Positions 1 to 45,478 of a stretch of DNA of 45,478 bases are shown here, piece by piece. The stretch lies in IMG/VR virus record IMGVR_UViG_2541047780_000004. One strand, 5' to 3'. A program made the translations under genes and the position numbers. The stretch comes from a virus. Taxonomy: Duplodnaviria > Heunggongvirae > Uroviricota > Caudoviricetes. Every line of letters starts with the position of its first letter. Positions within the stretch are counted from its first letter, which is position 1. The notes under the pieces were generated by a model. That model saw only the letters and a list, made by a program, of their open reading frames with translations, did no database searches and was not told where the DNA came from.

Positions 1-1143
1 CTATGCTGTTTTGATATCTACGATAATCCAGTCTTTACCACGATCATCATTGTATCGGTCGGTCATTTTTCTGGATTTATGACCTAACAACTTTTGCGTA
101 TCCAGACCCTGTTCCCGATATAACCGTTCTGACAGAGATCGCTGCTCATGAAATGTGGGCGCAGTTCCTGGCTCCCATTTTATGCCACATTTTTCCCTGG
201 CCTTTTTAAAAGCCGTTGTAAGAGTATTTGCAGACACCTGGTCTCCTCTGTTTGCTTGAGAGGTAGTGTGACGGTAATGGACCAGATATTTACTAACAAC
301 AGCATCCCTGCACTGAGATATAACTTCACGAAGGGTAATATTCAGAGCATCGCATTTCAGGTTAAGCGGAATAGCAAGTTTTGAACCGGTTTTTTCCTGA
401 GTAATGTGCAACATGTCGTCCCAGATATCAGAGAATTTCAAATTGCAGATATCGCCTAAACGTTGTCCAGTGACAAGAGCAAGTAGCATCCCGCATTTTA
501 AATAGGGCTGCCGTCTGCTTACGCTGTCAAATATTGCCTGCCATTCGGGCAGTGATAATCTTTGGCGGTTTACTCGATTTCGCGGTTGTTTTGTTGCCTG
601 CGCTGGGTTAAATCCTGGCGGAACATGTCCTGCGTGTTGTGCTTCTTTGAAGACGTCGATCAACACCATTCTCACGACTTGCGCCATCCTGTTATGACCT
701 TCAGCCTTTACAGCATCAATTATTTCGGCAATATCAAGTGCGGTAATATCCTTGAGGTGTTGCATTCCACAATGCTCACGGAAAAGACGAATGGGTTTGC
801 CTTTTTGCCGATAGGAGTTGGGTCTTAGTTCATTATGTTGCAGCCTGTCCTCCTGGATAGAAATATATTTATCAAGCCATTCTGTCACCGTAATGTCTGA
901 GCGCCTGCCTTTCATTCTTTCTAGACGCTCATTGACGCTTAATATTTGTCGGGTACGTTGTTCAGCAATAATGGTATTTGCTTCAGTAGCAACTTGTTTT
1001 GCTTCATTCTCATCAGTTCCTAAGCTATGAAAACGACCGGATAGTGGATGTTTGTATTGCCAATATACCTTTCCGGTTCGCTTATCTAATTTGCAATATA
1101 AATTGGGTATAGAGATTTTGTGAGATCGGGGTCTAGCAGCCAT
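1..1143 (-). CDS. int: Phage integrase, tyrosine recombinase (lambda-Int family)
   Basis: 380-aa ORF with ATG at 1141-1143 and stop at 1-3; C-terminal catalytic-domain-like sequence of tyrosine recombinases; overlaps the xis-like ORF by 11 nt as in lambda int-xis. Confidence 0.9.
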   Translation of the reverse strand: MAARPRSHKISIPNLYCKLDKRTGKVYWQYKHPLSGRFHSLGTDENEAKQVATEANTIIAEQRTRQILSVNERLERMKGRRSDITVTEWLDKYISIQEDRLQHNELRPNSYRQKGKPIRLFREHCGMQHLKDITALDIAEIIDAVKAEGHNRMAQVVRMVLIDVFKEAQHAGHVPPGFNPAQATKQPRNRVNRQRLSLPEWQAIFDSVSRRQPYLKCGMLLALVTGQRLGDICNLKFSDIWDDMLHITQEKTGSKLAIPLNLKCDALNITLREVISQCRDAVVSKYLVHYRHTTSQANRGDQVSANTLTTAFKKAREKCGIKWEPGTAPTFHEQRSLSERLYREQGLDTQKLLGHKSRKMTDRYNDDRGKDWIIVDIKTA

Positions 1144-1369
1144 CAGCGATTATCCGTTGGAGTTTTGGGTTTGCGTTTATTGGGAGTTGCGGTTCTGCAA
1201 GCGTTCCTACAAAACGGGAATTTCGGTCAATCATCCAGTAGCGACCAACTTTTATAGCGGGTGGGGCCATCATTTTCCCTTGCGCGTATTTTTTCAGAAC
1301 TCGCTCACTTGGTGCTAAGTCCCCAAATTCTTCTTTAGCCCAGTCCTGTAAAGTGATTAGTCGAGACAT
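1133..1369 (-). CDS. xis: Excisionase (Xis-like)
   Basis: 78-aa ORF immediately upstream of int and overlapping it; sequence pattern (ITLQDW... PPAIKVGRYW) resembles lambda Xis (LTLQEW... PPPVKDGREY) as recalled. Confidence 0.75.
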   Translation of the reverse strand: MSRLITLQDWAKEEFGDLAPSERVLKKYAQGKMMAPPAIKVGRYWMIDRNSRFVGTLAEPQLPINANPKLQRIIADGC

Positions 1370-1508
1370 TTGTCCTCCTCTTAGCTGCTGAGGGAGTTTG
1401 TGACCGATATATCTGACATGATATTAAGCTCATGGCAGGTACATCTCTTGACTGGTCATAGAGATAAATTTAATGCTGAGAAATGCAGTATTGAATTTAT
1501 CAATTTTT

Positions 1509-1748
1509 CTATTTCCTGCGTATGGCACGTAACTTCTTAATGTGTTCTGCTGTTTCGATCTCTTCAGCTATCCGATCTGCGTCAGCTTTATTCACAGGTT
1601 CAAAGTCATGATTAAAGCGGAACATGCTGGCGATACATGTTCTGCCTTTTCGGATGTAGTGAACTTTGTTGTGAGTGGAACGCAGGATTTTGCAGGGAGT
1701 GCCGTGGTGGTCGACGTACCAGGTGTTAGGGTAAATCACTCTGAACAT
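1509..1748 (-). CDS. Hypothetical small early protein
   Basis: 79-aa ORF with ATG start, co-oriented with the early-left operon; no family recognised. Confidence 0.5.
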   Translation of the reverse strand: MFRVIYPNTWYVDHHGTPCKILRSTHNKVHYIRKGRTCIASMFRFNHDFEPVNKADADRIAEEIETAEHIKKLRAIRRK

Positions 1749-1773
1749 TCTTGACCTTGTGTTGTGCGGATTG

Positions 1774-2058
1774 TTATTCAGTGCCGATATTTACCTTTAT
1801 CGCGTATACCTTTACCGGTTTATCACCGAAGTGCGGATGTGTGATTGTCTTCACTTCATATCCGTCATACGGAACATCAACTCTGCGGCTGGAATCGTCG
1901 CGCTTCGGATATCCCTTTGTGATAATCAGGCGGTCATGCTTACGGTTAACGAGGCGCTTTTTCCAGTAGTCATTACACAGGCGATACTCTTCCGTTTTCT
2001 CTCCGCGAATCATGGCATCGAAGTATTCACCTTTAACGGCAAGTTGCAGGTTAGCCAC
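1774..2058 (-). CDS. Hypothetical protein, possibly ASCH/PUA-like fold
   Basis: ORF track gives 1774..2142, but that start overlaps the upstream gene by 92 nt; a GTG at 2056-2058 is preceded by AAGGAG and overlaps the upstream stop by 8 nt, so I chose the GTG start. ASCH-like call rests on the GEYFDAMIRGEKTEEYR motif and is tentative. Confidence 0.45.
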   Translation of the reverse strand: MANLQLAVKGEYFDAMIRGEKTEEYRLCNDYWKKRLVNRKHDRLIITKGYPKRDDSSRRVDVPYDGYEVKTITHPHFGDKPVKVYAIKVNIGTE

Positions 2059-2791
2059 GGTTAACTCCTTGCTGTGTGGCGTCGAGTAATAAATCCCACA
2101 ACCGCTGAGAGCAATTTCCGCATGTACAGCGTTGACCCACAACGTTTATCGCGTTGCTGATTTCCGGCGTTACCTGTTTAGGAACCATAACCCAACCATC
2201 CGGAGTTACCGGAAGCGAGAACGGCAGCACATCTCTGTGAACAAGTTTTTGCTGTGACAGGTTATCCAGAACTTTCTGTACTGCTGCATCACCGAATACA
2301 CCAAGCGCATCTGCCATAACTCCTACAACCTGATAAGCCTCAGCGCATACCGTGGATAAACCATCCGGAATTACCGGAGAGTTGCCGGGTTCTTTAATGT
2401 GCAAGCGAGGCTCACCATCTTTTGGCTCAGGCCACTGGCGCTCCATGTTGATCTTCAATTTATCTTCCATAGCAACGGTAATTTCAGCATCGCTGATGCC
2501 AGCACGGCGCTGTGCATCCCACAACAGAAACTGCATATCAGCCCACTCGCTAAGATCGTCTGGTTCGGCTGCGGCTTCCAGTGCCTCTTTTGAGAGGTGT
2601 TTCAGTGGACCAATGGGGCCAACGCAGCCAAATGTGGAGTCAGACCATTTGGCATGCTCGTGGCGAATCTGTTCGCGTTCCAGTGATGCCAGTGCAATTC
2701 GTGCTAGTTCCATTTGTTCGCCACGAGTAAGCCCGTTTTCAAGCGGATTTTTAATGAACAATTCAATACGTTCTTTGGTAATAGTGGTCAT
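2051..2791 (-). CDS. Hypothetical protein with DUF550-like (dATP/dGTP pyrophosphohydrolase-like) central region
   Basis: 246-aa ORF, ATG at 2789-2791; central segment (WSDSTFG...KHLSKEALE...EWADMQFLLWDAQRRAG) matches my recollection of the DUF550 family; not verified by search. Confidence 0.5.
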   Translation of the reverse strand: MTTITKERIELFIKNPLENGLTRGEQMELARIALASLEREQIRHEHAKWSDSTFGCVGPIGPLKHLSKEALEAAAEPDDLSEWADMQFLLWDAQRRAGISDAEITVAMEDKLKINMERQWPEPKDGEPRLHIKEPGNSPVIPDGLSTVCAEAYQVVGVMADALGVFGDAAVQKVLDNLSQQKLVHRDVLPFSLPVTPDGWVMVPKQVTPEISNAINVVGQRCTCGNCSQRLWDLLLDATQQGVNRG

Positions 2792-2997
2792 GTGTTAATC
2801 CTCAAAACTTTATGCCCGGGCGCAAAAGTACGTGTTTTGTCTTTGCTTATTCGCCACCCGTCTTTACGGGCCTCTTTTGCACAACCAGACCATGACGTAC
2901 CGATATACTCACCGAAGTCTGGCACTGGATATACACCTTCCGTACACTGGCGACAATCACAATAGAGATGCATGGTGTAACTTGCGGCAATAGCCAT
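2788..2997 (-). CDS. Hypothetical Cys-rich small protein
   Basis: ORF track start at 3039 overlaps the upstream gene; an internal ATG at 2995-2997 sits 1 nt after the upstream TGA with a GAGAG RBS-like sequence; contains a CDCRQC motif. Confidence 0.4.
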   Translation of the reverse strand: MAIAASYTMHLYCDCRQCTEGVYPVPDFGEYIGTSWSGCAKEARKDGWRISKDKTRTFAPGHKVLRINT

Positions 2998-2998
2998 A

Positions 2999-3532
2999 TC
3001 ACTCTCTTTTTCCCTGAAGCATGGCAGCGTGGCAGGCATCCTCTACGCCCTTAACTGCATCTGCGCAGTAGTTATAGCGATTGCATTCCACTAACTTCTG
3101 CCTGAGATTTTCAATTGCTTGCGCGACATCAGCCTGTATTACAGGAACTGGCGGAACGGCTGTCTGCTGCTCTCGAACGTCATTAGTCGCTATCGGTTCT
3201 GCTGCCAACTGACTGGCATATTTGTTAATGGTAACGATAAGCTCTTGCTCAGCCTCATCCAGACAATCACCGATACCTCGCCTGTCGCCGTCAAAATCAT
3301 CGAAATCAGCACGAACTCTGGCAAATTTCAGGATTGCGGACAACACCTCACCAGGAATTACCGGAGAGTTGGTTGACGTTTCCGAAATTTCCCGAAAATT
3401 ATTGGTTGACGAATTCGCGTTTTCCCGAAAGTTTCCGGCATGAAGCATAGCCGCGCGGCAGGCGTTCCAGCCTCTCACCTCTGCAATAGCGGCAACAGCA
3501 TCGACCGCGTACATGCTAAGAGGGTTAGGCAT
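2999..3532 (-). CDS. Hypothetical protein with internal tandem repeat (NFRE...NFRE)
   Basis: ORF track 2999..3607 starts on TTG and overlaps the upstream gene; first in-frame ATG downstream of the upstream stop is at 3530-3532. Start is uncertain. Confidence 0.4.
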   Translation of the reverse strand: MPNPLSMYAVDAVAAIAEVRGWNACRAAMLHAGNFRENANSSTNNFREISETSTNSPVIPGEVLSAILKFARVRADFDDFDGDRRGIGDCLDEAEQELIVTINKYASQLAAEPIATNDVREQQTAVPPVPVIQADVAQAIENLRQKLVECNRYNYCADAVKGVEDACHAAMLQGKRE

Positions 3533-3549
3533 TGGTTTTTCTTCAGGTA

Positions 3550-3804
3550 CTACTGGCACTGGCTTGGCATATATAGCGGCTGAACATACCAACCCTTTGA
3601 TAACCAACTGTCAGCAATGTTTTTACTCCTCGTTATTGCCGGAATACCTAAGCCATTGTCTGAATGCAGCCATGCCACCGGATTCTCTTCCAGCGATGCC
3701 AGAGCAATTTCATAAGCCCGGCGCTCAACATTGTCTCGCACATCCAAACTGCTGATACGCTCTTTGATTTCTTTAATCAGTTCTTTGTCGGTAAAAGTGC
3801 TCAT
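3550..3804 (-). CDS. Hypothetical protein
   Basis: ORF track 3550..3825 begins with TTG; ATG at 3802-3804 lies 1 nt after the upstream TGA (TGAtATG) with GGAG 6 nt upstream. Confidence 0.5.
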   Translation of the reverse strand: MSTFTDKELIKEIKERISSLDVRDNVERRAYEIALASLEENPVAWLHSDNGLGIPAITRSKNIADSWLSKGWYVQPLYMPSQCQ

Positions 3805-3805
3805 A

Positions 3806-4570
3806 TCAATCTCCATTGGTATCAATGTTTACAGCCTGACAAGACTCTTTGAGCACCCAGTCAATAGCGTCTTTCCATGCCTCTGTTTCGACTGGTGGAT
3901 TTTCACGCTTAACCTGTTCATAGAAGCGCACTGCTTTAACCAGTCCTTCCGGTACTACTGGTGATGGCTGTTTAGCTTCTAAATCAGCAATTCTGTCAAC
4001 CACGGCATCGACAGCATCTGAAAAGCCGAACCAGTTGCTCCACTCCGGCTCATCCCCGGTTGCTGCAAAGTACATATCTGCTAAAGCAGATTCAGCATGG
4101 TCACGCTCGTTAATGAGTTGCTCTTCGCTTTTCTCCAGTTCAGCAATACGCTTACCCCCATCCGAGATAACACCTTCGTAATACTCACGCTGCTCGTTGA
4201 GTTTTGATTTTGTCTCCTCAAGCTCAACTCTCAGCTTCCCAACAGTAAGAGCAATATCCTCGTTCTCCTGGTCGCGGCGTTTTATGTATTGCTGGTTTCT
4301 TTCCCGTTCATCCAGCAGTGCCAGCACAGTAGCCGGATTGGCTGCGGCGATGAATTCAGCATTGGCCTGCTGTTCCATTTGGAAATCTTCATCGAAACCG
4401 CTTTCTGGATGCGCTCCTTCAATTCTGCAAATGGGAATATATCCAGCAACTTCACGATGAATTAGCGCATAATCACCATCAAATCGGCTCTCTCCATATT
4501 CGAGCGACCACTCACCACACGTTGCTTTTTCTGCCGCTTCACGCAGTGCCTGATAGTTAATTTCGCTCAC
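3806..4570 (-). CDS. Ea22-like early protein
   Basis: 254-aa ORF with GTG start overlapping the upstream TGA (GTGA) and a GAGAGG RBS; coiled-coil-rich sequence resembling lambdoid Ea22-family proteins as recalled. Confidence 0.65.
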   Translation of the reverse strand: MSEINYQALREAAEKATCGEWSLEYGESRFDGDYALIHREVAGYIPICRIEGAHPESGFDEDFQMEQQANAEFIAAANPATVLALLDERERNQQYIKRRDQENEDIALTVGKLRVELEETKSKLNEQREYYEGVISDGGKRIAELEKSEEQLINERDHAESALADMYFAATGDEPEWSNWFGFSDAVDAVVDRIADLEAKQPSPVVPEGLVKAVRFYEQVKRENPPVETEAWKDAIDWVLKESCQAVNIDTNGD

Positions 4571-4788
4571 TTCGAACCTCTCTGTTTACTGATAAGCTCC
4601 AGATCCTCCTGGCAACTTGCACAAGTCCGACAACCCTGAACGACCAGGCGTCTTCGTTCATCTATGGGATCGCCACACTCACAACAATGAGTGGCGGATA
4701 TAGTCTGGTAGTTCAGACGACGCATTTTTATTGCTGTATTGCGCTGTAATTCTTCAATTTCTGATGCTGAATCAATGATGTCCGCCAT
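4567..4788 (-). CDS. TraR/DksA-family C4 zinc-finger protein
   Basis: 73-aa ORF with CxxC...CxxC spacing (CCECGDPIDERRR...CRTCASCQ) typical of phage TraR-like proteins. Confidence 0.75.
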   Translation of the reverse strand: MADIIDSASEIEELQRNTAIKMRRLNYQTISATHCCECGDPIDERRRLVVQGCRTCASCQEDLELISKQRGSK

Positions 4789-4840
4789 CTTTCATTAATC
4801 CCTGAATTGTTGGTTAATACGCTTGAGGGTGAATGCGAAT

Positions 4841-4866
4841 AATAAAAAAGGAGCCTGTAGCTCCCT
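4841..4866 (-). terminator. Rho-independent terminator-like hairpin in the leftward operon
   Basis: Stem GGAGC / GCTCC with loop CTGTA at 4850-4864; on the minus strand it is followed by a T-tract (plus-strand AATAAAAAA at 4841-4849); sits just downstream of the ORF ending at 4887. Confidence 0.5.
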
Positions 4867-4886
4867 GATGATTTTGCTTTTCATGT

Positions 4887-5168
4887 TCACCGTTCCTTAA
4901 AGACGCCGTTTAACATGCCGATCGCCAGGCTTAAATGAGTCGGTGTGAATCCCATCAGCGTTACCGTTTCGCGGTGCTTCTTTAGTACGCTACGGCAAAT
5001 GTCATCGACGTTTTTATCCGGAAACTGCTGTCTGGCTTTTTTGATTTCAGAATTAGCCTGACGGGCAATGCTGCGAAGGGCGTTTTCTTGCTGAGGTGTC
5101 ACTGAACAAGCCCCATGTCGGCAAGCATAAGCACACAGAATATGAAGCCCGCTGCCAGAAAAATGCAT
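4887..5168 (-). CDS. Hypothetical protein (alternative GTG start at 5102 gives 71 aa)
   Basis: 93-aa ORF from ATG 5166-5168 without a clear RBS; an in-frame GTG at 5100-5102 overlaps the stop of a 27-codon ORF in another frame (GTGA), giving an alternative coupled arrangement. Confidence 0.45.
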   Translation of the reverse strand: MHFSGSGLHILCAYACRHGACSVTPQQENALRSIARQANSEIKKARQQFPDKNVDDICRSVLKKHRETVTLMGFTPTHLSLAIGMLNGVFKER

Positions 5169-5182
5169 TCAGTGGTTGTCAT
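5099..5182 (-). CDS. Candidate 27-aa hydrophobic peptide (MTTTECIFLAAGFIFCVLMLADMGLVQ)
   Basis: ATG at 5180-5182 overlaps the upstream stop (ATGA); TGA at 5099-5101 overlaps the next GTG (GTGA); sequence is strongly hydrophobic. Below the 60-aa ORF-track cut-off, so absent from the track. Confidence 0.3.
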   Translation of the reverse strand: MTTTECIFLAAGFIFCVLMLADMGLVQ

Positions 5183-5370
5183 ACCTGGTCTCTCTCATCT
5201 GCTTCTGCTTTCGCCACCATCATTTCCAGCTTTTGTGAAAGGGATGTGGCTAACGTATGAAATTCTTCGTCTGTTTCTACTGGTATTGGCACAAACCTGA
5301 CTCCAATTTGAGCAAGGCTATGTGCCATCTCAATACTCGTTCTTAACTCAACAGGAGATGCTTTGTGCAT
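5179..5370 (-). CDS. Small early protein (resembles Qin-prophage YdfA-type proteins from memory)
   Basis: 63-aa ORF, ATG at 5368-5370 with GGGAGG RBS; family name is unverified recollection. Confidence 0.5.
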   Translation of the reverse strand: MHKASPVELRTSIEMAHSLAQIGVRFVPIPVETDEEFHTLATSLSQKLEMMVAKAEADERDQV

Positions 5371-5531
5371 ACCGCCTCCCGTTTATTATTTATCTTCTCA
5401 GCCAGCCGCTGTGCTTTCAGTGGATTTCTGATAACAGAAAGGCCGGGAAATACCCAGCCTCGCTTTGTAACGGAGTAGACGAAAGTGATCGCGCCTACCC
5501 GGATATTATCGTGAGGATGCGTCATCGCCAT
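5343..5531 (-). CDS. Small early protein (hypothetical)
   Basis: 62-aa ORF, ATG at 5529-5531, overlaps the downstream gene by 28 nt. Confidence 0.45.
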
Positions 5532-5661
5532 TGCTCCCCAAATACAAAACTAATTTCAGCCAGTGCCTCGTCCATTTTTTCGATGAACTCCGGCACCATC
5601 TCGTCAAAACTCGCCATGTACTTTTCATCCCGCTCAACCACGACATAATGCAGTCCTTCAC
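5522..5661 (-). pseudogene. 5'-truncated early-gene remnant abutting the IS911 left end
   Basis: The ORF track's 5522..5710 reading frame runs into the IS911 terminus at 5662, so its first 16 codons are IS-encoded; only the C-terminal 46 codons are phage-derived. Confidence 0.35.
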
Positions 5662-5733
5662 TGAAGTGGTTTACTGAATTTGGCCACCTGAACAGAGGTG
5701 ATATGCTCACCTCAGAACAACACAGGTGCCATA

Positions 5734-6881
<1,148 letters not shown>

Positions 6882-6911
6882 CTCGGTGGCCAGTTTTTGT
6901 TGACCACTTCA

Positions 6912-7075
6912 GGTATACAATCCTCATCCAAGGGGATGATATGGGCTTGTAGCCACATATCAGAGCGACTTGGTTTCTGTTTCCATTTAACGCCAGAAAA
7001 GTTAACTATTTTTTTACAATAAAGTACTTTATCAACTTCTACTTGGCTTGGCTGATAATCATCTATTTTTGCCAA
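6912..7075 (-). pseudogene. 3'-truncated ORF at the rex position (immediately downstream of the repressor gene), cut by IS911
   Basis: Reading frame starts on TTG at 7073-7075 and runs into the IS911 right end at 6911; AT-rich; only 54 phage-derived codons remain. Confidence 0.25.
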
Positions 7076-7114
7076 TGTTTACCGCCCTGTAAATTGTAGA
7101 TAAAAGTGGTTTCA

Positions 7115-7774
7115 TCACCCAAACGTCTCTTCAGGCCATTGGCTGGCGATAACTTTCCCCACAACGGAACAACTCTCATTGCATGGGATCATTGGGTATT
7201 GTGGGTTTAGTGGCTGTAGAAACACCTGACCGCTATCCCTGATCAGTTTCTTGAAGGTAAATTCATCACCACCAAGTCTGGCTATGCAGAAATCGCCGGG
7301 CTCAACAGCTTGCTCAGGGTCAACCAGAATTAACATCCCGTCAGGAAAGCTGGGTTTGGAACCTGTTGGTGCGGTCATTGAGTTACCTTCAACCTCAAGC
7401 CAGAATGCAGAGTCACTGGCTTTTTTGGTTGTGCTTACCAATCTCTCCGCATCGCCTTTGGTAAAGGTTCTGAGTTCTGGAGAGAACATCCCAGCCTGAA
7501 CATGAGAAAAAACAGGGTACTCATATTGTTTTTTAACTGGGGCCGATGAGTATTCGCCAACAGGTGAAAATGTCCCGTCGTGGTTGAATGATATGTTATC
7601 AATACCAAGGTATTTAAACACCACACCAATATCACTAAGAGATGGATGACGAGATCCGCGCAACCAGTGTCCAATCCCACCCTGCGTCATACCTAGCTCT
7701 TCGGCTAACTTCTCTTGAGTTATGCCGAGCTCTTTCATTCTGGATCTAGCCAGTTCATACCATTTCATTTTCAT
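7115..7774 (-). CDS. cI: CI-type prophage repressor (N-terminal HTH + C-terminal S24 LexA-like peptidase domain)
   Basis: C-terminal 130 aa ([18 protein letters not shown]...[12 protein letters not shown]) match lambda CI as I recall it; N-terminal HTH domain is different. ORF-track start at 7816 is TTG; I chose ATG at 7772-7774 (MKMKWYEL...). Confidence 0.85.
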
Positions 7775-7810
7775 GTCCTTATTATTACGCTCTGTACTGG
7801 AACCATCCAT

Positions 7811-7885
7811 GCACAATGTGTATTTTTACTTGTATTCGCAAAGTACATATTGTATTTTTTTATTCGTGTTTACTATGGAGGGCAT
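7811..7885. promoter_or_regulatory. Divergent cI/cro control region with candidate operator palindromes
   Basis: Intergenic region between divergent cI and cro with short palindromes (CACAATGTG, TACTT-N9-AAGTA, TACATATTGTA); promoter elements not assigned. Confidence 0.4.
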
Positions 7886-8101
7886 ATGAGCAACCTACGA
7901 AAATATCGAGAGTCACTGAATATCTCTCAAACAACACTTGCTAAGGCAGTTGGATGCACACAGGGAGCTATCGGACATTGGGAATCTGGTCGTCGCTTCC
8001 CAGACCTTAAAACATGCCGTGCTCTTGTTGCGTGCCTAAACAAGTTAGGCGCAAAAGTCAGTCTTGATGACGTGTTCCCGCCGGAACACAAAGCCGCTTA
8101 A
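7886..8101 (+). CDS. cro: Cro-like HTH regulator
   Basis: 71-aa ORF, ATG at 7886 preceded by GGAGGG; HTH-like sequence (ISQTTLAKAVGCTQGAIGHWESG). Confidence 0.8.
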   Translation: MSNLRKYRESLNISQTTLAKAVGCTQGAIGHWESGRRFPDLKTCRALVACLNKLGAKVSLDDVFPPEHKAA

Positions 8102-8111
8102 TAAGCGGATC

Positions 8112-8158
8112 CGCTCTTTGTAACAACGGACATTCGTCCTACGTCGCTGAAAAGCGAG
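8112..8158 (+). promoter_or_regulatory. nutR-like element (boxA-like CGCTCTTTG plus downstream hairpin with GAAAA-type loop)
   Basis: CGCTCTTTG at 8112-8120 resembles the boxA consensus; hairpin TCGC-TGAAAA-GCGA at 8144-8157; spacing is longer than in lambda, so tentative. Confidence 0.3.
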
Positions 8159-8242
8159 TTCCAAGATATCTGACCAACTAAGGCCATATGCGTTTCCACG
8201 CATACCTTTCAACTAACTATTCACTATTGGAAATCTTAAGAA

Positions 8243-8539
8243 ATGGAAAGAACAAGTTACAGCAAACTATCACAGCGTGACGTTGATCGCGCAGAAACAG
8301 ATTTACTTATCAATCTGTCAGCTATTACCCAGCGCGGTCTGGCAAAGATGATTGGCTGTCATGAATCGAAGATAAGCAGAACGGACTGGAGATTTATTGC
8401 TTCGGTCTTGTGTGCTTTCGGAATGGCATCAGACATCAGTCCGATTAGCAGGGCTTTTAAGTATGCGCTTGATGGACTCACCAATAAAAAACGCCCGGCG
8501 GCAACCGAGCGTTCTGAACAAATCCAGATGGAATTCTGA
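8243..8539 (+). CDS. cII: CII-like transcriptional activator
   Basis: 98-aa ORF; C-terminal TNKKRPAATERSEQIQMEF matches lambda CII as recalled; N-terminal part differs. Confidence 0.8.
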   Translation: MERTSYSKLSQRDVDRAETDLLINLSAITQRGLAKMIGCHESKISRTDWRFIASVLCAFGMASDISPISRAFKYALDGLTNKKRPAATERSEQIQMEF

Positions 8540-8571
8540 GGTCATTACTGGATCAATCCACAGGAGTCATT

Positions 8572-9471
8572 ATGACAAATACAGCAAAAATACTCAACTT
8601 CTGCAGAGGTAACTTTGCCAAACAGGAGCGTAATGTGGCAGATCTCGATGATGGTTACGCCAGACTATCAAATATGCTGCTTGAGGCTTATTCAGGCGCA
8701 GATCTGACCAAGCGACAGTTTAAAGTGCTGCTTGCCATTCTGCGTAAAACCTATGGATGGAATAAACCAATGGACAGAATCACCGATTCTCAACTTAGCG
8801 AGATTACAAAGTTACCCGTCAAACGGTGCAATGAAGCCAAGTTAGAACTCGTCAGAATGAATATTATCAAGCAGCAAGGCGGCATGTTTGGACCAAATAA
8901 AAACATCTCAGAATGGTGTATCCCTCAAAACGAGGGAAAATCCCCTAAAACGAGGGATAAAACATCCCTCAAATTGGGGGATTGCTATCCCTCAAAACAG
9001 GGGGACACAAAAGACACTATTACAAAAGAAAAAAGAAAAGATTATTCGTCAGAGAATTCTGGCGAATCCTCTGACCAGCCAGAAAACGACCTTTCTGTGG
9101 TGAAACCGGATGCTGCAATTCAGAGCGGCAGCAAGTGGGGGACAGCAGAAGACCTGACCGCCGCAGAATGGATGTTTGACATGGTGAAGACCATCGCGCC
9201 ATCAGCCAGAAAACCGAATTTTGCAGGGTGGGCTAACGATATCCGCCTGATGCGTGAACGTGACGGACGTAACCATCGCGACATGTGTGTACTGTTCCGC
9301 TGGGCATGCCAGGACAACTTCTGGTCCGGTAACGTGCTGAGCCCGGCCAAACTCCGCGACAAGTGGACCCAGCTCGAAATCAACCGTAACAAGCAACAGG
9401 CAGGTGTGACAGCCTGCAAACCAAAACTCGACCTGACAAACACTGACTGGATTTACGGGGTGGATTTATGA
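8572..9471 (+). CDS. O: Replication initiator O (lambda type)
   Basis: 299-aa ORF near-identical to lambda O as recalled (MTNTAKILNF...); contains the iteron array internally. Confidence 0.95.
   Translation: MTNTAKILNFCRGNFAKQERNVADLDDGYARLSNMLLEAYSGADLTKRQFKVLLAILRKTYGWNKPMDRITDSQLSEITKLPVKRCNEAKLELVRMNIIKQQGGMFGPNKNISEWCIPQNEGKSPKTRDKTSLKLGDCYPSKQGDTKDTITKEKRKDYSSENSGESSDQPENDLSVVKPDAAIQSGSKWGTAEDLTAAEWMFDMVKTIAPSARKPNFAGWANDIRLMRERDGRNHRDMCVLFRWACQDNFWSGNVLSPAKLRDKWTQLEINRNKQQAGVTACKPKLDLTNTDWIYGVDL
8920..9050 (+). repeat. ori-lambda-type origin: four about 18-bp iterons followed by an AT-rich segment
   Basis: Iterons ATCCCTCAAAACGAGGGA-like at 8920-8937, 8941-8957, 8964-8981 and 8987-9005, then an A-rich tract 9006-9050, inside the O gene. 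Confidence 0.85.
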
Positions 9472-10169
9472 AAAACATCGCCGCACAGATGGTTAATTTT
9501 GACCGTGAGCAGATGCGTCGGATCGCCAACAACATGCCGGAACAGTACGACGAAAAGCCGCAGGTACAGCAGGTAGCGCAGATCATCAACGGTGTGTTCA
9601 GCCAGTTACTGGCAACTTTCCCGGCGAGTCTGGCTAACCGTGACCAGAACGAACTGAACGAAATCCGCCGCCAGTGGGTTCTGGCTTTCCGGGAAAACGG
9701 GATCACCACAATGGAACAGGTTAACGCAGGAATGCGCGTAGCCCGTCGGCAGAATCGACCATTTCTGCCATCACCCGGGCAGTTTGTTGCATGGTGCCGG
9801 GAAGAAGCATCCGTTATCGCCGGACTGCCAAACGTCAGCGAGCTGGTTGATATGGTTTACGAGTATTGCCGGAAGCGAGGCCTGTATCCGGATGCAGAGT
9901 CTTATCCGTGGAAATCGAACGCGCACTACTGGCTGGTTACCAACCTGTACCAGAACATGCGGGCCAATGCGCTGACTGACGCGGAATTACGACGCAAGGC
10001 TGCCGATGAACTGACCTGTATGACAGCGCGAATTAACCGTGGTGAGACGATACCTGAACCAGTAAAACAACTTCCTGTCATGGGCGGCAGACCTCTAAAT
10101 CGTGTTCAGGCGCTGGCGAAGATCGCAGAAATTAAAGCTAAGTTAGGACTGAAAGGAGCAAGTGTATGA
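9468..10169 (+). CDS. P: Replication protein P (helicase loader, lambda type)
   Basis: 233-aa ORF overlapping the O stop; sequence matches lambda P as recalled. Confidence 0.95.
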   Translation: MKNIAAQMVNFDREQMRRIANNMPEQYDEKPQVQQVAQIINGVFSQLLATFPASLANRDQNELNEIRRQWVLAFRENGITTMEQVNAGMRVARRQNRPFLPSPGQFVAWCREEASVIAGLPNVSELVDMVYEYCRKRGLYPDAESYPWKSNAHYWLVTNLYQNMRANALTDAELRRKAADELTCMTARINRGETIPEPVKQLPVMGGRPLNRVQALAKIAEIKAKLGLKGASV

Positions 10170-10456
10170 CGGGCAAAGAGGCAATTATTCATTACCTGGG
10201 GACGCATAATAGCTTCTGTGCGCCGGACGTTGCCGCGCTAACAGGCGCAACAGTAACCAGCATAAATCAGGCCGCGGCTAAAATGGCACGGGCAGGTCTT
10301 CTGGTTATCGAAGGTAAGGTCTGGCGAACGGTGTATTACCGGTTTGCTACCAAGGAAGAACGGGAAGGAAAGATGAGCACGAACCTGATTTTTAAGGAGT
10401 GTCGCCAGAGTGCCACGATGAAACGGATATTGGCGGTATATGGAGTTAAAAGATGA
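10166..10456 (+). CDS. ren: Ren
   Basis: 96-aa ORF overlapping the P stop; matches lambda Ren as recalled. Confidence 0.9.
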   Translation: MTGKEAIIHYLGTHNSFCAPDVAALTGATVTSINQAAAKMARAGLLVIEGKVWRTVYYRFATKEEREGKMSTNLIFKECRQSATMKRILAVYGVKR

Positions 10457-10481
10457 CCATCTACATCACTGAGCTAATAAC

Positions 10482-10513
10482 AGGCCTGCAGGTAATCGCA
10501 GGCCTTTTTATTT
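10482..10513 (+). terminator. Rho-independent terminator after ren (tR2-like)
   Basis: 8-bp stem AGGCCTGC / GCAGGCCT followed by TTTTTATTT. Confidence 0.6.
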
Positions 10514-10529
10514 GGGGGAGAGGGAAGTC

Positions 10530-10970
10530 ATGAAAAAACTAACCTTTGAAATTCGATCTCCGGCACATCAGCAAAACGCTATTCACGCAGTACAGCAAAT
10601 CCTTCCAGACCCAACCAAACCAATCGTAGTAACCATTCAGGAACGCAACCGCAGCTTAGACCAAAACAGGAAGCTATGGGCCTGCTTAGGTGACGTCTCT
10701 CGTCAGGTTGAATGGCATGGTCGCTGGCTGGATGCAGAAAGCTGGAAGTGTGTGTTTACCGCAGCATTAAAGCAGCAGGATGTTGTTCCTAACCTTGCCG
10801 GGAATGGCTTTGTGGTAATAGGCCAGTCAACCAGCAGGATGCGTGTAAGCGAATTTGCGGAGCTATTAGAGCTTATACAGGCATTCGGTACAGAGCGTGG
10901 CGTTAAGTGGTCAGACGAAGCGCGACTGGCTCTCGAATGGAAAGCGCGATGGGGAGATCGGGCTGCATGA
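10530..10970 (+). CDS. ninB: NinB recombination protein
   Basis: ATG at 10530 with G-rich RBS (ORF track's 10512 start is TTG); matches lambda NinB as recalled. Confidence 0.85.
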   Translation: MKKLTFEIRSPAHQQNAIHAVQQILPDPTKPIVVTIQERNRSLDQNRKLWACLGDVSRQVEWHGRWLDAESWKCVFTAALKQQDVVPNLAGNGFVVIGQSTSRMRVSEFAELLELIQAFGTERGVKWSDEARLALEWKARWGDRAA

Positions 10971-11494
10971 CTATCAAATCAAATACGCCAGCACACGACA
11001 AGGACTGCTGGCAAACGCCGCTTTGGCTTTTTGATGCACTGGATATTGAGTTTGGATTCTGGCTGGATTCGGCAGCGAGCGACAAAAATGCTCTGTGCGC
11101 TCACTGGCTAACTGAGGACGACGACGCGCTCAATTCTGAGTGGGTAAGCCACGGTGCAATCTGGAATAACCCACCGTACAGCAATATCAGGCCGTGGGTG
11201 GAAAAAGCCGCTGAGCAGTGTATACAACAGCGACAGACGGTAGTGATGCTTGTGCCAGAGGATATGTCTGTCGGATGGTTCAGCAAGGCTCTGGAGAGTG
11301 TTGACGAAGTTCGTATTATCACTGATGGACGGATTAATTTTATCGAACCATCGACAGGGCTGGAGAAGAAGGGAAACAGCAAAGGCTCCATGCTGCTGAT
11401 TTGGCGACCGTTCATCAGTCCTCGACGGATGTTTACTACCGTATCCAAAGCGGCATTGATGGCGATCGGGCAGGGCGTCAGGAGGGCTGCATGA
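10967..11494 (+). CDS. Phage DNA N6-adenine methyltransferase (Dam-like)
   Basis: ATG at 10967 overlapping the ninB stop (ATGA); contains the NPPY-type motif (WNNPPYSN) of adenine methyltransferases. Confidence 0.8.
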
Positions 11495-11667
11495 GACGAC
11501 AGCGACGAAGCATCACCGACATAATCTGCGAAAACTGCAAATACCTTCCAACGAAACGCTCCAGAAATAAACGCAAGCTAATCCCAAAAGAATCTGACGT
11601 AAAAACCTTCAATTACACAGCCCACCTGTGGGATATCCGGTGGCTAAGATATCGTGCGAGGAAATGA
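11491..11667 (+). CDS. ninE: NinE
   Basis: 58-aa product ([20 protein letters not shown]...) matching lambda NinE as recalled; ATG overlaps the upstream stop. Confidence 0.85.
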
Positions 11668-11669
11668 CA

Positions 11670-12011
11670 ATGGATTATTCACAGTTAAGTGATTTTGAAA
11701 TTAACAGAATGGTAGGAGACATAATTTTTAAAGGCCTTTGGGCAAGTAAACCGGAAACATCAGGGAATAACACCAACAAATGGTATTACGGAAATGCTGA
11801 TACAACTTTTGAGCCATTAAATCATTTGCCTGACTACTGCAATGATCCGAGCGCTTCATGGCCGATTATTGAGAAATACAGGATTTCTATCTTAGACCAG
11901 TTAACTGAATGGTGTGTGGATGCAAAAGGCGTAAGCCCAATATTTGATACCAGACCTCTCCGCGCCGCCATGATTGTCTTTCTCCTGATGCAGGAGGCCA
12001 ATAATGCTTAG
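11670..12011 (+). CDS. Hypothetical nin-region protein
   Basis: 113-aa ORF from ATG 11670, 3 nt after the ninE stop; family not recognised. Confidence 0.55.
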
Positions 12012-12198
12012 CCCATCTCAATCCCTTCAATACCTGAAAGAAAGCATAGAGCGGGCTTCAATGTGCACAGAGTGGATTCTATCTAGGTTTAGCGCATACA
12101 GAAGATTGCCGGTAAAGGGCATGCCAAGCAAGTCGATGCTGCATATGCAAAAGAATGCGCGCTGGAAGGTATGGCGAGAACACAGGTTATGTGGCTGA
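12004..12198 (+). CDS. ninF: NinF-like protein
   Basis: N-terminus [10 protein letters not shown] resembles lambda NinF; the remainder is divergent. Confidence 0.6.
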
Positions 12199-12217
12199 AA
12201 GAGGGGGTTATTAAGGC

Positions 12218-12580
12218 GTGAATACCTACAGCATCACATTACCCTGGCCTCCGAGCAATAATCGCTATTACCGCCATAATCGCGGGCGCACGCACGTCAG
12301 CGCAGAGGGGCAGGCATACCGCGATAACGTCGCCCGAATCATTAAAAACGCAATGCTGGATATCGGCCTGGCTATGCCTGTGAAAATCCGCATTGAGTGC
12401 CACATGCCGGATCGCCGTCGCCGTGACCTGGATAATCTGCAAAAAGCCGCTTTTGACGCACTCACTAAAGCAGGTTTCTGGCTGGATGATGCTCAGGTCG
12501 TTGATTACCGCGTTGTGAAGATGCCTGTTACCAAAGGTGGGAGGCTGGAACTGACCATCACCGAAATGGGGAATGAATGA
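12218..12580 (+). CDS. rusA: RusA Holliday-junction resolvase
   Basis: 120-aa ORF with GTG start; RusA-family sequence with conserved acidic residues. Confidence 0.85.
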
Positions 12581-12717
12581 TGTTTGAGTTTAATATGGCA
12601 GAACTTCTTCGCCACCGCTGGGGGCGTCTGCGCTTATATCGTTTCCTCGGTTCTGTTTTGACCGATTACCGAATACTGAAGAATTACGCCAAAACCCTGA
12701 CAGGAACAGGAGTATGA
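12577..12717 (+). CDS. YlcG-like small protein (46 aa)
   Basis: ATG overlapping the rusA stop; 46 codons ([23 protein letters not shown]...); matches my recollection of DLP12 YlcG; below the ORF-track cut-off. Confidence 0.55.
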
Positions 12718-12802
12718 AGTCAGAGATAACAATCAACTAATACTGTTTTGTTGATTTTTGCTTGTAATTGGCGTTCTGGTCTGATTTTTGTGGAGTAAGT
12801 TG

Positions 12803-13186
12803 ATGCGTGATATTCAGATGGTTCTTGAGCGTTGGGGTGCGTGGGCGGCTAATAATCATGAAGATGTGACCTGGTCGTCCATTGCCGCCGGTTTTAAGGG
12901 ATTAATTCCTTCAAAAGTAAAATCTCGCCCGCAATGTTGTGACGATGACGCGATGATCATTTGCGGGTGCATGGCCCGTCTGAAAAAGAACAACAGCGAT
13001 TTACACGATTTATTAGTAGATTATTATGTATGTGGTATGACATTCATGTCACTGGCAAGTAAGCATTGCTGCTCGGATGGTTATATCGGGAAAAGGTTAC
13101 AGAAGGCTGAGGGCATAATTGAAGGGATGTTAATGGCATTAGATATCCGGTTAGATATGGATATCGTTGCTAATAATTCTAATTGA
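12803..13186 (+). CDS. Late-gene antiterminator Q (DLP12 quuD-like)
   Basis: 127-aa product from ATG 12803 with GGAG RBS; position downstream of rusA/ylcG and upstream of the lysis module; Cys-rich zinc-binding-like region. Confidence 0.75.
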
Positions 13187-13210
13187 TATGCAATTGTTTA
13201 CTAAAAGTTA

Positions 13211-13236
13211 TTAAAAATGGGGCGTGGAAACGCCCC
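13211..13236 (-). terminator. Hairpin plus T-tract on the minus strand, candidate nmpC terminator
   Basis: GGGGCG-TGGAAA-CGCCCC at 13219-13236 preceded on the plus strand by TTAAAAAT (a T-tract when read on the minus strand). Confidence 0.4.
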
Positions 13237-13323
13237 CAAAATAAAGGGTAATATATAACAGAAGGTTTATATAGTAAGAAGCAAGGTAGTGCTTCTAAAG
13301 GAAGTGGCTTGAGGGCTCCACTT

Positions 13324-13365
13324 ATATGTTGCGGAGGCAAAGCCTCCCGCAACATATCTTTTTCG
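13324..13365 (+). terminator. Rho-independent terminator (plus strand) between Q and nmpC
   Basis: 15-bp stem ATATGTTGCGGAGGC / GCCTCCCGCAACATAT with loop AAAG, followed by CTTTTT. Confidence 0.5.
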
Positions 13366-13374
13366 TAAGTCAGA

Positions 13375-14457
13375 TTAGAACTGATAAACCAGACCTACAG
13401 CGACGATGTCGTCGGTATCAATACCAGCTGTTTTGGTAAACTTACTATCGTCAATTAAGTTGATTTTGTAATCAACAAAAGTGGACATGTTTTTATTAAA
13501 GTAGTAAGTAGCACCGACATCGACATACTTGACTAAGTCTCGGTCACCATGAACACCAAGGTCTTTACCTTTTGACTGAAGGTAAGCAACAGATGGACGC
13601 AGACCGAAGTCAAACTGATATTGTGCTACTGCTTCAAAGTTTTGTGCTTTGTTTGCAATATGGTTATTACCAAAAACGGTCATATTCTGAGTTTCAGAAT
13701 ATGTGGTAGCCAGATAGATATTGTTCGCATCATATTTCAGGCCTGCAGCCCATACTTCCGCATTTTTGCCGGAGGCATTGAATTTGCTCTTACCATAGGC
13801 GACCTGACCGTCAGTGCGATCTGATTTAGCATAGGTTGCACCCACGCCGAATCCTTCATACTCATAAGTAGTGGAGAAACCGAAACCATCACCATTGGCT
13901 TCAGTTACGTCAGTGCGGTCATTTTTACCCTGATACTGAGCAGCAAAGTTCAGGCCATCGACCAGACCAAAGAAGTCGTTGTTACGATAAGTTGCAACAC
14001 CAGTAGTGCGACCAGTCATGAACACATCTGTTTGGGTCCAGGTATCACCACCGAATTCTGGCAGAACGTCAGTCCACGCACCGATGTCGTATGCTACACC
14101 GTAGTTACGGCCGTAATCGATTGAGCCGTAATCACCAAATTTCAGGCCTGCAAATGCAAGACGGGTTTTGTCTTTGGAAGAACCTTGAGATTCAGCACGG
14201 TTGCCTTTGAATTCATATTCCCACTGACCGAAACCAGTCAGTTGATCGTTGATTTGGGTTTCACCTTTGAAGCCAAGACGGGCATAAGTAGTATCACCAT
14301 CATCTGCATCATTAGAGGAGAAGTAGTGCTTGGCATTAACTTTCCCGTATAGATCCAGCTTGTTACTGTCTTTATTATAAATTTCAGCTGCCTGAGCAGA
14401 CATCGCCATCAGTACTGATGCAGCTACAGCAGAAATTGCCACTGTTAATTTTTTCAT
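13375..14457 (-). CDS. nmpC: Outer-membrane porin (NmpC/OmpC-family general bacterial porin), apparently intact
   Basis: 360-aa product from ATG 14455-14457 with AAGGG RBS; signal peptide, AEIYNKD start of mature porin, C-terminal VYQF; the longer ORF-track start is unlikely. Confidence 0.85.
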
Positions 14458-14785
14458 TGTACGCCCTTTTTTTGAACTTTTATTAAAAAATGATGTCACT
14501 GCGCGATAAATATTCATCTAATCAATGTGATTATTTCAAGATGTAAGTTTTAGTTTCTCATTTAATTTGTGAAGTAGATCTCTATTTTTATCTGAACCTT
14601 TTCTATCTAATCCTATTCATGGCTCTTGTCTGAACAAAAATAAATCTATTAGCTAATTTATATTAATGGCACTTATTTATAAGTGCTCTATAATTCTTTA
14701 GCTTAATTTAAACAAACTAAAAATAACATCGGAAATTATTAACTGGTTATTTGTTGAAGTTTTCTTATGCATTTGTGGTGGTGTT

Positions 14786-14816
14786 TTGAACACTCGGTGG
14801 CATTCTCACAAATATC
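14786..14816 (+). promoter_or_regulatory. Candidate late promoter (PR'-like)
   Basis: TTGAAC at 14786-14791 and an AT-rich -10-like hexamer about 18 bp downstream, located about 70 nt upstream of the terminator at 14884; weak evidence. Confidence 0.2.
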
Positions 14817-14883
14817 ATTTAGTAGTTTACGTACGTAAAAAATTGGTTATGCTGTTAAGAGTGGTTACTTCGTCACACAGCTT

Positions 14884-14917
14884 AAACCCGCCGTCGAGCG
14901 GGTTTTTCCATTTTTTG
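14884..14917 (+). terminator. Rho-independent terminator upstream of the lysis cassette (tR'-like)
   Basis: 8-bp stem AAACCCGC / GCGGGTTT with loop CGTCGA, followed by TTCCATTTTTT; lies about 130 nt upstream of the holin start. Confidence 0.55.
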
Positions 14918-15045
14918 AGTCTCGATATTAGCTGATAACCCAATACCTGAGTTATTCACTGACTCCGAATCTGTTACGTTTCTGCCTTTATTGCGATACG
15001 TAGTATCCCCTTAATTTACACCCGCTTTGTCTGCGAGGTGGGGTT

Positions 15046-15261
15046 ATGAAATCCATGGATAAGTTAACAACGGGTGTCGCCTATGGTACCTCAGCAGGTA
15101 GTGCCGGGTACTGGTTTTTACAGTTGCTCGATAAAGTCACGCCCTCACAGTGGGCGGCAATAGGTGTGCTGGGTAGCCTGGTATTTGGCCTGCTGACGTA
15201 CCTGACAAACCTTTATTTCAAGATTAAAGAAGATAAGCGCAAGGCTGCGAGAGGTGAATAA
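15046..15261 (+). CDS. Pinholin (phage-21 S-type class II holin) with dual-start motif
   Basis: 71-aa product close to S21 as recalled; two closely spaced Met codons (M1 and M4) fit the holin/antiholin dual-start arrangement. Confidence 0.85.
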
Positions 15262-15758
15262 TGCCTCCATCATTACGAAAAGCCGTTGCTGCTGCTATTG
15301 GTGGCGGAGCAATTGCTATAGCATCAGTGTTAATCACTGGCCCAAGTGGTAACGATGGTCTGGAAGGTGTCAGCTACATACCATACAAAGATATTGTTGG
15401 TGTATGGACTGTATGTCACGGGCATACAGGAAAAGACATCATGCTCGGTAAAACGTATACCAAAGCAGAATGCAAAGCCCTCCTGAATAAAGACCTTGCC
15501 ACGGTCGCCAGACAAATTAACCCGTACATCAAAGTCGATATACCGGAAACAATGCGCGGCGCTCTTTACTCATTCGTTTACAACGTGGGTGCTGGCAATT
15601 TCAGAACATCGACGCTTCTTCGCAAAATAAACCAGGGCGATATCAAAGGCGCATGTGATCAGCTACGTCGCTGGACATATGCTGGCGGTAAGCAATGGAA
15701 AGGTCTCATGACTCGTCGTGAGATTGAGCGTGAAATCTGTTTGTGGGGTCAGCAATGA
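15261..15758 (+). CDS. SAR endolysin (phage-21 R-type lysozyme)
   Basis: 165-aa product with an N-terminal Gly/Ala-rich signal-anchor-release segment and a lysozyme-like domain. Confidence 0.85.
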
Positions 15759-16216
15759 ACAGAGTAACCGCGATTATCTCCGCTCTGGTTATCTGCATCA
15801 TCGTCTGCCTGTCATGGGCTGTTAATCATTACCGTGATAACGCCATTACCTACAAAGCCCAGCGCGACAAAAATGCCAGAGAACTGACGCTGGCGAACGC
15901 GGCAATTACTGACATACAGATGCGTCAGCGTGATGTTGCTGCGCTCGATGCAAAATACACGAAGGAGTTAGCTGATGCGAAAGCTGAAAATGATGCTCTG
16001 CGTGATGATGTTGCCGCTGGTCGTCGTCGGTTGCACATCAAAGCAGTCTGTCAGTCAGTGCGTGAAGCCACCACCGCCTCCGGCGTGGATAATGCAGCCT
16101 CCCCCCGACTGGCAGACACCGCTGAACGGGATTATTTCACCCTCAGAGAGAGGCTGATCACTATGCAAAAACAACTGGAAGGAACCCAGAAGTATATTAA
16201 TGAGCAGTGCAGATAG
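15755..16216 (+). CDS. Rz (i-spanin)
   Basis: ATG at 15755 overlapping the endolysin stop; N-terminal transmembrane segment then coiled-coil region. Confidence 0.8.
15975..16157 (+). CDS. Rz1 (o-spanin lipoprotein), embedded in Rz in the +1 frame
   Basis: 60-aa ORF entirely inside Rz; lipobox (VVGC) and proline-rich segment ([13 protein letters not shown]). Confidence 0.7.
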
Positions 16217-16247
16217 AGCTGCCCATATCGATGGGCAACTCATGCAA

Positions 16248-16541
16248 TTATTGTGAGCAATACACACGCGCTTCCAGCGGAGTATAAATGCCTAAAGTAA
16301 TAAAACCGAGCAATCCATTTACGAATGTTTGCTGGGTTTCTGTTTTAACAACATTTTCTGCACCACCACAAATTTTTGCTGCATCGACAGTTTTCTTCTG
16401 CCCAATTCCCGAAACGAAGAAATGATGGGTGATGGTTTCCTTTGGTGTTACTGCTGTAGGTTTGTTTCCAACAGTAAACGTCTGTTGAGCACATCCTGTA
16501 ATAAGCATTGCCAGAGCGGCAGAAAACAACATTTTTTTCAT
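16248..16541 (-). CDS. bor: Bor lipoprotein (serum-resistance family)
   Basis: 97-aa product from ATG 16539-16541 with AGGA RBS; lipobox ITGC; near-identical to lambda Bor as recalled. Confidence 0.85.
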   Translation of the reverse strand: MKKMLFSAALAMLITGCAQQTFTVGNKPTAVTPKETITHHFFVSGIGQKKTVDAAKICGGAENVVKTETQQTFVNGLLGFITLGIYTPLEARVYCSQ

Positions 16542-17021
16542 CTTATTATCCTGCATTGTTAAAAACGGCAGAATCCTATGTGACAACAATTAAACGATAG
16601 TTAAATGGATTGATGAAAATTAAAACTACACAGGTGGGCTCAGACTATTGGAGGAAGTTGGGGACACTCAGAATCCTGTGGAATGAAATAAACCGGTCTA
16701 TCCGTCCATTACCCTTTTAGCTGCGCTGTATCGTCGCCGTATTCCCGCATTAACCATGACCGTAGCCCGACGGGGAATTCCTTCTGCGTGAGTGTGCGGG
16801 AATAATTAAAAACGATGCACACCGGGTTTTTACCGCGTTAATGATTCGCGGGTTTATCCCGGTGCGATGGTGGAAGAAACAGGAAGCTGTATTACAGAAA
16901 GTGCTACTACTGTATCCCGATGCGATGTATGTAATGTGAGTCAGATAATGGCACAGGATGTGGTGATGTGGCAGTCTGGAACACAGGATATATTGTCAGA
17001 ATAAGACCCGTAGGAATAAAA

Positions 17022-17348
17022 ATGAAAAGACGCCTTTTACTACTTTTTCTGTTATCTGTCCTGGCAGTGGGATGCTCGCAGCAAAAAGCTGATGAGCCCC
17101 GGCAATTAGTGACGGTGTATCCACGATATCCGGAATATGCTGCAGCAAATTATATCAAGGGGCTGGTTGAGGTTAAGTTCGATATTGGTGCTGATGGGAC
17201 TGTGACACGGATCGTTTTTCTCCGCTCAGAGCCTCATAATTTGTTTCGTGATGAAGTGGTGAAGGCCATGGCGAAATGGCGATTTGAAAAGAATCGCCCC
17301 TGTCAGGGAGTGAAGAGACAATTTATCTTTACGCCGTCACGTCCTTGA
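17022..17348 (+). CDS. Lipoprotein with TonB C-terminal-like domain
   Basis: 108-aa product from ATG 17022; signal peptide with lipobox (LAVGC); residues about 35-105 align by eye with the TonB C-terminal domain (YP..A....I.G.V.VKFD...DG.V....S.P...F..EV..AM..WR.E). Confidence 0.6.
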   Translation: MKRRLLLLFLLSVLAVGCSQQKADEPRQLVTVYPRYPEYAAANYIKGLVEVKFDIGADGTVTRIVFLRSEPHNLFRDEVVKAMAKWRFEKNRPCQGVKRQFIFTPSRP

Positions 17349-17470
17349 TGCTTCCAGGTAGAGAGGGGCTGGAAGCAGGAGAAAAATGAAAGAGCCAGCG
17401 GTTATATTTTTGTCATGGCTGACGAGGAATGATGGAAGAAGGCGTTGTATGCCACACAACGCCTCACTGT

Positions 17471-17824
17471 TCATTTCTTCTTTTTCTCTGGTGGAACCCG
17501 ATGAATAAGAGTTGCACTGGTTTCCGATGAGATGGCGATATACTCGGGCAAAGTATGCTGGCAGTTTTCCAACTGGTCAAAAATACCTGCTCTCGTCTGT
17601 TGCAATGCCTGCAGCATGCGGCGGCAATGCGCCTTGCTTTTACTAACCATCTTTCCTTCCTCTATCAGTCGCTGCGTGAACTCATCATGGAATACCAGGT
17701 AAATGCGGATGTTATCGGTTTTGGCTACGCAGCATAGTACAAAACGGACAGGTGCATCCCGGGACGGGGGAGGCGTCACATGTCCCTGTGATGGTTGTTC
17801 CGGGTAATGTACTGTGTGGGGCAT
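17471..17824 (-). CDS. Hypothetical ORF (possibly the 3' part of a frameshifted gene)
   Basis: 117-aa ORF with ATG start; overlaps ORF 17712..17963 by 113 nt in a different frame. Confidence 0.3.
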   Translation of the reverse strand: MPHTVHYPEQPSQGHVTPPPSRDAPVRFVLCCVAKTDNIRIYLVFHDEFTQRLIEEGKMVSKSKAHCRRMLQALQQTRAGIFDQLENCQHTLPEYIAISSETSATLIHRVPPEKKKK

Positions 17825-17963
17825 AAAAATGTCCGATAATTTTACTTTCTACCGCAGTTAGTTGATTCGTTGGTCCTGGTAGCACATTGGGCGAGGATTT
17901 AAATGCCAGGCAACTGAAGGATGATGTCGCAAGGGAGATAGCGAGAATATTTCTGATTTTCAT
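17712..17963 (-). CDS. Hypothetical secreted small protein (signal peptide, Cys-rich C-terminus)
   Basis: ATG at 17961-17963 with AGAGG RBS; N-terminal hydrophobic signal-like segment MKIRNILAISLATSSFSCLA. Confidence 0.35.
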   Translation of the reverse strand: MKIRNILAISLATSSFSCLAFKSSPNVLPGPTNQLTAVESKIIGHFYAPHSTLPGTTITGTCDASPVPGCTCPFCTMLRSQNR

Positions 17964-18099
17964 TTGATGATGCCTCTGTGTGAAATGACGGTAAACGACG
18001 CACTTGTGCCGGCACATAATAGCAAGCACCATAATAGATCAGATTCGATTCTTGCTGTAAGTGATAATTATTCTCGTTTTCGGGTCCTTTCCGTCGATC

Positions 18100-18299
18100 C
18101 AACAGGTTACGGGGCGGCGACCTCGCGGTTTTTCACTATTTATGAAAATTTTTCAGGGAAAATCGTGTCGGTACTTCTCGAATATAACTTTTTGTTTTTT
18201 TTAATATTGCATCCGTAAAGGTCCGACATGAAAGTGTCCGAAAATGCCTTTTTCTGGCGTTTTCATGTCGGGCCTTGTATTTGATAATGGGTTGTTTTC
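18100..18299 (+). other. cos region (cosN cohesive-end sequence GGGCGGCGACCT at 18112-18123, followed by cosB-like region)
   Basis: Match to the lambda 12-nt cohesive end as recalled, immediately upstream of the Nu1 gene. Confidence 0.8.
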
Positions 18300-18848
18300 A
18301 TGAAGGTTAATAAAAAGAGGCTTGCCGAAATTTTCAACGTGGACCCGCGGACGATTGAACGCTGGCAGTCTCAGGGACTCCCTTGCGCCTCCAAAGGTAG
18401 TAAGGGCATTGAATCTGTATTTGATACTGCCATGGCAATTCAGTGGTATGCGCAGAGGGAAACTGATATCGAAAACGAAAAGCTCCGCAAAGAACTGGAC
18501 GATTTGCGTGCGGCAGCGGAGTCAGATTTACAACCCGGCACCATTGACTATGAACGCTACCGGCTCACAAAAGCGCAGGCAGATGCGCAGGAACTGAAAA
18601 ATGCCCGTGAAGACGGAGTAGTGCTGGAAACTGAACTGTTTACCTTCATTCTGCAACGTGTGGCACAGGAGATTTCGGGGATACTTGTGCGTGTGCCGTT
18701 GACATTACAGCGTAAATATCCGGACATTTCACCATCACACCTTGATGTGGTGAAAACTGAAATCGCGAAAGCCTCCAATGTTGCAGCTAAGGCCGGTGAA
18801 AACGTGGGCGGGTGGATCGATGATTTCAGACGCGCAGAAGGCAGCTAA
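18300..18848 (+). CDS. nu1: Terminase small subunit Nu1
   Basis: 182-aa product with strong similarity to lambda Nu1 as recalled ([12 protein letters not shown]...). Confidence 0.9.
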
Positions 18849-20748
18849 TGCAGCCGGTGCGATAGCTACAGGGCTTTTATCTCTCATTATTCCTGTTCCA
18901 CTGACGACAGTTCAGTGGGCCAATAAACATTATTACCTTCCTAAAGAGTCGTCTTATACCCCGGGGCGATGGGAAACACTGCCGTTTCAGGTTGGCATCA
19001 TGAACTGTATGGGCAACGATCTGATTCGCACGGTTAACCTGATTAAATCTGCCCGTGTTGGTTATACAAAGATGTTGCTGGGAGTGGAGGCTTATTTTAT
19101 TGAGCATAAATCACGCAACAGCCTTCTTTTTCAGCCCACGGACTCAGCTGCTGAAGATTTTATGAAATCTCATGTTGAGCCAACGATAAGGGATGTTCCT
19201 GCATTGCTGGAGCTGGCTCCATGGTTCGGAAGAAAACACCGCGATAATACGCTCACCCTGAAGCGTTTTTCCTCCGGTGTGGGGTTCTGGTGTCTGGGTG
19301 GTGCGGCAGCAAAAAACTACCGTGAAAAATCCGTGGATGTGGTCTGTTATGACGAGCTTTCCTCGTTCGAACCGGATGTTGAAAAAGAGGGTTCGCCAAC
19401 CCTGCTGGGGGATAAACGTATTGAGGGCTCTGTATGGCCAAAATCCATTCGCGGCTCGACGCCTAAAATCAAAGGCTCCTGCCAGATCGAAAAAGCCGCT
19501 AACGAGTCGGCACACTTCATGCGTTTTTATGTGCCCTGTCCGCACTGTGGGGAGGAGCAGTATCTGAAATTTGGCGATGATGCCTCGCCTTTCGGTCTTA
19601 AGTGGGAGAAGAATAAGCCAGAAAGTGTTTTCTACCTTTGTGAGCATCATGGCTGTGTGATCCATCAGTCTGAGCTTGACCAGAGTAACGGGCGGTGGAT
19701 CTGTGAAAACACGGGCATGTGGACCCGTGACGGCCTGATGTTTTTCAGCGCCCGGGGTGATGAAATTCCGCCGCCGCGCTCCATCACTTTCCATATCTGG
19801 ACGGCGTACAGTCCGTTCACCACCTGGGTACAGATTGTCTATGACTGGCTGGATGCACTGAAAGATCCCAACGGCCTGAAAACCTTTGTGAACACCACGC
19901 TGGGCGAGACCTGGGAAGAGGCTGTGGGCGAAAAACTCGATCACCAGGTGCTGATGGATAAGGTTGTGCGTTACACGGCGGCGGTGCCTGCCCGGGTGGT
20001 TTATCTGACGGCGGGCATTGACTCGCAGCGAAACCGTTTTGAGATGTATGTCTGGGGATGGGCTCCGGGAGAGGAAGCCTTTCTGGTGGATAAAATCATC
20101 ATTATGGGGCGTCCCGATGAGGAAGAGACGCTGTTACGTGTGGATGCGGCGATCAACAAAAAATACCGCCATGCAGACGGAACCGAAATGACCATTTCCC
20201 GTGTCTGCTGGGACATCGGGGGGATCGATGGCGAAATCGTTTATCAGAGGTCAAAAAAACACGGTGTTTTCCGGGTGCTGCCGGTAAAAGGCGCGTCTGT
20301 CTATGGCAAGCCGGTGATCACCATGCCGAAAACCCGCAATCAGCGGGGCGTTTATCTGTGTGAAGTGGGGACGGACACCGCAAAAGAAATTCTCTATGCC
20401 CGTATGAAAGCCGAGCCCACGCCTGCGGATGAAGCCACGTCGTATGCCATCCGTTTTCCTGATGATCCGGAGATTTTTTCGCAGACAGAGGCGCAGCAAC
20501 TGGTCGCGGAAGAGCTTGTGGAGAAGTGGGAAAAAGGAAAGATGCGTCTGCTGTGGGATAACAAAAAGCGGCGTAACGAAGCGCTGGACTGCCTGGTGTA
20601 TGCCTACGCGGCATTACGTGTGTCCGTGCAACGCTGGCAGCTTGATCTGGCTGTACTGGCAAAATCCCGGGAAGAAGAGACGACCCGGCCAACCCTTAAA
20701 GAACTGGCAGCGAAGCTGTCCGGAGGAGTGAATGGTTACAGTCGCTGA
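18820..20748 (+). CDS. A: Terminase large subunit A
   Basis: Start chosen at ATG 18820 by alignment with lambda A (30 residues before the VQWANKHYY motif); ORF track's 18778 is the longest ORF. Confidence 0.9.
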
Positions 20749-20938
20749 ACTGCAGGCGCTGCGTCAGGCGCGCCTTGATTTATTAACCGGTAAACGGGTG
20801 GTGTCTGTCCAGAAAGATGGTCGCAGAATTGAATATACGGCGGCTTCTCTGGATGAGCTTAACCGGGCGATCAATGATGCGGAGTCGGTACTGGGGACAA
20901 CCCGGTGTCGCCGTCGTCCGCTGGGAGTGAGGTTATGA
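20732..20938 (+). CDS. W: Head-tail joining protein W
   Basis: 68-aa product resembling lambda W; GGAGGAG RBS. Confidence 0.85.
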   Translation: MVTVAELQALRQARLDLLTGKRVVSVQKDGRRIEYTAASLDELNRAINDAESVLGTTRCRRRPLGVRL

Positions 20939-22527
20939 AACGAACGCCTGTCCTGATTGATGTGAACGGCGTTCCGCTTCGTGAGAGTCTCAGCTACAAC
21001 GGGGGCGGTGCAGGATTTGGCGGGCAAATGGCTGAGTGGTTGCCACCGGCGCAGAGTGCCGATGCGGCCCTGCTGCCCGCGTTGCGTCTGGGGAATGCCC
21101 GGGCAGATGATCTGGTGCGCAATAACGGAATAGCGGCTAATGCGGTGGCTCTGCATAAGGATCACATTGTCGGGCATATGTTTCTGATCAGCTACCGTCC
21201 GAACTGGCGCTGGCTGGGGATGCGGGAGACCGCAGCAAAAAGCTTTGTCGATGAGGTGGAGGCGGCCTGGTCGGAATACGCCGAAGGGATGTTTGGCGAG
21301 ATCGACGTGGAAGGAAAACGCACGTTCACGGAATTTATCCGTGAAGGTGTGGGCGTTCATGCGTTTAACGGCGAAATCTTTGTGCAGCCGGTCTGGGATA
21401 CGGAGAGCACGCAACTGTTTCGTACGCGTTTTAAAGCCGTGAGTCCGAAACGGGTGGACACGCCAGGACACGGTATGGGGAACCGTTTTCTGCGGGCCGG
21501 TGTGGAGGTCGATCGATATGGTCGTGCCGTTGCGTACCATATCTGTGAGGATGATTTTCCGTTCTCTGGTAGTGGACGATGGGAACGGATCCCGCGTGAA
21601 CTTCCCACCGGGCGTCCGGCCATGCTGCATATTTTCGAGCCGGTGGAGGACGGGCAGACCCGTGGGGCTAATCAGTTTTACAGCGTCATGGAACGGCTGA
21701 AGATGCTCGATTCCCTGCAGGCAACACAGCTTCAGTCGGCCATAGTGAAGGCGATGTATGCAGCGACGATTGAAAGTGAACTTGATACCGAAAAGGCCTT
21801 TGAATATATCGCCGGCGCGCCACAGGAGCAGAAGGATAATCCGCTTATTAATATTCTGGAGAAGTTCTCCAGCTGGTATGACACGAATAACGTGACACTG
21901 GGCGGTGTCAAAATTCCGCACCTTTTCCCTGGTGATGATCTGAAACTACAGACAGCGCAGGATTCAGACAATGGATTTTCTGCGCTTGAACAGGCGCTGC
22001 TGCGGTATATCGCCGCCGGTCTTGGCGTTTCCTACGAACAGTTGTCCCGTGATTACTCGAAGGTCAGTTACTCAAGTGCCCGCGCCTCCGCCAATGAGTC
22101 GTGGCGCTATTTTATGGGGCGGCGAAAATTTATTGCGTCCCGGCTGGCCACGCAGATGTTTTCCTGCTGGCTGGAAGAGGCACTTCTTCGGGGGATTATT
22201 CGTCCGCCACGGGCACGTTTTGATTTTTATCAGGCGCGATCAGCCTGGTCACGGGCTGAGTGGATTGGAGCCGGAAGAATGGCCATTGACGGGCTCAAGG
22301 AGGTTCAGGAATCAGTGATGCGCATTGAGGCCGGACTGAGCACGTATGAGAAAGAGCTGGCGCTGATGGGCGAGGATTATCAGGACATTTTCCGCCAGCA
22401 GGTCAGGGAATCTGCAGAGCGGGAAAAAGCCGGACTCTCACGTCCGGTGTGGATAGCGCAGGCGTATCAGCAGCAGATAGCGGAGAGTCGCAGGCCGGAA
22501 GAGGAGACAACACCACGTGAGACGTAA
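20935..22527 (+). CDS. B: Portal protein B
   Basis: ATG at 20935 overlapping the W stop; lambda B-like portal sequence. Confidence 0.9.
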   Translation: MKRTPVLIDVNGVPLRESLSYNGGGAGFGGQMAEWLPPAQSADAALLPALRLGNARADDLVRNNGIAANAVALHKDHIVGHMFLISYRPNWRWLGMRETAAKSFVDEVEAAWSEYAEGMFGEIDVEGKRTFTEFIREGVGVHAFNGEIFVQPVWDTESTQLFRTRFKAVSPKRVDTPGHGMGNRFLRAGVEVDRYGRAVAYHICEDDFPFSGSGRWERIPRELPTGRPAMLHIFEPVEDGQTRGANQFYSVMERLKMLDSLQATQLQSAIVKAMYAATIESELDTEKAFEYIAGAPQEQKDNPLINILEKFSSWYDTNNVTLGGVKIPHLFPGDDLKLQTAQDSDNGFSALEQALLRYIAAGLGVSYEQLSRDYSKVSYSSARASANESWRYFMGRRKFIASRLATQMFSCWLEEALLRGIIRPPRARFDFYQARSAWSRAEWIGAGRMAIDGLKEVQESVMRIEAGLSTYEKELALMGEDYQDIFRQQVRESAEREKAGLSRPVWIAQAYQQQIAESRRPEEETTPRET

Positions 22528-24022
22528 TCTTTCACACATTATTGCAGCAGCATTCAATGAACCGCTGCTTCTGGAGCCCGCCTATGCGCGGGTTTTCTTT
22601 TGCGCGCTCGGGCGCGAGATGGGGGCAGCAAGTCTTTCGGTACCACAACAGCAGGTACAGCTTGATGCACCCGGAATGCTGGCTGAAACGGACGAGTACA
22701 TGGCCGGAGGTAAACGACCGGCCCGTGTTTACCGGGTGGTGAACGGTATTGCGGTACTGCCGGTGACCGGCACGCTGGTGCACCGGCTGGGGGGGATGCG
22801 GCCATTTTCCGGAATGACTGGCTATGACGGCATTGTCGCCTGTCTTCAGCAGGCAATGGCAGATAGCCAGGTGCGGGGCATACTGCTGGACATTGACAGT
22901 CCGGGCGGGCAGGCCGCCGGCGCGTTTGACTGCGCTGACATGATTTACCGCCTCCGGCAGCAGAAGCCGGTCTGGGCACTGTGTAATGACACGGCCTGTT
23001 CTGCAGCCATGCTGCTGGCGTCGGCCTGCTCCCGACGGCTGGTTACCCAGACATCCCGTATCGGCTCCATTGGCGTGATGATGAGCCATGTCAGCTATGC
23101 CGGTCATCTGGCGCAGGCCGGTGTGGATATCACGCTGATTTATGCCGGGGCGCACAAGGTGGATGGCAATCAGTTTGAAGCGTTGCCGGCAGAGGTTCGC
23201 CAGGACATGCAGCAGCGGATTGATGCGGCGCGCCGGATGTTTGCCGAAAAAGTGGCGATGTATACCGGTCTGTCTGTTGATGCCGTCACGGGAACAGAGG
23301 CTGCCGTTTTTGAAGGTCAGTCCGGCATTGAGGCCGGGCTGGCGGATGAATTAATCAATGCGTCGGATGCCATCAGTGTGATGGCCACGGCGCTGAACAG
23401 TAATGTCAGAGGAGGCACTATGCCGCAATTAACTGCAACGGAAGCCGCCGTGCAGGAGAACCAGCGAGTGATGGGGATCCTGACATGCCAGGAAGCGAAA
23501 GGACGTGAACAGCTTGCCACGATGCTGGCAGGGCAACAGGGCATGAGCGTTGAACAGGCCCGGGCGATTCTGGCCGCGGCGGCACCGCAGCAGCCGGTGG
23601 CATCCGCACAGAGTGAAGCCGATCGCATTATGGCGTGTGAAGAAGCGAACGGTCGTGAACAACTGGCAGCAACGCTGGCGGCGATGCCGGAGATGACGGT
23701 GGAAAAAGCCCGCCCGATCCTGGCTGCTTCACCGCAGGCGAATGCCGGGCCCTCACTTCGTGATCAGATCATGGCACTGGATGAGGCAAAAGGGGCTGAG
23801 GCGCAGGCTGAACAGCTGGCTGCCTGCCCGGGAATGACAGTGGAGAGCGCCCGGGCTGTGCTGGCTGCGGGATCAGGTAAGGCAGAACCGGTCTCTGCAT
23901 CCACAACCGCCATGTTTGAACATTTCATGGCGAACCATTCACCGGCAGCGGTACAGGGTGGCGTGGCACAGACGTCAGCAGACGGTGATGCGGACGTGAA
24001 AATGCTCATGGCCATGCCATGA
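22517..24022 (+). CDS. C: Prohead protease/scaffold (C with Nu3-like C-terminal region), S49-peptidase-like
   Basis: 501-aa ORF with GTG start overlapping the B stop; N-terminal region resembles lambda C; C-terminal region holds three tandem repeats of about 50 aa. Confidence 0.85.
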   Translation: MRRNLSHIIAAAFNEPLLLEPAYARVFFCALGREMGAASLSVPQQQVQLDAPGMLAETDEYMAGGKRPARVYRVVNGIAVLPVTGTLVHRLGGMRPFSGMTGYDGIVACLQQAMADSQVRGILLDIDSPGGQAAGAFDCADMIYRLRQQKPVWALCNDTACSAAMLLASACSRRLVTQTSRIGSIGVMMSHVSYAGHLAQAGVDITLIYAGAHKVDGNQFEALPAEVRQDMQQRIDAARRMFAEKVAMYTGLSVDAVTGTEAAVFEGQSGIEAGLADELINASDAISVMATALNSNVRGGTMPQLTATEAAVQENQRVMGILTCQEAKGREQLATMLAGQQGMSVEQARAILAAAAPQQPVASAQSEADRIMACEEANGREQLAATLAAMPEMTVEKARPILAASPQANAGPSLRDQIMALDEAKGAEAQAEQLAACPGMTVESARAVLAAGSGKAEPVSASTTAMFEHFMANHSPAAVQGGVAQTSADGDADVKMLMAMP

Positions 24023-24058
24023 AGTCAGTGCTGACCATCAATAGGAGGTTTTTACAAT

Positions 24059-24406
24059 ATGGTGACGAAAACCATCACTGAACAGCGTGCGGAAGTACGT
24101 ATTTTTGCCGGTAATGATCCGGCTCATACCGCCACAGGCAGCAGCGGGATTTCCTCGCCAACACCGGCACTGACGCCCCTGATGCTGGATGAAGCCACCG
24201 GGAAACTGGTGGTCTGGGACGGACAGAAAGCCGGTAGTGCGGTTGGCATACTGGTACTGCCGCTTGAAGGCACAGAGACGGCGCTGACGTATTACAAGTC
24301 GGGAACCTTTGCGACGGAGGCAATCCACTGGCCTGAAAGTGTGGATGAACACAAAAAGGCCAACGCCTTTGCTGGCAGTGCCCTGAGTCACGCGGCGCTG
24401 CCGTAA
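24059..24406 (+). CDS. D: Head decoration protein D
   Basis: 115-aa product similar to lambda D; AGGAGG RBS. Confidence 0.9.
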   Translation: MVTKTITEQRAEVRIFAGNDPAHTATGSSGISSPTPALTPLMLDEATGKLVVWDGQKAGSAVGILVLPLEGTETALTYYKSGTFATEAIHWPESVDEHKKANAFAGSALSHAALP

Positions 24407-24463
24407 CACGTTATCAGGCCACCGCGGTGGCCTGACTGATTTCTGAATGAAAGGAACTGATTT

Positions 24464-25492
24464 ATGGGATTGTTTACGACCCGCCAGTTACTCGGTTATA
24501 CCGAACAAAAAGTTAAATTTCGTGCGCTGTTTCTGGAGCTGTTTTTCCGCCGTACGGTGAATTTCCATACCGAAGAGGTGATGCTGGACAAAATTACCGG
24601 AAAAACGCCGGTGGCGGCCTATGTCTCCCCGGTTGTTGAAGGAAAAGTGCTGCGTCATCGTGGTGGTGAAACCCGCGTGTTGCGTCCGGGCTACGTCAAG
24701 CCGAAACACGAATTTAATTACCAGCAGGCGGTTGAGCGCCTTCCTGGTGAAGATCCATCTCAACTGAATGATCCGGCTTACCGCCGTCTGCGTATCATTA
24801 CCGATAACCTCAAACAGGAAGAGCACGCGATTGTCCAGGTGGAAGAAATGCAGGCGGTAAATGCTGTGTTGTATGGCAAATACACCATGGAAGGAGACCA
24901 GTTCGAGAAAATTGAGGTCGATTTTGGCAGGTCGACGAAGAATAACATCACTCAGGGTAGTGGTAAGGAGTGGTCAAAACAGGATCGTGACACGTTCGAT
25001 CCTACACATGATATTGACCTCTACTGCGACCTGGCCAGCGGTCTTGTGAATATTGCCATTATGGACGGTACCGTCTGGCGTCTTCTGAATGGTTTTAAGC
25101 TGTTCCGCGAAAAACTGGATACCCGTCGCGGTTCAAATTCTCAACTCGAAACGGCAGTGAAAGATCTGGGCGCAGTGGTGTCCTTCAAGGGGTATTACGG
25201 CGATCTGGCCATTGTGGTGGCGAAAACGTCTTATATAGCAGAAGACGGTATCGAAAAACGTTATCTTCCAGATGGCATGCTGGTTCTGGGGAATACTGCT
25301 GCAGATGGGATCCGTTGTTACGGTGCCATTCAGGATGCTCAGGCGTTGTCCGAAGGTGTGGTGGCCTCTTCCCGTTATCCGAAACACTGGCTGACGGTAG
25401 GGGATCCCGCCCGTGAATTTACCATGACGCAGTCCGCGCCGCTGATGGTGTTGCCGGACCCGGATGAGTTTGTGGTGGTACAGGTGAAATAA
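24464..25492 (+). CDS. E: Major capsid protein E
   Basis: 342-aa product strongly similar to lambda E as recalled. Confidence 0.95.
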   Translation: MGLFTTRQLLGYTEQKVKFRALFLELFFRRTVNFHTEEVMLDKITGKTPVAAYVSPVVEGKVLRHRGGETRVLRPGYVKPKHEFNYQQAVERLPGEDPSQLNDPAYRRLRIITDNLKQEEHAIVQVEEMQAVNAVLYGKYTMEGDQFEKIEVDFGRSTKNNITQGSGKEWSKQDRDTFDPTHDIDLYCDLASGLVNIAIMDGTVWRLLNGFKLFREKLDTRRGSNSQLETAVKDLGAVVSFKGYYGDLAIVVAKTSYIAEDGIEKRYLPDGMLVLGNTAADGIRCYGAIQDAQALSEGVVASSRYPKHWLTVGDPAREFTMTQSAPLMVLPDPDEFVVVQVK

Positions 25493-25501
25493 TCCGTGAG
25501 C

Positions 25502-25530
25502 GGGGGCGAAATGCCCCCGTGTCTTTTTTC
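25502..25530 (+). terminator. Hairpin plus T-tract immediately after the major capsid gene
   Basis: GGGGGC-GAAAT-GCCCCC followed by GTGTCTTTTTTC. Confidence 0.55.
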
Positions 25531-25543
25531 ACAGGGGGCTGAT

Positions 25544-25918
25544 ATGGCAACGAAAGAGCAAAATCTGAAACGGCTTGATGAACTGGCCCTGATTCTGGGG
25601 CGTGAGCCGGATATATCCGGGAGTGCCGCAGAGATAGCGCAGCGGGTGGCAGAATGGGAAGAGGAAATGCAGTCATCCGGCGATGATGTACAGGTTATGA
25701 ATATGGATATCCGGGAGCGGGAAACCGCGGCTCATGATGTTCGTGAGGAAACATCCGGCGCGTTAACGCGCATCAGAGTTCTGACCTGCCTCCATCTCTG
25801 TGGCGTTGATGGTGAAACGGGGGAATCCGTTGAGCTTGCGGATGTTGGTCGGGTGATTCTGATTATGTCCTCAGATGCAAAAACACACGTTGATGGTGGA
25901 ATGGCTGTTTATGCGTGA
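25544..25918 (+). CDS. FI: DNA-packaging protein FI
   Basis: ATG at 25544 downstream of the hairpin (ORF-track start 25496 is GTG inside the hairpin); acidic product with FI-like character. Confidence 0.7.
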   Translation: MATKEQNLKRLDELALILGREPDISGSAAEIAQRVAEWEEEMQSSGDDVQVMNMDIRERETAAHDVREETSGALTRIRVLTCLHLCGVDGETGESVELADVGRVILIMSSDAKTHVDGGMAVYA

Positions 25919-26264
25919 TTTTCAGAATGCCTTTGATGCCGCCCTTGCCGGGGTGGACAGTACGATTGTTGAAGTGATGGGCATCAGTGCGCAGTTCACC
26001 TCCGGTGCACAGCGTGGCGGCGAGGTTCATGGCGTTTTTGACGATCCGGAGTCGCTGGGTTTTGCCAGTAGTGGGATCCGTATTGAAGGAAGTAACCCGT
26101 CATTATTTGTGCTTACGGATACGGTTTGTGCTGTACGGCGTGGTGACACGCTGACCATTAACGGCGAGATGTTCTGGGTGGACCGTGTTTCTCCGGATGA
26201 CGGAGGGAGTTGTTATCTCTGGCTCAACCGGGGGCAACCACCTGCCGCCAGCCGTCGCCGCTGA
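25911..26264 (+). CDS. FII: Head completion protein FII
   Basis: ATG at 25911 (MRDFQNAFDAAL...) aligns with the lambda FII N-terminus; C-terminal motif WVDRVSPDDGGSC. Confidence 0.85.
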   Translation: MRDFQNAFDAALAGVDSTIVEVMGISAQFTSGAQRGGEVHGVFDDPESLGFASSGIRIEGSNPSLFVLTDTVCAVRRGDTLTINGEMFWVDRVSPDDGGSCYLWLNRGQPPAASRRR

Positions 26265-26275
26265 AAGGGGGATGT

Positions 26276-26854
26276 ATGGCCATAAAAGGTCTTGAGCAGG
26301 CCGTTGAAAACCTCAGCCGTATCAGCAAAACGGCAGTGCCTGGTGCCGCCGCAATGGCCATTAACCGCGTTGCTTCATCCGCGATATCGCAGTCGGCGTC
26401 ACTGGTTGCCCGTGAGACAAAGGTACGCCGGAAACTGGTAAAGGAAAGGGCCAGGCTGAAAAGGGCCACGGTCAAAAATCCGCAGGCCAGAATCAAAGTT
26501 AACCGGGGGGATTTGCCCGTAATCAGGCTGGGTAATGCGCGGGTTGTCCTTTCGCGCCGCAGGCGTCGTAAAAAGGGGCAGCGTTCATCCCTGAAAGGTG
26601 GCGGCAGCGTGCTTGTGGTGGGTAACCGTCGTATTCCCGGCGCGTTTATTCAGCAACTGAAAAATGGCCGCTGGCATGTCATGCAGCGTGTGGCCGGGAA
26701 AAACCGTTACCCCATTGATGTGGTGAAAATTCCGATGGCGGTGCCGCTGACCACGGCGTTTAAACAGAATATTGAGCGGATACGGCGTGAGCGTCTTCCG
26801 AAAGAGCTGGGCTATGCGCTGCAGCATCAACTGAGGATGGTAATAAAGCGATGA
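26276..26854 (+). CDS. Z: Minor tail protein Z
   Basis: ATG at 26276 after a G-rich RBS; lambda Z-like sequence. Confidence 0.85.
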   Translation: MAIKGLEQAVENLSRISKTAVPGAAAMAINRVASSAISQSASLVARETKVRRKLVKERARLKRATVKNPQARIKVNRGDLPVIRLGNARVVLSRRRRRKKGQRSSLKGGGSVLVVGNRRIPGAFIQQLKNGRWHVMQRVAGKNRYPIDVVKIPMAVPLTTAFKQNIERIRRERLPKELGYALQHQLRMVIKR

Positions 26855-27246
26855 AACATACTGAATTCCGTGCAGCCGTACTGGATGCACTGGAAAAACA
26901 TGACACCGGGGCGACGCTTTTTGATGGTCGCCCCGCTGTTTTTGATGAGGCGGATTTTCCGGCAATTGCCGTTTATCTCACCGGCGCTGAATACACGGGC
27001 GAAGAGCTGGACAGCGATACCTGGCAGGCGGAGCTGCATATTGAAGTTTTCCTGCCTGCTCAGGTGCCGGATTCAGAGCTGGATTCGTGGATGGAAAGCC
27101 GGATTTATCCGGCGATGAGCGATATCCCGGCACTGTCAGATTTGATCACCAGTATGGTGGCCAGTGGCTATGACTACCGGCGCGACGATGATGCGGGCCT
27201 GTGGAGTTCAGCCGATCTGACTTATGTCATTACCTATGAAATGTGA
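26851..27246 (+). CDS. U: Tail terminator protein U
   Basis: 131-aa product near-identical to lambda U as recalled. Confidence 0.9.
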
Positions 27247-27253
27247 GGACGAT

Positions 27254-27994
27254 ATGCCAACACCAAATCCTCTGGCACCGGTGAAAGGGGCCGGAACCAC
27301 ACTGTGGGTTTATAACGGGAGCGGCGACCCTTATGCAAACCCGCTTTCAGACAATGACTGGTCGCGTCTGGCAAAAATTAAAGACCTGACGCCCGGCGAA
27401 CTGACCGCTGAGTCCTATGACGACAGTTATCTCGATGATGAAGATGCGGACTGGACCGCGACCGGGCAGGGGCAGAAATCCGCCGGAGATACCAGCTTCA
27501 CGCTGGCGTGGATGCCCGGAGAGCAGGGGCAGCAGGCGCTGCTGGCGTGGTTTAATGAAGGTGATACCCGTGCCTATAAAATCCGCTTCCCGAACGGCAC
27601 GGTCGATGTGTTCCGTGGCTGGGTCAGCAGTATCGGTAAGGCGGTGACGGCGAAGGAAGTGATCACCCGTACGGTGAAGGTCACCAATGTGGGCCGTCCG
27701 TCAATGGCAGAAGATCGCAGTACGGTGACGGCGGCAACCGGTATGACCGTGACGCCTGCCAGCTCCTCGGTGGTGAAAGGGCAGAGCACCACGCTGACCG
27801 TGGCCTTCCAGCCGGAGGGCGCAACTGACAAGAGCTTCCGTGCGGTGTCAGCGGATAAAACAAAAGCCACCGTGTCGGTCAGTGGTATGACCATCACCGT
27901 GAACGGCGTTGCTGCAGGCAAGGTCAACATTCCGGTTGTATCCGGTAATGGTGAACTTGCTGCGGTTGCAGAAATCACTGTCACCGACAGTTAA
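27254..27994 (+). CDS. V: Major tail protein V
   Basis: ATG at 27254; lambda V-like sequence with a C-terminal Ig-like region. Confidence 0.9.
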
Positions 27995-28009
27995 TCCGGA
28001 GAGTCAGCG

Positions 28010-28432
28010 ATGTTCCTGAAAACCGAATCATTTGAACATAACGGCGTGACCGTCACGCTTTCTGAACTGTCAGCCCTGCAGCGTATTGAGCATCTCGCCC
28101 TGATGAAACAGCAGGCAGAACAGGCGGAGTCAGACAGCAACCGGCAGGTTACTGTGGAAGACGCCATCAGAACCGGTGCTTTTGTGGTGGCGATGTCCCT
28201 GTGGCATAACCATCCGCAGAAGACAAAGCAGCCTTCCATGAATGAAGCCGTTAAACAGATTGAGCAGGAAGTGCTTACCACCTGGCCCGCGGAGGCAATT
28301 TCTCATGCTGAAAACGTGGTGTACCGGCTGTCCGGTATGTATGGGTTTGTGGTGAATGATGCCCCTGACCAGGCAGAGGACTCCGGGCCTGCAGAGCCTG
28401 TTTCTGCGGGAAAGTGTTCGACGGTGAGCTGA
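28010..28432 (+). CDS. G: Tail assembly chaperone G
   Basis: 140-aa product similar to lambda G; contains the slippery heptamer G GGA AAG at 28408-28414 near its 3' end. Confidence 0.9.
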   Translation: MFLKTESFEHNGVTVTLSELSALQRIEHLALMKQQAEQAESDSNRQVTVEDAIRTGAFVVAMSLWHNHPQKTKQPSMNEAVKQIEQEVLTTWPAEAISHAENVVYRLSGMYGFVVNDAPDQAEDSGPAEPVSAGKCSTVS

Positions 28433-28848
28433 GTTTTGCCCTGAAACTGGCGCGAGAGATGGGGCGACCTGACTGGCGCGCCATGCTTGCCGGGATGTCA
28501 TCCACGGAGTATGCCGACTGGCACCGCTTTTACAGTACCCATTATTTTCATGATGTTCTGCTGGATATGCACTTTTCCGGGCTGACGTACACTGTGCTCA
28601 GCCTGTTTTTCAGCGATCCGGATATGCATCCGCTGGATTTCAGTTTGCTGAACCGGCGTGAGGATGACGAAGAGCCTGAAGATGATGTGCTGATGCAGAA
28701 AGCGGCAGGGCTTACCGGAGGCGTCCGCTTTGACCCGGACGGAAATGAAGTTATCCCCGCTTCCCCGGATATGGCGGGCATGACGGAGGATGACGTAATG
28801 CTGATGACAGTATCAGAAGGGATCGCAGGAGGAGTCCGGTATGGCTGA
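28414..28848 (+). CDS. T: Tail assembly protein T (made as a G-T fusion by -1 programmed frameshift)
   Basis: ORF in the -1 frame relative to G, starting at the slippery site GGGAAAG; conserved lambda G/T arrangement. Confidence 0.8.
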   Translation: MFDGELSFALKLAREMGRPDWRAMLAGMSSTEYADWHRFYSTHYFHDVLLDMHFSGLTYTVLSLFFSDPDMHPLDFSLLNRREDDEEPEDDVLMQKAAGLTGGVRFDPDGNEVIPASPDMAGMTEDDVMLMTVSEGIAGGVRYG

Positions 28849-29869
28849 ACCGGTAGGCGATCTGGTCGTTGATTTAAGTCTGGATGCGGCCAGATTTGAC
28901 GAGCAGATGGCCAGAGTCAGGCGTCATTTTTCCGGTACGGAAAGTGATGCGAAAAAAACAGCGGCAGTCGTTGAACAGTCGCTGAGCCGACAGGCGCTGG
29001 CTGCACAGAAAGCGGGGATTTCCGTCGGGCAGTATAAAGCCGCCATGCGTATGCTGCCTGCACAGTTCACCGACGTGGCCACGCAGCTTGCAGGCGGGCA
29101 AAGCCCGTGGCTGATCCTGCTGCAACAGGGTGGTCAGGTTAAGGACTCCTTCGGCGGGATGATCCCCATGTTCCGGGGGCTTGCCGGTGCGATCACCCTG
29201 CCGATGGTCGGGGCCACCTCGCTGGCGGTGGCGACCGGTGCGCTGGCGTATGCCTGGTATCAGGGTAACTCAACCCTGTCCGATTTCAACAAAACGCTGG
29301 TCCTTTCCGGCAATCAGTCGGGTCTGACGGCAGATCGTATGCTGGTCCTGTCCAGAGCCGGGCAGGCGGCAGGGCTGACGTTTAACCAGACCAGCGAGTC
29401 ACTCAGCGCACTGGTTAAGGCGGGAGTAAGCGGTGAGGCTCAGATTGCATCCATCAGCCAGAGTGTGGCGCGTTTCTCCTCTGCATCCGGCGTGGAGGTG
29501 GACAAGGTCGCTGAAGCCTTCGGGAAGCTGACCACTGACCCGACGTCGGGGCTGACGGCGATGGCGCGCCAGTTCCATAACGTAACGGCGGAGCAGATTG
29601 CGTATGTTGCTCAGTTGCAGCGTTCCGGCGATGAATCCGGGGCATTGCAGGCGGCGAACGAGGCCGCAACGAAAGGGTTTGATGACCAGACCCGACGCCT
29701 GAAAGAGAACATGGGCACGCTGGAAACCTGGGCAGACAGGACAGCACGGGCATTCAAATCCATGTGGGATGCGGTGCTGGATATTGGTCGTCCTGATACC
29801 GCTCAGGAGATGCTGATTAAGGCAGAGGCTGCGTTTAAGAAAGGTAAGCTTCCGGGGAACTCATATTGA
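28841..29869 (+). pseudogene. H: Tape measure protein H, N-terminal fragment interrupted by an IS66-family insertion
   Basis: Product matches the lambda H N-terminus up to ...AEAAFKK (about 29843); the frame then runs into IS sequence and stops at 29869. Confidence 0.85.
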
Positions 29870-29934
29870 CGCGTTTTTCAGGCGCGCGTCATCGGCGGCG
29901 CATAGTAAGCGACTCGTCAGAACCGTATTGATAT

Positions 29935-31501
29935 TTACTGAGAGCTCAGATCAACTTTCCAGGGCAACAGATCGCGTACCCGGTTTGCCGGCCAGTCCTG
30001 GATATGTTCAATGACGTAACGCAGCCACTTTTCTGGCTCCACATTGTTCAGACGGCATGTGCCGATCAGCGAGTACAACACCGCCGCATGTTCACCACCG
30101 CTGTCGGAACCCGCGAACATCCAGTTTTTCCGGCCTACGGCCACTCCCCGTAAGGCGTTCTCTGCGATGTTGTTGTCGATTTCCACCCAGCCATTACTGC
30201 AGTACACGTTCAGTGCATCCCACTGTTTCAGCAGGTATGCGAACGCTTTTGCCGTATCTGAGTGACGCGACAGTGTTTTCATCTGTTGCTGTATCCAGTC
30301 ATACAGTGACTGCATCAGTGGCGCGGCTCTGGCTTTTCTTGCCGCCAGACGCTGTTCTGCTGAACAGCCCCGGACCTCTGCCTCGATGGCATACAGTTCA
30401 CCGATACGCTGCAGGGCTTCCGTGGTGATGTAGGTGGGCGCTCTTGCATGCACATCGTGGATTTTTCTCCGGGCATGAGCCATACACGCGGCTTCCGTTA
30501 TTCTGCCGGATTCGTATAAGGTAACCACCGTAAGCATCGGCCTGAAGCACACCGCTGTAACCGGCCAGGTGATTTTGTGGATGGATACCTTTCCGGTCCG
30601 GACTGTACGCGAACCAGACCGCCGGGGGCATCTGTGAACCGGCGTTACGGTCATCACGGACGTAGACCCACAGCCGGGCTGTCCGGGTTTTACCGCTGCC
30701 CGGCTCCTGGACCGGGACGGGGATATCATCAGCATGGACTTTACCGGGCATCAGCACATACTGGCGCAGGACGTCATACAGCGGCTCCAGCAGTTCAGCA
30801 ACAGCACCTGTCCAGCGCCCCAGTGTGGCACGGCTCAGCTCCACTCCCTGACGACGGTATATTTCTGACTGGCGGTATAACGGCAGATGGTCTGCATATT
30901 TCCCGGTGACAACATGGGCCAGAAGCCCCGCTCCGGCATAACTGCGTGCAATGGGTTTTGAAGGTACTGGTGCCTGCACGATATGGTCGCACCGGCAACA
31001 GGCCTGTTTCGGACGTTGTGTTTCGATAACCTTAAAGGCGCTGCTGATAAGCTCCAGTTGCTCTGACACATCACATCCCAGAGAACTGAGTTCACCACCA
31101 CAGGCAGGACAGCATTCCTCTTCCGGCCGGATAACCCGGGTTTCACGGGGAAGTGAGGCCGGTAACGGTTTACGGGCTGAAGACTGGCGCAGGGCGGATG
31201 GCAGTACCGGGTCATATTGCTCACCCAGCGTTTCCGCCATTTCTTCCTGAAGTGCGCTGATTCGCTCCTGTGCTTCCTGTATCTGCCGTTCGGTTTTTGC
31301 ACGAAGTTTTTCTGAGCTTTTACCGAACTGCATACGTTGCAGTTTCGCAACCAGCGCCTTCAGCCGGTTGATTTCGGAAGCATAAGCCGCCACCCGCTGT
31401 GAGAGCAGGCGGTTGTATTCAGCCATCTGGCGGATGGTGTCCTGTTGCGTCTGCAACAGTGCCCGCAGGCGGGCGTTCTCATGAGCAAGTGAGGTGTCCA
31501 T
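29935..31501 (-). pseudogene. IS66-family transposase (ISEc8-like), split into two overlapping frames by a frameshift
   Basis: N-terminal ORF 30398..31501 and C-terminal ORF 29935..30735 are consecutive parts of one transposase; the frame switch is near 30510-30530 (after ...ADAYGGY). Confidence 0.7.
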
Positions 31502-31520
31502 ATCCTCACTTTACAACGGG

Positions 31521-31868
31521 TTATATGCGGATTCCAGCGCGTTCCGTTCGTTTCGGGTGCTTCCAGTTGATACCTTCAAGAAGCATGGATAACTGAGCCG
31601 GAGTAAGGTGCACCTTGCCGTCACGGGTGACTGGCCAGACGAAGCGGCCCCGCTCCAGGCGTTTGGTGAAGAGGCACAGTCCGTCACTGTCAGCCCACAA
31701 CACTTTTATCTGGTCACCCCGGCGTCCGCGGAAGATGAACAGGTGTCCGGAGAACGGGTCATCCTTCAGGACGTTCTGAACTTTTGATGCCAGGCCGTTA
31801 AAGCCATTTCGCATATCGGTGATACCTGCAACCAGCCAGATACGCGAACCTGCAGGGAGAGATATCAT
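31521..31868 (-). CDS. IS66-family accessory protein TnpB (orf2)
   Basis: 115-aa product with the conserved IS66 Orf2 sequence; ATG overlaps the orf1 stop (ATGA). Confidence 0.8.
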   Translation of the reverse strand: MISLPAGSRIWLVAGITDMRNGFNGLASKVQNVLKDDPFSGHLFIFRGRRGDQIKVLWADSDGLCLFTKRLERGRFVWPVTRDGKVHLTPAQLSMLLEGINWKHPKRTERAGIRI

Positions 31869-32545
31869 CAGTGGCTGCTCCCTTTTATTTCGCGGATAAG
31901 TGTCTGTAATAACGCCGGCGTCAGTTTACCTTTAAGCCTGAGAGTTCCGGCCGGCAGAACCAGCTCACAACACAGACTGTCGGACGGTGTATTTATCTGC
32001 TCTGGTTCCTGTGCGGGGGCCGGGATTTTATTATCCGGCTCCGGCGTTAACGTCACGGGAAGCAGTGCCGGCATATTTTTTCCGGAAGGCAGCAGGCCAC
32101 CTTTCCGGTATTGATGGCGCCAGTTGAAGAGCAGGTTATCGTTGATTCCGTTTTCCCGGGCGATCTGCGCCACACAGGCTCCGGGCTGCAGTGACTGCTC
32201 CACTAAGGCGATTTTAAACTCATAAGGGAAGTTGGGCCGCCGGGGACGTTTTTTTACCACGGGGGCTTCGGATATAACGGTGCTTTCAGGACGTACGACT
32301 GGTACCGTGGAAAATTGTCCGTAAAGGCAGGCATCAAGTTCCTGCTCCGACATGCCTGCGGGCAAAGGCCACGAAAGGCCAGCTCTCCGAAAGCGCACGA
32401 ACATACTACAAACTGTTGATTTTGGTACACCCAGGCGACGCCCGGCCACAACCCGGGGTAAATGTTCTTCAAAGTGAAGACGTAAAGCTTCAGTGATCCA
32501 GGTCCGGTGTTTCATACGATAGTGTCCATTAAAAATGATGGACAT
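31868..32545 (-). CDS. IS66-family orf1 (TnpA-like HTH protein), unusually long
   Basis: 225-aa ORF; C-terminal half has the IS66 Orf1-like HTH region; the N-terminal about 100 aa is an extension and the real start may be internal. Confidence 0.65.
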   Translation of the reverse strand: MSIIFNGHYRMKHRTWITEALRLHFEEHLPRVVAGRRLGVPKSTVCSMFVRFRRAGLSWPLPAGMSEQELDACLYGQFSTVPVVRPESTVISEAPVVKKRPRRPNFPYEFKIALVEQSLQPGACVAQIARENGINDNLLFNWRHQYRKGGLLPSGKNMPALLPVTLTPEPDNKIPAPAQEPEQINTPSDSLCCELVLPAGTLRLKGKLTPALLQTLIREIKGSSH

Positions 32546-32686
32546 TATTTTTGTAGAGCCGGAGGAAACAGACCAGACGGTCTAAATGAGCCGGTTACGG
32601 CGCATACGAACGATCGTGGTTTGATAACGGTTGATTTATTTTGTTGCACAGGGGCGATCGCCAGGCAGGTACCGGAGGCGGGCTCT

Positions 32687-32785
32687 GAAGTACTGAGTAG
32701 GGTGATCGCGTCAGGCCGCGAAGTACTGACTCGGGGATTAATAGCAGGTGATGATGTACTGACCCGGGAATGACTCCGGGCTGAT
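32687..32785 (+). repeat. Three tandem 33-bp direct repeats with an IS66 inverted-repeat-like core, near the junction of the two IS66 elements
   Basis: Units starting at 32687, 32720 and 32753, each beginning GA(A/T)GTACTGA; the third unit (GTACTGACCCGGGAATGACTC) resembles the terminal IR at 29844. Confidence 0.5.
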
Positions 32786-32907
32786 TCAGGTTCTTATTCG
32801 CTGTCAGCCCGCGTGGTTGCTGGTCTGGCTCATTTCCTGCCGTCAGGAGTTCAACTCCCGACTGCAGGTTATGGCCCGGTGCACGAACACCTGACGGCAG
32901 GTATCAC

Positions 32908-34473
32908 TCACCCGGAGAAGGTAAATCCCTCAAGAGGCAGCAACTCTGCCAGTCGCTCCTCCGGCCACTCCGGCAGACGCATCAGGACGTCTGTCAACCA
33001 GGCATGCGGCTCCAGACCGTTGCGTTTCGCGGTTTCCAGCAAGCTCATTATTTGCGCGGCGCGTTCTCCCGCCATCTGCGAACCGGCGAACAGCCACGAT
33101 TTTCTGCCCAGAACCACGTTTTTGATGGCCCGTTCACACACATTATTATCCAGCGGCACCGCACCATCTTCCAGGAAGCGGCTCAGTTCCACGCGATGAG
33201 ACAGCGCATAGGCAATGGCTTTGTGTAATGCCCTTCCCGGAGAACATTGCGGTTCCTGCTCTTCAAGCCATGACCACAGTTCTTCCAGTATCGGACGGGC
33301 ATAACGCTGTCGCCACTGGCGGATTTTTTCCACGGGGCGGCTACTGATCTTCTTCTCAAGACGGTACAACCCCGCGATTTTCTTCACGGCTATGGCAGCC
33401 CGTGGATCTTTACTGATTTTATACAGGTCGGCGAAGCCCCTGCGGGCATGGGCCCAGCATCCGGCCAGCGTGATCTCCGGCACTTTGTTTGCCAGAGTCC
33501 GGTAAGCTTTATGTCCGTCGACAACCAGCGTCCCGCCCCAGCCCTGAAGCCAGTTTTCAGGATACTCATGGCTACGTCCGGTCCGGCAGTCGAAGCACAC
33601 AACTGACGGTCCCGTCCTTTCTCCACTGACGTATGCCCACAGATAACCGGAGCAGGATTTACCGCCTTTCTTCGTGTTCAGGATCTTCAGGGTAGTCTCA
33701 TCTGCATGCACCACCGGACGGTTTATCAACTCGCGATGGAGTAACGCCGCCAGGGGAGATAATGCGGCACCCGCCGCGCCAACCATGTCAGCCATCGAAC
33801 TGACGGGCAGCCCGACATCTGAACGGGCAAAGACCTGTTGCTGGCGATACAGAGGCAGGTGGTCACCGTATTTATTGATGATCACCTGTGCGATGACTGA
33901 TGGCTCAACGGCACTTTTCGGGAGGATATGTGCCGGCATTTCACCGCTGAACACCTTCTGGCAACAGGGACAACTGTATTGTGGACGGACATAACGGTTC
34001 ACCACAAAGTGAGCGGGAATATACTCCAGCTTTTCACTCACCGCATCGCGGATATAGTGCAGCGGCTCGTCACATTCAGGGCAATGGTCAGTGTCCGGCT
34101 GGATAATTTTTTCCACCCGTGGAAGATGAACCGGTAAGGGTTTGCGTATCGGGCGTGAACGGGACGCTTTTTCGTCTTCTTCAGGGGATTGCGGGAGCAG
34201 TTTATCCAGATGTGCGGTAAGCGCGGCGATATCGGCATCAACATCCTCTTCGAACAGGGAGCGTTGCATACCAGCCAGCGTTCCACATTTTTTTCCGAAG
34301 CGCTGTTGACGAACCAGTTTCAGCATTTCTTCCAGAAGCTGGATGCGCCGGCTTTTCTCCAGTAATTCCCGCTCTTTTTCGGCATTCTCCGACATGACTT
34401 CTTGTACCATGGCAAGTGCCATAGCACGCAGTTTTTCGATGTCATTCGTGGTGTTGAGAGCGGAGATATCCAT
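32908..34473 (-). CDS. IS66-family transposase (orf3), apparently intact
   Basis: Start chosen at ATG 34471-34473 (MDISALNTT...) by analogy with the MDTSLAHEN start of the other element; DDE-type IS66 transposase sequence with a CxxC-containing region. Confidence 0.85.
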   Translation of the reverse strand: MDISALNTTNDIEKLRAMALAMVQEVMSENAEKERELLEKSRRIQLLEEMLKLVRQQRFGKKCGTLAGMQRSLFEEDVDADIAALTAHLDKLLPQSPEEDEKASRSRPIRKPLPVHLPRVEKIIQPDTDHCPECDEPLHYIRDAVSEKLEYIPAHFVVNRYVRPQYSCPCCQKVFSGEMPAHILPKSAVEPSVIAQVIINKYGDHLPLYRQQQVFARSDVGLPVSSMADMVGAAGAALSPLAALLHRELINRPVVHADETTLKILNTKKGGKSCSGYLWAYVSGERTGPSVVCFDCRTGRSHEYPENWLQGWGGTLVVDGHKAYRTLANKVPEITLAGCWAHARRGFADLYKISKDPRAAIAVKKIAGLYRLEKKISSRPVEKIRQWRQRYARPILEELWSWLEEQEPQCSPGRALHKAIAYALSHRVELSRFLEDGAVPLDNNVCERAIKNVVLGRKSWLFAGSQMAGERAAQIMSLLETAKRNGLEPHAWLTDVLMRLPEWPEERLAELLPLEGFTFSG

Positions 34474-34515
34474 ACAGGGGAGTATACCACTCCAGATACG
34501 GATATTCATTATTTT

Positions 34516-34908
34516 TCACTGAGTTAGCAGTGTATTTTGCGTGTTTTCAGGGCGCAGTTCAGGTTCATTCTGCCAGACCCATTTCGTCAGGTCATGTCCC
34601 TTAACCTGCTGCCAGTCAACACCGGCAATCAGCCAGTTAAACTCGTCGGGAGTGAGGTGCCAGGCAGCGTCATTTGCACGTGGCCAGCGGAAGCTGCCTT
34701 TGTGCAGACGGCGGGTACACAACCACACCCCGTGTTTATCCCACCGGAGAACTTTGATACGCGAACGGGCTTTGTTAACAAAGACGAAGGCGGCTCCCTC
34801 ATGCCATGTCGACCGGAGTTCATCCTGTATATACTGCGTCAGTGAGTCGATGCCCCGGCGCATGTCAACAGGTTTAATTGCGATGAAGACATTATCAGGA
34901 CTGAGCAT
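34516..34908 (-). CDS. IS66-family TnpB (orf2)
   Basis: Start at ATG 34906-34908 (MLSPDNVFIAIKPVDMRRGI...), overlapping the orf1 stop. Confidence 0.8.
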   Translation of the reverse strand: MLSPDNVFIAIKPVDMRRGIDSLTQYIQDELRSTWHEGAAFVFVNKARSRIKVLRWDKHGVWLCTRRLHKGSFRWPRANDAAWHLTPDEFNWLIAGVDWQQVKGHDLTKWVWQNEPELRPENTQNTLLTQ

Positions 34909-35224
34909 ATTTGAGTGCCCTGAAGACATCGGTAAGTTGTGACGGCTGACAGCACATCCGTACTCCACCGGGAAGGAAGAGCGTGACTGGCTCATTCGTG
35001 ACGGGCTGTGGTACATCAGCATGCAGTGGTGGCGCAATATGAACGGGAAGAACGGTCGGTTCATTTGCCCGGCGTTCAGCTTTTGCGACATCCTGCGGCC
35101 ATTCGCGAAGTGATGTGAAGGGAATATCGTTGAGTTCACAGTATTGCTGACGTGTAAGACCACTGGCGCGCCAGGCAGCAACGTGCTGCCTTTTCTGTTC
35201 AATGGTCCATCGGGGTTTTGACAT
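34895..35224 (-). CDS. IS66-family orf1 (TnpA-like)
   Basis: 109-aa product with an HTH-like N-terminus (MSKPRWTIEQKRQHVAAW...). Confidence 0.8.
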   Translation of the reverse strand: MSKPRWTIEQKRQHVAAWRASGLTRQQYCELNDIPFTSLREWPQDVAKAERRANEPTVLPVHIAPPLHADVPQPVTNEPVTLFLPGGVRMCCQPSQLTDVFRALKYAQS

Positions 35225-35311
35225 CGATTATCTCCGGTAAGTTGGTGAATGGATGTCGGTAATACTAACTGACCGAAGATCCCTGTGAAGATGACTTCCC
35301 CGTAACGACAC

Positions 35312-36899
35312 TAAGAAAGCGGACGACATCTGGAATCTGCGCAAGGATGATTATTTTGTTAACGATGAAGCGCGGGCGCGTTACTGGGATGATCGTGAAA
35401 AGGCCCGTCTTGCGCTTGAAGCCGCCCGAAAGAAGGCTGAACAGCAGAGTCAACAGGACAAAAATGCGCAGCAGCAGAGCGATACCGAAGCATCACGGCT
35501 GAAATATACCGAAGAGGCGCAGAAGGCTTACGAACGGCTGCAGACACCGCTGGAGAAATATACCGCCCGTCAGGAAGAACTGAACAAGGCACTGAAAGAC
35601 GGGAAAATCCTGCAGGCAGATTACAACACGCTGATGGCGGCGGCGAAAAAGGATTATGAAGCGACGCTGAAAAAGCCGAAACAGTCCGGCGTGAAGGTGT
35701 CTGCGGGCGATCGTCAGGAAGACAGTGCTCATGCTGCCCTGCTGACGCTTCAGGCTGAACTCCGGACGCTGGAGAAGCATGCCGGAGCAAATGAGAAAAT
35801 CAGCCAGCAGCGCCGGGATTTGTGGAAGGCGGAGAGTCAGTTCGCGGTACTGGAGGAGGCGGCGCAACGTCGCCAGCTGTCTGCACAGGAGAAATCCCTG
35901 CTGGCGCATAAAGATGAGACGCTGGAGTACAAACGCCAGCTGGCTGCACTTGGCGACAAGGTTACGTATCAGGAGCGCCTGAACGCGCTGGCGCAGCAGG
36001 CGGATAAATTCGCACAGCAGCAACGGGCAAAACGGGCCGCTATTGATGCGAAAAGCCGGGGGCTGACTGACCGGCAGGCAGAACGGGAAGCCACGGAACA
36101 GCGCCTGAAGGAACAGTATGGCGATAATCCTCTGGCGCTGAATAACGTCATGTCAGAGCAGAAAAAGACCTGGGCGGCTGAAGACCTGCTTCGCGGGAAC
36201 TGGATGGCAGGCCTGAAGTCCGGCTGGAGTGAGTGGGAAGAGAGTGCCACGGACAGTATGTCGCAGGTTAAAAGTGCTGCCACGCAGACCTTTGATGGTA
36301 TTGCGCAGAATATGGCGGCGATGCTGACCGGCAGTGAACAGAACTGGCGCAGCTTCACCCGTTCCGTGCTGTCCATGATGACAGAAATTCTGCTTAAGCA
36401 GGCAATGGTGGGGATTGTCGGGAGTATCGGCAGCGCTATTGGCGGGGCTGTTGGTGGCGGCGCATCCGCGTCAGGCGGTACAGCCATTCAGGCCGCTGCG
36501 GCGAAACTCCATTTTGCAACCGGAGGATTTACGGGAACCGGCGGCAAATATGAGCCAGCGGGGATTGTTCACCGTGGTGAATTTGTCTTCACGAAGGAGG
36601 CAACCAGCCGGATTGGCGTGGGAAATCTCTACCGGCTGATGCGCGGCTATGCCACCGGCGGTTATGTCGGTGCCACCGGCGGTTATGTCGGTGGCACCGG
36701 AAGTCCGGCGCAAATGCGGCGTTCAGAGGGTATCAGGTTTGAGCAGAACAACAACGTGGTGATTCAGAACGACGGTACGAATGGTCTGCCAGGTCCACAG
36801 ATGATGAAGGCGGTGTATGACATGGCCCGCAAGGGTGCCCGTGATGAAATCCAGGCACAGATGCGCGATGGTGGTCTGTTCTCCGGAGGTGGACGATGA
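35312..36899 (+). pseudogene. H: Tape measure protein H, C-terminal fragment
   Basis: The H reading frame resumes exactly at the right-hand copy of the 8-bp repeat (KKADDIWNLRKDD...) and continues to the lambda-like H C-terminus (...RDGGLFSGGGR). Confidence 0.85.
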
Positions 36900-37225
36900 A
36901 AACCTTCCGCTGGAAAGTGAAACCCGGGATGGATGTGACATCGGCTCCTTCCGTCAGGGAGGTGCGCTTTGGTGATGGCTATTCCCAGCGTGCGCCTGCC
37001 GGGCTGAACGCTGACCTGAAAACGTACAGCGTGACGCTGTCTGTCTCCCGTGAGGAGGCCACGGCGCTGGAGTCGTTTCTGGCTGAGCACGGGGGCTGGA
37101 AGGCCTTTCTGTGGACGCCGCCTTATGGTTACAGGCAGATAAAGGTGACCTGCGCAAAATGGTCGTCGCGGGTCAGTATGCTGCGTGTTGAGTTCAGCGC
37201 AGAGTTTGAACAGGTGGTGAACTGA
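36896..37225 (+). CDS. M: Minor tail protein M
   Basis: 109-aa product similar to lambda M; ATG overlaps the H stop. Confidence 0.9.
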   Translation: MKTFRWKVKPGMDVTSAPSVREVRFGDGYSQRAPAGLNADLKTYSVTLSVSREEATALESFLAEHGGWKAFLWTPPYGYRQIKVTCAKWSSRVSMLRVEFSAEFEQVVN

Positions 37226-37923
37226 TGCAGGATATCCGGCAGGAAACATTGAATGAATGCACCCGTGCGGAGCAGTCGGCCAGCGTGGTGCTCTGGGAAA
37301 TCGATCTGACAGAGGTCGGTGGAGAACGTTATTTTTTCTGTAATGAGCAGAACGAAAAAGGTGAGCCGGTCACCTGGCAGGGGCGACAGTATCAGCCGTA
37401 TCCCATTCAGGGGAGTAGTTTTGAACTGAATGGCAAAGGCACCAGTACGCGCCCCACGCTGACGGTTTCTAACCTGTACGGTATGGTCACCGGGATGGTG
37501 GAAGATCTGCAGAGTCTGGTCGGCGGAACGGTGGTCAGGCGTAAGGTTTACGCCCGTTTTCTGGATGCGGTGAACTTCGTCAACGGAAACAGCGACGCCG
37601 ATCCGGAGCAGGAGGTGATCAGCCGCTGGCGCATCGAGCAGTGCAGCGAACTGAGTGCGGTCAGTGCCTCCTTTGTACTGTCCACACCGACGGAAACGGA
37701 TGGTGCCGTTTTTCCGGGGCGCATCATGCTGGCTAATACCTGCACCTGGACCTATCGCGGTGATGAGTGCGGTTATCACGGTCCGGCGGTCGCGGATGAA
37801 TATGATCAGCCGACTTCCGATATCACGAAGGATAAATGCAGCAAATGCCTGAGCGGCTGTAAGTTTCGCAATAACGTCGGCAACTTTGGCGGCTTCCTTT
37901 CCATTAACAAACTTTCGCAGTAA
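37225..37923 (+). CDS. L: Minor tail protein L
   Basis: 232-aa product similar to lambda L, including the C-terminal Cys cluster. Confidence 0.9.
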   Translation: MQDIRQETLNECTRAEQSASVVLWEIDLTEVGGERYFFCNEQNEKGEPVTWQGRQYQPYPIQGSSFELNGKGTSTRPTLTVSNLYGMVTGMVEDLQSLVGGTVVRRKVYARFLDAVNFVNGNSDADPEQEVISRWRIEQCSELSAVSASFVLSTPTETDGAVFPGRIMLANTCTWTYRGDECGYHGPAVADEYDQPTSDITKDKCSKCLSGCKFRNNVGNFGGFLSINKLSQ

Positions 37924-37928
37924 ATCCC

Positions 37929-38672
37929 ATGACAGAGACAGAATCAGCGATTCTGGCGCATGCCCGGCGATGTGCGCCAGCGGAGTCGTGCGGCTTCGTG
38001 GTGAGAGCGCCGGAGGGGGAAAGATATTTTCCCTGCGTGAATATCTCCGGTGAGCCGGAGGCGTATTTCCGGATGGCTCCGGAGGACTGGCTGCAGGCAG
38101 AGATGCAGGGTGAGATTGTGGCGCTGGTCCACAGTCATCCCGGTGGTCTGCCCTGGCTGAGTGAGGCCGACCGGCGGCTGCAGGTGCAGAGTGATTTGCC
38201 GTGGTGGCTGGTCTGCCGGGGGGCGATTCATAAGTTCCGCTGTGTGCCGCATCTCACCGGGCGGCGCTTTGAGCACGGGGTGACGGACTGTTACACGCTG
38301 TTCCGGGACGCTTACCATCTGGCGGGGATTGAGATGCCGGACTTTCATCGTGAGGATGACTGGTGGCGTAACGGCCAGAATCTCTATCTTGATAATCTGG
38401 AGGCCACAGGGCTGTATCAGGTGCCGTTGTCAGCGGCGCAGCCGGGCGATGTGCTGCTGTGCTGCTTTGGTTCATCGGTGCCGAATCATGCCGCTATTTA
38501 CTGTGGTGACGGCGAGCTGCTGCACCATATTCCTGAACAACTGAGTAAACGAGAGAGGTATACCGACAAATGGCAGCGACGCACACACTCCCTCTGGCGT
38601 CACCGGGCATGGCGCGCATCTGCCTTTACGGGGATTTACAACGATTTGGCCGCCGCATCGACCTTCGTGTGA
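37929..38672 (+). CDS. K: Tail assembly protein K (MPN/JAB plus NlpC/P60-like)
   Basis: 247-aa product similar to lambda K; HSHP motif. Confidence 0.9.
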   Translation: MTETESAILAHARRCAPAESCGFVVRAPEGERYFPCVNISGEPEAYFRMAPEDWLQAEMQGEIVALVHSHPGGLPWLSEADRRLQVQSDLPWWLVCRGAIHKFRCVPHLTGRRFEHGVTDCYTLFRDAYHLAGIEMPDFHREDDWWRNGQNLYLDNLEATGLYQVPLSAAQPGDVLLCCFGSSVPNHAAIYCGDGELLHHIPEQLSKRERYTDKWQRRTHSLWRHRAWRASAFTGIYNDLAAASTFV

Positions 38673-39241
38673 AAACGGGGGCTGAAGCCATCCGCGCACT
38701 GGCCACACAGCTCCCGGTGTTTCGTCAGAAACTGAGCGACGGCTGGTATCAGGTACGGATTGCCGGGCGGGACGTCAGCACGTCCGGGTTAACGGCGCAG
38801 TTACATGAGACTCTGCCTGATGGCGCTGTGATTCATATTGTTCCCAGAGTCGCCGGGGCCAAGTCAGGTGGCGTATTCCAGATTGTCCTGGGGGCTGCCG
38901 CCATTGCCGGATCATTCTTTACCGCCGGAGCCACCCTTGCAGCATGGGGGGCAGCCATTGGGGCCGGTGGTATGACCGGCATCCTGTTTTCTCTCGGTGC
39001 CAGTATGGTGCTCGGTGGTGTGGCGCAGATGCTGGCACCGAAAGCCAGAACTCCCCGTACACAGACAACGGATAACGGCAAACAGAACACCTATTTCTCC
39101 TCACTGGATAACATGGTTGCCCAGGGCAATGTTCTGCCGGTTCTGTACGGTGAAATGCGCGTGGGGTCACGCGTGGTTTCTCAGGAGATCAGCACGGCAG
39201 ACGAAGGGGATGGTGGTCAGGTTGTGGTGATTGGTCGCTGA
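38570..39241 (+). CDS. I: Tail assembly protein I
   Basis: 223-aa product similar to lambda I; overlaps the K 3' end as in lambda. Confidence 0.9.
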   Translation: MAATHTLPLASPGMARICLYGDLQRFGRRIDLRVKTGAEAIRALATQLPVFRQKLSDGWYQVRIAGRDVSTSGLTAQLHETLPDGAVIHIVPRVAGAKSGGVFQIVLGAAAIAGSFFTAGATLAAWGAAIGAGGMTGILFSLGASMVLGGVAQMLAPKARTPRTQTTDNGKQNTYFSSLDNMVAQGNVLPVLYGEMRVGSRVVSQEISTADEGDGGQVVVIGR

Positions 39242-39301
39242 TGCAAAATGTTTTATGTGAAACCGCCTCCGGGCGGTTTTATCGTTTATGGAGCATGAGG
39301 A

Positions 39302-42300
39302 ATGGGTAAAGGCAGCAGTAAGGGGCATACCCCGCGCGAAGCGAAGGACAACCTGAAATCATCCCAGATGCTGAGCGTGATAGACGCCATCAGCGAAGGG
39401 CCGGTTGAAGGTCCGGTGGATGGATTAAAAAGCGTGCTGCTGAACAGTACGCCGGTGCTGGACAGTGAGGGGAATACCAATATATTCGGCGTCACGGTGG
39501 TGTTCCGGGCCGGTGAGCAGGAGCAGACACCGCCGGAGGGATTTGAATCCTCCGGCTCCGAGACGGTGCTCGGTACAGAAGTGAAATATGACACGCCGAT
39601 CACCCGGACCATCACGTCGGCAAACATTGACCGTCTGCGTTTTACTTTCGGCGTGCAGGCACTGGTGGAAACCACCTCAAAGGGGGACAGGAATCCATCG
39701 GAAGTCCGCCTGCTGGTTCAGATTCAACGTAACGGTGGCTGGGTGACGGAAAAAGACATCACCATTAAGGGCAAAACCACGTCGCAGTATCTGGCCTCGG
39801 TGGTGGTGGATAACCTGCCGCCGCGCCCGTTTAATATCCGGATGCGCAGGATGACGCCGGACAGCACCACAGACCAGTTGCAGAACAAAACGCTCTGGTC
39901 GTCATACACCGAAATCATCGATGTGAAACAGTGCTACCCGAACACGGCACTGGTCGGCGTACAGGTGGACTCGGAGCAGTTCGGCAGCCAGCAGGTGAGC
40001 CGTAATTATCATCTTCGCGGGCGCATTCTGCAGGTGCCGTCGAACTATAACCCGCAGACGCGGCAATACAGCGGTATCTGGGACGGAACGTTTAAGCCAG
40101 CATACAGCAACAACATGGCCTGGTGTCTGTGGGATATGCTGACCCATCCGCGCTACGGCATGGGGAAACGTCTTGGTGCGGCAGATGTGGATAAATGGGC
40201 GCTGTATGTCATCGGCCAGAATTGCGACCAGTCAGTGCCGGACGGCTTTGGCGGCACGGAGCCGCGCATCACCTGTAATGCGTACCTGACCACACAGCGC
40301 AAGGCGTGGGATGTGCTCAGTGATTTTTGCTCGGCGATGCGCTGTATGCCGGTATGGAACGGGCAGACGCTGACATTCGTGCAGGACCGACCGTCGGATA
40401 AGGTGTGGACCTATAACCGCAGTAATGTGGTGATGCCGGATGATGGCGCGCCGTTCCGCTACAGCTTCAGCGCCCTGAAAGACCGCCATAATGCCGTTGA
40501 GGTGAACTGGATTGACCCGGATAACGGCTGGGAGACGGCGACAGAGCTTGTGGAGGACACGCAGGCCATTGCCCGTTACGGTCGTAACGTCACGAAGATG
40601 GATGCCTTTGGCTGTACCAGCCGGGGGCAGGCACACCGCGCCGGGCTGTGGCTGATTAAAACGGAGCTGCTGGAAACGCAGACCGTGGACTTCAGCGTGG
40701 GTGCAGAAGGGCTTCGCCATGTACCGGGCGATGTCATTGAAATCTGTGATGATGACTATGCGGGGATCAGCATCGGCGGGCGCGTGCTGGCGGTGAACAA
40801 CCAGACGCGGACACTGACGCTCGACCGTGAAATCACGCTGCCATCCTCCGGCACCACGCTGATAAGCCTGGCTGACGGACAGGGGAATCCGGTCAGCGTG
40901 GAGGTCCAGTCCGTCACCGACGGCGTGAAGGTAAAAGTGAGCCGTGTTCCTGACGGCGTTGCAGAATACAGCGTGTGGGGGCTGAAGTTGCCAACGTTGC
41001 GCCAGCGCCTGTTCCGCTGTGTGAGTATCCGTGAGAACGATGACGGCACGTATGCCATCACTGCCGTGCAGCATGTACCGGAAAAAGAGGCCATCGTGGA
41101 TAACGGGGCGCACTTTGACGGCGACCAGAGCGGCACGGTGAATGGTGTCACGCCGCCAGCGGTGCAGCACCTGACTGCCGAAGTCACCGCAGACAGCGGG
41201 GAATATCAGGTGCTGGCGCGCTGGGACACGCCGAAGGTGGTGAAGGGGGTGAGCTTTATGCTTCGCCTGACCGTGGCAGCGGATGACGGCAGTGAGCGGC
41301 TGGTCAGCACGGCCCGGACGACGGAAACCACATACCGCTTCAGGCAACTGGCGCTGGGGAACTACAGGCTGACAGTCCGGGCGGTAAATGCGTGGGGGCA
41401 GCAGGGCGATCCGGCATCGGTATCGTTCCGGATTGCCGCACCGGCAGCGCCGTCGCAGATTGAGCTGACACCGGGGTATTTTCAGATAACCGCCACGCCG
41501 CATCTTGCGGTTTATGATCCGACGGTACAGTTTGAGTTCTGGTTCTCGGAAAAGCGGATTGCGGATATCAGGCAGGTTGAAACCACAGCACGCTATCTTG
41601 GCACGGCGCTGTACTGGATAGCCGCCAGTATCAATATCAAACCGGGCCATGATTATTATTTTTACATCCGCAGTGTGAACACCGTTGGCAAATCGGCATT
41701 TGTGGAGGCTGTTGGCCAGCCGAGTGATGATGCATCCGGCTATCTGAATTTTTTCAAAGGAGAGATAGGGAAAACCCATCTGGCTCAGGAGTTGTGGACG
41801 CAGATTGATAACGGTCAGCTTGCGCCTGACCTGGCTGAAATCAGGACGTCCATTACGGGTGTCAGCAATGAAATCACGCAGACCGTCAATAAGAAACTGG
41901 AAGACCAGAGTGCAGCGATCCAGCAGATACAGAAGGTTCAGGTTGATACAAATAATAACCTGAACAGCATGTGGGCTGTGAAGCTGCAGCAGATGCAGGA
42001 CGGACGCCTTTATATCGCGGGTATTGGTGCCGGTGTTGAGAATACTCCTGACGGTATGCAGAGTCAGGTGCTGCTGGCGGCGGACAGGATTGCGATGATT
42101 AATCCTGCGAATGGCAACACAAAGCCGATGTTTGTTGGGCAGGGCGATCAGATATTCATGAACGAAGTGTTCCTGAAATATCTGACGGCTCCCACCATTA
42201 CCAGCGGTGGCAATCCCCCAACGTTTTCACTGACACCTGATGGTCGACTTTCTGCGAAAAATGCGGATATCAGCGGTAACGTGAACGCGAACTCCGGGAC

Positions 42301-42778
42301 GCTCAACAACGTCACGATTAATCAGAACTGTCGGATTCTGGGAAAACTGTCAGCTAACCAGATTGAAGGTGATATTGTCAAAACGGTGGGAAAAGCCTTT
42401 CCGAGAAATGGCAGTTATGCCAGCGGTACAATAACGGTCACTGTGTACGATGACCAGGCTTTTGACCGTCAGATAGTAGTCCCCCCCGTTCTGTTTCGTG
42501 GGGGTAAGCATGAAAACTTCAACAGCAACAACCAACAGTCATACTGGTATTCAACCTGTAAGCTGCAGGTACTGAAGAACGGACAGGAAATCTTTCAGCA
42601 ACCCGCGACGGATGTCAGCAGGGTATTTTCATCAGTCATTGATATGCCTGCCGGACACGGCCATGTCACCCTGACTTTCAATGTTTCTTCATATGGTGCT
42701 AATAACTGGACGCCAACGACCAGTATCAGCGACCTTCTTGTTGTTGTGATGAAGAAATCTACAGCCGGTATCAGTTGA
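39302..42778 (+). CDS. J: Host specificity protein J (central tail fibre / tip attachment protein)
   Basis: 1158-aa product; the first about 1000 aa closely resemble lambda J as recalled; the C-terminal about 130 aa diverge. Confidence 0.95.
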
Positions 42779-42797
42779 ATTTTATAACCCAGATACG

Positions 42798-42822
42798 GGC
42801 GCCAGAAATGGCGCCTTTTTTA
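42798..42822 (+). terminator. Rho-independent terminator after J
   Basis: GGCGCC-AGAAAT-GGCGCC followed by TTTTTTATTT. Confidence 0.6.
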
Positions 42823-42836
42823 TTTGTGGAGTGAAT

Positions 42837-44897
42837 ATGGCAGTACAGATTTCAGGCGTGCTGAAAGACGGTGCAGGAAAACCGATACAGAACTGCACCA
42901 TTCAGCTCAAAGCAAAACGTAACAGCACCACGGTTGTGGTGAACACGGTGGCCTCAGAAAATCCGGATGAAGCCGGACGTTACAGCATGGATGTCGAGTA
43001 TGGCCAGTACAGCGTTATCCTGCTGGTTGAAGGTTTTCCGCCTTCACATGCCGGGGCCATCACCGTGTATGAGGATTCTAAGCCGGGGACATTGAATGAT
43101 TTTCTGGGCGCTGCAACAGAAGATGATGTTCGTCCGGAGGCACTGTATCGTTTTGAAAAGATGGTGGAAGAGGTGGCACGCAACGCTGAAGCCGCCTCTC
43201 AGAGCGCAGCGGCAGCAAAGAAATCAGAAACAGCAGCGGCATCGTCCAGGAATGCGGCGAAAACATCAGAGACGAATGCAGGTAACAGCGCGAAAGCGGC
43301 AGCTTCTTCAAAAACAGCCGCACAAAACGCAGCAACAGCGGCAGAACGTTCAGAGACAAATGCCCGTGCGTCAGAAGAAGCCTCCGCAGACAGTGAAGAG
43401 GCTTCCCGCCGTAATGCAGAGTCAGCCGCTGAAAATGCCGGAGTCGCCACCACAAAAGCGCGGGAGGCCGCAGCAGACGCAACAAAGGCCGGGCAGAAAA
43501 AGGATGAGGCTCTGTCGGCAGCGACACGGGCTGAAAAGGCGGCAGACCGCGCAGAAGTCGCAGCGGAAGTGACTGCAGAGCCCTATGCGAATATAGTGCC
43601 GCCGCTGCCTGATGTGTGGATACCGTTTAACGATTCACTGGATATGATTGCGGGTTTTTCTCCGGGCTATAAAAAAATAGCTATTGGTGACGATGTGGTT
43701 CAGGTCGCCAGTGATAAACAGGTTAATTTCAGTCGCGCATCAACGGCAACATATATCAACAAATCTGGCGAACTGAAAACGGCGGAAATTAATGAGCCGC
43801 GATTTGAGTGTGATGGCCTGCTTATTGAGGGACAAAGAACGAACTACATGCTCAATTCGGAAAGTCCAGCCAGCTGGGGGAAGTCATCAAACATGGATGT
43901 GCCCGAAACCGGGACAGATAGTTTTGGTTTTACTTATGGAAAGTTTGTCTGCAACGATTCTCTGGTTGGGCAAACTTCGGCTATTAATATGGCATCAATT
44001 GCTGCAACAAAGTCAGTTGATGTCTCAGGCGATAACAAGTACGTGACAACCTCATGCCGTTTTAAAACAGAACGACAGGTAAGGTTACGTATACGGTTTG
44101 ATAAGTATGATGGTAGTGCAACAACTTTTCTTGGCGATGCGTACATTGATACGCAAACGCTTGAAATTAATATGACAGGTGGGGCTGCCGGCAGAATTAC
44201 GGCACGAGTCAGGAAGGATAAGACCACAGGCTGGATTTTTGCAGAGGCAACGATTCAGGCAATTGATGGTGAGTTAAAAATAGGCTCTCAGATACAGTAT
44301 TCTCCTGAGCGGGGTGGGGCAACAGTATCTGGTGACTATATTTATCTTGCCACCCCACAAGTAGAGAATGGGCCGTGTGTATCATCATTTATTATTTCAG
44401 GAGGCAGCGCAACGACAAGAGCCAGTGATTTGGTTAGTATCCCCACCAGAAATAATCTTTATAAGTTACCATTTACTTTTTTACTTGAGATTCATAAAAA
44501 CTGGGATATTGCACCAAACGCCGCACCCCGCGTGTGGGATATAGCAGCAGCCAATACCGGGCAATCAGCAATTGCAGCAATCAACAGAGGTAGTGGTAAG
44601 TTATATATGAGTCTGTCAAACCCTTCAGGCTTGTATGTTAATAGCGCAGCGACAGATGTATTTGCAGAGAAAACCACATTTGGATGTATTGCAAAAGCTG
44701 ATGGTCACTTTCATGTGGTGACAAATGGTAAAGCGGTTAATGAAGTTTATTGTGAATATAATGGTGTGACCGCTGATAAAAATATCCGATTTGGAGGGCA
44801 GACGAATACTGGAGAACGACATCTGTTTGGCCATATTCGCAATTTCCGCATATGGCATAAAGAATTAAATGACAGGCAATTAAAAGAGGTCGTATGA
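42837..44897 (+). CDS. Side tail fibre protein (prophage tail-fibre N-terminal domain, Ala-rich repeat shaft, divergent C-terminal domain)
   Basis: ATG at 42837 five nt after GGAG (ORF-track start 42831 is GTG); N-terminus MAVQISGVLKDGAGKPIQNCTIQL is typical of lambdoid Stf proteins; central repeats (SETAAASSRNAAKTSETNAGNSAKAAASS...); C-terminal about 430 aa unassigned. Confidence 0.75.
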   Translation: MAVQISGVLKDGAGKPIQNCTIQLKAKRNSTTVVVNTVASENPDEAGRYSMDVEYGQYSVILLVEGFPPSHAGAITVYEDSKPGTLNDFLGAATEDDVRPEALYRFEKMVEEVARNAEAASQSAAAAKKSETAAASSRNAAKTSETNAGNSAKAAASSKTAAQNAATAAERSETNARASEEASADSEEASRRNAESAAENAGVATTKAREAAADATKAGQKKDEALSAATRAEKAADRAEVAAEVTAEPYANIVPPLPDVWIPFNDSLDMIAGFSPGYKKIAIGDDVVQVASDKQVNFSRASTATYINKSGELKTAEINEPRFECDGLLIEGQRTNYMLNSESPASWGKSSNMDVPETGTDSFGFTYGKFVCNDSLVGQTSAINMASIAATKSVDVSGDNKYVTTSCRFKTERQVRLRIRFDKYDGSATTFLGDAYIDTQTLEINMTGGAAGRITARVRKDKTTGWIFAEATIQAIDGELKIGSQIQYSPERGGATVSGDYIYLATPQVENGPCVSSFIISGGSATTRASDLVSIPTRNNLYKLPFTFLLEIHKNWDIAPNAAPRVWDIAAANTGQSAIAAINRGSGKLYMSLSNPSGLYVNSAATDVFAEKTTFGCIAKADGHFHVVTNGKAVNEVYCEYNGVTADKNIRFGGQTNTGERHLFGHIRNFRIWHKELNDRQLKEVV

Positions 44898-45172
44898 AAG
44901 ATTTAACTTTGAAGTTTCATGACAAACTGCAGTTTAAGGCCTTCCTGTCATCTCTTGACTGGGAGGAGGATGAAGACCTCCAGAATAAACTGTTAGTCGA
45001 TGAAATTGGTTTCACCTACACAGAAACAGGGGTAACAGAAGAGGGAGAACCTGTCTGTGTCCGGAATGACGGTTATTTTGTCAACATTCGCATTCTTGAT
45101 GACTTGTTTGATGTTTCTGTATTCTCTGATTATGTCGTGGAGCTGGAAACACCGCTTCGGGAATGGAGCTGA
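44894..45172 (+). CDS. Hypothetical acidic protein translationally coupled to the tail fibre gene
   Basis: ATG overlaps the stf stop (ATGA); 92 aa; no resemblance to Tfa-type fibre chaperones that I recognise. Confidence 0.5.
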   Translation: MKDLTLKFHDKLQFKAFLSSLDWEEDEDLQNKLLVDEIGFTYTETGVTEEGEPVCVRNDGYFVNIRILDDLFDVSVFSDYVVELETPLREWS

Positions 45173-45184
45173 AAGGAGGAAATA

Positions 45185-45478
45185 ATGGATATAAGCCCCT
45201 TACTTCATGCGCTTTGTGCTGTGGCTGCGCAGATACTGGTTGGTCTTTTTACCGGAAACTGGGCTTACGGAGCGATAGCCGGTTGTACGTTCTTCATTGC
45301 GCGTGAACATACCCAGGCAGAATATCGCTGGATTGAAATGTTCGGGCATGGCAAGCGAATGAATATGCCGTGGTGGGGCGGTTTTGATCCGCGAGCTTGG
45401 GATGTGGCAAGCCTGATGGATTTTGCTGTGCCGGTGGTGGCGTGTCTGCTGGTCTGGCTGTTGGTTAATCGTGGGTGA
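45185..45478 (+). CDS. Hypothetical small membrane protein
   Basis: 97-aa ORF with AAAGGAGGA RBS; two or three predicted hydrophobic segments; stop at the window end. Confidence 0.5.
   Translation: MDISPLLHALCAVAAQILVGLFTGNWAYGAIAGCTFFIAREHTQAEYRWIEMFGHGKRMNMPWWGGFDPRAWDVASLMDFAVPVVACLLVWLLVNRG

What the first reader, a model, noticed from the sequence alone, without database searches (positions are those of the whole stretch)
2198..3951. Recurring near-palindromic nucleotide motif encoding a PV(I/V/T)P peptide in three adjacent early-left genes
An identical 18-nt string GGAATTACCGGAGAGTTG occurs at 2367-2384 and 3354-3371. A close variant (CCATCCGGAGTTACCGGAAG) is at about 2196-2215, and a related GGTACTACTGG is at 3546-3556 and 3941-3951. 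The core TCCGGAATTACCGGA is an inverted repeat. On the coding strand these give NSPVIPDG, PVTPDGW, NSPVIPGE, PVPVVPEE and SPVVPEGL in three different proteins (the 246-aa, the 177-aa and the Ea22-like). This could be a short recombination linker marking module boundaries, a shared protein motif, or a DNA-binding site embedded in coding sequence.
Basis: seen in the sequence. Interest (0 to 1): 0.5.

Follow-up and report, generated by a model that had tools for sequence, protein, structure and literature searches.

The report
In-frame recombination joints between phage protein modules
The recurring motif is a ~30-base sequence, conserved down to its silent codon positions, that encodes a proline-rich linker (G-N-S-P-V-I-P-D-G-W) and marks the exact point where unrelated protein domains of lambdoid-phage early genes have repeatedly been swapped in frame.

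Summary
The 18-mer occurs twice, against 0.03 expected. The three variants exist, although one coordinate is off by 10.

On the minus (coding) strand, all five sites are proline-rich linkers inside three early-left genes of a lambdoid prophage that is identical to phage ev017 over this region.

- **Shared joint.** The 18-mer is the core of a ~28-30 nt joint, GGC AAC TCT CCG GTR ATT CCG GAT GGT TGG. About half of complete E. coli genomes carry it, as do 459 phage records and other Enterobacterales.
- **Reassorted flanks.** Across 179 distinct contexts it joins 66 upstream families to 72 downstream families in 142 combinations.
- **Breakpoints.** Similarity between part-related genes is lost at the joint's two edges, about 30 nt apart.
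- **Silent sites.** Synonymous positions are nearly fixed: CCG 58/59, GGT 56/59, TCT 50/51.
- **Domain edges.** The joints lie just beyond the Pfam domain edges.
- **Second class.** The PVVPE sites belong to another joint, Q-P-A-P-V-V-P-D/E.
- **Third class.** I-A-L-A-S-L-E-A-E-P-V lies further upstream, and the three classes always occur in the same order.

Best reading: in-frame microhomology joints for homologous recombination that shuffles domains. The palindrome is only two CCGG tetramers, and nothing supports a DNA-binding site. I rate it a new variant of the "conserved boundary sequence" idea.

The parts
2360..2386 (-). Joint J3, copy 1. GGC AAC TCT CCG GTA ATT CCG GAT GGT encodes G-N-S-P-V-I-P-D-G, aa 136-144 of the 246-aa protein. 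It lies between the dATP/dGTP pyrophosphohydrolase domain and the 'LSTVCAEAYQVVG' module.
   Evidence: Exact 18-mer. The Pfam domain ends at aa 137. The same left module is joined elsewhere to DUF551, VMVPKELTPEM and VMVPKRLTAENGAK modules, and the same right module to another left module in L119. HSP ends fall at 2359-2392.
3353..3371 (-). Joint J3, copy 2. (ACC) AAC TCT CCG GTA ATT CCT encodes (T)-N-S-P-V-I-P in the 2999-3607 ORF. It is followed by GE rather than DGW.
   Evidence: Exact 18-mer. The left module (...NFREISETST) is joined elsewhere to DGYALVPVEPT (L067) and to DUF551 (L124). The right module (GEVLSAI...) is joined to another left module in L048 and L074. HSP ends fall at 3354-3371.
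2192..2215 (-). Joint J3, diverged copy. CTT CCG GTA ACT CCG GAT GGT TGG encodes L-P-V-T-P-D-G-W, aa 193-200 of the 246-aa protein, in front of its C-terminal module.
   Evidence: Homologues are 98-99% identical through W200 and then diverge into many DUF551 variants or VMVPK modules. Pfam DUF551 starts at G199 in those homologues. One relative (L105) has canonical NSPVIPDGW at this position.
3539..3565 (-). Joint J2 copy. AAG CCA GTG CCA GTA GTA CCT GAA GAA encodes K-P-V-P-V-V-P-E-E inside the frameshift-split gene.
   Evidence: It belongs to the class Q-P-A-P-V-V-P-D/E. Left-module homologues (L069, L096) continue into a different right module. Right-module homologues (L028, L083, L086, L097, L110) have different left modules, and their HSPs start at the joint.
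3944..3970 (-). Joint J2 copy. CAG CCA TCA CCA GTA GTA CCG GAA GGA encodes Q-P-S-P-V-V-P-E-G, aa 201-209 of the Ea22-like protein, in front of its C-terminal module.
   Evidence: The same left flank (...IADLEAKQPS) is followed in L069 by a different module, PVVPDNASGSLAYAYKELTPE. HSP ends fall at 3948-3971. Ead_Ea22 covers aa 2-146.
2678..2701 (-). Joint J1 copy, R-I-A-L-A-S-L-E, aa 31-38 of the 246-aa protein. It lies between the N-terminal leader and the pyrophosphohydrolase domain, which starts at aa 42.
   Evidence: 81 distinct contexts of (R/K)I-ALASLE-AEPV with unrelated flanks were found in the held loci. P0002 has a different leader joined at this point. HSP ends cluster at 2670-2699.
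3688..3708 (-). Joint J1 copy, I-A-L-A-S-L-E, in the 3550-3825 ORF, which is the N-terminal part of the split gene.
   Evidence: About 21 of 23 nt match the copy at 2678-2701 by eye (sequences printed). Contexts are listed.
2051..2791 (-). The 246-aa modular protein, built as leader, J1, dATP/dGTP pyrophosphohydrolase (DUF550), J3, module, J3', module.
2999..3825 (-). One modular gene, built as leader, J1, module, J2, module, 33-nt duplication, J3, module. A 1-nt deletion in TATATA(-)GCC near 3569-3575 splits it into ORFs 3550-3825 and 2999-3607.
   Evidence: Alignment with L069 and L096. Intact fused relatives are P0006 and an L028 ORF.
3806..4570 (-). The Ea22-like protein, built as Ead_Ea22 N-terminal and coiled-coil part, J2, C-terminal module.

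Best explanation
The motif is the core of an in-frame 'joint'. This is a ~28-30 nt DNA sequence, (GGC) AAC TCT CCG GTR ATT CCG GAT GGT TGG, that encodes the proline-rich interdomain linker G-N-S-P-V-I-P-D-G-W.

**What is shown**
- Many otherwise unrelated early-left ('ea') genes of lambdoid and P22-like phages of Enterobacterales carry it.
- It is always read in the same frame and lies just beyond the Pfam domain edges.
- Its flanks are reassorted combinatorially.
- Homology breakpoints fall at its two edges.
- Its synonymous sites are conserved.
- The window's PVVPE sites belong to a second joint class, Q-P-A-P-V-V-P-D/E (J2).
- A third class, I-A-L-A-S-L-E-A-E-P-V (J1), lies further upstream in the same genes. 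The order J1, J2, J3 was invariant in the sample.

**What is inferred**
- The joint acts as a patch of microhomology. Phage annealases (Red-beta, RecT, Erf or Sak type) or host RecA cross over within it during co-infection or phage-prophage encounters.
- Each crossover exchanges whole N- or C-terminal domains and never breaks the reading frame.
- At the protein level, the peptide is a neutral flexible spacer that tolerates any neighbouring domain.
For: **Reassortment**
- The exact 18-mer is present in at least 120 IMG/VR contigs. It lies between dozens of unrelated upstream and downstream sequences.
- In 116 instances there are 42 left clusters, 42 right clusters and 77 combinations.
- In 179 contexts there are 66 left families, 72 right families and 142 combinations. 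Ten complete 2x2 'four-gamete' rectangles are present.
- 19 pairs have a 99% or more identical left flank and an unrelated right flank, and 17 pairs show the converse.

**Breakpoints**
- 107 pairs are at least 95% identical on the left and unrelated on the right. They lose similarity at +11 to +47 from the first Pro codon, 94 of them at +11 to +25, with the mode at +19.
- In the 39 converse pairs, similarity is lost at -14 to -1 in 38 of them, with the mode at -10.
- Information content is high only from about -2 to +25.

**DNA-level conservation**
- A codon-degenerate scan gave 59 distinct contexts. Codon counts against the background for each amino acid are CCG 58/59 (39%), ATT 56/59 (49%), CCG 55/59 (39%), GAT 58/59 (60%), GGT 56/59 (30%), AAC 45/47 (45%) and TCT 50/51 (18%).
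- 33 of 45 NSPVIPDG instances use one codon set, where the expectation is 1e-3 per instance.
- Third-position identity in the joint is 83% between pairs unrelated on both sides. It is 86-89% where homologous flanks show only 62-75%.

**Domain boundaries**
- The pyrophosphohydrolase domain ends at aa 137 and DUF551 starts at G199.
- Upstream parts include dATP-dGTP_PPHyd, Lar, Metallophos and Ead_Ea22. Downstream parts match DUF551 in 74 of 150 cases and have no Pfam match in most of the rest.

**Window-specific**
- All five sites carry HSP ends: 23 of 140 distinct ends fall within 15 nt, against 8.9 expected, with 96 of 5000 random placements doing as well.
- Homologues are 98-99% identical to aa 200 and then diverge.

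**Prevalence**
- The joint is in 2697 of 5426 complete E. coli genomes, at 5083 places and up to 9 per genome.
- It is in 459 phage records, including HK620 hkaE, P22-like EaA genes, Stx phages and Klebsiella and Erwinia phages.
- A search across one genome per species found it in 24 contigs of about 20 further species.

**Length**
- The minimal efficient pairing segment is 23-27 bp for Red-beta and 31-34 bp for RecA (PMC3945230), or about 30 bp (PMC2327257).
- 31% of joint pairs with unrelated flanks share an exact run of at least 23 nt. 46% share at least 27 nt with one mismatch or none.

**Order**
- All 100 multi-joint ORFs keep the order J1, J2, J3.
Against: - No experiment shows crossing-over in the joint. 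Recombination is inferred from comparative patterns.
- The median exact identity between joints in unrelated contexts is only 18 nt. The window's own two copies also share 18 nt. That is below the published minimal pairing lengths, so many pairs would recombine poorly.
- Synonymous-site conservation could partly reflect recent spread rather than selection.
- The loci were found by searching for the motif, so the sample is ascertained on it. The codon statistics are the exception, since they come from a codon-degenerate scan.
- The structure model was too poor (pLDDT 38.7) to confirm a disordered linker.
- The window prophage has itself lost exo, bet and gam to an IS-associated deletion.
Confidence: 0.75

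Rival explanations
1. Protein-level motif only. G-N-S-P-V-I-P-D-G-W is kept because the peptide itself is needed, for example as a docking or processing site or as the structural start of the downstream domain. On this view the DNA identity is a by-product of recent common ancestry.
For: The peptide is strongly conserved. 'DGW' is already position 1-2 of the Pfam DUF551 model, and DUF551 follows the joint in 74 of 150 cases.
Against: About half of the downstream modules are not DUF551, and they share nothing beyond PVIP(D/G). Synonymous sites are far more uniform than codon usage predicts, and more conserved than in homologous flanks. This reading does not explain why breakpoints fall at both edges.
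Confidence: 0.1
2. Illegitimate (homology-independent) recombination followed by selection for functional in-frame fusions at domain boundaries. On this view the shared linker simply travels with one of the partners.
For: This is the prevailing view for most phage mosaic boundaries, because conserved boundary sequences are usually absent (PMC3029335).
Against: A conserved sequence is present at every junction here. Both its 5' and its 3' edges act as breakpoints, depending on which flank is shared. Ten complete 2x2 rectangles exist. Random joining would not recreate the same 28-30 nt at nucleotide identity.
Confidence: 0.07
3. A DNA- or RNA-level site. This would be a near-palindromic protein-binding site, a target of a dedicated site-specific recombinase or nuclease (shufflon-like), or a small hairpin with a regulatory role.
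For: UCCGG-N5-CCGGA can form a 5-bp hairpin in two of the window copies. Nucleotide-level conservation is compatible with a site.
Against: The dyad is broken in copy 2 (CCAGG) and absent in the PVVP class. Fold z-scores are -0.6, -2.4, -0.8, -1.0 and +0.7, and the single low value comes from the flanking duplication. Rfam gives no match at E up to 1. All copies are direct repeats on one strand, so inversion is impossible. The site is intragenic, and no dedicated recombinase was identified.
Confidence: 0.06
4. A chance or compositional repeat.
For: None beyond its short length.
Against: 0 of 100 shuffles gave two copies. The sequence recurs in thousands of genomes.
Confidence: 0.01

Closest known systems
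Short conserved 'boundary' or 'linker' sequences between lambdoid phage modules. Sources are Susskind & Botstein 1978 and Clark et al. 2001 (HK620, J Mol Biol 311:657). They are cited as such in PMC3029335. The Clark abstract is recalled from memory because the paper is not held.
   Same: Short sequences conserved among otherwise dissimilar phages. They sit at mosaic boundaries and are proposed as foci for homologous recombination that reassorts modules. They occur in the same phage group and the same early region, and HK620 itself carries the joint in hkaE.
   Different: As I recall them, the published boundary sequences roughly delimit multi-gene functional modules. Here the joints are inside genes, translated in a fixed frame as an interdomain linker, come in at least three ordered classes, and reassort protein domains. 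I could not check whether any of Clark's seven sequences coincides with this one.
Conserved motifs in T-even tail-fibre adhesins, that is the glycine-rich motifs of gp38 and the His boxes of gp37. Crossovers in these motifs swap specificity segments (Tetart et al. 1998, as cited in PMC3157838).
   Same: Small conserved coding motifs separate variable segments. Crossovers within them generate chimeras without extended homology.
   Different: Those motifs are structural core elements of a single protein family. Here the flanks are unrelated domain families in non-structural early genes, and the motif is a linker rather than part of a fold.
Mosaic Ea22 variants and the 'portable' DUF551 domain (PMC10834534; PMC7093339), together with general phage domain mosaicism (PMC10684548).
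   Same: The same genes and the same observation: C-terminal domains differ between otherwise similar Ea22 or EaA proteins.
   Different: In the passages searched for the term 'linker', none of these papers mentions one (0 occurrences each). The peptide strings were absent from the 8-million-paper library.
Shufflons and other invertible C-terminal-swapping systems, such as Rci/sfx and the Gin, Cin and Pin families (general knowledge).
   Same: Short repeats embedded in coding sequence allow alternative C-terminal segments to be joined in frame to a constant N-terminal part.
   Different: Shufflon repeats are inverted and are used by a dedicated site-specific recombinase within one locus. Here the repeats are direct, dispersed over many genes and genomes, and no dedicated recombinase is evident.
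Exon shuffling with phase-compatible introns (general knowledge; a conceptual analogue).
   Same: Standardised junctions in a fixed frame let domains be recombined without frameshifts.
   Different: There are no introns. The junction is a translated microhomology.

Membership tests
Conserved boundary/linker sequences of lambdoid phages | A short sequence conserved between genomes whose flanks are otherwise unrelated | tested here: met
   Information content is high only from about -2 to +25. Joint identity is 91% where flank third positions are at 26%, which is the random level.
Conserved boundary/linker sequences of lambdoid phages | Coincides with homology breakpoints and reassorted flanks | tested here: met
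   Breakpoints have modes at -10 and +19. There are 66 left families, 72 right families, 142 combinations and 10 complete 2x2 rectangles. All five window sites carry HSP ends.
Conserved boundary/linker sequences of lambdoid phages | Lies between functional modules, that is at or between gene clusters | tested here: not met
   All copies are intragenic and translated in one frame, just beyond the Pfam domain edges.
Conserved boundary/linker sequences of lambdoid phages | Long enough for homologous pairing (23-27 bp for Red-beta, 31-34 bp for RecA) | tested here: inconclusive
   The conserved core is 28-30 nt. Exact runs between joints in unrelated contexts have a median of 18 nt, 31% reach 23 nt and 9% reach 30 nt. 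Thresholds are from PMC3945230.
Conserved boundary/linker sequences of lambdoid phages | Recombination at the sequence demonstrated | not testable with these tools
   This needs phage crosses or sequencing of lysates.
Shufflon / invertible-segment systems | Repeats in inverted orientation flanking the swapped segments | tested here: not met
   All five copies are direct repeats on the minus strand.
Shufflon / invertible-segment systems | A dedicated site-specific recombinase encoded next to the repeats | not tested
   The only recombinase seen nearby is the prophage integrase at 1-1143. The related loci were not screened.
Proline-rich interdomain linker (protein level) | Lies between independently recognised domains | tested here: met
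   The pyrophosphohydrolase domain covers aa 42-137, the joint aa 136-144, and DUF551 starts at aa 199 after the joint at aa 193-200.
Proline-rich interdomain linker (protein level) | Unstructured or flexible in the protein | tested here: inconclusive
   The AlphaFold2 model has pLDDT 38.7. Coil is predicted at aa 120-144 and 181-208, but the model is unreliable. No solved relative exists.
Proline-rich interdomain linker (protein level) | Sequence free to drift, as in ordinary linkers | tested here: not met
   The peptide and even its synonymous sites are nearly invariant.
Operator-like or palindromic DNA-binding site | Dyad symmetry conserved in all copies | tested here: not met
   Copy 2 reads CCAGG...CCGGA and the PVVP class has no dyad. 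The symmetry is two CCGG tetramers.
Structured RNA element | A match to a known family, or a fold more stable than shuffles | tested here: not met
   Rfam gives 0 matches at E up to 1. Fold z-scores are mostly between -1 and +0.7.
T-even adhesin conserved-motif recombination | Motifs belong to one homologous protein family and form its structural core | tested here: not met
   The flanks belong to many unrelated families.

The most novel reading that the evidence does not exclude
The three ordered joints are J1 (I-A-L-A-S-L-E-A-E-P-V), J2 (Q-P-A-P-V-V-P-D/E) and J3 (G-N-S-P-V-I-P-D-G-W). Together they may form a selected 'assembly standard' rather than passive scars. On this reading, second-order selection maintains their nucleotide sequences because phage annealases can use them to swap leader, core and C-terminal domains of early accessory proteins in frame. 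Those proteins may act in host takeover or anti-defence. The swapping would occur at measurable frequency whenever phages meet resident prophages. This would be a natural combinatorial system for protein diversification, distinct from diversity-generating retroelements and shufflons.
Probability: 0.25. Interest if true: 0.8.

Novelty: new variant of a known kind. Interest (0 to 1): 0.62.

Why it matters
**An old question.** How phage mosaic boundaries arise has been debated since 1978. One view is homologous exchange at conserved linkers. The other is illegitimate recombination followed by selection. The second view has prevailed, because conserved boundary sequences are rarely found at mosaic boundaries (PMC3029335).

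**What this case adds.** Here a conserved sequence is present at every junction:
- It is about 30 nt long and is read in a fixed frame.
- Its silent codon positions are conserved.
- It has been reused across at least 66 upstream and 72 downstream module families.
- It occurs in half of all complete E. coli genomes.

**Why it is useful.**
- The linker hypothesis becomes directly testable by measuring crossing-over at a 30-nt joint.
- It explains why DUF551 and similar small domains look 'portable'.
- It gives annotators a way to split poorly understood 'ea' proteins into modules.
- It offers a natural, pre-validated junction for engineering domain swaps.

Tried and rejected
- **Structure.** AlphaFold2 on the 246-aa protein with a 13-row alignment gave a mean pLDDT of 38.7, so I drew no structural conclusion. 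No solved relative exists.
- **Clustering.** Single-linkage clustering of the complete left and right protein parts collapsed into about 10 families. Further shared modules and joints chain the proteins together. I used the 150-nt flanks next to the joint instead.
- **Megablast.** A search with the 30-mer GTG variant found only 45 E. coli genomes, because megablast needs a 28-nt exact word. The word-11 search gave the real prevalence.
- **RNA.** Folding of the five sites and an Rfam scan gave nothing.
- **Palindrome or DNA-binding reading.** Rejected, because the dyad is not conserved.
- **Literature.** No paper in the library contains PVIPDGW, NSPVIP (in a phage context), SPVIPDG or PVIPEGW. 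Clark et al. 2001 could not be read. The HK620 record has no feature annotated at the joint.
- **NCBIfam.** It added nothing for these proteins.
- **Stx-phage 'arrangement cde; region IV' repeat features.** These lie in the ea22/orf73 area of the Stx1 converting phage record AP005153.1 and are unrelated to the joints.
Full report
**Setting.** The window is a lambdoid prophage. Positions 1-5661 are 100% identical to Escherichia phage ev017, and the 3.4-kb query (window 1400-4800) is 100% identical to PhiR57_1 from ECOR13. The finding lies in the early-left 'ea' genes downstream of int and xis, all on the minus strand:
- a 246-aa protein at 2051-2791, with a Pfam dATP/dGTP pyrophosphohydrolase (DUF550) domain at aa 42-137;
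- an 83-aa ORF;
- the ORFs 2999-3607 and 3550-3825;
- an Ea22-like protein at 3806-4570, with Ead_Ea22 at aa 2-146.

**Observation.**
- The 18-mer GGAATTACCGGAGAGTTG is at 2367-2384 and 3354-3371. Expectation is 0.03, and no shuffle out of 100 gave two copies.
- The variant at 2196-2215 is present, as is GGTACTACTGG at 3546-3556. The second GGTACTACTGG copy is at 3951-3961, not 3941-3951.
- The repeat finder groups the sites independently into two families, D2 and D4.
- On the coding strand the sites read G-NSPVIP-DG, L-PVTP-DGW, T-NSPVIP-GE, KPV-PVVP-EE and QPS-PVVP-EG.
- The 'palindrome' is two CCGG tetramers, each a Pro codon CCG followed by G. It is broken in copy 2.

**What the 18-mer is.**
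- In nearly every hit the 18-mer is read as NSPVIP inside an ORF. What precedes and what follows differ widely.
- Upstream sequences include ...HIKEPG, ...CRAAMLQAG, ...NFDVNG, ...RLQEALAG and ...ETST.
- Downstream sequences include DGWISCSERMPE (DUF551), DGWVMVPKEPTxEM, DGLSTVCAEAYQVVG, GEVLSAI, DCWCRTCRPV and DGLIAAVNRLL.
- Using the 150 nt next to the motif, 116 instances fall into 42 left clusters, 42 right clusters and 77 combinations.
- With all held loci, 179 distinct contexts give 66 left families, 72 right families and 142 combinations.
- Ten complete 2x2 rectangles are present, meaning both left families occur with both right families.
- 19 pairs have a 99% or more identical left flank and an unrelated right flank, and 17 pairs show the converse.

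**Extent of the conserved element and breakpoints.**
- Among 92 unique contexts, information content is near maximal from two bases upstream of the 18-mer to about eight bases downstream. It then falls to background sharply on the 5' side and more gradually on the 3' side.
- The consensus is GGC AAC TCT CCG GTR ATT CCG GAT GGT TGG, encoding G-N-S-P-V-I-P-D-G-W.
- In 107 pairs at least 95% identical over 160 nt on the left and unrelated on the right, similarity is lost at +11 to +47 from the first Pro codon. In 94 of them the loss is at +11 to +25, with the mode at +19.
- In the 39 converse pairs, similarity is lost at -14 to -1 in 38 of them, with the mode at -10.
- The exchanges therefore took place within an interval of about 30 nt, which is the joint itself.

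**DNA-level conservation.**
- To avoid ascertainment on codons, I scanned IMG/VR with the codon-degenerate pattern CCNGTNRTNCCNGANGGNTGG.
- In 59 distinct enterobacterial-type contexts the codons are almost fixed. Counts against the background for each amino acid in the same ORFs are CCG 58/59 (39%), ATT 56/59 (49%), CCG 55/59 (39%), GAT 58/59 (60%), GGT 56/59 (30%), AAC 45/47 (45%) and TCT 50/51 (18%).
- Only the Val third position varies: GTG 39, GTA 15, GTT 5.
- 33 of 45 NSPVIPDG instances use one codon set, whose expectation is 1e-3 per instance.
- Third-position identity within the joint is 83% between pairs unrelated on both sides, where flank third positions are at 26%. It is 86-89% in pairs whose homologous flanks show only 62-75%.
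- Peptide constraint alone does not explain this.

**Domain boundaries.**
- The pyrophosphohydrolase model ends at aa 137 and the joint covers aa 136-144.
- In homologues the DUF551 model starts at G199, immediately after P-V-T-P-D.
- Among 150 upstream parts, Pfam finds dATP-dGTP_PPHyd in 25, Lar_restr_allev in 6, Metallophos in 2, DUF5490 in 2 and Ead_Ea22 in 1. Most have no match.
- Among 150 downstream parts, DUF551 is found in 74 and almost nothing else is recognised.
- A protein search with the 246-aa protein returns many E. coli proteins that are 98-99% identical over exactly 82% of the query. In the alignment, columns are invariant from aa 42 to W200, and everything after W200 differs. 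The continuations are several DUF551 variants, VMVPKELTPEM, VMVPKKLTAENGAK and others.
- So the PVTPDGW site at 2192-2215 is a diverged copy of the same joint and a documented junction. One relative (L105) has canonical NSPVIPDGW there.

**The PVVPE sites.**
- These belong to a second joint class, with consensus CAG CCA GCG CCG GTA GTG CCG GA(T/G) GA, encoding Q-P-A-P-V-V-P-D/E-E/D.
- This class also lies between many unrelated modules.
- For the Ea22-like protein, the same left flank (...IADLEAKQPS) is followed in L069 by a different module.
- For the 3539-3565 site, left-module homologues (L069, L096) continue differently. Right-module homologues (L028, L083, L086, L097, L110) have different left modules, and their HSPs begin at the joint.
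- Hybrids such as ...KEQSA-PVIPDGW combine the 5' half of class 2 with the 3' half of class 1. This fits crossovers in the shared CCGGTA core.

**Window-wide check.**
- I ran BLAST of window 1144-4800 against all held loci. Of 140 distinct HSP end coordinates, 23 lie within 15 nt of the five sites. Random placement gives 8.9 +/- 5.6, and 96 of 5000 placements did as well. A further 38 ends lie at gene ends.
- Both sides of both canonical copies occur elsewhere with other partners, in L119, L048, L074, L067 and L124.

**Distribution.**
- The 30-mer at about 90% identity or more is found in 2697 of 5426 complete E. coli genomes. It occurs at 5083 places, up to 9 per genome. The genes are annotated as DUF551, dATP/dGTP pyrophosphohydrolase or hypothetical.
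- It is in 459 phage records, covering Escherichia, Salmonella P22-like EaA genes, Stx phages, Klebsiella, Enterobacter and Erwinia phages, and HK620 hkaE.
- A 23-mer is present in 24 contigs of about 20 further species. They include Enterobacter, Trabulsiella, Shimwellia, Brenneria, Erwinia, Hafnia and Scandinavium.

**Mechanism.**
- Shown: a conserved, fixed-frame 28-30 nt element at domain boundaries, combinatorially reassorted flanks, breakpoints at its edges, and silent-site conservation.
- Inferred: homologous recombination within the joint, by phage single-strand annealing proteins or by RecA.
- Published minimal efficient pairing segments are 23-27 bp for Red-beta and 31-34 bp for RecA (PMC3945230), or about 30 bp (PMC2327257).
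- Between joints in unrelated contexts, the exact run has a median of 18 nt. 31% of pairs reach 23 nt and 9% reach 30 nt. With one mismatch or none, the median is 26 nt and 46% reach 27 nt.
- So a substantial minority of pairs offers enough identity. The window's own two copies share 18 nt and would be poor partners.
- Because the frame is fixed, every such crossover yields an in-frame fusion.

**Alternatives.**
- A pure peptide motif does not explain the silent-site conservation or the two-sided breakpoints.
- Illegitimate recombination would not recreate the same 30 nt at every junction.
- A DNA-binding or hairpin site is not supported. The dyad is not conserved, fold z-scores are not significant apart from one case caused by a neighbouring duplication, and Rfam gives no match.
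- A shufflon-like system is excluded by the direct orientation of the repeats.
- A dedicated enzyme cannot be ruled out.

**Comparison with what is known.**
- The concept of short conserved boundary sequences as foci for recombination goes back to Susskind & Botstein 1978 and Clark et al. 2001 (cited in PMC3029335). It has been considered the exception.
- T-even adhesins provide an experimentally supported analogue, with crossovers in small conserved motifs (PMC3157838).
- The mosaic nature of Ea22 and the portability of DUF551 are published (PMC10834534), as is general phage domain mosaicism (PMC10684548).
- No paper in the searchable library contains the peptide strings, and the passages I searched in those papers do not mention a linker.
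- I could not read Clark et al. 2001, so prior description of this particular sequence cannot be excluded.
- I rate it a new variant of a known kind: intragenic, translated, fixed-frame, multi-class and ordered.

**Extension beyond the finding.**
- A third joint, (R/K)I-ALASLE-AEPV, has the consensus CGT ATC GCG CTG GCA TCG CTC GAA GCG GAG. It separates unrelated N-terminal leaders from unrelated following modules in 81 distinct contexts.
- It is found in 1902 of 5426 E. coli genomes.
- The window has copies at 2678-2701 and 3688-3708.
- In all 100 ORFs that carry more than one joint, the order is J1, then J2, then J3.
- These 'ea' proteins therefore look like concatenations of small modules joined by a small, ordered set of standard junctions.

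Noticed in passing
window 2678-2701 and 3688-3708 (minus strand); many held loci: A third conserved in-frame joint, (R/K)I-ALASLE-AEPV, with consensus CGT ATC GCG CTG GCA TCG CTC GAA GCG GAG. It lies between unrelated N-terminal leaders and unrelated following modules in 81 distinct contexts. It is found in 1902 of 5426 E. coli genomes.
   Followed up: partly
held loci L003-L245 and window: The joint classes occur in a fixed order within proteins. In all 100 multi-joint ORFs the order is ALASLE, then QPAPVVP(D/E), then NSPVIPDGW.
   Followed up: partly
window ~3569-3575 (ORFs 3550-3825 and 2999-3607): A 1-nt deletion in TATATA(-)GCC, relative to L069 and L096, splits one modular gene into two ORFs. 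Intact fused relatives exist, namely P0006 and an L028 ORF.
   Followed up: yes
window 3369-3400 and 3402-3433: A 33-nt tandem duplication encoding NFRENANSST and NFREISETST lies immediately upstream (coding sense) of joint copy 2. Similar low-complexity duplications (GNSEQL-NS, ESRCG...ESRCG-NS) precede the joint in other loci.
   Followed up: partly
window 2051-2075: The 3' end of the 246-aa gene (CAAGGAGTTAACCGTGGCTAA, ...QGVNRG*) contains a GGAG and the GTG start at 2058 of the downstream ASCH-domain gene. Related genes end in similar ...PQEVNRG, ...PPQEVK or ...KGE tails. The recurrent C-terminal peptides noted for Ea22 proteins (PMC7093339) may therefore be translational-coupling sequences.
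   Followed up: no
window 5662-6910: An IS3-family-like element (HTH_Tnp_1 ORF at 5698-6036, rve ORF at 6063-6881) replaces 5.46 kb of phage ev017 (ev017 33354-38816). The replaced stretch runs from within exo through the RecT-like/bet gene, gam, kil, cIII, ral and N, and the exo remnant is left as ORF 5522-5710. This prophage has therefore lost its own recombination and antitermination genes.
   Followed up: partly
window 29844-35311: About 5.5 kb is absent from ev017. The flanks correspond to ev017 ~11806-11813, inside the tail tape-measure gene (10811-13372), so this may be an insertion in that gene.
   Followed up: no
L223, L229, L230, L234 (Trabulsiella guamensis contigs): Four contigs of one draft genome carry the joint, three of them very short (419-3572 nt). 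These dispersed repeats may break short-read assemblies.
   Followed up: no
L227 (record titled Chryseobacterium sp. 18061): An exact 23-nt joint match sits in a contig attributed to a Bacteroidota species, far outside Enterobacterales. This could be contamination or mislabelling.
   Followed up: no
many right-hand modules in held loci: The small 'GW-VMVP-xEPTxEM...' modules end in a recurrent ...(M/I)LAAAPQ(E/P) sequence, and DUF551 modules end in ...HWMPLPEPPQE. These may be further conserved junction or terminal sequences.
   Followed up: no

What the first reader, a model, noticed from the sequence alone, without database searches (positions are those of the whole stretch)
5099..5182. Translationally coupled 27-codon hydrophobic ORF hidden inside the 5' end of a longer ORF
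An ATG overlapping the upstream stop (ATGA) opens a 27-codon frame (MTTTECIFLAAGFIFCVLMLADMGLVQ) whose TGA overlaps an in-frame GTG of the next gene (GTGA). This is the same coupling pattern used elsewhere in this operon, which argues that the small ORF is real and that the 93-aa ORF may instead start at the GTG. Small single-pass membrane peptides in prophage early regions are often toxic or regulatory.
Basis: seen in the sequence. Interest (0 to 1): 0.45.

Follow-up and report, generated by a model that had tools for sequence, protein, structure and literature searches.

The report
Unannotated 27-residue membrane peptide gene in lambda
Between orf63 and orf61 in the early-left "exo-xis" block of this lambda-like prophage, and in phage lambda itself, sits a conserved 27-codon gene for a very hydrophobic peptide; it is linked start-to-stop with both neighbours, is missing from the reference annotations I read, and shows that the first 22 codons usually assigned to "orf61" are not really part of that protein.

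Summary
**Observation: confirmed.** On the minus strand, ATG 5182..5180 overlaps the TGA of orf63 (DUF1382). It opens MTTTECIFLAAGFIFCVLMLADMGLVQ. Its TGA (5101..5099) overlaps GTG 5102..5100, which is in frame with the 93-aa ORF.

**Interpretation: supported.**
- In 313 related copies (33 haplotypes), substitutions follow the small frame: 14 synonymous to 14 non-synonymous events against 25% expected (p=0.004). By copies the count is 419 to 40.
- The 93-aa frame looks unconstrained (5 to 23).
- The downstream start is ATG in 182 of 195 relatives.
- RefSeq's annotation pipeline (PGAP) and curated records for phages 434 and 21 start the gene there (71 aa).
- An SfI-type variant lacks the small ORF and starts orf61 at the same codon.
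- The ATGA overlap persists when the upstream gene is a different one (an adenine methyltransferase).
- Lambda encodes the identical peptide. Its "orf61" is an out-of-frame extension joined to a frameshifted copy of the 71-aa gene.

**Most likely mechanism.** It is a translationally coupled small protein, probably membrane-inserted, that also hands ribosomes to orf61.

**Limits.** Translation, membrane location and function are untested. No homologues were found outside Escherichia/Shigella lambdoid phages. In this window an IS3-like element separates the block from the immunity region.

It is a new member of a known kind, of moderate interest.

The parts
5179..5370 (-). orf63 (DUF1382), the upstream gene. 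Its TGA (5181..5179) is overlapped by the small ORF's ATG.
   Evidence: Pfam DUF1382, E=7.7e-31. PGAP annotation in relatives. Junction sequence.
5099..5182 (-). The 27-codon small ORF, MTTTECIFLAAGFIFCVLMLADMGLVQ. It has a 16-residue hydrophobic core (C6-A21) flanked by E5 and D22, and no basic residue.
   Evidence: Sequence. Frame-specific synonymous excess in 313 copies. Hydrophobicity rank 2 of 283. Identical peptide in lambda, Phi24B, 933W, 434 and DE3.
5179..5182 (-). ATGA overlap: stop of orf63 and start of the small ORF.
   Evidence: Kept in 195 of 195 related copies, including 22 with a methyltransferase gene upstream and a variant orf63 C-terminus (L296).
5099..5102 (-). GTGA overlap: stop of the small ORF and true start of orf61. 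It is ATGA in most relatives.
   Evidence: ATG in 182 and GTG in 13 of 195.
4887..5102 (-). orf61 proper, 71 aa starting VTPQQENALRS (MTPQQ in relatives).
   Evidence: PGAP WP_000188870.1. Curated 434 and 21 records. Substitution ratio about 0.35 in this frame. SfI-type start at the same codon.
5103..5168 (-). Spurious 22-codon N-terminal extension (MHFSGSGLHILCAYACRHGACS) that turns the 71-aa gene into the 93-aa ORF.
   Evidence: 5 synonymous to 23 non-synonymous events in this frame. Weak Shine-Dalgarno pairing, -3.8 kcal/mol. Variable upstream limit. Published AlphaFold and RoseTTAFold models disagree on where residues 1-23 sit, and those residues were left out of the model statistics (PMC8614690).
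4795..4890 (-). The next small ORF (31 aa from GTG 4890, or 29 aa from ATG 4884), joined to the orf61 stop by GTGA. It contains a terminator-like hairpin at 4866..4848.
   Evidence: Annotated as a 29-aa CDS in the 434, 21, SfI and one lambda record.
5343..5531 (-). orf60a (DUF1317), upstream member of the same coupled block. The PGAP start at 5525 overlaps the exo stop (ATGA).
   Evidence: Pfam DUF1317, E=2.5e-38..

Best explanation
The 84-bp frame is a genuine but unannotated gene of the lambdoid exo-xis block (exo, orf60a, orf63, small ORF, orf61, 31-aa ORF, orf73, ea22).

1. The block is transcribed with the early-left operon. This step comes from the literature on lambda.
2. Ribosomes finishing orf63 at TGA restart on the overlapping ATG (ATGA) and make a 27-residue peptide.
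3. The peptide's 16-residue apolar core, flanked by E5 and D22, most likely sits in the inner membrane as a single short helix.
4. When the ribosome reaches the small ORF's TGA it is already on the ATG/GTG of orf61, which has only a weak Shine-Dalgarno sequence. The small ORF therefore also relays translation from orf63 into orf61.
5. The real Orf61 is 71 aa. The 93-aa form (and lambda's 61-aa form) is an annotation artefact that swallowed the small gene.

Shown here: the anatomy, its conservation, frame-specific purifying selection, and the true orf61 start.
Inferred: translation, membrane insertion, and the relay role.
Guess only: the peptide acts on the membrane or on a host membrane protein early after induction.
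For: **Anatomy:**

**Frame-specific constraint:** 313 copies, 33 haplotypes, 28 distinct substitutions.
- Small frame: 14 synonymous to 14 non-synonymous against 25% expected (binomial p=0.004, ratio about 0.34).
- 15 of 28 changes lie at codon position 3.
- By copies the count is 419 synonymous to 40 non-synonymous.
- Of the 9 alleles seen in 5 or more copies, 7 are synonymous (my arithmetic, p about 0.001).
- The other sense frames give 7:21 and 5:23.
- For comparison, orf61 (71 aa) has a ratio of about 0.35 and orf63 about 0.66 in the same loci.

**Integrity:** 194 of 195 copies are intact, and the exception loses only the last codon.

**Coupling:**
- ATGA is kept in 195 of 195 copies.
- It is kept after a methyltransferase gene, where a strong GGGAGG site precedes it.
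- It is kept with a divergent orf63 C-terminus.

**Mosaic junction:** in the methyltransferase context, homology begins exactly at the small ORF's ATG.

**orf61 start:**. Its Shine-Dalgarno pairing is weak, -3.9 to -4.7 kcal/mol.

**Hydrophobicity:** rank 2 of 283.

**No RNA-structure explanation:** fold z-score +1.9.

**Prior automatic calls:** the peptide is already a 'hypothetical protein' in some GenBank and UniRef entries, on 981 contigs.
Against: - There is no direct evidence of translation. I could not read the lambda ribosome-profiling paper. A review credits it with only 7-aa and 31-aa additions in this region.
- All relatives are at least about 88% identical in DNA. No distant homologue exists to test deep conservation.
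- Only 28 substitution events are available. Half are non-synonymous, including I14K, G12V and D22G.
- The antisense frame whose third positions coincide also shows a weaker excess (11:17, p=0.03).
- The peptide has no basic residue and only a 16-residue core, which is atypical for known small membrane proteins.
- The gene is dispensable. SfI-type phages lack it. One Escherichia clade prophage has a 14-nt deletion fusing its ATG to orf61. One lineage carries an IS66 in it.
- Its own Shine-Dalgarno pairing in the orf63 context is only modest, -5.6 kcal/mol.
Confidence: 0.7

Rival explanations
1. The small ORF is translated only as a relay. Its job is to carry ribosomes from orf63 to the weak start of orf61, and the peptide itself has no function.
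For: - Stop/start overlaps at both ends.
- Weak Shine-Dalgarno pairing at the orf61 start.
- The small ORF always travels with the MTPQQE-type orf61.
- SfI-type loci that lack it have a somewhat better site in front of orf61, GAGG at -5.6 kcal/mol.
Against: - A pure relay would tolerate amino-acid changes. Yet common alleles are almost all synonymous (419 to 40 copies).
- The composition is extreme, rank 2 of 283 for hydrophobicity.
- A relay would not need 27 codons.
Confidence: 0.15
2. The 93-aa ORF (lambda's orf61 frame) is the real product, as used in the exo-xis literature and in PHROG 303. On this reading the small ORF is a chance open frame inside it.
For: - The PHROG 303 profile covers residues 1-93.
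- Many GenBank records annotate 93 aa.
- The Escherichia sp. E1V33 locus has a strong Shine-Dalgarno site plus an ATG opening this frame.
Against: - The frame shows 5 synonymous to 23 non-synonymous changes.
- Its ATG has poor Shine-Dalgarno pairing.
- Its upstream limit varies between TGA, GGA and AGA.
- PGAP and the curated records choose 71 aa.
- SfI-type proteins start at the internal codon.
- The internal codon is ATG in 93% of copies.
- The E1V33 arrangement appears in 0 of 5,426 complete E. coli genomes. It is explained by a 14-nt deletion within the small ORF, because its flank GGAGGCGGCATGACAA matches the methyltransferase-context flank.
- Published models leave residues 1-23 unplaced.
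Confidence: 0.07
3. The stretch is conserved for a non-coding reason, such as an RNA structure, a regulatory site or an antisense gene (+ strand ORF 5115..5300), and is not translated in the small frame.
For: - The antisense frame that shares third positions gives 11:17, p=0.03.
- DNA identity among relatives is high everywhere, so conservation alone says little.
Against: - The three-base periodicity is strongest in the sense small frame.
- The antisense signal is the expected mirror of shared third positions.
- The antisense ORF mostly overlaps orf63, where no frame is favoured.
- No promoter-like site faces that way within about 350 bases of the ORF.
- The RNA fold is weaker than shuffled controls, z=+1.9.
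Confidence: 0.05

Closest known systems
Lambda orf61 / Phi24B Orf61 (vb_24B_7c), PHROG 303 and 26061
   Same: This is the same DNA. The small ORF lies inside the 5' part of the ORF annotated as orf61 in lambda (NC_001416, 30839..31024) and as 93 aa in Stx phages.
   Different: It uses a different reading frame and gives a different product. The evidence here says Orf61 is 71 aa. The annotated N-terminus (22 codons, plus 10 more in lambda) is not under protein-level constraint. Lambda's copy also carries an extra A that truncates the true protein to 29 aa.
[quoted passage not shown] 2008 class, for example YohP, AcrZ, MgtS, KdpF)
   Same: It is shorter than 50 aa with one hydrophobic helix-length segment, was missed by annotation, and is recognised by conservation with a synonymous bias. 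The named examples come from my own knowledge; the class is cited.
   Different: There is no sequence similarity to any family. It is phage-borne, translated by coupling rather than from its own strong ribosome-binding site, has no basic residues, and has a short (16-residue) core.
Type I toxin peptides (Hok, Ldr, Ibs, TisB, ShoB, DinQ)
   Same: It is a very small hydrophobic peptide that could perturb the membrane.
   Different: It is not a stand-alone locus. No antisense promoter-like site lies within about 350 bases of it, there is no structured leader, and it sits inside a coupled operon.
Translationally coupled phage gene chains with NTGA overlaps
   Same: The four-base stop/start overlaps are the same as those found five times in this block.
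   Different: Here the coupled cistron is only 27 codons long and bridges two longer genes.
Rz1 inside Rz of lambda (a gene hidden in another frame of an annotated gene)
   Same: It is a small lambda gene, encoding a membrane-associated product, that went unnoticed because it lies within a longer annotated ORF (my own knowledge).
   Different: Rz and Rz1 truly overlap. Here the overlapped part of the longer ORF appears not to be coding, so the two genes are adjacent rather than nested.

Membership tests
Translationally coupled cistron (termination-reinitiation at NTGA) | The start codon overlaps the stop codon of the upstream gene on the same strand. | tested here: met
   ATGA at 5182..5179. 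Kept in 195 of 195 relatives with three different upstream contexts.
Translationally coupled cistron (termination-reinitiation at NTGA) | Downstream translation depends on upstream translation. | not testable with these tools
   This needs reporter fusions with upstream stop or start mutants. The only indirect support is weak Shine-Dalgarno pairing at the small ORF (-5.6) and at orf61 (-3.9 to -4.7 kcal/mol).
Bacterial/phage small membrane protein (50 aa or fewer, single transmembrane segment) | A hydrophobic segment long enough to span the membrane. | tested here: inconclusive
   The core CIFLAAGFIFCVLMLA (16 aa) sums to -3.4 kcal/mol on the Hessa scale, and the best 19-21-residue windows sum to about 0. 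It ranks 2 of 283. However, the core is short and there are no flanking basic residues.
Bacterial/phage small membrane protein (50 aa or fewer, single transmembrane segment) | Protein-level purifying selection among homologues. | tested here: met
   14 synonymous to 14 non-synonymous events against 25% expected, p=0.004. By copies, 419 to 40.
Bacterial/phage small membrane protein (50 aa or fewer, single transmembrane segment) | The protein is detected and is membrane-associated. | not testable with these tools
   No paper in the library contains the peptide. The ribosome-profiling paper is not held.
Type I toxin-antitoxin toxin | An antisense or adjacent small-RNA antitoxin with its own promoter. 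| tested here: not met
   No promoter-like site lies on the opposite strand within about 350 bases of the ORF. This was a consensus scan only.
Type I toxin-antitoxin toxin | A structured mRNA leader that limits translation. | tested here: not met
   The region folds less well than shuffled controls, z=+1.9, and the ORF is coupled within an operon.
Orf61 as annotated (93 aa; PHROG 303) | The N-terminal 22 residues are encoded by a frame under protein-level constraint. | tested here: not met
   5 synonymous to 23 non-synonymous events in that frame. The SfI-type protein lacks the segment.
Cell division protein ZapA (the RefSeq name on some Orf61 copies) | A match to Pfam PF05164 at or above its gathering score. 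| tested here: not met
   16.2 bits against a cut-off of 23.8, E=0.014. No NCBIfam hit.

The most novel reading that the evidence does not exclude
Phage lambda and the Shiga-toxin phages carry a previously undescribed 27-residue membrane microprotein with its own activity. That activity might be modulating a host inner-membrane protein, or contributing to the lysis-lysogeny and host-survival effects now credited to orf61. The published orf61 deletions replaced the whole annotated ORF and so removed this gene too. They still had effects in lambda, mainly on lysogenization and smaller than in Phi24B, even though lambda's true orf61 is frameshifted.
Probability: 0.25. Interest if true: 0.6.

Novelty: new member of a known kind. 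Interest (0 to 1): 0.45.

Why it matters
- **Reach.** The stretch is in phage lambda itself, in Phi24B, 933W, VT2-Sakai, 434, 21 and DE3. It is in about 60% of complete E. coli genomes: 3,281 of 5,426 hold the 501-bp region.
- **Effect on published work.** Studies of the exo-xis region model, delete and compare "Orf61" as 61 or 93 aa. If the reading here is right, three things follow:
  - Those structural models carry a false N-terminus.
  - Lambda's orf61 is a frameshifted remnant.
  - The deletion phenotypes mix two genes.
- **Testability.** It adds a cheap, testable candidate to the short list of phage-encoded membrane microproteins.
- **Scale.** It does not change any general principle.

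Tried and rejected
- **Homologue search with the peptide.** The search for homologous proteins refuses queries under 40 aa.
- **Family libraries.** Pfam, PHROGs and NCBIfam gave only sub-threshold matches to other hydrophobic segments.
- **Distant relatives through Orf61.** Searching with the 71-aa protein gave two hits at 51-52% identity. Both turned out to be indel-ridden copies of the same DNA. Other odd-length hits were an IS66 insertion and a prophage edge.
- **GTDB genome scan.** It mostly returned lambda DNA inside unrelated genomes, which is contamination.
- **Ribosome-profiling paper.** Liu et al. 2013 is not held. Searches for the peptide or for lambda small-protein studies found nothing.
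- **RNA-structure explanation.** Rejected; z=+1.9.
- **Antisense-gene explanation.** Rejected as a mirror effect.
- **E1V33 locus as support for the 93-aa frame.** Rejected after seeing that its flank matches the small ORF's start context, and that the arrangement is absent from 5,426 E. coli genomes.
- **Structure prediction of the peptide.** Not possible; the minimum is 30 aa.

Full report
**What is in the sequence**

The genes here run on the minus strand. They form the exo-xis block of a lambda-like prophage:
- a fragment of exo
- orf60a (DUF1317, 5531/5525..5343)
- orf63 (DUF1382, 5370..5179)
- the small ORF (5182..5099)
- the orf61 homologue (to 4887)
- a 29/31-aa ORF (4890..4795)
- orf73 (TraR/DksA family, 4788..4567)
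- an ea22-like gene (4570..3806)

The small ORF's ATG overlaps the TGA of orf63 (ATGA). Its own TGA overlaps a GTG that is codon 23 of the 93-aa ORF (GTGA). The same four-base overlap joins exo to orf60a, orf61 to the 31-aa ORF, and orf73 to the ea22-like gene.

**Where else it occurs**

- The 501-bp stretch around it is present in 3,281 of 5,426 complete E. coli genomes and in 183 phage records, nearly all at 95-100% identity.
- A translated search with the peptide finds it in 176 phage records. These include lambda, 434, DE3, Phi24B (vB_EcoP_24B), 933W and VT2-Sakai. Nothing convincing lies outside Escherichia lambdoid phages.
- Lambda's copy differs from the window at three bases within the ORF. 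All three are silent in the small frame. One of them turns the downstream GTG into ATG.
- The exact peptide is already in public protein collections as an automatic 'hypothetical protein' (UniRef A0A0A2SGE8), seen on 981 contigs.
- It is not annotated in any lambda, 434 or 21 record I read, nor by PGAP in the RefSeq genomes I read.
- No paper in the library contains its sequence.

**Where orf61 starts**

- PGAP starts the gene at the GTG/ATG and gives a 71-aa protein, leaving a 76-bp gap exactly where the small ORF lies. The curated 434 and 21 records do the same.
- In 195 related copies the start codon is ATG in 182 and GTG in 13.
- In phage SfI and similar prophages a different gene lies upstream and there is no small ORF. 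The protein there begins at the equivalent codon, MTIEHNNALRS....
- The codon just before the 93-aa frame's ATG is TGA in 53 copies, GGA in 96 and AGA in 44. That frame therefore has no fixed beginning.
- Lambda's annotated orf61 has three parts: 10 such upstream codons, the 22-codon extension, and 29 codons of the true gene. The true gene is cut short by an extra A in an A-run (7 A in lambda and three other loci; 6 A in about 280 others).
- The published models of Phi24B Orf61 already set residues 1-23 aside because the two prediction methods disagreed on them (PMC8614690).

**Is the small frame coding?**

I collected copies of the locus using anchors inside orf61, so nothing was selected on the small ORF itself. 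The sources were IMG/VR, GTDB genomes and metagenomes. This gave 313 copies and 33 haplotypes. Some IMG/VR contigs were fetched twice, so copy numbers are inflated. The number of distinct substitutions is not affected.

Counting each distinct substitution once (28 events between the start and stop codons):

| Frame | Synonymous : non-synonymous | Note |
|---|---|---|
| Small ORF (sense) | 14 : 14 | 25% synonymous expected; binomial p=0.004; ratio about 0.34 |
| 93-aa frame (sense) | 5 : 23 | no constraint |
| Third sense frame | 7 : 21 | no constraint |
| Antisense, third positions coincide | 11 : 17 | p=0.03 |
| Other two antisense frames | 9 : 19 and 5 : 23 | no constraint |

- 15 of the 28 events are at codon position 3 of the small frame.
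- By copies, the small frame has 419 synonymous against 40 non-synonymous.
- Of the nine alleles present in five or more copies, seven are silent (my arithmetic, p about 0.001).
- The weaker antisense excess is the expected echo of shared third positions. That antisense ORF mostly overlaps orf63, where no frame stands out.
- For scale, the 71-aa orf61 has a ratio of about 0.35 and orf63 about 0.66 in the same loci.
- The RNA of the region folds less well than shuffled controls (z=+1.9), so structure does not explain the pattern.

**Gene-boundary evidence**

- Some prophages replace orf63 with an N6-adenine methyltransferase gene. In these, similarity to the window begins exactly at the small ORF's ATG. 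That ATG again overlaps the upstream TGA and is preceded by a strong GGGAGG site.
- A variant orf63 with a different C-terminus keeps the overlap too.
- The ATGA is present in 195 of 195 copies.
- Of these, 194 have an intact 27-codon frame. The exception has a stop at the last codon.
- In the larger set, one copy loses the stop. One copy, from a 1.3x-coverage contig, has a single-base deletion.

**Counter-examples**

- Escherichia sp. E1V33 has a 14-nt shorter version. The same start context (GGAGGCGGCATGACAA; compare GGAGGCTGCATGACAA in the methyltransferase context) now opens the 93-aa frame. The arrangement is absent from all 5,426 complete E. coli genomes. I read it as a deletion that destroyed the small gene.
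- One E. coli lineage carries an IS66 element inside the small ORF.
- The SfI type lacks the small ORF altogether.
- The gene is therefore dispensable. That fits the exo-xis region as a whole, which the literature describes as non-essential.

**The peptide**

- It has a 16-residue apolar core (CIFLAAGFIFCVLMLA; about -3.4 kcal/mol on the Hessa scale) between E5 and D22.
- It has no basic residue.
- It ranks second of 283 ATG-started ORFs of 20-60 aa in the window for hydrophobicity.
- It matches no Pfam, PHROG or NCBIfam family above threshold.
- I infer a short single membrane helix, but orientation and insertion are open.

**How it most likely works**

- Shine-Dalgarno pairing is modest before the small ORF in the orf63 context (-5.6 kcal/mol).
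- It is poor before the 93-aa frame's ATG (-3.8) and poor before the orf61 start (-3.9 to -4.7).
- The most economical reading is a relay. Ribosomes ending orf63 restart on the small ORF, and ribosomes ending the small ORF restart on orf61.
- The amino-acid-level constraint argues that the peptide also matters in its own right.
- What it does is unknown. My best guess is an action at the inner membrane early after induction, and I hold this at low confidence.

**Bearing on the literature**

- The Gdansk and York groups treat Orf61 as 61 aa (lambda) or 93 aa (Phi24B).
- Their orf61 deletions replaced the whole annotated ORF with an 87-nt scar. In lambda this removes the entire small ORF; in Phi24B it removes codons 6-27.
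- Effects were stronger in Phi24B than in lambda, but lysogenization rose in both.
- Lambda's true orf61 is frameshifted, so part of the lambda phenotype could come from the small gene or from polarity. This is inference only.
- A review says lambda ribosome profiling added a 7-aa and a 31-aa ORF in this region. The 31-aa one fits the GTG-started ORF at 4890..4795. I could not read the original paper.

**This particular copy**

In the window an IS3-like element (ISEc52 family, about 5700-6950) lies between the repressor gene and a short exo remnant. N, cIII, kil, gam, bet and most of exo are missing. Transcription of the block from the early-left promoter is therefore doubtful here. The argument for the gene rests on its relatives.

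**Verdict**

- This is a new, unannotated member of a familiar kind: a translationally coupled small hydrophobic protein. It also corrects the orf61 gene model.
- Translation and function remain to be shown.

Noticed in passing
L003 (NC_001416) 1340-1525, that is lambda 30839..31024: Lambda's reference 'orf61' is a composite: 10 + 22 codons in a frame that shows no protein-level constraint, then 29 codons of the true 71-aa gene. The true gene is cut short by an extra A (7 A against 6 A in about 280 other copies). From its real ATG, lambda would make only MTPQQENALRSIARQANSEIKKSQTAVSG.
   Followed up: yes
window 4795..4890 (-), hairpin 4866..4848: A second small ORF (31 aa from GTG, 29 aa from ATG; MKSKIIRELQAPFLLFAFTLKRINQQFRD) is joined to the orf61 stop by GTGA. 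It contains a terminator-like hairpin followed by a T-run. It is annotated in the 434, 21, SfI and one lambda record. It probably corresponds to the 31-aa ORF that a review attributes to lambda ribosome profiling.
   Followed up: partly
window about 5700..6950, with 5522..5710 and 7115..7816: An IS3-like element (ISEc52 family) sits between the cI-like repressor gene and a short 3' remnant of exo. The genes from N to bet are absent, so the exo-xis block of this prophage is cut off from its normal early-left promoter region.
   Followed up: partly
L012 1435..1716 (Escherichia sp. E1V33): A 14-nt shorter version of the small ORF fuses its ATG in frame to orf61. It lies after a 355-aa gene carrying a DGQHR motif. 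The leftover small-frame codons lie in frame directly after that gene's TGA. The arrangement is absent from 5,426 complete E. coli genomes.
   Followed up: partly
L233 881..2803: An IS66-family element is inserted inside the small ORF in one E. coli lineage. This creates a 100-aa ORF whose protein cluster has 125 member sequences.
   Followed up: partly
window 4887..5102 (-): RefSeq names many copies of the 71-aa Orf61 'cell division protein ZapA'. The Pfam ZapA match is below threshold (16.2 against 23.8 bits), there is no NCBIfam match, and no solved structure is related by sequence.
   Followed up: partly
L013-L026 and others (GTDB genome contigs): Lambda DNA identical to the reference, including the 7-A allele, turns up in assemblies labelled Shewanella, Bradyrhizobium, Pseudomonas, Paenibacillus, Kitasatospora and others. 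A 'Campylobacter phage CJLB-4' record also holds the peptide. This is most likely laboratory lambda contamination.
   Followed up: no
window 45057..45185 (+): This is the only short ORF in the window more hydrophobic than the finding (MTVILSTFAFLMTCLMFLYSLIMSWSWKHRFGNGAERRK). It overlaps the end of a 92-aa ORF in another frame.
   Followed up: no
proteins P0006, P0007: Two 428-aa proteins with no visible resemblance to the peptide sit in the same 90%-identity cluster as the 27-aa peptide. This is presumably a clustering artefact.
   Followed up: no

What the first reader, a model, noticed from the sequence alone, without database searches (positions are those of the whole stretch)
16590..17021. 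About 430 bp of non-coding DNA between bor and the TonB-like lipoprotein gene
No ORF of 60 aa or more on either strand and several GC-rich hairpin-capable segments; this could hold the promoter of the lipoprotein moron or a small RNA. The evidence is only the absence of coding potential.
Basis: inference. Interest (0 to 1): 0.2.

Follow-up and report, generated by a model that had tools for sequence, protein, structure and literature searches.

The report
Conserved structured RNA beside phage bor
The 'empty' 480 bp between bor and the TonB-like gene of this phage-21-type prophage holds bor's upstream control region and a damaged copy of a ~180-nt folded RNA element that lambdoid phages keep, through compensatory mutations, between their lysis and DNA-packaging genes; the element is in no RNA database and its function is unknown.

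Summary
The gap is real. The true intergenic stretch is 16542-17021, and its largest internal ORF is 45 aa. Lack of ORFs alone is not unusual: 59% of shuffles also lack one of 60 aa or more.

The gap has three parts:
- 16542-16720: the bor upstream region, shared with 434 and lambda-like phages.
- 16721-16884 (+): one copy of a sharply bounded ~180-nt element.
- 16885-17021: the leader of the TonB_C lipoprotein gene, where no sigma-70 promoter was detected.

The element lies after Rz (and any bor-type moron) and before cos/terS, always on the late-operon strand. Hosts include lambda, 434, 21, 933W-like and other Stx phages, Salmonella ES18, K-12 DLP12 and divergent relatives. Matches occur in 4592 of 5426 complete E. 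coli genomes.

On 28 diverse copies, 36 of 46 proposed pairs show compensatory double changes. One helix is an H-type pseudoknot that was not in the search model. G·U cells outnumber A·C cells 312 to 16, which indicates plus-strand RNA. Rfam 15 and the literature searches found nothing matching.

The window's copy lacks 17 nt, including one pseudoknot arm, so it is probably impaired.

Function is not shown. My best guess is a cis-acting processing or stability module of the late transcript.

The parts
16248..16541 (-). bor (Bor/Iss-family outer-membrane lipoprotein gene); left border of the gap
   Evidence: Annotated CPT_21_71 in phage 21, which is 100% identical here; ORF list.
16542..16720 (-). 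bor 5' UTR and upstream (promoter) region. It is shared at about 95% identity with 434 and lambda-like phages, and at 82% with the iss loci of E. coli plasmids.
   Evidence: The RBS is annotated at window 16549-16552 in the phage 21 record. No transcription start has been mapped, so the promoter assignment is an inference.
16591..16607 (-). Degenerate PhoP-box-like direct repeat, CATTTAactatCGTTTA. By my own reading of the two sequences it lies at the position homologous to the perfect PhoP box upstream of K-12 borD.
   Evidence: K-12: TGTTTAgggttTGTTTA with 0 mismatches, 0.06 expected. Window: 3 mismatches, which is not significant alone (41 matches against 30 expected). vboR (=borD) is listed among the PhoP-regulated genes in PMC2789325.
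16721..16884 (+). Copy of the conserved structured RNA element found at the lysis-packaging junction. This is the 164-nt deletion variant of a ~180-nt family.
   Evidence: Covariance model R1 scores it 167.8 bits, E=3e-50. The borders are sharp against unrelated flanks. Covariation.
16728..16818 (+). 5' domain, a long irregular hairpin. P1 is 16728-16734 with 16812-16818. P2 is 16740-16750 with 16794-16804. P3 is 16759-16766 with 16786-16793. P4 is 16767-16768 with 16774-16775. It is intact in the window.
   Evidence: Helix coordinates. Pair counts. All 16 differences from the L005 copy fall in 16727-16801.
16820..16884 (+). 3' domain remnant. The P5 hairpin (16833-16837 with 16847-16851) is intact. 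A 17-nt deletion, lying between the flanking TTTAT (16853-16857) and CCCGG (16858-16862), removes the P5a 3' arm and the 5' arm of the pseudoknot helix. P6 (16859-16863 with 16879-16883) has a G·A mismatch at 16861/16881. Its conserved loop, GCGAUGGUGGAAGAA, is retained.
   Evidence: 17-column gap in alignment A1, shared with L005.. The predicted fold collapses to a CACCGGG/CCCGGUG hairpin.
16867..17004 (+). 45-aa ORF annotated as a hypothetical protein (CPT_21_72). It is probably not a gene.
   Evidence: Its first codons, AUG GUG GAA GAA, are the conserved P6 loop of the RNA. It has no Pfam hit. tblastn finds only 100%-identical copies. There is no sequence variation with which to test coding.
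16885..17021 (+). Leader of the TonB-like lipoprotein gene, with a Shine-Dalgarno AGGA at 17012-17015. It travels only with that gene.
   Evidence: Segment 16722-17022 occurs with the TonB gene and without bor in L005. The RBS is annotated in phage 21. No sigma-70 match on the plus strand.
17022..17348 (+). TonB C-terminal-domain lipoprotein gene (a moron); right border of the gap
   Evidence: Pfam TonB_C, E=7e-13. Annotated CPT_21_73.

Best explanation
The gap is a three-part mosaic.

(1) 16542-16720 is bor's leader and upstream control region, read leftward.

(2) 16721-16884 is one copy of a previously unannotated structured RNA family of about 180 nt. It is transcribed rightward as part of the Q-dependent late transcript. 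Lambdoid phages keep it at the junction between the lysis cassette and the packaging genes. The family fold has two domains. The 5' domain is a long irregular hairpin (P1-P4). The 3' domain is a hairpin (P5a/P5) followed by an H-type pseudoknot with a purine-rich third loop, GG-N-R-GA-N-GAA.

(3) 16885-17021 is the leader of the TonB-like moron, which arrived joined to the 3' half of the RNA by recombination inside the element.

Shown here: the element exists, it has sharp borders, it keeps its synteny and strand, its helices (including the pseudoknot) covary, and it matches no Rfam family.

Inferred mechanism, about 30-35% likely on its own: the RNA acts in cis on the late polycistronic mRNA as a compact boundary module for processing or stability. 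It would mark and protect the end of the lysis segment and/or the start of the packaging segment. This would resemble what the RNase III hairpins of T7 do, although the element's conserved loops suggest that a specific partner recognises it.

The window's copy has lost one pseudoknot arm and carries a mismatch in P6. If the pseudoknot matters, this copy is probably impaired. Lambda's own copy is also degenerate.
For: Existence and borders: alignments of copies from unrelated flanks start at TGCGCTGTATCGTCG and end at GGTGGAAGAAACnGGA.

Structure, on three alignments:
- A1 (22 sequences): 96.1% of cells paired; 15 pairs with double changes against 6.4±1.6 in shuffles, 0 of 500 shuffles as high.
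- A2 (64 distinct sequences): 20 such pairs against 9.1±1.6.
- A4 (28 diverse sequences): 93.5% paired against 78.9% in shuffles; 36 of 46 pairs with double changes against 18.4±2.5; controls with partners slid by 1-3 columns give 30-54% paired.

Pseudoknot: this helix was not part of the covariance model, yet it shows pair types GU/CG/GC/AU/UG, CG/UA/UG and CG/AU/GC/UA. It also has independent arm versions: GUCGC/GCGAU, CUCGC/GCGGG, GCCGC/GCGGU, GCCAG/CUGGC, GCAGC/GCUGC, UCAGC/GCUGA and GUGGCA/UGCCAU.

Strand: 312 G·U cells against 16 A·C cells.

Not coding: no reading frame is open in all copies, and indels are 1-17 nt long.

Synteny: across the 148 copies, every homology-labelled neighbour fits the order Rz or a post-Rz moron upstream and terS of at least four types downstream, same strand; some flanks had no labelled ORF. 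The same order holds in divergent relatives: lysozyme, Rz, moron, RNA, terS.

No conserved promoter or terminator.

Recombination joint inside the element: all 16 differences between the window and L005 lie in 16727-16801, and 16802-17348 is identical. The two L020 copies share the 5' domain and differ in the 3' domain, with compensatory changes.

Window deletion.
Against: There are no expression data of any kind here, so transcription, processing and stability are all unobserved.

A plain stability or processing hairpin would not need a pseudoknot plus roughly 40 conserved unpaired nucleotides. That pattern fits protein, ligand or catalytic RNAs better.

The element is accessory. Only 42 of 80 Rz-anchored loci carry a full copy, and the laboratory phages lambda and 21 carry degenerate copies. 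Any cis role in late mRNA metabolism is therefore dispensable.

The A2-A4 alignments were fitted to the model's nested structure, which inflates the pair counts for the nested helices. This does not apply to the pseudoknot or to A1.

Single-sequence folding of a canonical copy is not better than shuffles (z=-1.34).

The bor promoter assignment rests on homology and a degenerate PhoP box.
Confidence: 0.45

Rival explanations
1. It is a trans-acting structured RNA. RNases release it from the late transcript, as they do the phage tRNAs that lie between PR' and the holin gene. It then binds and sequesters a specific host or phage protein, for example an RNA-decay factor, a translation factor or a defence factor.
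For: It behaves as a discrete unit with sharp borders regardless of flanks. It can be duplicated around a moron. Its distance to the next gene varies widely, and that gene is often on the opposite strand. Many unpaired positions are conserved across divergent copies, and it has a pseudoknot. It is accessory, like phage anti-defence cargo.
Against: No partner is known. There are no promoter or terminator signals. Published Hfq-CRAC orphan peaks in O157 Sakai lie next to the element but on the opposite strand. There are no expression data.
Confidence: 0.2
2. It is a catalytic or ligand-sensing RNA: a new self-cleaving ribozyme that cuts the late polycistronic transcript at the element's 5' edge, or a riboswitch-like sensor.
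For: The conserved sequence begins abruptly at the 5' border, as it does in ribozymes that cleave at their own 5' end (from established knowledge of HDV-like, hatchet and glmS ribozymes). It has a pseudoknotted core with invariant junction nucleotides. It needs no promoter or terminator. Self-cleaving ribozymes are common near phage packaging genes (established knowledge).
Against: It matches no ribozyme or riboswitch family in Rfam 15, even at E<=10. No expression platform is adjacent, and the next gene is often far away or on the other strand. Catalysis and ligand binding cannot be tested here.
Confidence: 0.12
3. It is an RNA element that acts on the transcribing RNA polymerase, like put or nut. 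It would keep late transcription processive through cos, reverse-oriented morons and their terminators.
For: It always lies upstream of the long structural operon, in sense orientation, and works at any distance. The apical internal loop carries a boxA-like UUAAC motif (AUCUUAAC or GCAUUAAC) that is conserved in divergent copies (the resemblance to boxA is from memory).
Against: Q-modified polymerase already reads through terminators (established knowledge). The element lies several kilobases downstream of PR' rather than near a promoter. The boxA resemblance is only 6-8 nt and was not tested. Lambda and phage 21 grow with degenerate copies.
Confidence: 0.1
4. One reading: the gap holds the promoter of the TonB-like moron and/or an independently transcribed small RNA.
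For: Morons usually carry their own promoters (established knowledge). 16885-17021 travels with the TonB gene. In an Intestinirhabdus locus a GATAAT hexamer sits 6 nt before the element's 5' end.
Against: No sigma-70 match on the plus strand in 16100-17500. No conserved promoter lies upstream of the element across flank classes. No intrinsic terminator follows it. The Intestinirhabdus locus looks like a remnant, because terS there is not followed by terL.
Confidence: 0.08
5. The element has no function of its own. It is DNA that hitch-hikes with the lysis cassette, or a homologous 'linker' kept because it mediates modular recombination.
For: Mosaic joints fall inside it. Domain-only fragments exist: the 5' domain on iss plasmids and the 3' domain alone in some prophages.
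Against: Hitch-hiking or linker DNA does not produce 36 of 46 compensatory pairs, a covarying pseudoknot and a 20:1 excess of G·U over A·C. Copies down to 41 bits keep the fold while the sequence diverges.
Confidence: 0.05

Closest known systems
RNase III processing hairpins of the phage T7 polycistronic mRNAs (and the lambda sib and N-leader sites)
   Same: Both are structured elements inside a long phage transcript, placed between gene blocks. Both are irregular hairpins with internal loops, need no promoter or terminator, and act in cis on mRNA ends and stability. This is the working analogy for the 5' domain.
   Different: The element here is about 180 nt. It has a second domain with an H-type pseudoknot and many conserved unpaired bases. 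RNase III cleavage was not tested. The two share no sequence or model similarity.
HK022 put RNAs and lambdoid nut sites (RNA elements that modify RNA polymerase)
   Same: Both are lambdoid-phage RNA elements, sense-strand and cis-acting, that can work independently of distance to downstream genes. The element here carries a short boxA-like motif.
   Different: put and nut sites lie just downstream of the early promoters and are about 70 nt or shorter. This element is in the late operon after the lysis genes and has a different architecture. No binding data exist.
Prophage anti-sRNAs AgvB and AsxR, STnc100 and the Pas sRNAs of pathogenic E. coli
   Same: All are non-coding RNAs at conserved positions in the late region of lambdoid prophages.
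   Different: Those lie between PR' and the holin gene, or 3' of stx. They are short, Hfq-dependent and have terminators (PMC4104026; bioRxiv 10.64898/2026.05.13.724894). Rfam finds them in Sakai prophages but not at this element. This element lies after Rz and has no terminator.
RNA anti-CRISPRs (Racr) and solitary type I-E repeat mimics
   Same: In many E. coli copies P2 reads UAUUCCCGC...GCGGGGAUAAUC. This resembles the two arms and 3' flank of the E. coli I-E repeat, GAGUUCCCCGCGCCAGCGGGGAUAAACCG (recalled from memory).
   Different: The repeat's tetraloop is replaced by about 45 nt. In Salmonella and divergent copies the stem sequence changes compensatorily (CAUCGC/GCAAUG, CACCAU/AUGGUG), so structure is selected rather than repeat sequence. 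It is not associated with acr genes.
Phage tRNA genes in lambdoid late operons
   Same: Both are discrete, accessory structured RNAs. Both are embedded without their own promoters in the PR' transcript and presumably excised by host RNases.
   Different: The element has no tRNA fold, no ARAGORN or Rfam tRNA match at this site, and a different position.

Membership tests
Any Rfam 15 family | A covariance-model match at or near the family's gathering score | tested here: not met
   An E<=10 scan of window 15500-18500 found nothing in 16590-17021. An E<=10 scan of a full-length copy, L004 2400-2760, gave only a 9.7-bit snoRNA chance match.
AgvB/AsxR anti-sRNA and STnc100 | A match to RF02702, RF02703 or RF02076, located between PR' and the lysis genes | tested here: not met
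   These families are found upstream of the holin genes in Sakai Sp5 and Sp10 (STnc100 also in Sp12), not at the element. None is in the window region.
Free-standing bacterial sRNA gene | Its own promoter immediately upstream | tested here: not met
   The flanks are unrelated between classes. The sigma-70 scan was negative on the plus strand.
Free-standing bacterial sRNA gene | An intrinsic terminator at the 3' end | tested here: not met
   No terminator-like site lies on the plus strand in 16100-17500. P6 is not followed by a U run.
New structured RNA family (lysis-packaging junction element), as defined here | Nested helices P1-P6 supported by covariation | tested here: met
   The window copy scores 167.8 bits and keeps P1-P5.
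New structured RNA family (lysis-packaging junction element), as defined here | An H-type pseudoknot: a helix between the segment 5' of P6 and the 5' part of the P6 loop | tested here: not met
   The family has it. In the window the 5' arm lies inside a 17-nt deletion. The window copy is therefore a truncated derivative rather than a full member.
New structured RNA family (lysis-packaging junction element), as defined here | Position after Rz or a post-Rz moron and before cos/terS, on the late-operon strand | tested here: met
   In the window the order is Rz 15755-16216, bor (-), the element, the TonB moron, orf117 (-), cos near 18100 and nu1 at 18300.
Protein-coding gene (annotated ORFs CPT_21_72, XSB42896, ECs_1218 over the element) | A reading frame conserved among homologues, with protein-level homologues | tested here: not met
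   No frame is open in all copies: 27 of 80 on the plus strand and 18 of 80 on the minus strand. Indels are not multiples of three. No Pfam hit. Only identical tblastn hits.
PhoP-activated promoter (as for K-12 borD/vboR) | The direct repeat (T/G)GTTTA-N5-(T/G)GTTTA upstream of the -10 element | tested here: inconclusive
   K-12 borD has a perfect box. The window's homologous site has 3 mismatches, which is within chance expectation.
Type I-E CRISPR repeat mimic (Racr) | Repeat-like sequence conserved as sequence across the element's homologues | tested here: not met
   The P2 arms change compensatorily in Salmonella and divergent copies.
Self-cleaving ribozyme or riboswitch | Site-specific self-cleavage, or ligand-dependent structural change | not testable with these tools
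   This needs in vitro transcription and cleavage assays and in-line probing.

The most novel reading that the evidence does not exclude
The element is a new functional class of structured RNA, with a specific macromolecular partner or a catalytic or ligand-sensing core. It is carried in the late operon of lambdoid phages, present in one to eleven copies in about 85% of complete E. coli genomes, including K-12 DLP12 and phage lambda itself, and has been overlooked so far. Possible roles are a new self-cleaving ribozyme that splits lysis mRNA from packaging mRNA, or a decoy RNA aimed at a host factor or defence system.
Probability: 0.35. Interest if true: 0.8.

Novelty: new member of a known kind. 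Interest (0 to 1): 0.6.

Why it matters
Lambda-type phages are among the best-studied genetic systems, and their late operon is usually described as one promoter, one antiterminator and a row of genes. A covarying, pseudoknotted RNA of about 180 nt sits at the lysis-packaging junction. It is annotated as nothing, or as small hypothetical proteins, in thousands of genomes. Three consequences would follow if the finding holds.

1. It would add an unrecognised layer of late-gene control, or a new accessory RNA weapon.
2. It would remove spurious ORF annotations such as ECs_1218, CPT_21_72 and others.
3. It would explain why mosaic recombination joints cluster at this spot.

The question is directly testable, because natural intact copies (434, the Sp10 type), pseudoknot-deleted copies (phage 21, this window) and pseudoknot-mismatched copies (lambda, DLP12) already exist.

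Tried and rejected
- Rfam at permissive thresholds, on the window and on a full-length copy, found nothing.
- Known prophage sRNAs (AgvB, AsxR, STnc100, Pas, IsrK, C4) lie elsewhere in the late or early regions.
- I checked whether the published Hfq-CRAC orphan peaks EcOnc10, 11 and 12 are this RNA. I calibrated coordinates on AsxR and AgvB, which gave a shift of about +140. The peaks then lie about 25 nt beyond the element's 3' end on the opposite strand, at the 3' end of a reverse-oriented small gene. The EcOnc13 probe is unrelated.
- CRISPR I-E repeat mimicry of P2 was rejected because the stem sequence is not conserved. The Racr and Cracr papers describe nothing at this position.
- The boxA/boxC resemblance is too short to test and is kept only as a lead.
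- Promoter hunting at the element's 5' border across flank classes found no common -10 or -35. The HK629 record's predicted minus-strand promoter, TGGACA-15-TACAAT, exists only in the lambda/933W variant and not in the window.
- Single-sequence MFE folding is uninformative and mispredicts the canonical copy.
- A coding test of the 45-aa ORF is impossible, because all copies are identical.
- An all-against-all column-pair scan for tertiary contacts was swamped by phylogenetic noise.
- Literature searches by sequence strings and by gene names found nothing. Barondess & Beckwith 1995, Casjens & Hendrix 2015 and Thomason 2015 are not held.
- The Intestinirhabdus locus, where the element follows a divergent promoter region, looked like evidence for a 5'-leader role. 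It is probably a prophage remnant, because terS there is not followed by terL.
Full report
OBSERVATION. The window is a phage-21-type lambdoid genome. Positions 16540-17030 are 100% identical to Escherichia phage 21 (OL657228) and to six other phage records. Around the finding, the curated phage 21 record annotates the following (ORFs):
- S21, R21 and Rz/Rz1;
- bor (window 16248-16541, minus strand);
- a 45-aa hypothetical ORF (16867-17004);
- a TonB C-terminal-domain protein (17022-17348);
- cosQ about 1.1 kb further on.

The real intergenic stretch is 16542-17021 (480 bp), and its largest internal ORF is 45 aa. This is not statistically unusual, since 59% of shuffles of the 480 bp also lack an ORF of 60 aa or more. 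It is, however, one of only four stretches of 150 bp or more in the window that no such ORF covers.

MOSAIC ANATOMY. Similarity searches split the gap into modules.
- 16542-16830 is shared at about 95-98% with 434 and many lambda-like phages.
- 16542-16821 is shared at about 82% with plasmid iss loci. These loci are remnants made of Rz, Rz1, iss and upstream DNA.
- 16722-16860 occurs on its own after the lysis cassette of O157 prophages that have no bor.
- 16722-17022 travels with the TonB-like gene in prophages without bor.

Against that last relative, all 16 differences fall in 16727-16801, and 16802-17348 is identical. A recombination joint therefore lies inside the shared module.

THE CONSERVED ELEMENT. 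I aligned the shared module from lambda, 434, 21, 933W-like, Pankowvirus-type Stx phages, Salmonella S135 and O157 prophages. This shows a unit with abrupt borders. It starts at TGCGCTGTATCGTCG and ends at GGTGGAAGAAACnGGA, and the flanks on both sides are unrelated between classes.

RNAalifold on 22 representatives gave nested helices P1-P6, 12 of whose pairs show compensatory changes. By eye I added two helices: one enclosing P5 (GGG(G)/CCC(C)), and one between the segment just 5' of P6 and the 5' part of the P6 loop. Together with P6 this second helix forms a classical H-type pseudoknot with a purine-rich third loop.

Pair counts on three alignments:

| Alignment | Sequences | Cells paired | Shuffled mean paired | Pairs with double changes | Shuffled expectation | Shuffles as high |
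|---|---|---|---|---|---|---|
| A1 | 22 | 96.1% | 92.2% | 15 | 6.4±1.6 | 0 of 500 |
| A2 | 64 distinct | 95.8% | 91.9% | 20 | 9.1±1.6 | 0 of 500 |
| A4 | 28, including divergent relatives | 93.5% | 78.9% | 36 of 46 | 18.4±2.5 | 0 of 500 |

With partners slid by 1-3 columns, only 28-63% of cells pair.

Alignments A2 to A4 were fitted to the model's nested structure, which favours those helices. The pseudoknot helix was not in the model, so it is an independent check. Its three variable pairs show GU/CG/GC/AU/UG, CG/UA/UG and CG/AU/GC/UA. Different lineages also carry fully different arm pairs: GUCGC/GCGAU, CUCGC/GCGGG, GCCGC/GCGGU, GCCAG/CUGGC, GCAGC/GCUGC, UCAGC/GCUGA and GUGGCA/UGCCAU.

Among paired cells, G·U occurs 312 times and A·C 16 times. 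The structure therefore belongs to an RNA of the plus strand, which is the late-operon strand. No reading frame is open in all copies, and indels are 1-17 nt long.

Some unpaired positions are conserved even in the most divergent copies:
- GCG at the 5' end;
- GUCGC after P1;
- UUAAC and GAC in the apical loop;
- GAGUG;
- AAUCAAUAAC in the P2/P1 junction;
- A-N-ACCG;
- UCAU before the pseudoknot;
- GG-N-R-GA-N-GAA in loop 3.

DISTRIBUTION AND CONTEXT. A covariance model (R1) finds the window copy at 16721-16884 (167.8 bits, E=3e-50). It also finds copies in K-12 DLP12 (NC_000913.3 579008-579174, between borD and ybcV), E. albertii, Intestinirhabdus alba and others, and in four Sakai prophages.

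BLAST finds a match to the canonical copy in 4592 of 5426 complete E. coli genomes. In 3044 of these the match covers 80% or more of the copy. There are up to 11 places per genome, mostly annotated 'none'.

I labelled the neighbours of the 148 copies by homology. Upstream lies Rz/Rz1, optionally followed by a moron (bor, a 50-aa ORF, or a 165/85-aa pair). Downstream lie optional reverse-oriented small genes (YlcI/DUF3950, ECs_1967-like, orf117, YbcV, lambdap78). After those comes a small terminase of at least four unrelated types. The lysis and terminase genes are on the element's strand in every labelled case; some flanks had no labelled ORF. In phages without morons the element ends about 40 nt before cosQ/cosN.

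Divergent relatives (41-115 bits) were found upstream of Terminase_2-type terS genes. They keep the order lysozyme, Rz, an ANT/Rha/endonuclease moron, the RNA, terS, terL. The headful-packaging phage ES18 has the element about 90 nt before terS, so it is not tied to one packaging mechanism.

In a sample chosen only by Rz similarity, 42 of 80 loci carry a full copy. Four more carry only the 3' domain. The element is therefore common but accessory. One contig has two copies flanking a 198-aa moron. The two copies have identical 5' domains, and their 3' domains differ by compensatory changes in the pseudoknot and P6.

THE WINDOW'S COPY. P1-P4 and P5 are intact. A 17-nt deletion relative to the canonical copies removes the 3' arm of P5a and the 5' arm of the pseudoknot. 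P6 has a G·A mismatch (16861/16881). The predicted fold of the 3' half collapses into a single CACCGGG/CCCGGUG hairpin around P5.

This variant is not a laboratory artefact. 821 E. coli genomes have a place covering at least 80% of the 481-bp gap sequence, and 816 records match it at 99% identity or more. Lambda, HK629 and DLP12 carry another degenerate form in which two pseudoknot pairs are broken.

THE REST OF THE GAP. 16542-16720 is bor's upstream region. K-12 borD has a perfect PhoP box, TGTTTAgggttTGTTTA, 53-69 nt upstream of its start codon. vboR (=borD) is listed among the PhoP-regulated genes in PMC2789325. From my own knowledge, Minagawa et al. 2003 defined it as a PhoP regulon member.

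The window's homologous site, CATTTAactatCGTTTA at 16591-16607, has three mismatches, and that alone is not significant. I therefore assign a bor promoter here by homology only.

For the TonB-like gene, a Shine-Dalgarno AGGA lies at 17012-17015. No sigma-70 consensus match exists on the plus strand of 16100-17500. The gene may be expressed from the late transcript or from a promoter the simple scan cannot see.

The annotated 45-aa ORF begins with AUG GUG GAA GAA, which is the conserved P6 loop. It has no Pfam hit and no diverged homologue, so I regard it as unsupported. The same applies to the minus-strand 37-aa ORF annotated in PhiR47_2 and to ECs_1218-type ORFs over the element.

WHAT IS KNOWN. 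Rfam 15 has no match, even at E<=10. The known prophage sRNAs (AgvB, AsxR, STnc100, Pas) lie between PR' and the holin gene or 3' of stx. A 2025 review of phage-derived small RNAs lists nothing at this position. Full-text searches for the element's conserved strings found nothing relevant.

I placed the Hfq-CRAC orphan peaks EcOnc10, 11 and 12 of Tree et al. 2014 by calibrating coordinates on AsxR and AgvB. They lie about 25 nt beyond the element on the opposite strand, so they are the 3' end of a reverse-oriented gene and not this RNA.

MECHANISM. Four things are shown: a conserved, covarying, pseudoknotted plus-strand RNA fold; a fixed position and orientation in the late operon; no conserved promoter or terminator; and accessory status. 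Everything else is inference.

I commit, at roughly one chance in three, to a cis-acting boundary module of the late polycistronic mRNA. On this view it is a nuclease-processing and end-protecting structure that separates the lysis segment from the packaging segment. The reasons are that the element always sits exactly at that junction, is made only as part of that transcript, and its 5' domain resembles the long irregular hairpins phages use as RNase III sites.

The weakness of this view is that a pseudoknot and about 40 conserved unpaired bases are more than such a role needs. That pattern is why the main rivals are a released protein-binding or decoy RNA (0.2), a ribozyme or riboswitch (0.12) and a polymerase-modifying element of the put/nut type (0.1). 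Hitch-hiking or linker DNA without RNA function is very unlikely given the covariation (0.05).

VERDICT. The unexpected result is an apparently undescribed structured RNA family, of which this window holds a pseudoknot-deleted copy. Interest is 0.6. The family is new to the databases and literature I could search. The kind of thing it is, a structured RNA element inside a phage operon, is known. Its function remains open.

Noticed in passing
L215 about 8960-9008 (-) and L216 about 5380-5428 (+), in O157 Sakai prophages Sp10 and Sp12: The highly abundant Hfq-CRAC orphan peaks EcOnc11 and EcOnc10 of Tree et al. 2014 (and presumably EcOnc12 in Sp9, whose locus I did not fetch) map about 20-25 nt from the RNA element's 3' end, on the opposite strand. 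That places them at the 3' end of the reverse-oriented ECs_1967/ECs_2255-type small gene, so a probable 3'-UTR-derived sRNA abuts the element in those prophages.
   Followed up: partly
L211 2947-2963 (-), which is K-12 NC_000913.3 578946-578962: A perfect PhoP box, TGTTTAgggttTGTTTA, lies upstream of borD in DLP12. The window's bor has only a 3-mismatch version at the homologous place (16591-16607), so PhoP control of bor may differ between prophages.
   Followed up: partly
L020 5056-5234 and 6006-6184: Two copies of the RNA element flank a 198-aa moron of unknown function, just upstream of cos and Nu1. The 5' domains are identical and the 3' domains have diverged with compensatory changes. 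This suggests morons are exchanged by recombination within the element.
   Followed up: partly
L020 about 5030-5047 and 5255-5272; L042 (reverse complement) near 4100: An 18-bp palindrome, GTGCGACCGTGGTCGCAC, occurs on both sides of one element copy and next to a truncated copy. It may be a terminator or a small mobile or repeat element.
   Followed up: no
L377 (plasmid pAH01-4) 611-1467; 687 plasmid places: In the one plasmid iss locus inspected (L377), iss sits in a fossil of a lambdoid late region: Rz and Rz1 pseudogenes, iss (a bor homologue), the bor upstream region and the 5' domain of the RNA element. The segment is cut off before the 3' domain and is followed about 360 bp later by an IS3-family transposase pseudogene.
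   Followed up: partly
L300 4399-4512, L308, L309, L364 4686-4798: Some prophages carry only the 3' domain of the element (P5 plus pseudoknot plus P6) without the 5' domain. The two domains can therefore exist separately, either as remnants or as a minimal form.
   Followed up: partly
window 17471-17824 (-): A 117-aa ORF on the opposite strand between the TonB-like gene and cos has no Pfam hit. Homologues recur downstream of the RNA element in other prophages (labelled 'orf117').
   Followed up: no
window 14518-15045: This is the longest stretch of the window with no ORF of 60 aa or more. It corresponds to the PR' promoter, QBE, tR' terminator and the tRNA-Asn and tRNA-Thr genes annotated in the phage 21 record.
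   Followed up: no
L008 1538-1741; L213 13476-13679 (ECs_1218); L003 1670-1783; window 16867-17004: Several database records annotate small hypothetical proteins on either strand across the RNA element. Given the covariation and the lack of a conserved frame, these are probably mis-annotations.
   Followed up: partly

Follow-up and report, generated by a model that had tools for sequence, protein, structure and literature searches.

A stretch of viral DNA of 45,478 nucleotides (Caudoviricetes; IMG/VR record IMGVR_UViG_2541047780_000004), referred to below as the window, carries a lambdoid prophage gene for a small lipoprotein, with a complete TonB C-terminal domain (TonB_C) as its mature part. 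The protein is predicted to reside in the outer membrane, where it may act as a decoy for the TonB boxes of host transporters.

TonB C-terminal domain and lipoprotein signal

The Pfam model PF03544 (TonB_C) matched the protein with E = 7.3e-13 (49.2 bits against a gathering score of 24.6), and TIGR01352 matched with 47.4 bits against a cut-off of 27.1. By phmmer against PDB sequences, residues 24-103 aligned without gaps to residues 151-230 of E. coli TonB (E ~ 1e-14). The AF2 model (pLDDT 87.7; 80 residues at 90 or higher) showed a three-stranded sheet with two helices, which superposes on solved TonB-CTD structures. Its best PDB matches were the E. coli TonB-CTD structures 1u07, 2gsk_B and 2grx_C (target-normalised TM 0.91-0.92; rmsd 0.9-1.5 Å); Foldseek gave a TM of 0.92 and an rmsd of 1.0 Å for BtuB-bound TonB (2gsk_B), and an rmsd of 0.9 Å for FhuA-bound TonB (2grx_C). 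A sequence-only reading of the window had aligned the mature part with the TonB-CTD by eye and had named a Pfam search and structure prediction as checks. The resemblance was borne out by the profiles, the gapless alignment and the predicted fold. The domain call itself is already public, as the protein is named “TonB family protein” in RefSeq and “TonB C-terminal domain protein” in the phage 21 record. The BFVD viral structure library gave no match at E <= 0.001, suggesting that the fold of this lipoprotein is unrepresented among catalogued viral protein models.

The domain contains a YP motif (Y36-P37), followed by a helix (residues 38-42), two strands (47-55 and 61-70), a second helix (76-83) and the edge strand beta3 (94-103). 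This last strand, which pairs with the TonB box in TonB, is present at full length. Residues Y36, P37, F53, G59, F75, W86 and F103 align to Y163, P164, F180, G186, F202, W213 and F230 of E. coli TonB, and the equivalent of TonB Y215 is F. The CTD of E. coli TonB (~150-239; 1U07, 2GSK chain B, 2GRX chain C) and the phage protein thus have the same fold at 38-40% identity and share the YP motif, the aromatic core and the TonB-box-pairing edge strand. The likeness to TonB is confined to this part: full-length TonB equivalog models (NCBIfam PRK10819) scored 44.8-69.2 bits against cut-offs of 265-448, and only model positions ~150-240 were matched. Unlike E. coli TonB, the phage protein has no transmembrane anchor for coupling to ExbB-ExbD, its N-terminus being a cleavable lipoprotein signal peptide. 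It also lacks the proline-rich spacer that spans the periplasm; between Cys18 and the Pfam TonB_C match there is only a short tether of residues 19-32. AF2 placed a short strand at residues 28-30, which leaves only about nine tether residues unstructured.

The N-terminus reads MKRRLLLLFLLSVLAVGC followed by SQQ, and has the parts of an SPase II signal, namely a positively charged n-region (MKRR), a hydrophobic h-region (LLLLFLLSV) and the lipobox LAVGC that the sequence-only reading had recognized, with its Cys at residue 18. This Cys is nearly invariant in the family alignment. The lipobox is retained in a second allele (LVMGC followed by T) and in the homologues from Klebsiella, Raoultella and Serratia. 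The residue at position +2 is Ser (or Thr) and not Asp, which suggests sorting by the Lol system to the outer membrane (+2 rule). The lipoprotein is therefore predicted to be lipid-anchored in that membrane.

This arrangement bears on one alternative, in which the tethered domain pairs with the host TonB CTD or with the periplasmic domain of ExbD and so traps TonB at the outer membrane or blocks its energisation, in place of occupying TonB boxes. The phage domain is 38-41% identical to the TonB-CTDs of E. coli and Salmonella and conserves their aromatic core, which is in its favour. However, the predicted outer-membrane anchor and the short tether would leave the domain far from ExbD in the inner membrane, and the modelled beta3 is a regular monomer strand, as in the monomeric 1u07, 2gsk_B and 2grx_C. 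We consider a decoy acting on the energy side quite unlikely.

Position of the gene and expression signals

The 108-aa lipoprotein gene lies between bor and cos (Table 1), as the sequence-only reading had it, and the hairpins that it had placed 3′ of the gene are present. The right end of phage 21 is 100% identical to positions 15904-18111 of the window. The small ORFs around the gene (16867-17004, 17386-17508 and 17555-17737 on the + strand; 17471-17824 and 17712-18032 on the - strand) matched no Pfam family. Elsewhere in the window, an IS66-family element is located amid tail tape-measure-like coding sequence, so the prophage is probably defective; the TonB_C lipoprotein gene is nonetheless intact.

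Table 1. Coordinates of the TonB_C lipoprotein gene, its parts and its surroundings in the window.
Feature	Position	Strand	Evidence or remark
Rz i-spanin	15743..16216	+	With embedded Rz1 o-spanin (15975-16157); the real spanins of the phage
bor/iss lipoprotein gene, left neighbour on opposite strand	16248..16541	-	Pfam Lambda_Bor, E = 1.7e-30; RefSeq name iss
Conserved structured element, ~165 nt, RNA-like, covarying	16722..16885	+	Common to lambdoid phages without the TonB_C gene; context, not part of the gene
Possible extended -10, TGTCAGAAT (allele 2: TGTTAGAAT)	16994..17002	+	Conserved patch in sequence alignment; by eye; weak; absent from promoter scan
Shine-Dalgarno AGGA, 6 nt 5′ of ATG	17012..17015	+	Sequence; ribosome_binding_site annotated at the same spot in phage 21
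TonB_C lipoprotein ORF, 108 aa, stop codon included	17022..17348	+	Identical to phage 21 CPT_21_73 and to RefSeq WP_000830178.1
Lipoprotein signal peptide, residues 1-18, lipobox LAVGC, Cys18, Ser at +2	17022..17075	+	
Short tether, residues 19-32, from lipid anchor to TonB_C domain	17076..17117	+	AF2 secondary structure, pLDDT profile
TonB_C domain, residues 33-103	17118..17330	+	Pfam, TIGR01352, phmmer, AF2, Foldseek
Hairpin directly 3′ of stop codon, 9-bp perfect stem, 11-nt loop, without T run	17349..17377	+	
Second hairpin, 12-bp stem, 92% complementary, then T-rich stretch	17440..17464	+	Not a canonical intrinsic terminator by scan
cosQ (18082-18088) and start of cohesive end GGGCGGCGACCT (18112-18123)	18082..18123	+	Phage 21 annotation mapped, 100% identity

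The gene points in the same direction as the late operon and directly follows the lysis cassette in three divergent lineages (21-like phages, Stx-like phages and a Klebsiella prophage) that share 41-72% protein identity. This position suggests late expression. It also raises the possibility that the protein is an envelope or lysis lipoprotein with a late function, in which peptidoglycan or an outer-membrane protein would be the ligand of TonB_C, with effects on envelope stability, vesiculation, or the timing or completeness of lysis. The conserved place directly after the spanin genes, the lysis category assigned to the family in PHROGs and a promoter scan that found none for the gene alone all agree with such a role, and peptidoglycan is a reported partner of the TonB-CTD. 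However, holin, SAR endolysin and Rz/Rz1 are all encoded in the window, the region after the lysis genes is a known hot spot of accessory genes such as bor, the chromosomal homologues do not adjoin lysis genes, and the PHROG label looks like annotation transfer. On balance, a lysis or envelope role appears distinctly unlikely. The label itself, “Rz-like spanin”, belongs to phrog_1267, which matches at E = 5e-43, and together with a lipid anchor near the lysis genes it might point to an Rz1-like spanin subunit. That assignment is already contradicted by the real Rz and Rz1 genes; a folded TonB_C domain of 90 residues encoded 800 bp away is not a short proline-rich o-spanin, and we give the assignment hardly any probability at all.

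The sequence-only reading had described about 430 bp of non-coding DNA upstream of the gene. A stretch of that size is present (~430-480 bp), but it is not featureless, since the structured element of ~165 nt lies inside it. No credible match to an Rfam family was found across 14500-18400. Lambda-type phages have the left flank up to ~16893 and do not have the gene, which is thus an insertion between genes that are adjacent in these relatives, and only ~125 bp of upstream DNA (16894-17021) are specific to it. A sigma-70 promoter scan detected no + strand promoter upstream of the ORF. Fur regulation was rejected as a candidate, as no site in 16542-17021 agreed with the 19-bp Fur consensus at more than 11 of 19 positions, the modal value for shuffled sequences. 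The gene agrees with its designation as a moron (in the sense of Hendrix and Juhala) in being extra DNA compared with lambda-type phages, and it is under purifying selection. A moron in the strict sense would also have a promoter and a terminator of its own and be expressed from the repressed prophage; on these signals, the promoter scan gave no + strand match, the TGTCAGAAT patch is conserved, and the hairpins lack a canonical T tract.

As a moron, the gene might serve the fitness of the lysogen by tuning, and not blocking, TonB-dependent uptake, for example as a brake or filter on particular transporters against gut bacteriocins. It would then belong to a prophage-borne set of genes that remodel the outer membrane and are related to iron. 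Other outer-membrane morons, an OmpC-like porin and bor/iss, are found nearby, and sitABCD directly follows the tail genes in related prophages; sitABCD with a Fur box occurs on 70% of intestinal lambda-like phages (PMC6969025). The intactness of the gene within a probably defective prophage also fits. The missing Fur box and promoter speak against this role, as does the shotgun proteome of O157, in which only 6.6% of the predicted proteins of the CP-933N prophage region were identified (PMC3210124). We regard a tuning role in the lysogen as unlikely.

Alleles, relatives and selection

The gene is carried by 1617 of 5426 complete E. coli genomes (~30%), including those of Nissle 1917, UTI89, ATCC 25922 and O157:H7. 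A second allele, 70% identical, is found in Stx-type prophages of O157 and O111. Between the two alleles dN/dS is 0.12 with a dS of ~1.5, the lipobox is kept and the length is 108 aa in both. The gene is thus under purifying selection.

A contig profile scan for relatives was based on an alignment of six sequences. The closest relatives are not TonB but small TonB_C lipoproteins that are similar over their full length (35-46% identity). One close relative is in a Klebsiella prophage, and the others (Raoultella, Serratia, Pantoea) are in ordinary chromosomal contexts, which implies that the ancestral role of the family need not be anti-phage. The chromosomal proteins of Raoultella, Enterobacter, Serratia, Erwinia and Pantoea have the same lipobox, short tether and TonB_C domain as the phage protein. 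They also share with it the motifs YAxAN, SEPxHLFD and KWRFE, unlike TonB proper. They differ from the phage gene in their non-phage neighbourhoods and are annotated only as “TonB family protein”.

Some records label the phage gene “TonB fragment” or “partial tonB-like”, as if a fragment of bacterial tonB had been acquired by the phage and persisted as a non-functional leftover. This explanation is effectively refuted by the low dN/dS at nearly saturated synonymous sites. The gene has gained a ribosome-binding site as well as an entire lipoprotein signal, and both the constant length and the nature of the relatives are further evidence against a leftover, which we judge very improbable. To judge from these sequence features, the gene is a functional one and not a tonB fragment. 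The public labels “TonB family protein”, “TonB fragment” and “Rz-like spanin” all misdescribe the protein to some degree. Full-text literature searches found no functional study of the TonB_C lipoprotein.

A possible TonB-box decoy

Having neither an N-terminal anchor nor a proline-rich rod, the protein cannot couple to ExbB-ExbD or transduce energy; its most likely activity would then be the binding of TonB boxes in competition with host TonB. We tentatively propose that the outer-membrane-tethered TonB CTD acts as a decoy of this kind and lowers TonB-dependent import, a reading that we hold to be possible without calling it probable. The short tether would keep the domain close to the outer membrane on its periplasmic side, the place at which TonB boxes emerge, and the boxes would be bound by beta-strand addition to beta3. 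The gene would, by its position, be transcribed in lytic growth together with the late operon. The expected outcome would be less irreversible adsorption of T1/phi80-type phages, together with a reduced import of siderophores, B12, group B colicins and microcins whose receptors are TonB-dependent. The analyses establish that the gene is real, along with its lipobox, domain and fold, purifying selection, distribution and synteny; we infer the outer-membrane location, the TonB-box binding and the protective phenotype of the lipoprotein. In a wider form of the proposal, which we find rather doubtful, a broad TonB mimic made by temperate E. coli and Klebsiella phages would obstruct TonB boxes on many transporters simultaneously; such a mimic might act specifically when the SOS response has triggered lytic growth and colicins are also being released by neighbouring cells.

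Superinfection exclusion by such a decoy, as suggested in the sequence-only reading, appears mechanistically reasonable by analogy with two kinds of known system. Exported periplasmic TonB fragments (33-239, 103-239 and 122-239) inhibit the activity of the TonB system, as Kopp and Postle relate from Howard et al. 2001 (bioRxiv 10.1101/2020.01.05.895219). These engineered fragments, which inhibit ferrichrome transport, likewise contain the CTD and are uncoupled from the energy source. They are artificial, soluble, longer and overexpressed, whereas the phage protein occurs naturally, has only the CTD and is predicted to be membrane-tethered. In the recognition of TonB boxes, secondary structure counts more than side chains (PMC11658791).

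The second kind of system is represented by Llp of T5 and Cor of phi80, N15 and T1, superinfection-exclusion lipoproteins that act on FhuA. Llp is a lipoprotein that resides in the outer membrane, in its inner leaflet, and binds FhuA from the periplasmic side, on a surface partly occluded by TonB binding. The phage protein, too, is a small phage-encoded lipoprotein with the same predicted location, and it would act on a TonB-dependent transporter from the periplasmic side, at the surface to which Llp binds. The likeness does not extend to sequence or fold: Pfam, NCBIfam and PHROG searches matched TonB_C/TonB models and no Cor or Llp family, in agreement with the analogy as first drawn, which was to outcome and not to sequence. 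Unlike the genes for Llp and Cor, the TonB_C gene follows the lysis cassette and is not beside receptor-binding genes. If the protein binds TonB boxes, it would act on many transporters, compared with FhuA alone for Llp and Cor.

Self-exclusion at FhuA, as in cor+ phages, is not supported. The C-terminus of J in the window is 100% identical to that of phage 21 J and 46% identical to that of lambda-type J, and no cor-like gene was found after J or elsewhere in the window. Together, these observations give no sign of self-exclusion at a TonB-dependent receptor.

Several further points count against the decoy. Positions of TonB implicated in contacts with the TonB box or cork are changed in the phage protein (Q160 to Y, or L in allele 2; R158 to T, or K in allele 2; R166 to Y). 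For lysogens, among them the carrier strains UTI89, Nissle and ATCC 25922, a strong general block of TonB should be costly; these strains are expected to depend on the uptake of siderophores. The lack of a convincing promoter and of a Fur box above chance also counts against it, as does the PADLOC search, in which no defence model matched either allele or a distant homologue.

If the decoy is real, it would represent a new principle of exclusion, namely a decoy of the energy coupler in place of the blockade of one receptor. Beside the receptor-specific Cor and Llp, it would provide broad-spectrum exclusion aimed at the energy coupling common to all TonB-dependent transporters. With some 30% of complete genomes carrying the gene, those of probiotic, uropathogenic and EHEC strains among them, the decoy would then bear on phage therapy and the use of bacteriocins against E. 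coli. It would likewise bear on siderophore-antibiotic conjugates, which are imported via TonB-dependent transporters, and on how iron uptake is traded off against protection in strains that carry the prophage. A natural, minimal binder of TonB boxes would also become available as a tool. Should the decoy proposal be wrong, the gene still encodes a very common, conserved and uncharacterised predicted outer-membrane lipoprotein of the classical phage 21.

Position and expression of the TonB_C gene

The TonB_C gene resides in a lambdoid prophage of B2-type E. coli. The first 25 kb of the window showed 100% identity to ATCC 25922-like genomes, where the prophage lies at icd. Positions 15904-18111 matched the phage 21 right end at 100% identity as far as the cohesive end, and the J tip was identical to phage 21 J. 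An IS66-family-like element, comprising a 533-aa transposase ORF and accessory ORFs, adjoins a tail tape-measure-like coding sequence and is absent at the same place from the otherwise identical prophage of FDAARGOS_1255. The window copy of the prophage is probably defective, with the TonB_C gene nonetheless intact.

The gene lies between bor/iss, on the opposite strand, and cos, and is oriented as S, R, Rz and the terminase genes. Of the small ORFs between it and cos, which gave no Pfam match, two are annotated as hypothetical genes in phage 21 or RefSeq; the corresponding place in the O157 allele context holds a gene of the YlcI/YnfO family on the other strand. A gene for an OmpC-like porin (Pfam Porin_1, E=2e-151) lies between the antiterminator gene Q and the lysis genes. 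The porin gene, bor/iss and the TonB_C gene are three outer-membrane accessory genes clustered around the lysis cassette. In NZ_CP069447.1, the sitABCD genes for a TonB-independent iron/manganese importer lie directly 3′ of the tail-fibre genes of the same prophage, just past the point where the window ends on the right. According to Mathieu et al. 2020, 70% of intestinal lambda-like phages carry sitABCD and a Fur box (PMC6969025).

Features of the TonB_C region and of related loci
Feature	Location	Strand	Remark
OmpC-like porin gene	13375-14517	-	
Rz / Rz1	15743-16216 / 15975-16157		intact pair
bor/iss	16248-16541	-	
Hairpin-rich element	16722-16885	+	conserved; 3′ of spanin genes, just upstream of TonB_C gene
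Candidate extended -10	16994-17002	+	TGTCAGAAT / TGTTAGAAT
Shine-Dalgarno AGGA	17012-17015	+	6 nt 5′ of ATG
TonB_C lipoprotein ORF	17022-17348	+	ATG start, 108 codons
Codon 33	17118-17120	+	equivalent of TonB Q160
Hairpins	17349-17377, 17440-17464		3′ of TonB_C gene
Small ORFs	17386-17508, 17555-17737	+	TonB_C gene to cos
Small ORFs	17471-17824, 17712-18032	-	TonB_C gene to cos
cosQ	18082-18088		cohesive end from 18112
IS66-family-like element	~32908-35224	-	
Allele 2	L004 3501-3827		O157/O111 Stx-type prophages
sitABCD	L003 2342-5791		NZ_CP069447.1
ORF over hairpin-rich element	L037 396-641		phage phi315
Chromosomal homologues	L008 4998-5333, L010 4989-5315, L012 4989-5318		Raoultella, Serratia, Pantoea; 35-46% identity

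The sequence is shared with lambda-type phages up to about 16893 and is gene-specific afterwards, indicating that the gene is an insertion in the sense of a moron. The moron proposed in the sequence-only reading thus stands as an insertion relative to lambda-type phages, but its own promoter was not found: a sigma-70 scan detected no + strand promoter upstream of the gene, and the best Fur-box match was at chance level. By eye, a patch kept between the two alleles could be an extended -10 element. The downstream hairpins mentioned in the same reading are present, although a scan did not class them as canonical intrinsic terminators. In three lineages whose proteins are down to 41% identical, the gene directly follows the lysis cassette, is co-oriented with it and precedes the packaging genes. 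Late transcription in lambdoid phages starts from pR′ with Q antitermination. Given this position, the TonB_C gene should therefore be transcribed from pR′ under Q antitermination.

Conservation between the two allele contexts is higher in the hairpin-rich element upstream (about 85%) than in the coding sequence (73%). In 432 phage records, among them lambda, 434, 21, Stx phages and Salmonella SPN3UB, the element comes after the spanin genes, whether or not bor or the TonB_C gene is present. An alignment of nine sequences revealed a long bipartite hairpin and two smaller hairpins, with 93.4% of cells paired and 10 pairs showing compensatory double changes; none of 500 shuffles reached these pairing and covariation values, and slid controls gave 32-54% pairing. 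Several invariant G-U pairs favour the + strand, that is, the late transcript. No match was found in Rfam 15. On these sequence comparisons, the lambdoid late operon may encode a structured RNA here that has not been described before. The small ORFs that annotations place on the element are probably spurious, including one in phage phi315 labelled "Rz-like spanin".

A stand-alone TonB C-terminal domain with a lipoprotein signal

The 108-aa protein begins with MKRRLLLLFLLSVLAVGC|SQQ, a textbook lipoprotein signal with a basic n-region, a hydrophobic core and the lipobox LAVGC ending at Cys18, in agreement with the sequence-only reading. The serine at +2 predicts, by the E. coli +2 rule, an outer-membrane location. 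A longer reading from a GTG at 16968 was rejected: it has neither the signal nor ribosome-binding-site features and is not conserved in allele 2, where the ATG and ribosome-binding site line up with 17022.

The resemblance to the TonB C-terminus, first noticed by eye, was borne out by profile and structure comparisons. Residues 33-99 matched Pfam TonB_C (49.2 bits, E=7e-13; gathering score 24.6), and TIGR01352 matched at 47.4 bits (cut-off 27.1). In a phmmer search of PDB sequences, residues 24-103 aligned without gaps to E. coli TonB 151-230 (E~1e-14, offset +127). An AlphaFold2 model built from a 25-sequence alignment had a mean pLDDT of 87.7, with 80 residues at ≥90, and the order strand 28-30, helix 38-42, strands 47-55 and 61-70, helix 76-83 and strand 94-103. 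Foldseek superposed this model on E. coli TonB-CTD (target-normalised TM 0.91-0.92, rmsd 0.9-1.5 Å), including the domain as bound to BtuB (2gsk_B) and FhuA (2grx_C). The lipoprotein retains the YP motif and the aromatic/glycine core (Y36, P37, F53, G59, F75, W86 and F103, corresponding to TonB Y163, P164, F180, G186, F202, W213 and F230). The protein is nevertheless not a full-length TonB, since the equivalog models matched only with their last ~90 positions, at 45-69 bits where 265-448 would be required; nor is it a TonB energy transducer, as it has no ExbB-ExbD membrane anchor and no proline-rich rod.

Allele 2, found in Stx-type prophages of O157:H7 and O111, shares 70% protein and 73% nucleotide identity with allele 1. 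The alleles differ at 65% of synonymous and 16.5% of non-synonymous sites (dS ~1.5, dN/dS = 0.12); both have exactly 108 codons and a lipobox (LVMGC|T in allele 2). This constraint argues against a decaying tonB fragment. The PHROG family phrog_1267, labelled "Rz-like spanin" under "lysis", matched 17022-17345 (E=5e-43), but the phage has its own intact Rz/Rz1 pair elsewhere. Pseudogene and spanin readings are thus effectively excluded, and the label is likely an annotation error for a family of TonB_C lipoproteins.

An exhaustive HMMER search over 1.84 billion representatives recovered many relatives of 107-133 aa, aligning end to end at 35-46% identity and mostly bearing a lipobox. Scanning one genome per species located their genes in Raoultella, Enterobacter, Serratia, Erwinia and Pantoea; at three loci examined, the neighbours were ordinary chromosomal genes (LacI-type regulator, DUF1440, DsbB/NhaB, MFS transporter). 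These relatives share the motifs YAxAN, SEPxHLFD and KWRFE, unlike TonB proper, which places the phage gene in a distinct subfamily of small TonB_C lipoproteins. We infer that an enterobacterial chromosome was probably its source, rather than a clipped tonB. The lipoprotein is encoded in 15 of 50,697 phage records: phage 21, ev017 (two records), Perceval, three PhiR phages, several Stx1a phages, JLK-2012 (two records), Lys8385Vzw and a Klebsiella prophage (41.5% identity). The BFVD viral structure library contained no structural match.

A possible decoy for TonB boxes

A fold that binds TonB boxes, a short tether to a lipid anchor and the lack of energy-coupling parts make a decoy the simplest function. 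The domain, held on the periplasmic side of the outer membrane, would occupy TonB boxes, so that host TonB could not engage them. Experiments provide a precedent: TonB fragments 33-239, 103-239 and 122-239, when exported to the periplasm, inhibit TonB-dependent transport, according to a summary of Howard et al. 2001 (10.1101/2020.01.05.895219), and the CTD alone is bound to FhuA and BtuB in crystals 2GRX and 2GSK (PMC11658791). In outcome, the nearest natural counterpart is Llp of phage T5. This lipoprotein of the outer-membrane inner leaflet attaches to FhuA from the periplasmic side, at a surface partially occluded by TonB binding.

TonB β3 pairs with the TonB box by β-augmentation (PMC11658791), and this C-terminal strand is full length in the lipoprotein. 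However, positions tied to TonB-box or cork contacts are changed: Q160 is Y in allele 1 and L in allele 2, R158 is T or K, and R166 is Y. In TonB, Q160L is the classical substitution that suppresses mutations in the TonB boxes of FhuA and colicin M; the leucine of allele 2 may be a coincidence. These changed contacts, the lack of promoter evidence, the cost of a general TonB block to siderophore-dependent ExPEC lysogens, and the chromosomal non-phage relatives, from which it follows that anti-phage action is not inherent in the family, all point to an action that is weak, confined to particular transporters or exercised only late. We therefore hold the decoy mechanism tentatively, at somewhat less than even chances; this includes exclusion of TonB-dependent phages and colicins, a pay-off that we wholly infer.

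A soluble TonB domain also disturbs ExbD-TonB (10.1101/2020.01.05.895219), so the domain might target TonB or ExbD instead of TonB boxes, which we consider rather unlikely. Synteny is the sole support for an envelope or lysis-linked role, which seems slightly less probable again. A lysogen-fitness factor tuning TonB-dependent uptake would fit the outer-membrane and iron gene set (porin, bor/iss, and sitABCD beyond the tail genes in related genomes), and is unlikely too, if a little less so than these two. Speculatively, sitABCD may be linked to a TonB-blocking function.

The identical protein is RefSeq WP_000830178.1, "TonB family protein", on at least 1000 contigs; the phage 21 record names it "TonB C-terminal domain protein", and others "Partial tonB-like membrane protein" or "TonB fragment". 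Public records thus already carry the domain assignment. The architecture is undescribed, though common, and the literature searched yielded no functional study of the lipoprotein. Phages use the TonB_C domain here as a stand-alone protein with a predicted lipid anchor. Either allele occurs in 1617 of 5426 complete E. coli genomes, including Nissle 1917, UTI89, ATCC 25922 and O157:H7. Common and conserved, and carried both by a classical phage and by strains of medical relevance, the gene is a candidate for a new principle of exclusion that could be tested at low cost.

What the first reader, a model, noticed from the sequence alone, without database searches (positions are those of the whole stretch)
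29836..35319. Tape measure gene H split by two tandem IS66-family elements with an 8-bp target duplication
The H reading frame stops matching lambda H after ...AEAAFKK at 29843 and resumes exactly at 35312 (KKADDIWN...). The intervening 5468 bp carry two full IS66-type orf1-orf2-orf3 sets, both on the minus strand, flanked by a perfect direct repeat TAAGAAAG. Removing the insert and one repeat copy restores an in-frame H. This should make the prophage tail-defective. The arrangement suggests either nested/adjacent insertion or a composite transposition event.
Basis: seen in the sequence. Interest (0 to 1): 0.55.

Follow-up and report, generated by a model that had tools for sequence, protein, structure and literature searches.

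The report
Nested IS66 pair splits tail gene
A lambda-like prophage's tail tape-measure gene is cut in two by a 5.5-kb jumping element made of one IS66-family insertion sequence sitting inside another, and the pair hops as a single unit; this is a clean example but ordinary mobile-DNA biology.

Summary
TAAGAAAG occurs only at 29836-29843 and 35312-35319, bracketing a 5,468-bp insert (29844-35311). Removing the insert and one repeat gives an 860-aa H that is 96% identical to lambda H end to end. The empty site is 100% identical in many B2 E. coli.

The "two tandem IS" reading needs correcting. The structure is nested. An ISCro1-family element (29905-32598) has its own 8-bp duplication, GGCGCATA, and its tnpC is broken by a 5-bp deletion. 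It lies 53 bp inside the tnpC-distal end of a 2,766-bp ISEc49-family element (29844-29904 plus 32599-35311). Un-nested ISEc49 copies in other strains prove this.

The whole 5,468-bp unit has moved en bloc on the ISEc49 ends. An identical copy lies between yeeR and agn43 in 44 complete genomes (duplication GTTAATGC). Another lies in a cdiB/shlB-like gene on the window's own scaffold, GCA_000458095.1 (duplication GAACGAAC).

The H insertion was found only in that assembly. It should abolish tail assembly, but the prophage also lacks about 6.7 kb of its early-left region. This is known biology and of low interest.

The parts
28841..29843 (+). 5' part of the lambda-like tape-measure gene H (codons 1-334 plus the first base of codon 335). 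As it stands, the ORF runs on to 29869 and adds 8 IS-encoded residues (GKLPGNSY), giving a 342-aa product.
   Evidence: lambda H 1-334 at 98.8% identity. One search gives Pfam TMP_2 on the 342-aa product.
29836..29843 (.). Left copy of the 8-bp target-site duplication TAAGAAAG made by insertion of the whole 5,468-bp unit.
   Evidence: The target is single-copy in the empty site, L002 20593-20600.
29844..29904 (-). Displaced tnpC-distal end of the ISEc49-family element. It comprises the terminal inverted repeat (GTAAGCTTCCGGGGAACTCAT...) and 53 bp in all up to the ISCro1 target, followed by one copy of the ISCro1 duplication.
   Evidence: 100% identical to L004 3949-4009, which is contiguous there with the rest of ISEc49; the reconstructed 2,766-bp element has 0 mismatches to L013.
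29897..29904 (.). Left copy of the 8-bp duplication GGCGCATA made when ISCro1 inserted into ISEc49.
29905..32598 (-). ISCro1-family IS66 element, 2,694 bp here against 2,699 bp for an intact copy. Ends are GTAAGCGACTCG... and ...GAGCCGGTTAC. It is the passenger inside ISEc49.
   Evidence: 99.8% identity to an isolated copy in O26:H11 11368, L003. One search gives the PGAP name 'ISCro1 family transposase'. One search shows inverted repeats matching at 17/30.
29935..31501 (-). ISCro1 tnpC (DDE transposase), inactivated by a 5-bp deletion at 30519/30520. It is read as two ORFs, 30398-31501 (367 aa) and 29935-30735 (266 aa).
   Evidence: the DDE_Tnp_IS66 profile is split, positions 1-139 and 141-283. 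One search shows it annotated as 'frameshifted' in ATCC 25922.
31521..31868 (-). ISCro1 tnpB (IS66 Orf2-like, 115 aa).
   Evidence: PF05717, E = 4.7e-40.
31868..32545 (-). ISCro1 tnpA (225 aa, HTH accessory protein).
   Evidence: HTH_Tnp_1; NF038385 IS66_access_TnpA, 295.8 bits.
32599..32606 (.). Right copy of the ISCro1 duplication GGCGCATA.
32599..35311 (-). Main body of the ISEc49-family IS66 element. It runs from the ISCro1 target to the tnpA-proximal inverted repeat, which on the reverse complement reads GTGTCGTTACGGGGAAGTCAT....
   Evidence: inverted repeats match at 20/30 between the two outer ends.
32908..34473 (-). ISEc49 tnpC, an intact DDE transposase. It is 521 aa from the annotated start; the longest ORF, to 34509, gives 533 aa.
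   Evidence: LZ, zf-IS66, DDE_Tnp_IS66 positions 2-283 of 284, and the C-terminal element. (NF033517, 441.6 bits). (WP_000354986.1, 'ISEc49 family transposase').
34516..34908 (-). ISEc49 tnpB (130 aa).
   Evidence: PF05717, E = 3.3e-35. Also.
34895..35224 (-). ISEc49 tnpA (109 aa).
   Evidence: NF047593 IS66 TnpA, 50.8 bits. Also.
35312..35319 (.). Right copy of the target-site duplication TAAGAAAG.
35320..36899 (+). 3' part of H, from the last two bases of codon 335 to the stop. It has no start codon of its own at the junction. The longest internal ATG ORF is 35634-36899 (421 aa).
   Evidence: lambda H 333-853 at 94.3% identity. One search gives Pfam Tape_meas_lam_C.

Best explanation
The insert is one mobile unit with a nested structure, ISEc49::ISCro1. 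History and mechanism are as follows.

1. A 2,766-bp ISEc49-family IS66 element inserted between yeeR and agn43 in a genomic island of a B2-lineage E. coli. It made the 8-bp duplication GTTAATGC.
2. An ISCro1-family IS66 element inserted into the non-coding tail of that ISEc49. The site is 301 bp past the tnpC stop and 53 bp inside the terminus. It made the duplication GGCGCATA and left both ISEc49 inverted repeats and all three ISEc49 genes intact. The ISCro1 tnpC then lost 5 bp.
3. In the strain the window comes from (NCBI assembly GCA_000458095.1, scaffold KE700201.1), the 5,468-bp unit transposed en bloc. The IS66-family machinery acted on the two outer ISEc49 ends. This step is inferred, and the intact ISEc49 TnpA/TnpB/TnpC encoded in cis are the likeliest source. 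The unit landed between codons 334 and 335 of the tape-measure gene H of the lambdoid prophage that ATCC 25922 carries next to sitABCD and an icd fragment. It duplicated TAAGAAAG. A second copy landed in a cdiB/shlB-like gene on the same scaffold.

Consequence (inferred from the established role of lambda gpH in tail assembly): H is truncated to a 342-aa product. The prophage therefore cannot build tails unless a co-resident lambdoid prophage complements or repairs the gene.
For: Shown directly:
- The 5,468-bp insert is 100% identical in 45 complete E. coli genomes, and the match stops exactly at the insert ends.
- In ATCC 25922 the unit lies between a yeeR-type pseudogene and agn43, flanked by GTTAATGC on both sides.
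- 44 genomes share that island junction.
- A third copy, 100% identical, lies on the window's own scaffold inside a ShlB/CdiB-type gene, flanked by GAACGAAC.
- Strains G8, UPEC132, SCU-101 and others carry ISEc49 at the island site without ISCro1. Window 29844-29904 is contiguous there with 32598 onward.
- Deleting 29905-32606 from the window gives 2,766 bp with 0 mismatches to such a copy.
- ISCro1 boundaries are fixed by isolated copies and by its own duplication GGCGCATA.
- The ISEc49 genes are intact and the ISCro1 tnpC is frameshifted.
- The empty H site is 100% identical in many genomes, including ATCC 25922, which holds the island copy as well.
- An 8-bp duplication is the reported hallmark of IS66 (PMC6778807).
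- The truncated 342-aa H product is on record in only one contig, carried by two samples of the collection, from assembly GCA_000458095.1.
Against: - No experiment here shows which transposase moved the unit. ISCro1 proteins supplied in trans, or another IS66 relative, cannot be excluded.
- The source is a scaffold-level draft assembly with at least two identical 5.5-kb copies. The interior of the H copy could therefore have been filled from a collapsed repeat. Only the junctions are unique sequence.
- Whether the island (donor) copy is still present in the source genome was not determined. Copy-and-paste versus cut-and-paste is therefore unresolved. At least one duplication must have occurred to give two new copies.
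Confidence: 0.9

Rival explanations
1. Two independent insertions happened in place. ISEc49 first landed in H, and ISCro1 later landed next to or inside it there.
For: Nested and adjacent IS insertions are common in IS-rich regions. For example, in O26:H11 11368 ISCro1 abuts a truncated ISEc22-family tnpC.
Against: The same ISCro1 position, the same GGCGCATA duplication and the same 5-bp tnpC deletion are found at 100% identity in the yeeR/agn43 island of dozens of genomes. They are also found in a third site on the same scaffold. Repeating the identical three events independently in H is not credible.
Confidence: 0.02
2. This is compound-transposon-type movement. Two separate IS66-family elements lie side by side, and a transposase used the outer end of each.
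For: The two outer ends are only 20/30 identical as inverted repeats. On their own they could pass for ends of different elements.
Against: Un-nested copies show that both outer ends belong to one 2,766-bp element, ISEc49. The ISCro1 ends are internal, at 29905 and 32598. The ISCro1 outer end matches the ISEc49 outer end at only 11/30.
Confidence: 0.03
3. The insert is wholly or partly an assembly artefact. The draft assembler placed or filled a collapsed IS repeat in H. Either there is no insertion, or the H copy is a plain ISEc49 and the ISCro1 interior was borrowed from the other copies.
For: The source is a scaffold-level draft. It holds at least two identical 5.5-kb copies on one scaffold, which short reads cannot resolve internally.
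Against: The IS termini are exact, the 8-bp duplication is perfect and the frame is restored. These are signatures of transposition, not of mis-joining. There are no Ns in the window. The 61-bp ISEc49 end is short enough for single reads to link the H flank to the ISCro1 start.
Confidence: 0.04
4. A plain ISEc49 transposed into H. It then acquired ISCro1 by gene conversion or homologous recombination with the island copy.
For: About 2.7 kb of homology on one side would allow conversion. The 100% identity between copies is compatible with it.
Against: This needs two extra events at each of two new sites (H and the cdiB-like gene). Only 53 bp of homology lie on one side of ISCro1. No plain ISEc49 was seen outside the island site.
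Confidence: 0.01

Closest known systems
IS66 family insertion sequences (IS66, IS679, ISEc8, ISCro1, ISEc49)
   Same: - Three consecutive genes, tnpA-tnpB-tnpC.
- An IS66-type DDE transposase with leucine-zipper, zinc-finger and C-terminal modules.
- Imperfect terminal inverted repeats that begin with GT.
- An 8-bp target duplication.
- Element sizes of about 2.7 kb (8 bp for IS66 per PMC6778807).
   Different: Here one member is lodged inside the non-coding end of another, and the 5.5-kb pair behaves as a single element. The inner member is disabled by a 5-bp deletion.
IS elements carrying passenger DNA ('transporter IS') and other IS-in-IS nests. This comparison rests on my own knowledge of the ISfinder and Siguier/Chandler reviews and was not tested here.
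   Same: DNA inserted between the transposase gene and an intact inverted repeat is carried along when the host IS transposes.
   Different: The passenger is itself an IS of the same family rather than an accessory gene.
Compound transposons (Tn5, Tn10 type)
   Same: Two IS-derived gene sets move together and are flanked by one target duplication.
   Different: There is no cargo between two copies of one IS. Both active ends belong to a single element, so this is a unit IS with an insertion and not a compound transposon.
IS-inactivated lambdoid prophages of pathogenic E. coli, such as the defective prophage pool of O157:H7 Sakai. This comparison rests on my own knowledge.
   Same: A lambda-like prophage carrying morons (in ATCC 25922 an ompC-like porin and iss, with sitABCD next to it) is crippled by IS insertions and IS-associated deletions.
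   Different: The specific lesion is an IS66 nest in H at codon 334/335. It is on record in one assembly only.

Membership tests
IS66 family (both elements) | Three consecutive ORFs tnpA, tnpB (IS66 Orf2-like) and tnpC on one strand | tested here: met
   ISEc49: 34895-35224, 34516-34908, 32908-34473. ISCro1: 31868-32545, 31521-31868, 29935-31501 (frameshifted).
IS66 family (both elements) | TnpC is an IS66-type DDE transposase (Pfam DDE_Tnp_IS66; NCBIfam NF033517) | tested here: met
   E = 2.8e-90, full profile, for ISEc49; split profile for ISCro1; 441.6 bits for ISEc49 TnpC and 477.9 bits for the intact ISCro1 TnpC from L003, against a cut-off of 180.
IS66 family (both elements) | 8-bp target-site duplication | tested here: met
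   Duplications found: TAAGAAAG, GTTAATGC and GAACGAAC for the unit, and GGCGCATA for ISCro1. PMC6778807 reports 8 bp for IS66.
IS66 family (both elements) | Imperfect terminal inverted repeats of about 20-30 bp, typically starting GTAAGCG (the start motif is recalled from memory) | tested here: met
   ISCro1: GTAAGCG... / GTAACCG..., 17/30. ISEc49: GTAAGCT... / GTGTCGT..., 20/30.
ISEc49 and ISCro1 as named ISfinder entries | High nucleotide identity to the ISfinder reference sequences | not testable with these tools
   ISfinder is not available here. The names rest on PGAP labels of identical or near-identical proteins. 'ISEc49 family transposase' is WP_000354986.1. 'ISCro1 family transposase' is WP_000381395.1.
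Compound (composite) transposon | Two copies of an IS bracket a segment, and the outer end of each copy is used | tested here: not met
   Both outer ends belong to one 2,766-bp ISEc49, and the second IS is internal.
Lambda gpH-type tail tape-measure protein | Full-length collinear similarity to lambda H, with position after G/T and before M-L-K-I-J | tested here: met
   96% identity over 860/853 aa; neighbours are G, T, then M, L, K, I, J. Pfam TMP_2 and Tape_meas_lam_C hit the two halves.

The most novel reading that the evidence does not exclude
The nested ISEc49::ISCro1 unit is generally a fixed, single-copy resident of the yeeR/agn43 island in ST73-like E. coli. In this one strain it has become active, with two fresh insertions into accessory loci: a prophage tail gene and a contact-dependent-inhibition transporter gene. 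If confirmed, it would be a natural case in which an IS stays fully mobile after doubling in size through capture of a relative that cannot move on its own transposase gene. The IS66 machinery would then tolerate about 2.7 kb inserted 53 bp from an end, which puts an upper bound on the cis-acting end sequence this poorly studied family needs.
Probability: 0.6. Interest if true: 0.3.

Novelty: new member of a known kind. Interest (0 to 1): 0.22.

Why it matters
- **Annotation.** It turns an apparent 'two tandem IS' picture into a resolved history of three dated steps, each with its own target duplication.
- **IS66 biology.** It gives natural evidence that no more than 53 bp at the tnpC-distal end of an IS66-family element are needed in cis. 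It also shows that such an element can carry 2.7 kb of extra DNA.
- **The host.** It documents a strain-specific knock-out of a prophage tail gene and of a cdiB-like gene. Such knock-outs are a routine route of prophage decay.
- **Overall.** None of this changes current understanding.

Tried and rejected
- **Internal repeats.** I first looked for inverted and direct repeats inside the insert to place the internal boundary. The output was dominated by chance matches and did not resolve it. Comparison with isolated copies did.
- **First boundary guess.** From I assumed abutting elements, IS-A 29844-32598 and IS-B 32599-35311. One search overturned this: 29844-29904 belongs to IS-B.
- **Same insertion elsewhere.** An exact-junction scan of one-genome-per-species contigs found nothing. 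No complete E. coli genome has flank plus insert. No plasmid or phage record has the nested junction.
- **L008.** L008 (CP050217.1) first looked like a fourth insertion site. Its left flank is the island flank, and the copy is simply broken at the outer ISCro1 end, so I rejected it as an independent transposition.
- **Literature.** The primary IS679/IS66-family paper (Han et al. 2001) is not held. Searches for ISEc49 and ISCro1 returned only incidental mentions.
Full report
**1. The observation**

The sequence reads ...GCT GCG TTT AAG AAA G|GTAAGCTTCCGGGG... at 29836-29843/29844 and ...CCCGTAACGACAC|TAAGAAAG CGG ACG... at 35311/35312-35319. TAAGAAAG occurs nowhere else on either strand of the window.

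The insert is 29844-35311, 5,468 bp. Removing it and one repeat copy gives an 860-aa ORF. That ORF aligns with lambda H (NC_001416, 853 aa) end to end at 96% identity with one 7-aa insertion. Against the raw window, lambda H 1-334 maps to 28841-29842 and 333-853 to 35313-36896. The two-residue overlap is the KK encoded by the duplicated target.

As it stands, H is truncated to 334 residues plus 8 IS-encoded residues, a 342-aa product.

**2. The empty site and the host prophage**

A 1,200-bp restored junction is 100% identical to uninterrupted tape-measure genes in CFT073, Nissle 1917, ATCC 25922, UTI89, APEC O1 and many others.

The window is the lambdoid prophage that ATCC 25922 carries next to sitABCD and an icd fragment. 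In that record it has ompC-like porin and iss morons. Window 9248-29843 matches L002 1-20600 at 99.94%. Window 35312-45478 matches L002 20593-30738. The two matches overlap by exactly the 8-bp target.

**3. What the insert is**

ORFs and domains show two IS66-family gene sets on the minus strand.

- The right-hand set is intact: tnpA 34895-35224, tnpB 34516-34908, tnpC 32908-34473. PGAP calls the identical TnpC an 'ISEc49 family transposase'.
- The left-hand set is tnpA 31868-32545, tnpB 31521-31868 and tnpC 29935-31501. It is 99.8% identical to an isolated ISCro1-family copy in O26:H11 11368.
- A 5-bp deletion at 30519/30520 splits the left-hand tnpC.

ISCro1 was named from Citrobacter rodentium ICC168, where it has 24 copies (PMC3072379).

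**4. Nested, not tandem**

Matches of isolated ISCro1 copies stop at 29905 and 32598-32599. Those ends read GTAAGCGACTCG... and ...GAGCCGGTTAC, and they are flanked by a perfect 8-bp repeat, GGCGCATA, at 29897-29904 and 32599-32606.

In strain G8 the ISEc49-family element lacks ISCro1. There, window 29844-29904 (L004 3949-4009) is contiguous with window 32598 onward (L004 4001 onward), overlapping by the duplicated target.

Deleting 29905-32606 from the window reconstructs a 2,766-bp element with zero mismatches to an un-nested copy, L013 6199-8964. So the 61 bp at the left edge of the insert are the displaced tnpC-distal end of ISEc49. ISCro1 sits 53 bp inside that end and 301 bp beyond the ISEc49 tnpC stop. 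The two outer ends of the insert are the ISEc49 inverted repeats (20/30 matches).

**5. The unit moves as one piece**

The 5,468 bp are 100% identical in 45 complete E. coli genomes, and the matches end exactly at the insert boundaries.

| Site | Where found | 8-bp duplication |
|---|---|---|
| Between a yeeR-type gene and agn43 | ATCC 25922; 44 genomes share this junction | GTTAATGC |
| Tape-measure gene H | This window | TAAGAAAG |
| Inside a ShlB/CdiB-type transporter gene next to a CdiA-like toxin gene | Same scaffold as the window (L011), 100% identical | GAACGAAC |

A further set of genomes has the un-nested ISEc49 at the same island site. That gives the order of events: ISEc49 into the island, then ISCro1 into ISEc49, then en bloc transposition.

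An exact-product look-up places the window in NCBI assembly GCA_000458095.1, scaffold KE700201.1. The truncated H product is on record only there.

Three different 8-bp duplications around identical termini are the signature of transposition on the ISEc49 ends. Eight base pairs is the reported IS66 duplication (PMC6778807).

**6. Mechanism: shown and inferred**

Shown:
- The nested architecture.
- Intact ISEc49 ends and genes.
- The disabled ISCro1 tnpC.
- Three TSD-flanked sites.
- Identity of the copies.
- The empty site.

Inferred:
- The ISEc49 TnpA/B/C acted in cis on the outer ends.
- At least one event raised the copy number.
- Loss of H function abolishes tail assembly. This follows from the established role of lambda gpH as tape measure.

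Not resolved:
- Whether the mode is replicative or conservative.
- Whether the island copy persists in the source strain.
- Whether downstream tail genes suffer polarity.

**7. Caveats**

The source is a scaffold-level draft with at least two identical 5.5-kb repeats. The interior of the H copy may therefore have been filled from a collapsed repeat. The junctions, the duplication and the in-frame restoration argue strongly for a real insertion. There are no Ns in the window.

The nested junction is absent from the plasmid and phage collections. The H junction itself is absent from the one-genome-per-species collection.

**8. Context for the 'tail-defective' claim**

Relative to ATCC 25922, the window's prophage lacks about 6.7 kb of the early-left region next to an IS3-family copy at 5658-6911. 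The missing stretch runs from just past the cI-like repressor gene to most of exo. It includes the annotated sieB, ral, cIII, kil, gam and bet genes.

The prophage is therefore probably already impaired for lytic growth, and H is not its only lesion. Its head genes look intact; for example, the S49 peptidase ORF 22517-24022 is uninterrupted.

**9. Verdict**

The feature is real and precisely described, but it is ordinary.

Two points are mildly useful. IS66-family transposition tolerates 2.7 kb of extra DNA 53 bp from an end. The unit shows a strain-specific burst of two new sites. Novelty: a new member of a known kind. Interest is low.

Noticed in passing
L011 6199-11666 (GCA_000458095.1, scaffold KE700201.1, about 1.3-16.9 kb): A second, 100% identical 5,468-bp ISEc49::ISCro1 copy lies on the window's own scaffold. 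It splits a ShlB/CdiB-type two-partner-secretion transporter gene (173-aa and 368-aa fragments) next to a 3,216-aa CdiA-like toxin gene (TPS, Fil_haemagg_2, PT-VENN, Ntox25). It is flanked by the duplication GAACGAAC.
   Followed up: yes
window 4763-9540, IS at 5658-6911: An IS3-family (ISEc52-like) copy joins sequences that are about 6.7 kb apart in ATCC 25922. The annotated sieB, ral, cIII, kil, gam and bet genes, most of exo and a second IS3 copy are absent. The ISEc52 site of ATCC 25922 is empty here. This is an IS-adjacent deletion of the early-left (pL) region.
   Followed up: partly
window 36650-36670: There are 21 extra in-frame bases inside H relative to ATCC 25922 (TGCCACCGGCGGTTATGTCGG). 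They lie in a GGYVGATGGYVGGT stretch of the protein, so the tape measure is 860 aa where lambda's is 853 aa.
   Followed up: partly
window 32687-32771: Three 19-nt direct repeats (GAAGTACTGA..GGG..) are spaced exactly 33 bp apart. They lie in the non-coding stretch of ISEc49 between the tnpC stop and the ISCro1 insertion point. Their function is unknown; one possibility is subterminal binding sites.
   Followed up: no
window 21405-21420 and 22546-22559: There is a cluster of 6 substitutions within 16 bp relative to ATCC 25922. Separately, four single-A differences make the S49 peptidase (gpC-like) gene intact in the window but 'frameshifted' in CP009072. The latter look like homopolymer errors in that record.
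   Followed up: no
L008 6199-11610 (CP050217.1, a 6.65-Mb record): This is an island-type copy in which ISCro1 has an intact 523-aa tnpC. The structure ends at the outer ISCro1 terminus, so the 61-bp ISEc49 end is missing. That suggests an ISCro1-mediated rearrangement.
   Followed up: partly
L003 899-4700 (E. coli O26:H11 11368): The isolated ISCro1 copy there directly abuts a truncated ISEc22-family tnpC. This is another case of one IS66-family element lying against or inside another.
   Followed up: no

Follow-up and report, generated by a model that had tools for sequence, protein, structure and literature searches.

A broken tnpC gene in a prophage

The question raised by this locus is whether a transposase gene spread over two reading frames has been inactivated by mutation, has been wrongly sequenced, or is normally read in both frames. 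The gene is an IS66-type tnpC at positions 29935-31501 on the minus strand of the window, by which we mean the whole 45,478-nucleotide stretch of Caudoviricetes DNA analysed here (IMG/VR record IMGVR_UViG_2541047780_000004). Two overlapping minus-strand open reading frames lie within it: ORF1, from 31501 to 30398 (367 aa), and ORF2, from 30735 to 29935 (266 aa). A first-pass annotation had reported a frameshifted IS66 transposase at 30398-30735, with the change of frame near 30510-30530, and these 338 nt are the exact overlap of the two open frames. Both frames match parts of the same protein profiles. Of the 284 positions in the Pfam profile DDE_Tnp_IS66, 1-139 match ORF1 residues 186-328 and 141-283 match ORF2 residues 73-215. 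The NCBIfam model transpos_IS66 is cut likewise between the two ORFs, at positions 215 and 220 of 387.

Alignment to intact copies of the same element confirmed the frameshift and placed the change of frame at 30519/30520, inside the interval proposed from the reading frames. A single 5-bp gap lies directly after window position 30519, where CGCCC is missing on the plus strand, or GGGCG on the coding strand, so that GGT TAC CGG GCG TTA TAC in the intact gene becomes GGT TAC CTT ATA C in the window. This gap is the sole indel between the window element and the three intact copies aligned to it (L002, L003 and L004), from which it otherwise differs by one to five substitutions each, two in the comparison with L003 and two in that with L004. 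The gene is accordingly 1,567 bp long in the window versus 1,572 bp in copies annotated as intact. When GGGCG was put back, one ORF of 523 aa with a single terminal stop was obtained, and the repaired protein corresponds to WP_000381395.1 (identical over the 327 + 194 residues compared). Because the re-inserted bases yield one continuous ORF, the split is no chance pattern: this is one gene whose reading frame breaks off midway through the catalytic domain.

The deletion divides tnpC into three stretches, all on the minus strand. The 5' part (30520-31501) carries native codons 1-327 within ORF1, with the LZ_Tnp_IS66 and zf-IS66 domains, DDE_Tnp_IS66 positions 1-139 and the conserved residues D258 and D322. 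It is followed, as the ORF list and the alignment both indicate, by a tail of 40 out-of-frame residues at 30398-30519, which ends with the stop codon at 30398-30400. The 3' part (29935-30519) retains the last 194 codons and the stop in native form, but in the +1 frame (ORF2) and severed from the start codon; it encodes DDE_Tnp_IS66 positions 141-283, the CxAHARR signature, D444/E449 and the IS66 C-terminal element (DDE_Tnp_IS66_C). Repeat-mediated slippage was considered as the origin of the deletion and dropped, as no direct repeat was found in the sequence flanking GGGCG.

Identity of the insertion sequence

The first-pass annotation had called the transposase ISEc8-like, a likeness that does not hold in any close sense. 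A search of 5,426 complete Escherichia coli genomes with the tnpC region gave 99.7% DNA identity to genes that RefSeq calls 'IS66-like element ISCro1 family transposase'. The whole element is about 99.7-99.8% identical in DNA to copies bearing that name, with 99.74% over 2,701 columns in the comparison with L004, the 5-bp gap counted. ISEc8 from E. coli O157:H7 belongs to the IS66 family, shares the three-gene layout and the order of TnpC domains, and aligns end to end. Its TnpC, however, is only about 58-59% identical (WP_000998048.1), the DNA match is about 71% and covers query positions 213-1075 only, about half the gene, and its tnpA has 381 nt versus 678 nt in the window. Given 99.7% DNA identity on one side and about 71% DNA and 59% protein identity on the other, we assign the element, by its sequence, to ISCro1 rather than ISEc8, as a pseudogenised member of the IS66 family; the name ISCro1 follows RefSeq product names, not ISfinder or the C. 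rodentium ICC168 reference sequence. ISCro1 was first named in Citrobacter rodentium ICC168 and occurs widely in E. coli, on chromosomes as well as on plasmids.

The window copy of ISCro1 occupies 29905-32598 on the minus strand and is 2,694 bp long (2,699 bp when intact). Its limits were set where similarity to the copies in L002, L003 and L004 stops, since an inverted-repeat finder missed repeats as imperfect as these: the terminal inverted repeats read GTAAGCGACTC... and GTAACCGGCTC..., beginning GTAAGCG and GTAACCG. The element is flanked by the target duplication GGCGCATA, at 29897-29904 on the left and 32599-32606 on the right. IS66-family elements typically have 8-bp direct repeats and are 2.7-2.8 kb long (PMC3281130, Table 2), and an ISCro1 insertion has been found to alter afa expression in ST131 (PMC8764528).

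The three genes follow one another on the minus strand as tnpA-tnpB-tnpC, and the stop of tnpA overlaps the start of tnpB by one base. The intact tnpA gene (31868-32545) encodes 225 aa and matches the NCBIfam model IS66_access_TnpA with 295.8 bits; its product, WP_001339397.1, also occurs in the intact ISCro1 of L004. The equally intact tnpB gene (31521-31868, 115 aa) matches Pfam TnpB_IS66 and NCBIfam IS66_TnpB, and its product is WP_000624622.1, present in intact elements. The models IS66_access_TnpA, IS66_TnpB and transpos_IS66 each score above their cut-offs. All four domains of an IS66 TnpC (LZ_Tnp_IS66, zf-IS66, DDE_Tnp_IS66 and DDE_Tnp_IS66_C) are encoded, though not in one polypeptide. 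The window copy thus shares with intact ISCro1 copies identical TnpA and TnpB proteins, the same ends and the 8-bp length of the target duplication; it differs from them in the five missing tnpC bases, in the truncated TnpC and in being nested in another insertion sequence, ISEc49. The ISCro1 TnpA is far longer than that of ISEc8: its helix-turn-helix matches fall at residues 102-159, and the roughly 100 residues N-terminal to them form an extension without a Pfam match of its own.

Consequences for the transposase

We aligned the TnpC proteins of ISCro1, ISEc8 and ISEc49, the latter two being about 58-59% and 32% identical to that of ISCro1, respectively. Invariant in this three-way alignment are D258 (in HADD), D322, C341 with A343-R347 (CxAHARR), D444-N446 and E449. 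We take the IS66 family to have a D, D, E catalytic motif in which the second D is followed by a CwAH-rR signature. On the strength of this motif and of the conservation in the three sequences, D258, D322 and E449 are presumably the catalytic triad; no solved structure of a relative was found.

With the frame broken after residue 327, C341 and all that follows it are lost, and the native sequence ends five residues past D322. Translation from the normal start would give 327 native residues followed by 40 out-of-frame ones. Such a truncated TnpC would keep the leucine zipper, the zinc finger and the first two conserved aspartates, and would be without CxAHARR, E449 and the C-terminal element. 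Because these last three are absent, the product is not expected to be a working DDE transposase. This copy of ISCro1 is therefore, judging from its sequence, almost certainly non-autonomous, and the earlier description of it as probably inactive is supported by the loss of the signature and of the conserved glutamate from the truncated protein.

Distribution of the deleted allele

The frequency of the deletion was examined with a 120-bp query centred on the junction. At least 80% of this query is covered in 2,441 records, of which about 90 full-coverage matches were inspected. The deleted allele occurs in 42 complete chromosomes of E. coli from many laboratories, in 41 of them at 100% identity and in one at 99.2%, while all other full-coverage matches listed (about 90) span 125 bp without a gap and correspond to an intact tnpC. 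Among the 42 are more than 10 separate ATCC 25922-type assemblies and four of CFT073. RefSeq labels the allele 'frameshifted' in all three records inspected, namely ATCC 25922 (DR76_RS08120), CFT073 (C_RS17390) and Nord58. The frameshift allele is thus real and inherited, and as a pseudogene already known and annotated in public records it is an ordinary case. For annotation purposes, the locus is best described as a pseudogene of ISCro1 tnpC that has lost 5 bp, and neither as two ORFs nor as ISEc8, and it has little import beyond that.

These records bear directly on two readings under which the gene would still produce a full-length transposase. One is a sequencing or assembly error in the window that masks an intact gene, a sequencing error having been offered as an option when the frameshift was first noted. 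An intact allele does exist in the same nested context in two genomes, which is the one thing in favour of an error, there being otherwise nothing specific that points to it. The same deletion is found in 42 complete records, however, and the surrounding composite of the two insertion sequences matches that of ATCC 25922 at 100% identity along its 5,468 bp, junction included. The site itself is equally unpromising for an error: GGGCG is not a homopolymer, no homopolymer of at least six bases lies in the region where the frames overlap, and losses of 5 bp are atypical of platform errors. With 42 complete records carrying an identical allele, a sequencing error is ruled out for practical purposes, and we regard it as extremely improbable. 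The frames could also be imagined to be joined into a full-length transposase, as in IS3 and IS1, by transcriptional slippage or by programmed frameshifting on the ribosome, and the overlap of 338 nt superficially resembles the orfA/orfB arrangement of the IS3 family, where two overlapping frames jointly cover one transposase. In the IS3 and IS1 families, however, this layout is a conserved one that requires a slippery heptamer (PMC3281130), whereas the one in the window stems from a 5-bp deletion confined to one lineage. A programmed -1 shift with a conserved motif typifies IS3- and IS5/IS427-type elements, and IS66 elements have extra ORFs instead (PMC3281130). The two-frame layout occurs in 42 of the 2,441 records covering the site; since the other full-coverage matches listed (about 90) are gapless, it is not a property of ISCro1. 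Moreover, passing from ORF1 to ORF2 would require a +1 or -2 shift instead of the usual -1. The overlap contains no zero-frame X XXY YYZ heptamer, its sole heptamer being out of frame, and it lacks A or T runs of six bases or longer; a rescued product would still have the residues around R328 and A329 lost or altered. Programmed frameshifting is rejected on the direction of the shift, the lack of a slippery site and the lack of conservation, and its probability is virtually nil.

Nesting in ISEc49 and movement of the composite

All 42 deleted copies (42/42) sit nested in ISEc49, as does the copy in the window. There, an intact ISEc49 surrounds the deleted ISCro1, which is separated from one ISEc49 end by 53 bp (61 bp counting the GGCGCATA duplication). 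The terminal 61 bp of ISEc49, at the end downstream of its tnpC, occupy 29844-29904 on the minus strand, start with GTAAGCTTCCGGGGAA and form an inverted repeat with the end at 35311. The main body of ISEc49 (32599-35311, minus strand) is 100% identical to the copy in L001, where the genes are annotated as intact. It carries tnpC (32908-34473; WP_000354986.1, with Pfam and NCBIfam matches), tnpB (34516-34908; WP_000950648.1) and tnpA (34895-35224; WP_000042910.1), all on the minus strand and all intact. The first reading of the sequence had missed this nesting: ISEc49 is not simply adjacent to ISCro1 but encloses it and carries it along.

The resulting ISEc49::ISCro1 composite spans 29844-35311 (5,468 bp), begins with GTAAGCTTCCGGGGAA and ends with its imperfect inverted copy. 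It interrupts a lambdoid tape-measure gene on the plus strand, the 5' part of which lies at 28841-29843, where the matches to phage tape-measure genes end, and the 3' part at 35312-36899, with a match to Pfam Tape_meas_lam_C; both parts were delimited by alignment to L004. On either side, the composite is flanked by TAAGAAAG, at 29836-29843 on the left and, according to the alignment to L004, at 35312-35319 on the right, and the uninterrupted tape-measure gene of L004 has a single TAAGAAAG. The same composite is found beside agn43 in ATCC 25922, where it is 100% identical over 5,468 bp, and in CFT073, with 2 substitutions. At this second site it is flanked on both sides by GTTAATGC, in ATCC 25922, CFT073, Nord58, B19695 and FDAARGOS_1289. 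The pseudogene in the window and the one by agn43 in ATCC 25922 and CFT073 are therefore alike in allele and in composite, and differ in that one composite lies in a tape-measure gene between copies of TAAGAAAG and the other adjoins agn43 between copies of GTTAATGC.

One composite is thus present at two sites, bounded at both by the outer ends of ISEc49 and by separate 8-bp duplications. Because each site carries its own duplication, the 5.47-kb composite transposed as one unit through the ISEc49 ends. The ISEc49 transposase would have carried it into the tape-measure gene by acting on these outer ends. The second insertion site indicates that ISEc49 has been recently active and is able to carry 2.7 kb of foreign DNA. 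What is new here is the nesting in an intact ISEc49 and the insertion of the composite in a prophage, which we regard as a neat detail of natural history more than as a discovery. The allele and the composite together make a handy lineage marker common to CFT073- and ATCC 25922-type strains.

The arrangement at 25000-38000 of the window had no match covering at least 80% among the 5,426 complete E. coli genomes, and the exact junction was absent from species-representative genomes and phage records. Apparent 79% matches to 25000-38000 were set aside, as in them the phage genes are joined to an ISCro1 copy that is unrelated and sits in a terminase gene. In Nord58 (L006, 8449-10761), the annotation marks the tnpC and tnpA genes of the composite's ISEc49 as frameshifted, and comparison with the window shows 4 gap positions, which reflect either further decay or assembly errors.

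Order of events

In two genomes, B19695 (L007, 6501-11973) and FDAARGOS_1289 (L008, 6501-11973), the composite at the agn43 site has an intact tnpC encoding WP_000381395.1 and differs from that in the window by the 5 bp alone. The deletion, the nesting, both insertion sites and the intact ancestor can be read directly from these sequences. As composites with an intact tnpC exist at the agn43 site, the deletion would have followed the nesting, and the insertion into the prophage would have followed the deletion. The proposed order is that ISEc49 inserted beside agn43, ISCro1 then inserted into ISEc49, the 5-bp deletion arose in the tnpC of the nested ISCro1, and the composite finally inserted into the prophage.

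The tnpC part covered by the query matches 3 places in L007 and 6 in L008, the genomes with an intact nested copy, as opposed to one in 38 of the 42 chromosomes with the deleted allele (38/42), where no second matching place was found. This contrast fits, if weakly, a copy that does not transpose by itself, the comparison being one of 42 genomes with 2 and of related strains. Taken with the observations above, we consider it very likely that the tnpC of this ISCro1 was inactivated by a single inherited 5-bp deletion and that the dead copy spreads only as cargo of ISEc49.

Possible mobilisation in trans and persistence of the truncated gene

A non-autonomous copy could still move on its own ISCro1 ends if a transposase were supplied in trans, either by ISEc49 or by an intact ISCro1 elsewhere in the genome, and rescue by the neighbouring element had been suggested in the first-pass annotation. 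The window copy has kept both of its ISCro1 ends intact, along with tnpA and tnpB, and the element is prolific: C. rodentium ICC168 harbours 24 copies (PMC3072379), and the 120-bp query matches as many as 22 places in a single E. coli genome. An intact ISCro1 elsewhere in the genome might thus, in principle, act on these ends and mobilise the window copy. Not one of the 42 deleted copies (0/42) lies outside ISEc49, however, and the lack of a second ISCro1 matching that tnpC part in 38 of the 42 host chromosomes also speaks against such movement. As for ISEc49, its TnpC is only 32% identical to that of ISCro1, and the terminal repeats of the two elements share little past GTAAGC; on these grounds cross-recognition appears unlikely, and rescue by the neighbouring transposase with it. 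Overall, movement in trans on the ISCro1 ends strikes us as a most unlikely course. A different role for the broken gene would be that the truncated 367-aa protein has been retained because it binds DNA and inhibits or regulates transposition of the ISCro1 type. The fragment does contain the leucine-zipper and zinc-finger domains, and the allele is unchanged across many strains. Clonal descent at one locus accounts for this persistence, though, no similar truncation was seen to have arisen independently a second time, and there is no sign of selection, the composites being identical or nearly so. Retention for such a function is very improbable, and we are nearly as sceptical that the 367-aa TnpC, if expressed, inhibits incoming ISCro1 copies in a trans-dominant manner, a role that, if true, could partly account for most of the allele-bearing chromosomes having no other ISCro1 copy. 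Inactivation by the inherited deletion, with spread as ISEc49 cargo, is the reading we retain.

The prophage and its other genes

Since the composite splits the tape-measure gene, tail assembly is probably defective, and the prophage is very probably unable to build tails. The prophage extends from an integrase gene at 1-1143 to a tail fibre gene at 42831-44897. Its early region contains, on the plus strand, a further mobile element, an IS3-family-like orfA/orfB pair of consecutive ORFs at 5698-6036 (112 aa) and 6063-6881 (272 aa, with rve integrase-core domains); a transposase encoded in two frames is normal in IS3-family orfA/orfB elements. Between the replication and late-gene regions, the minus strand encodes a porin of Gram-negative type at 13375-14517 (Porin_1, 380 aa).
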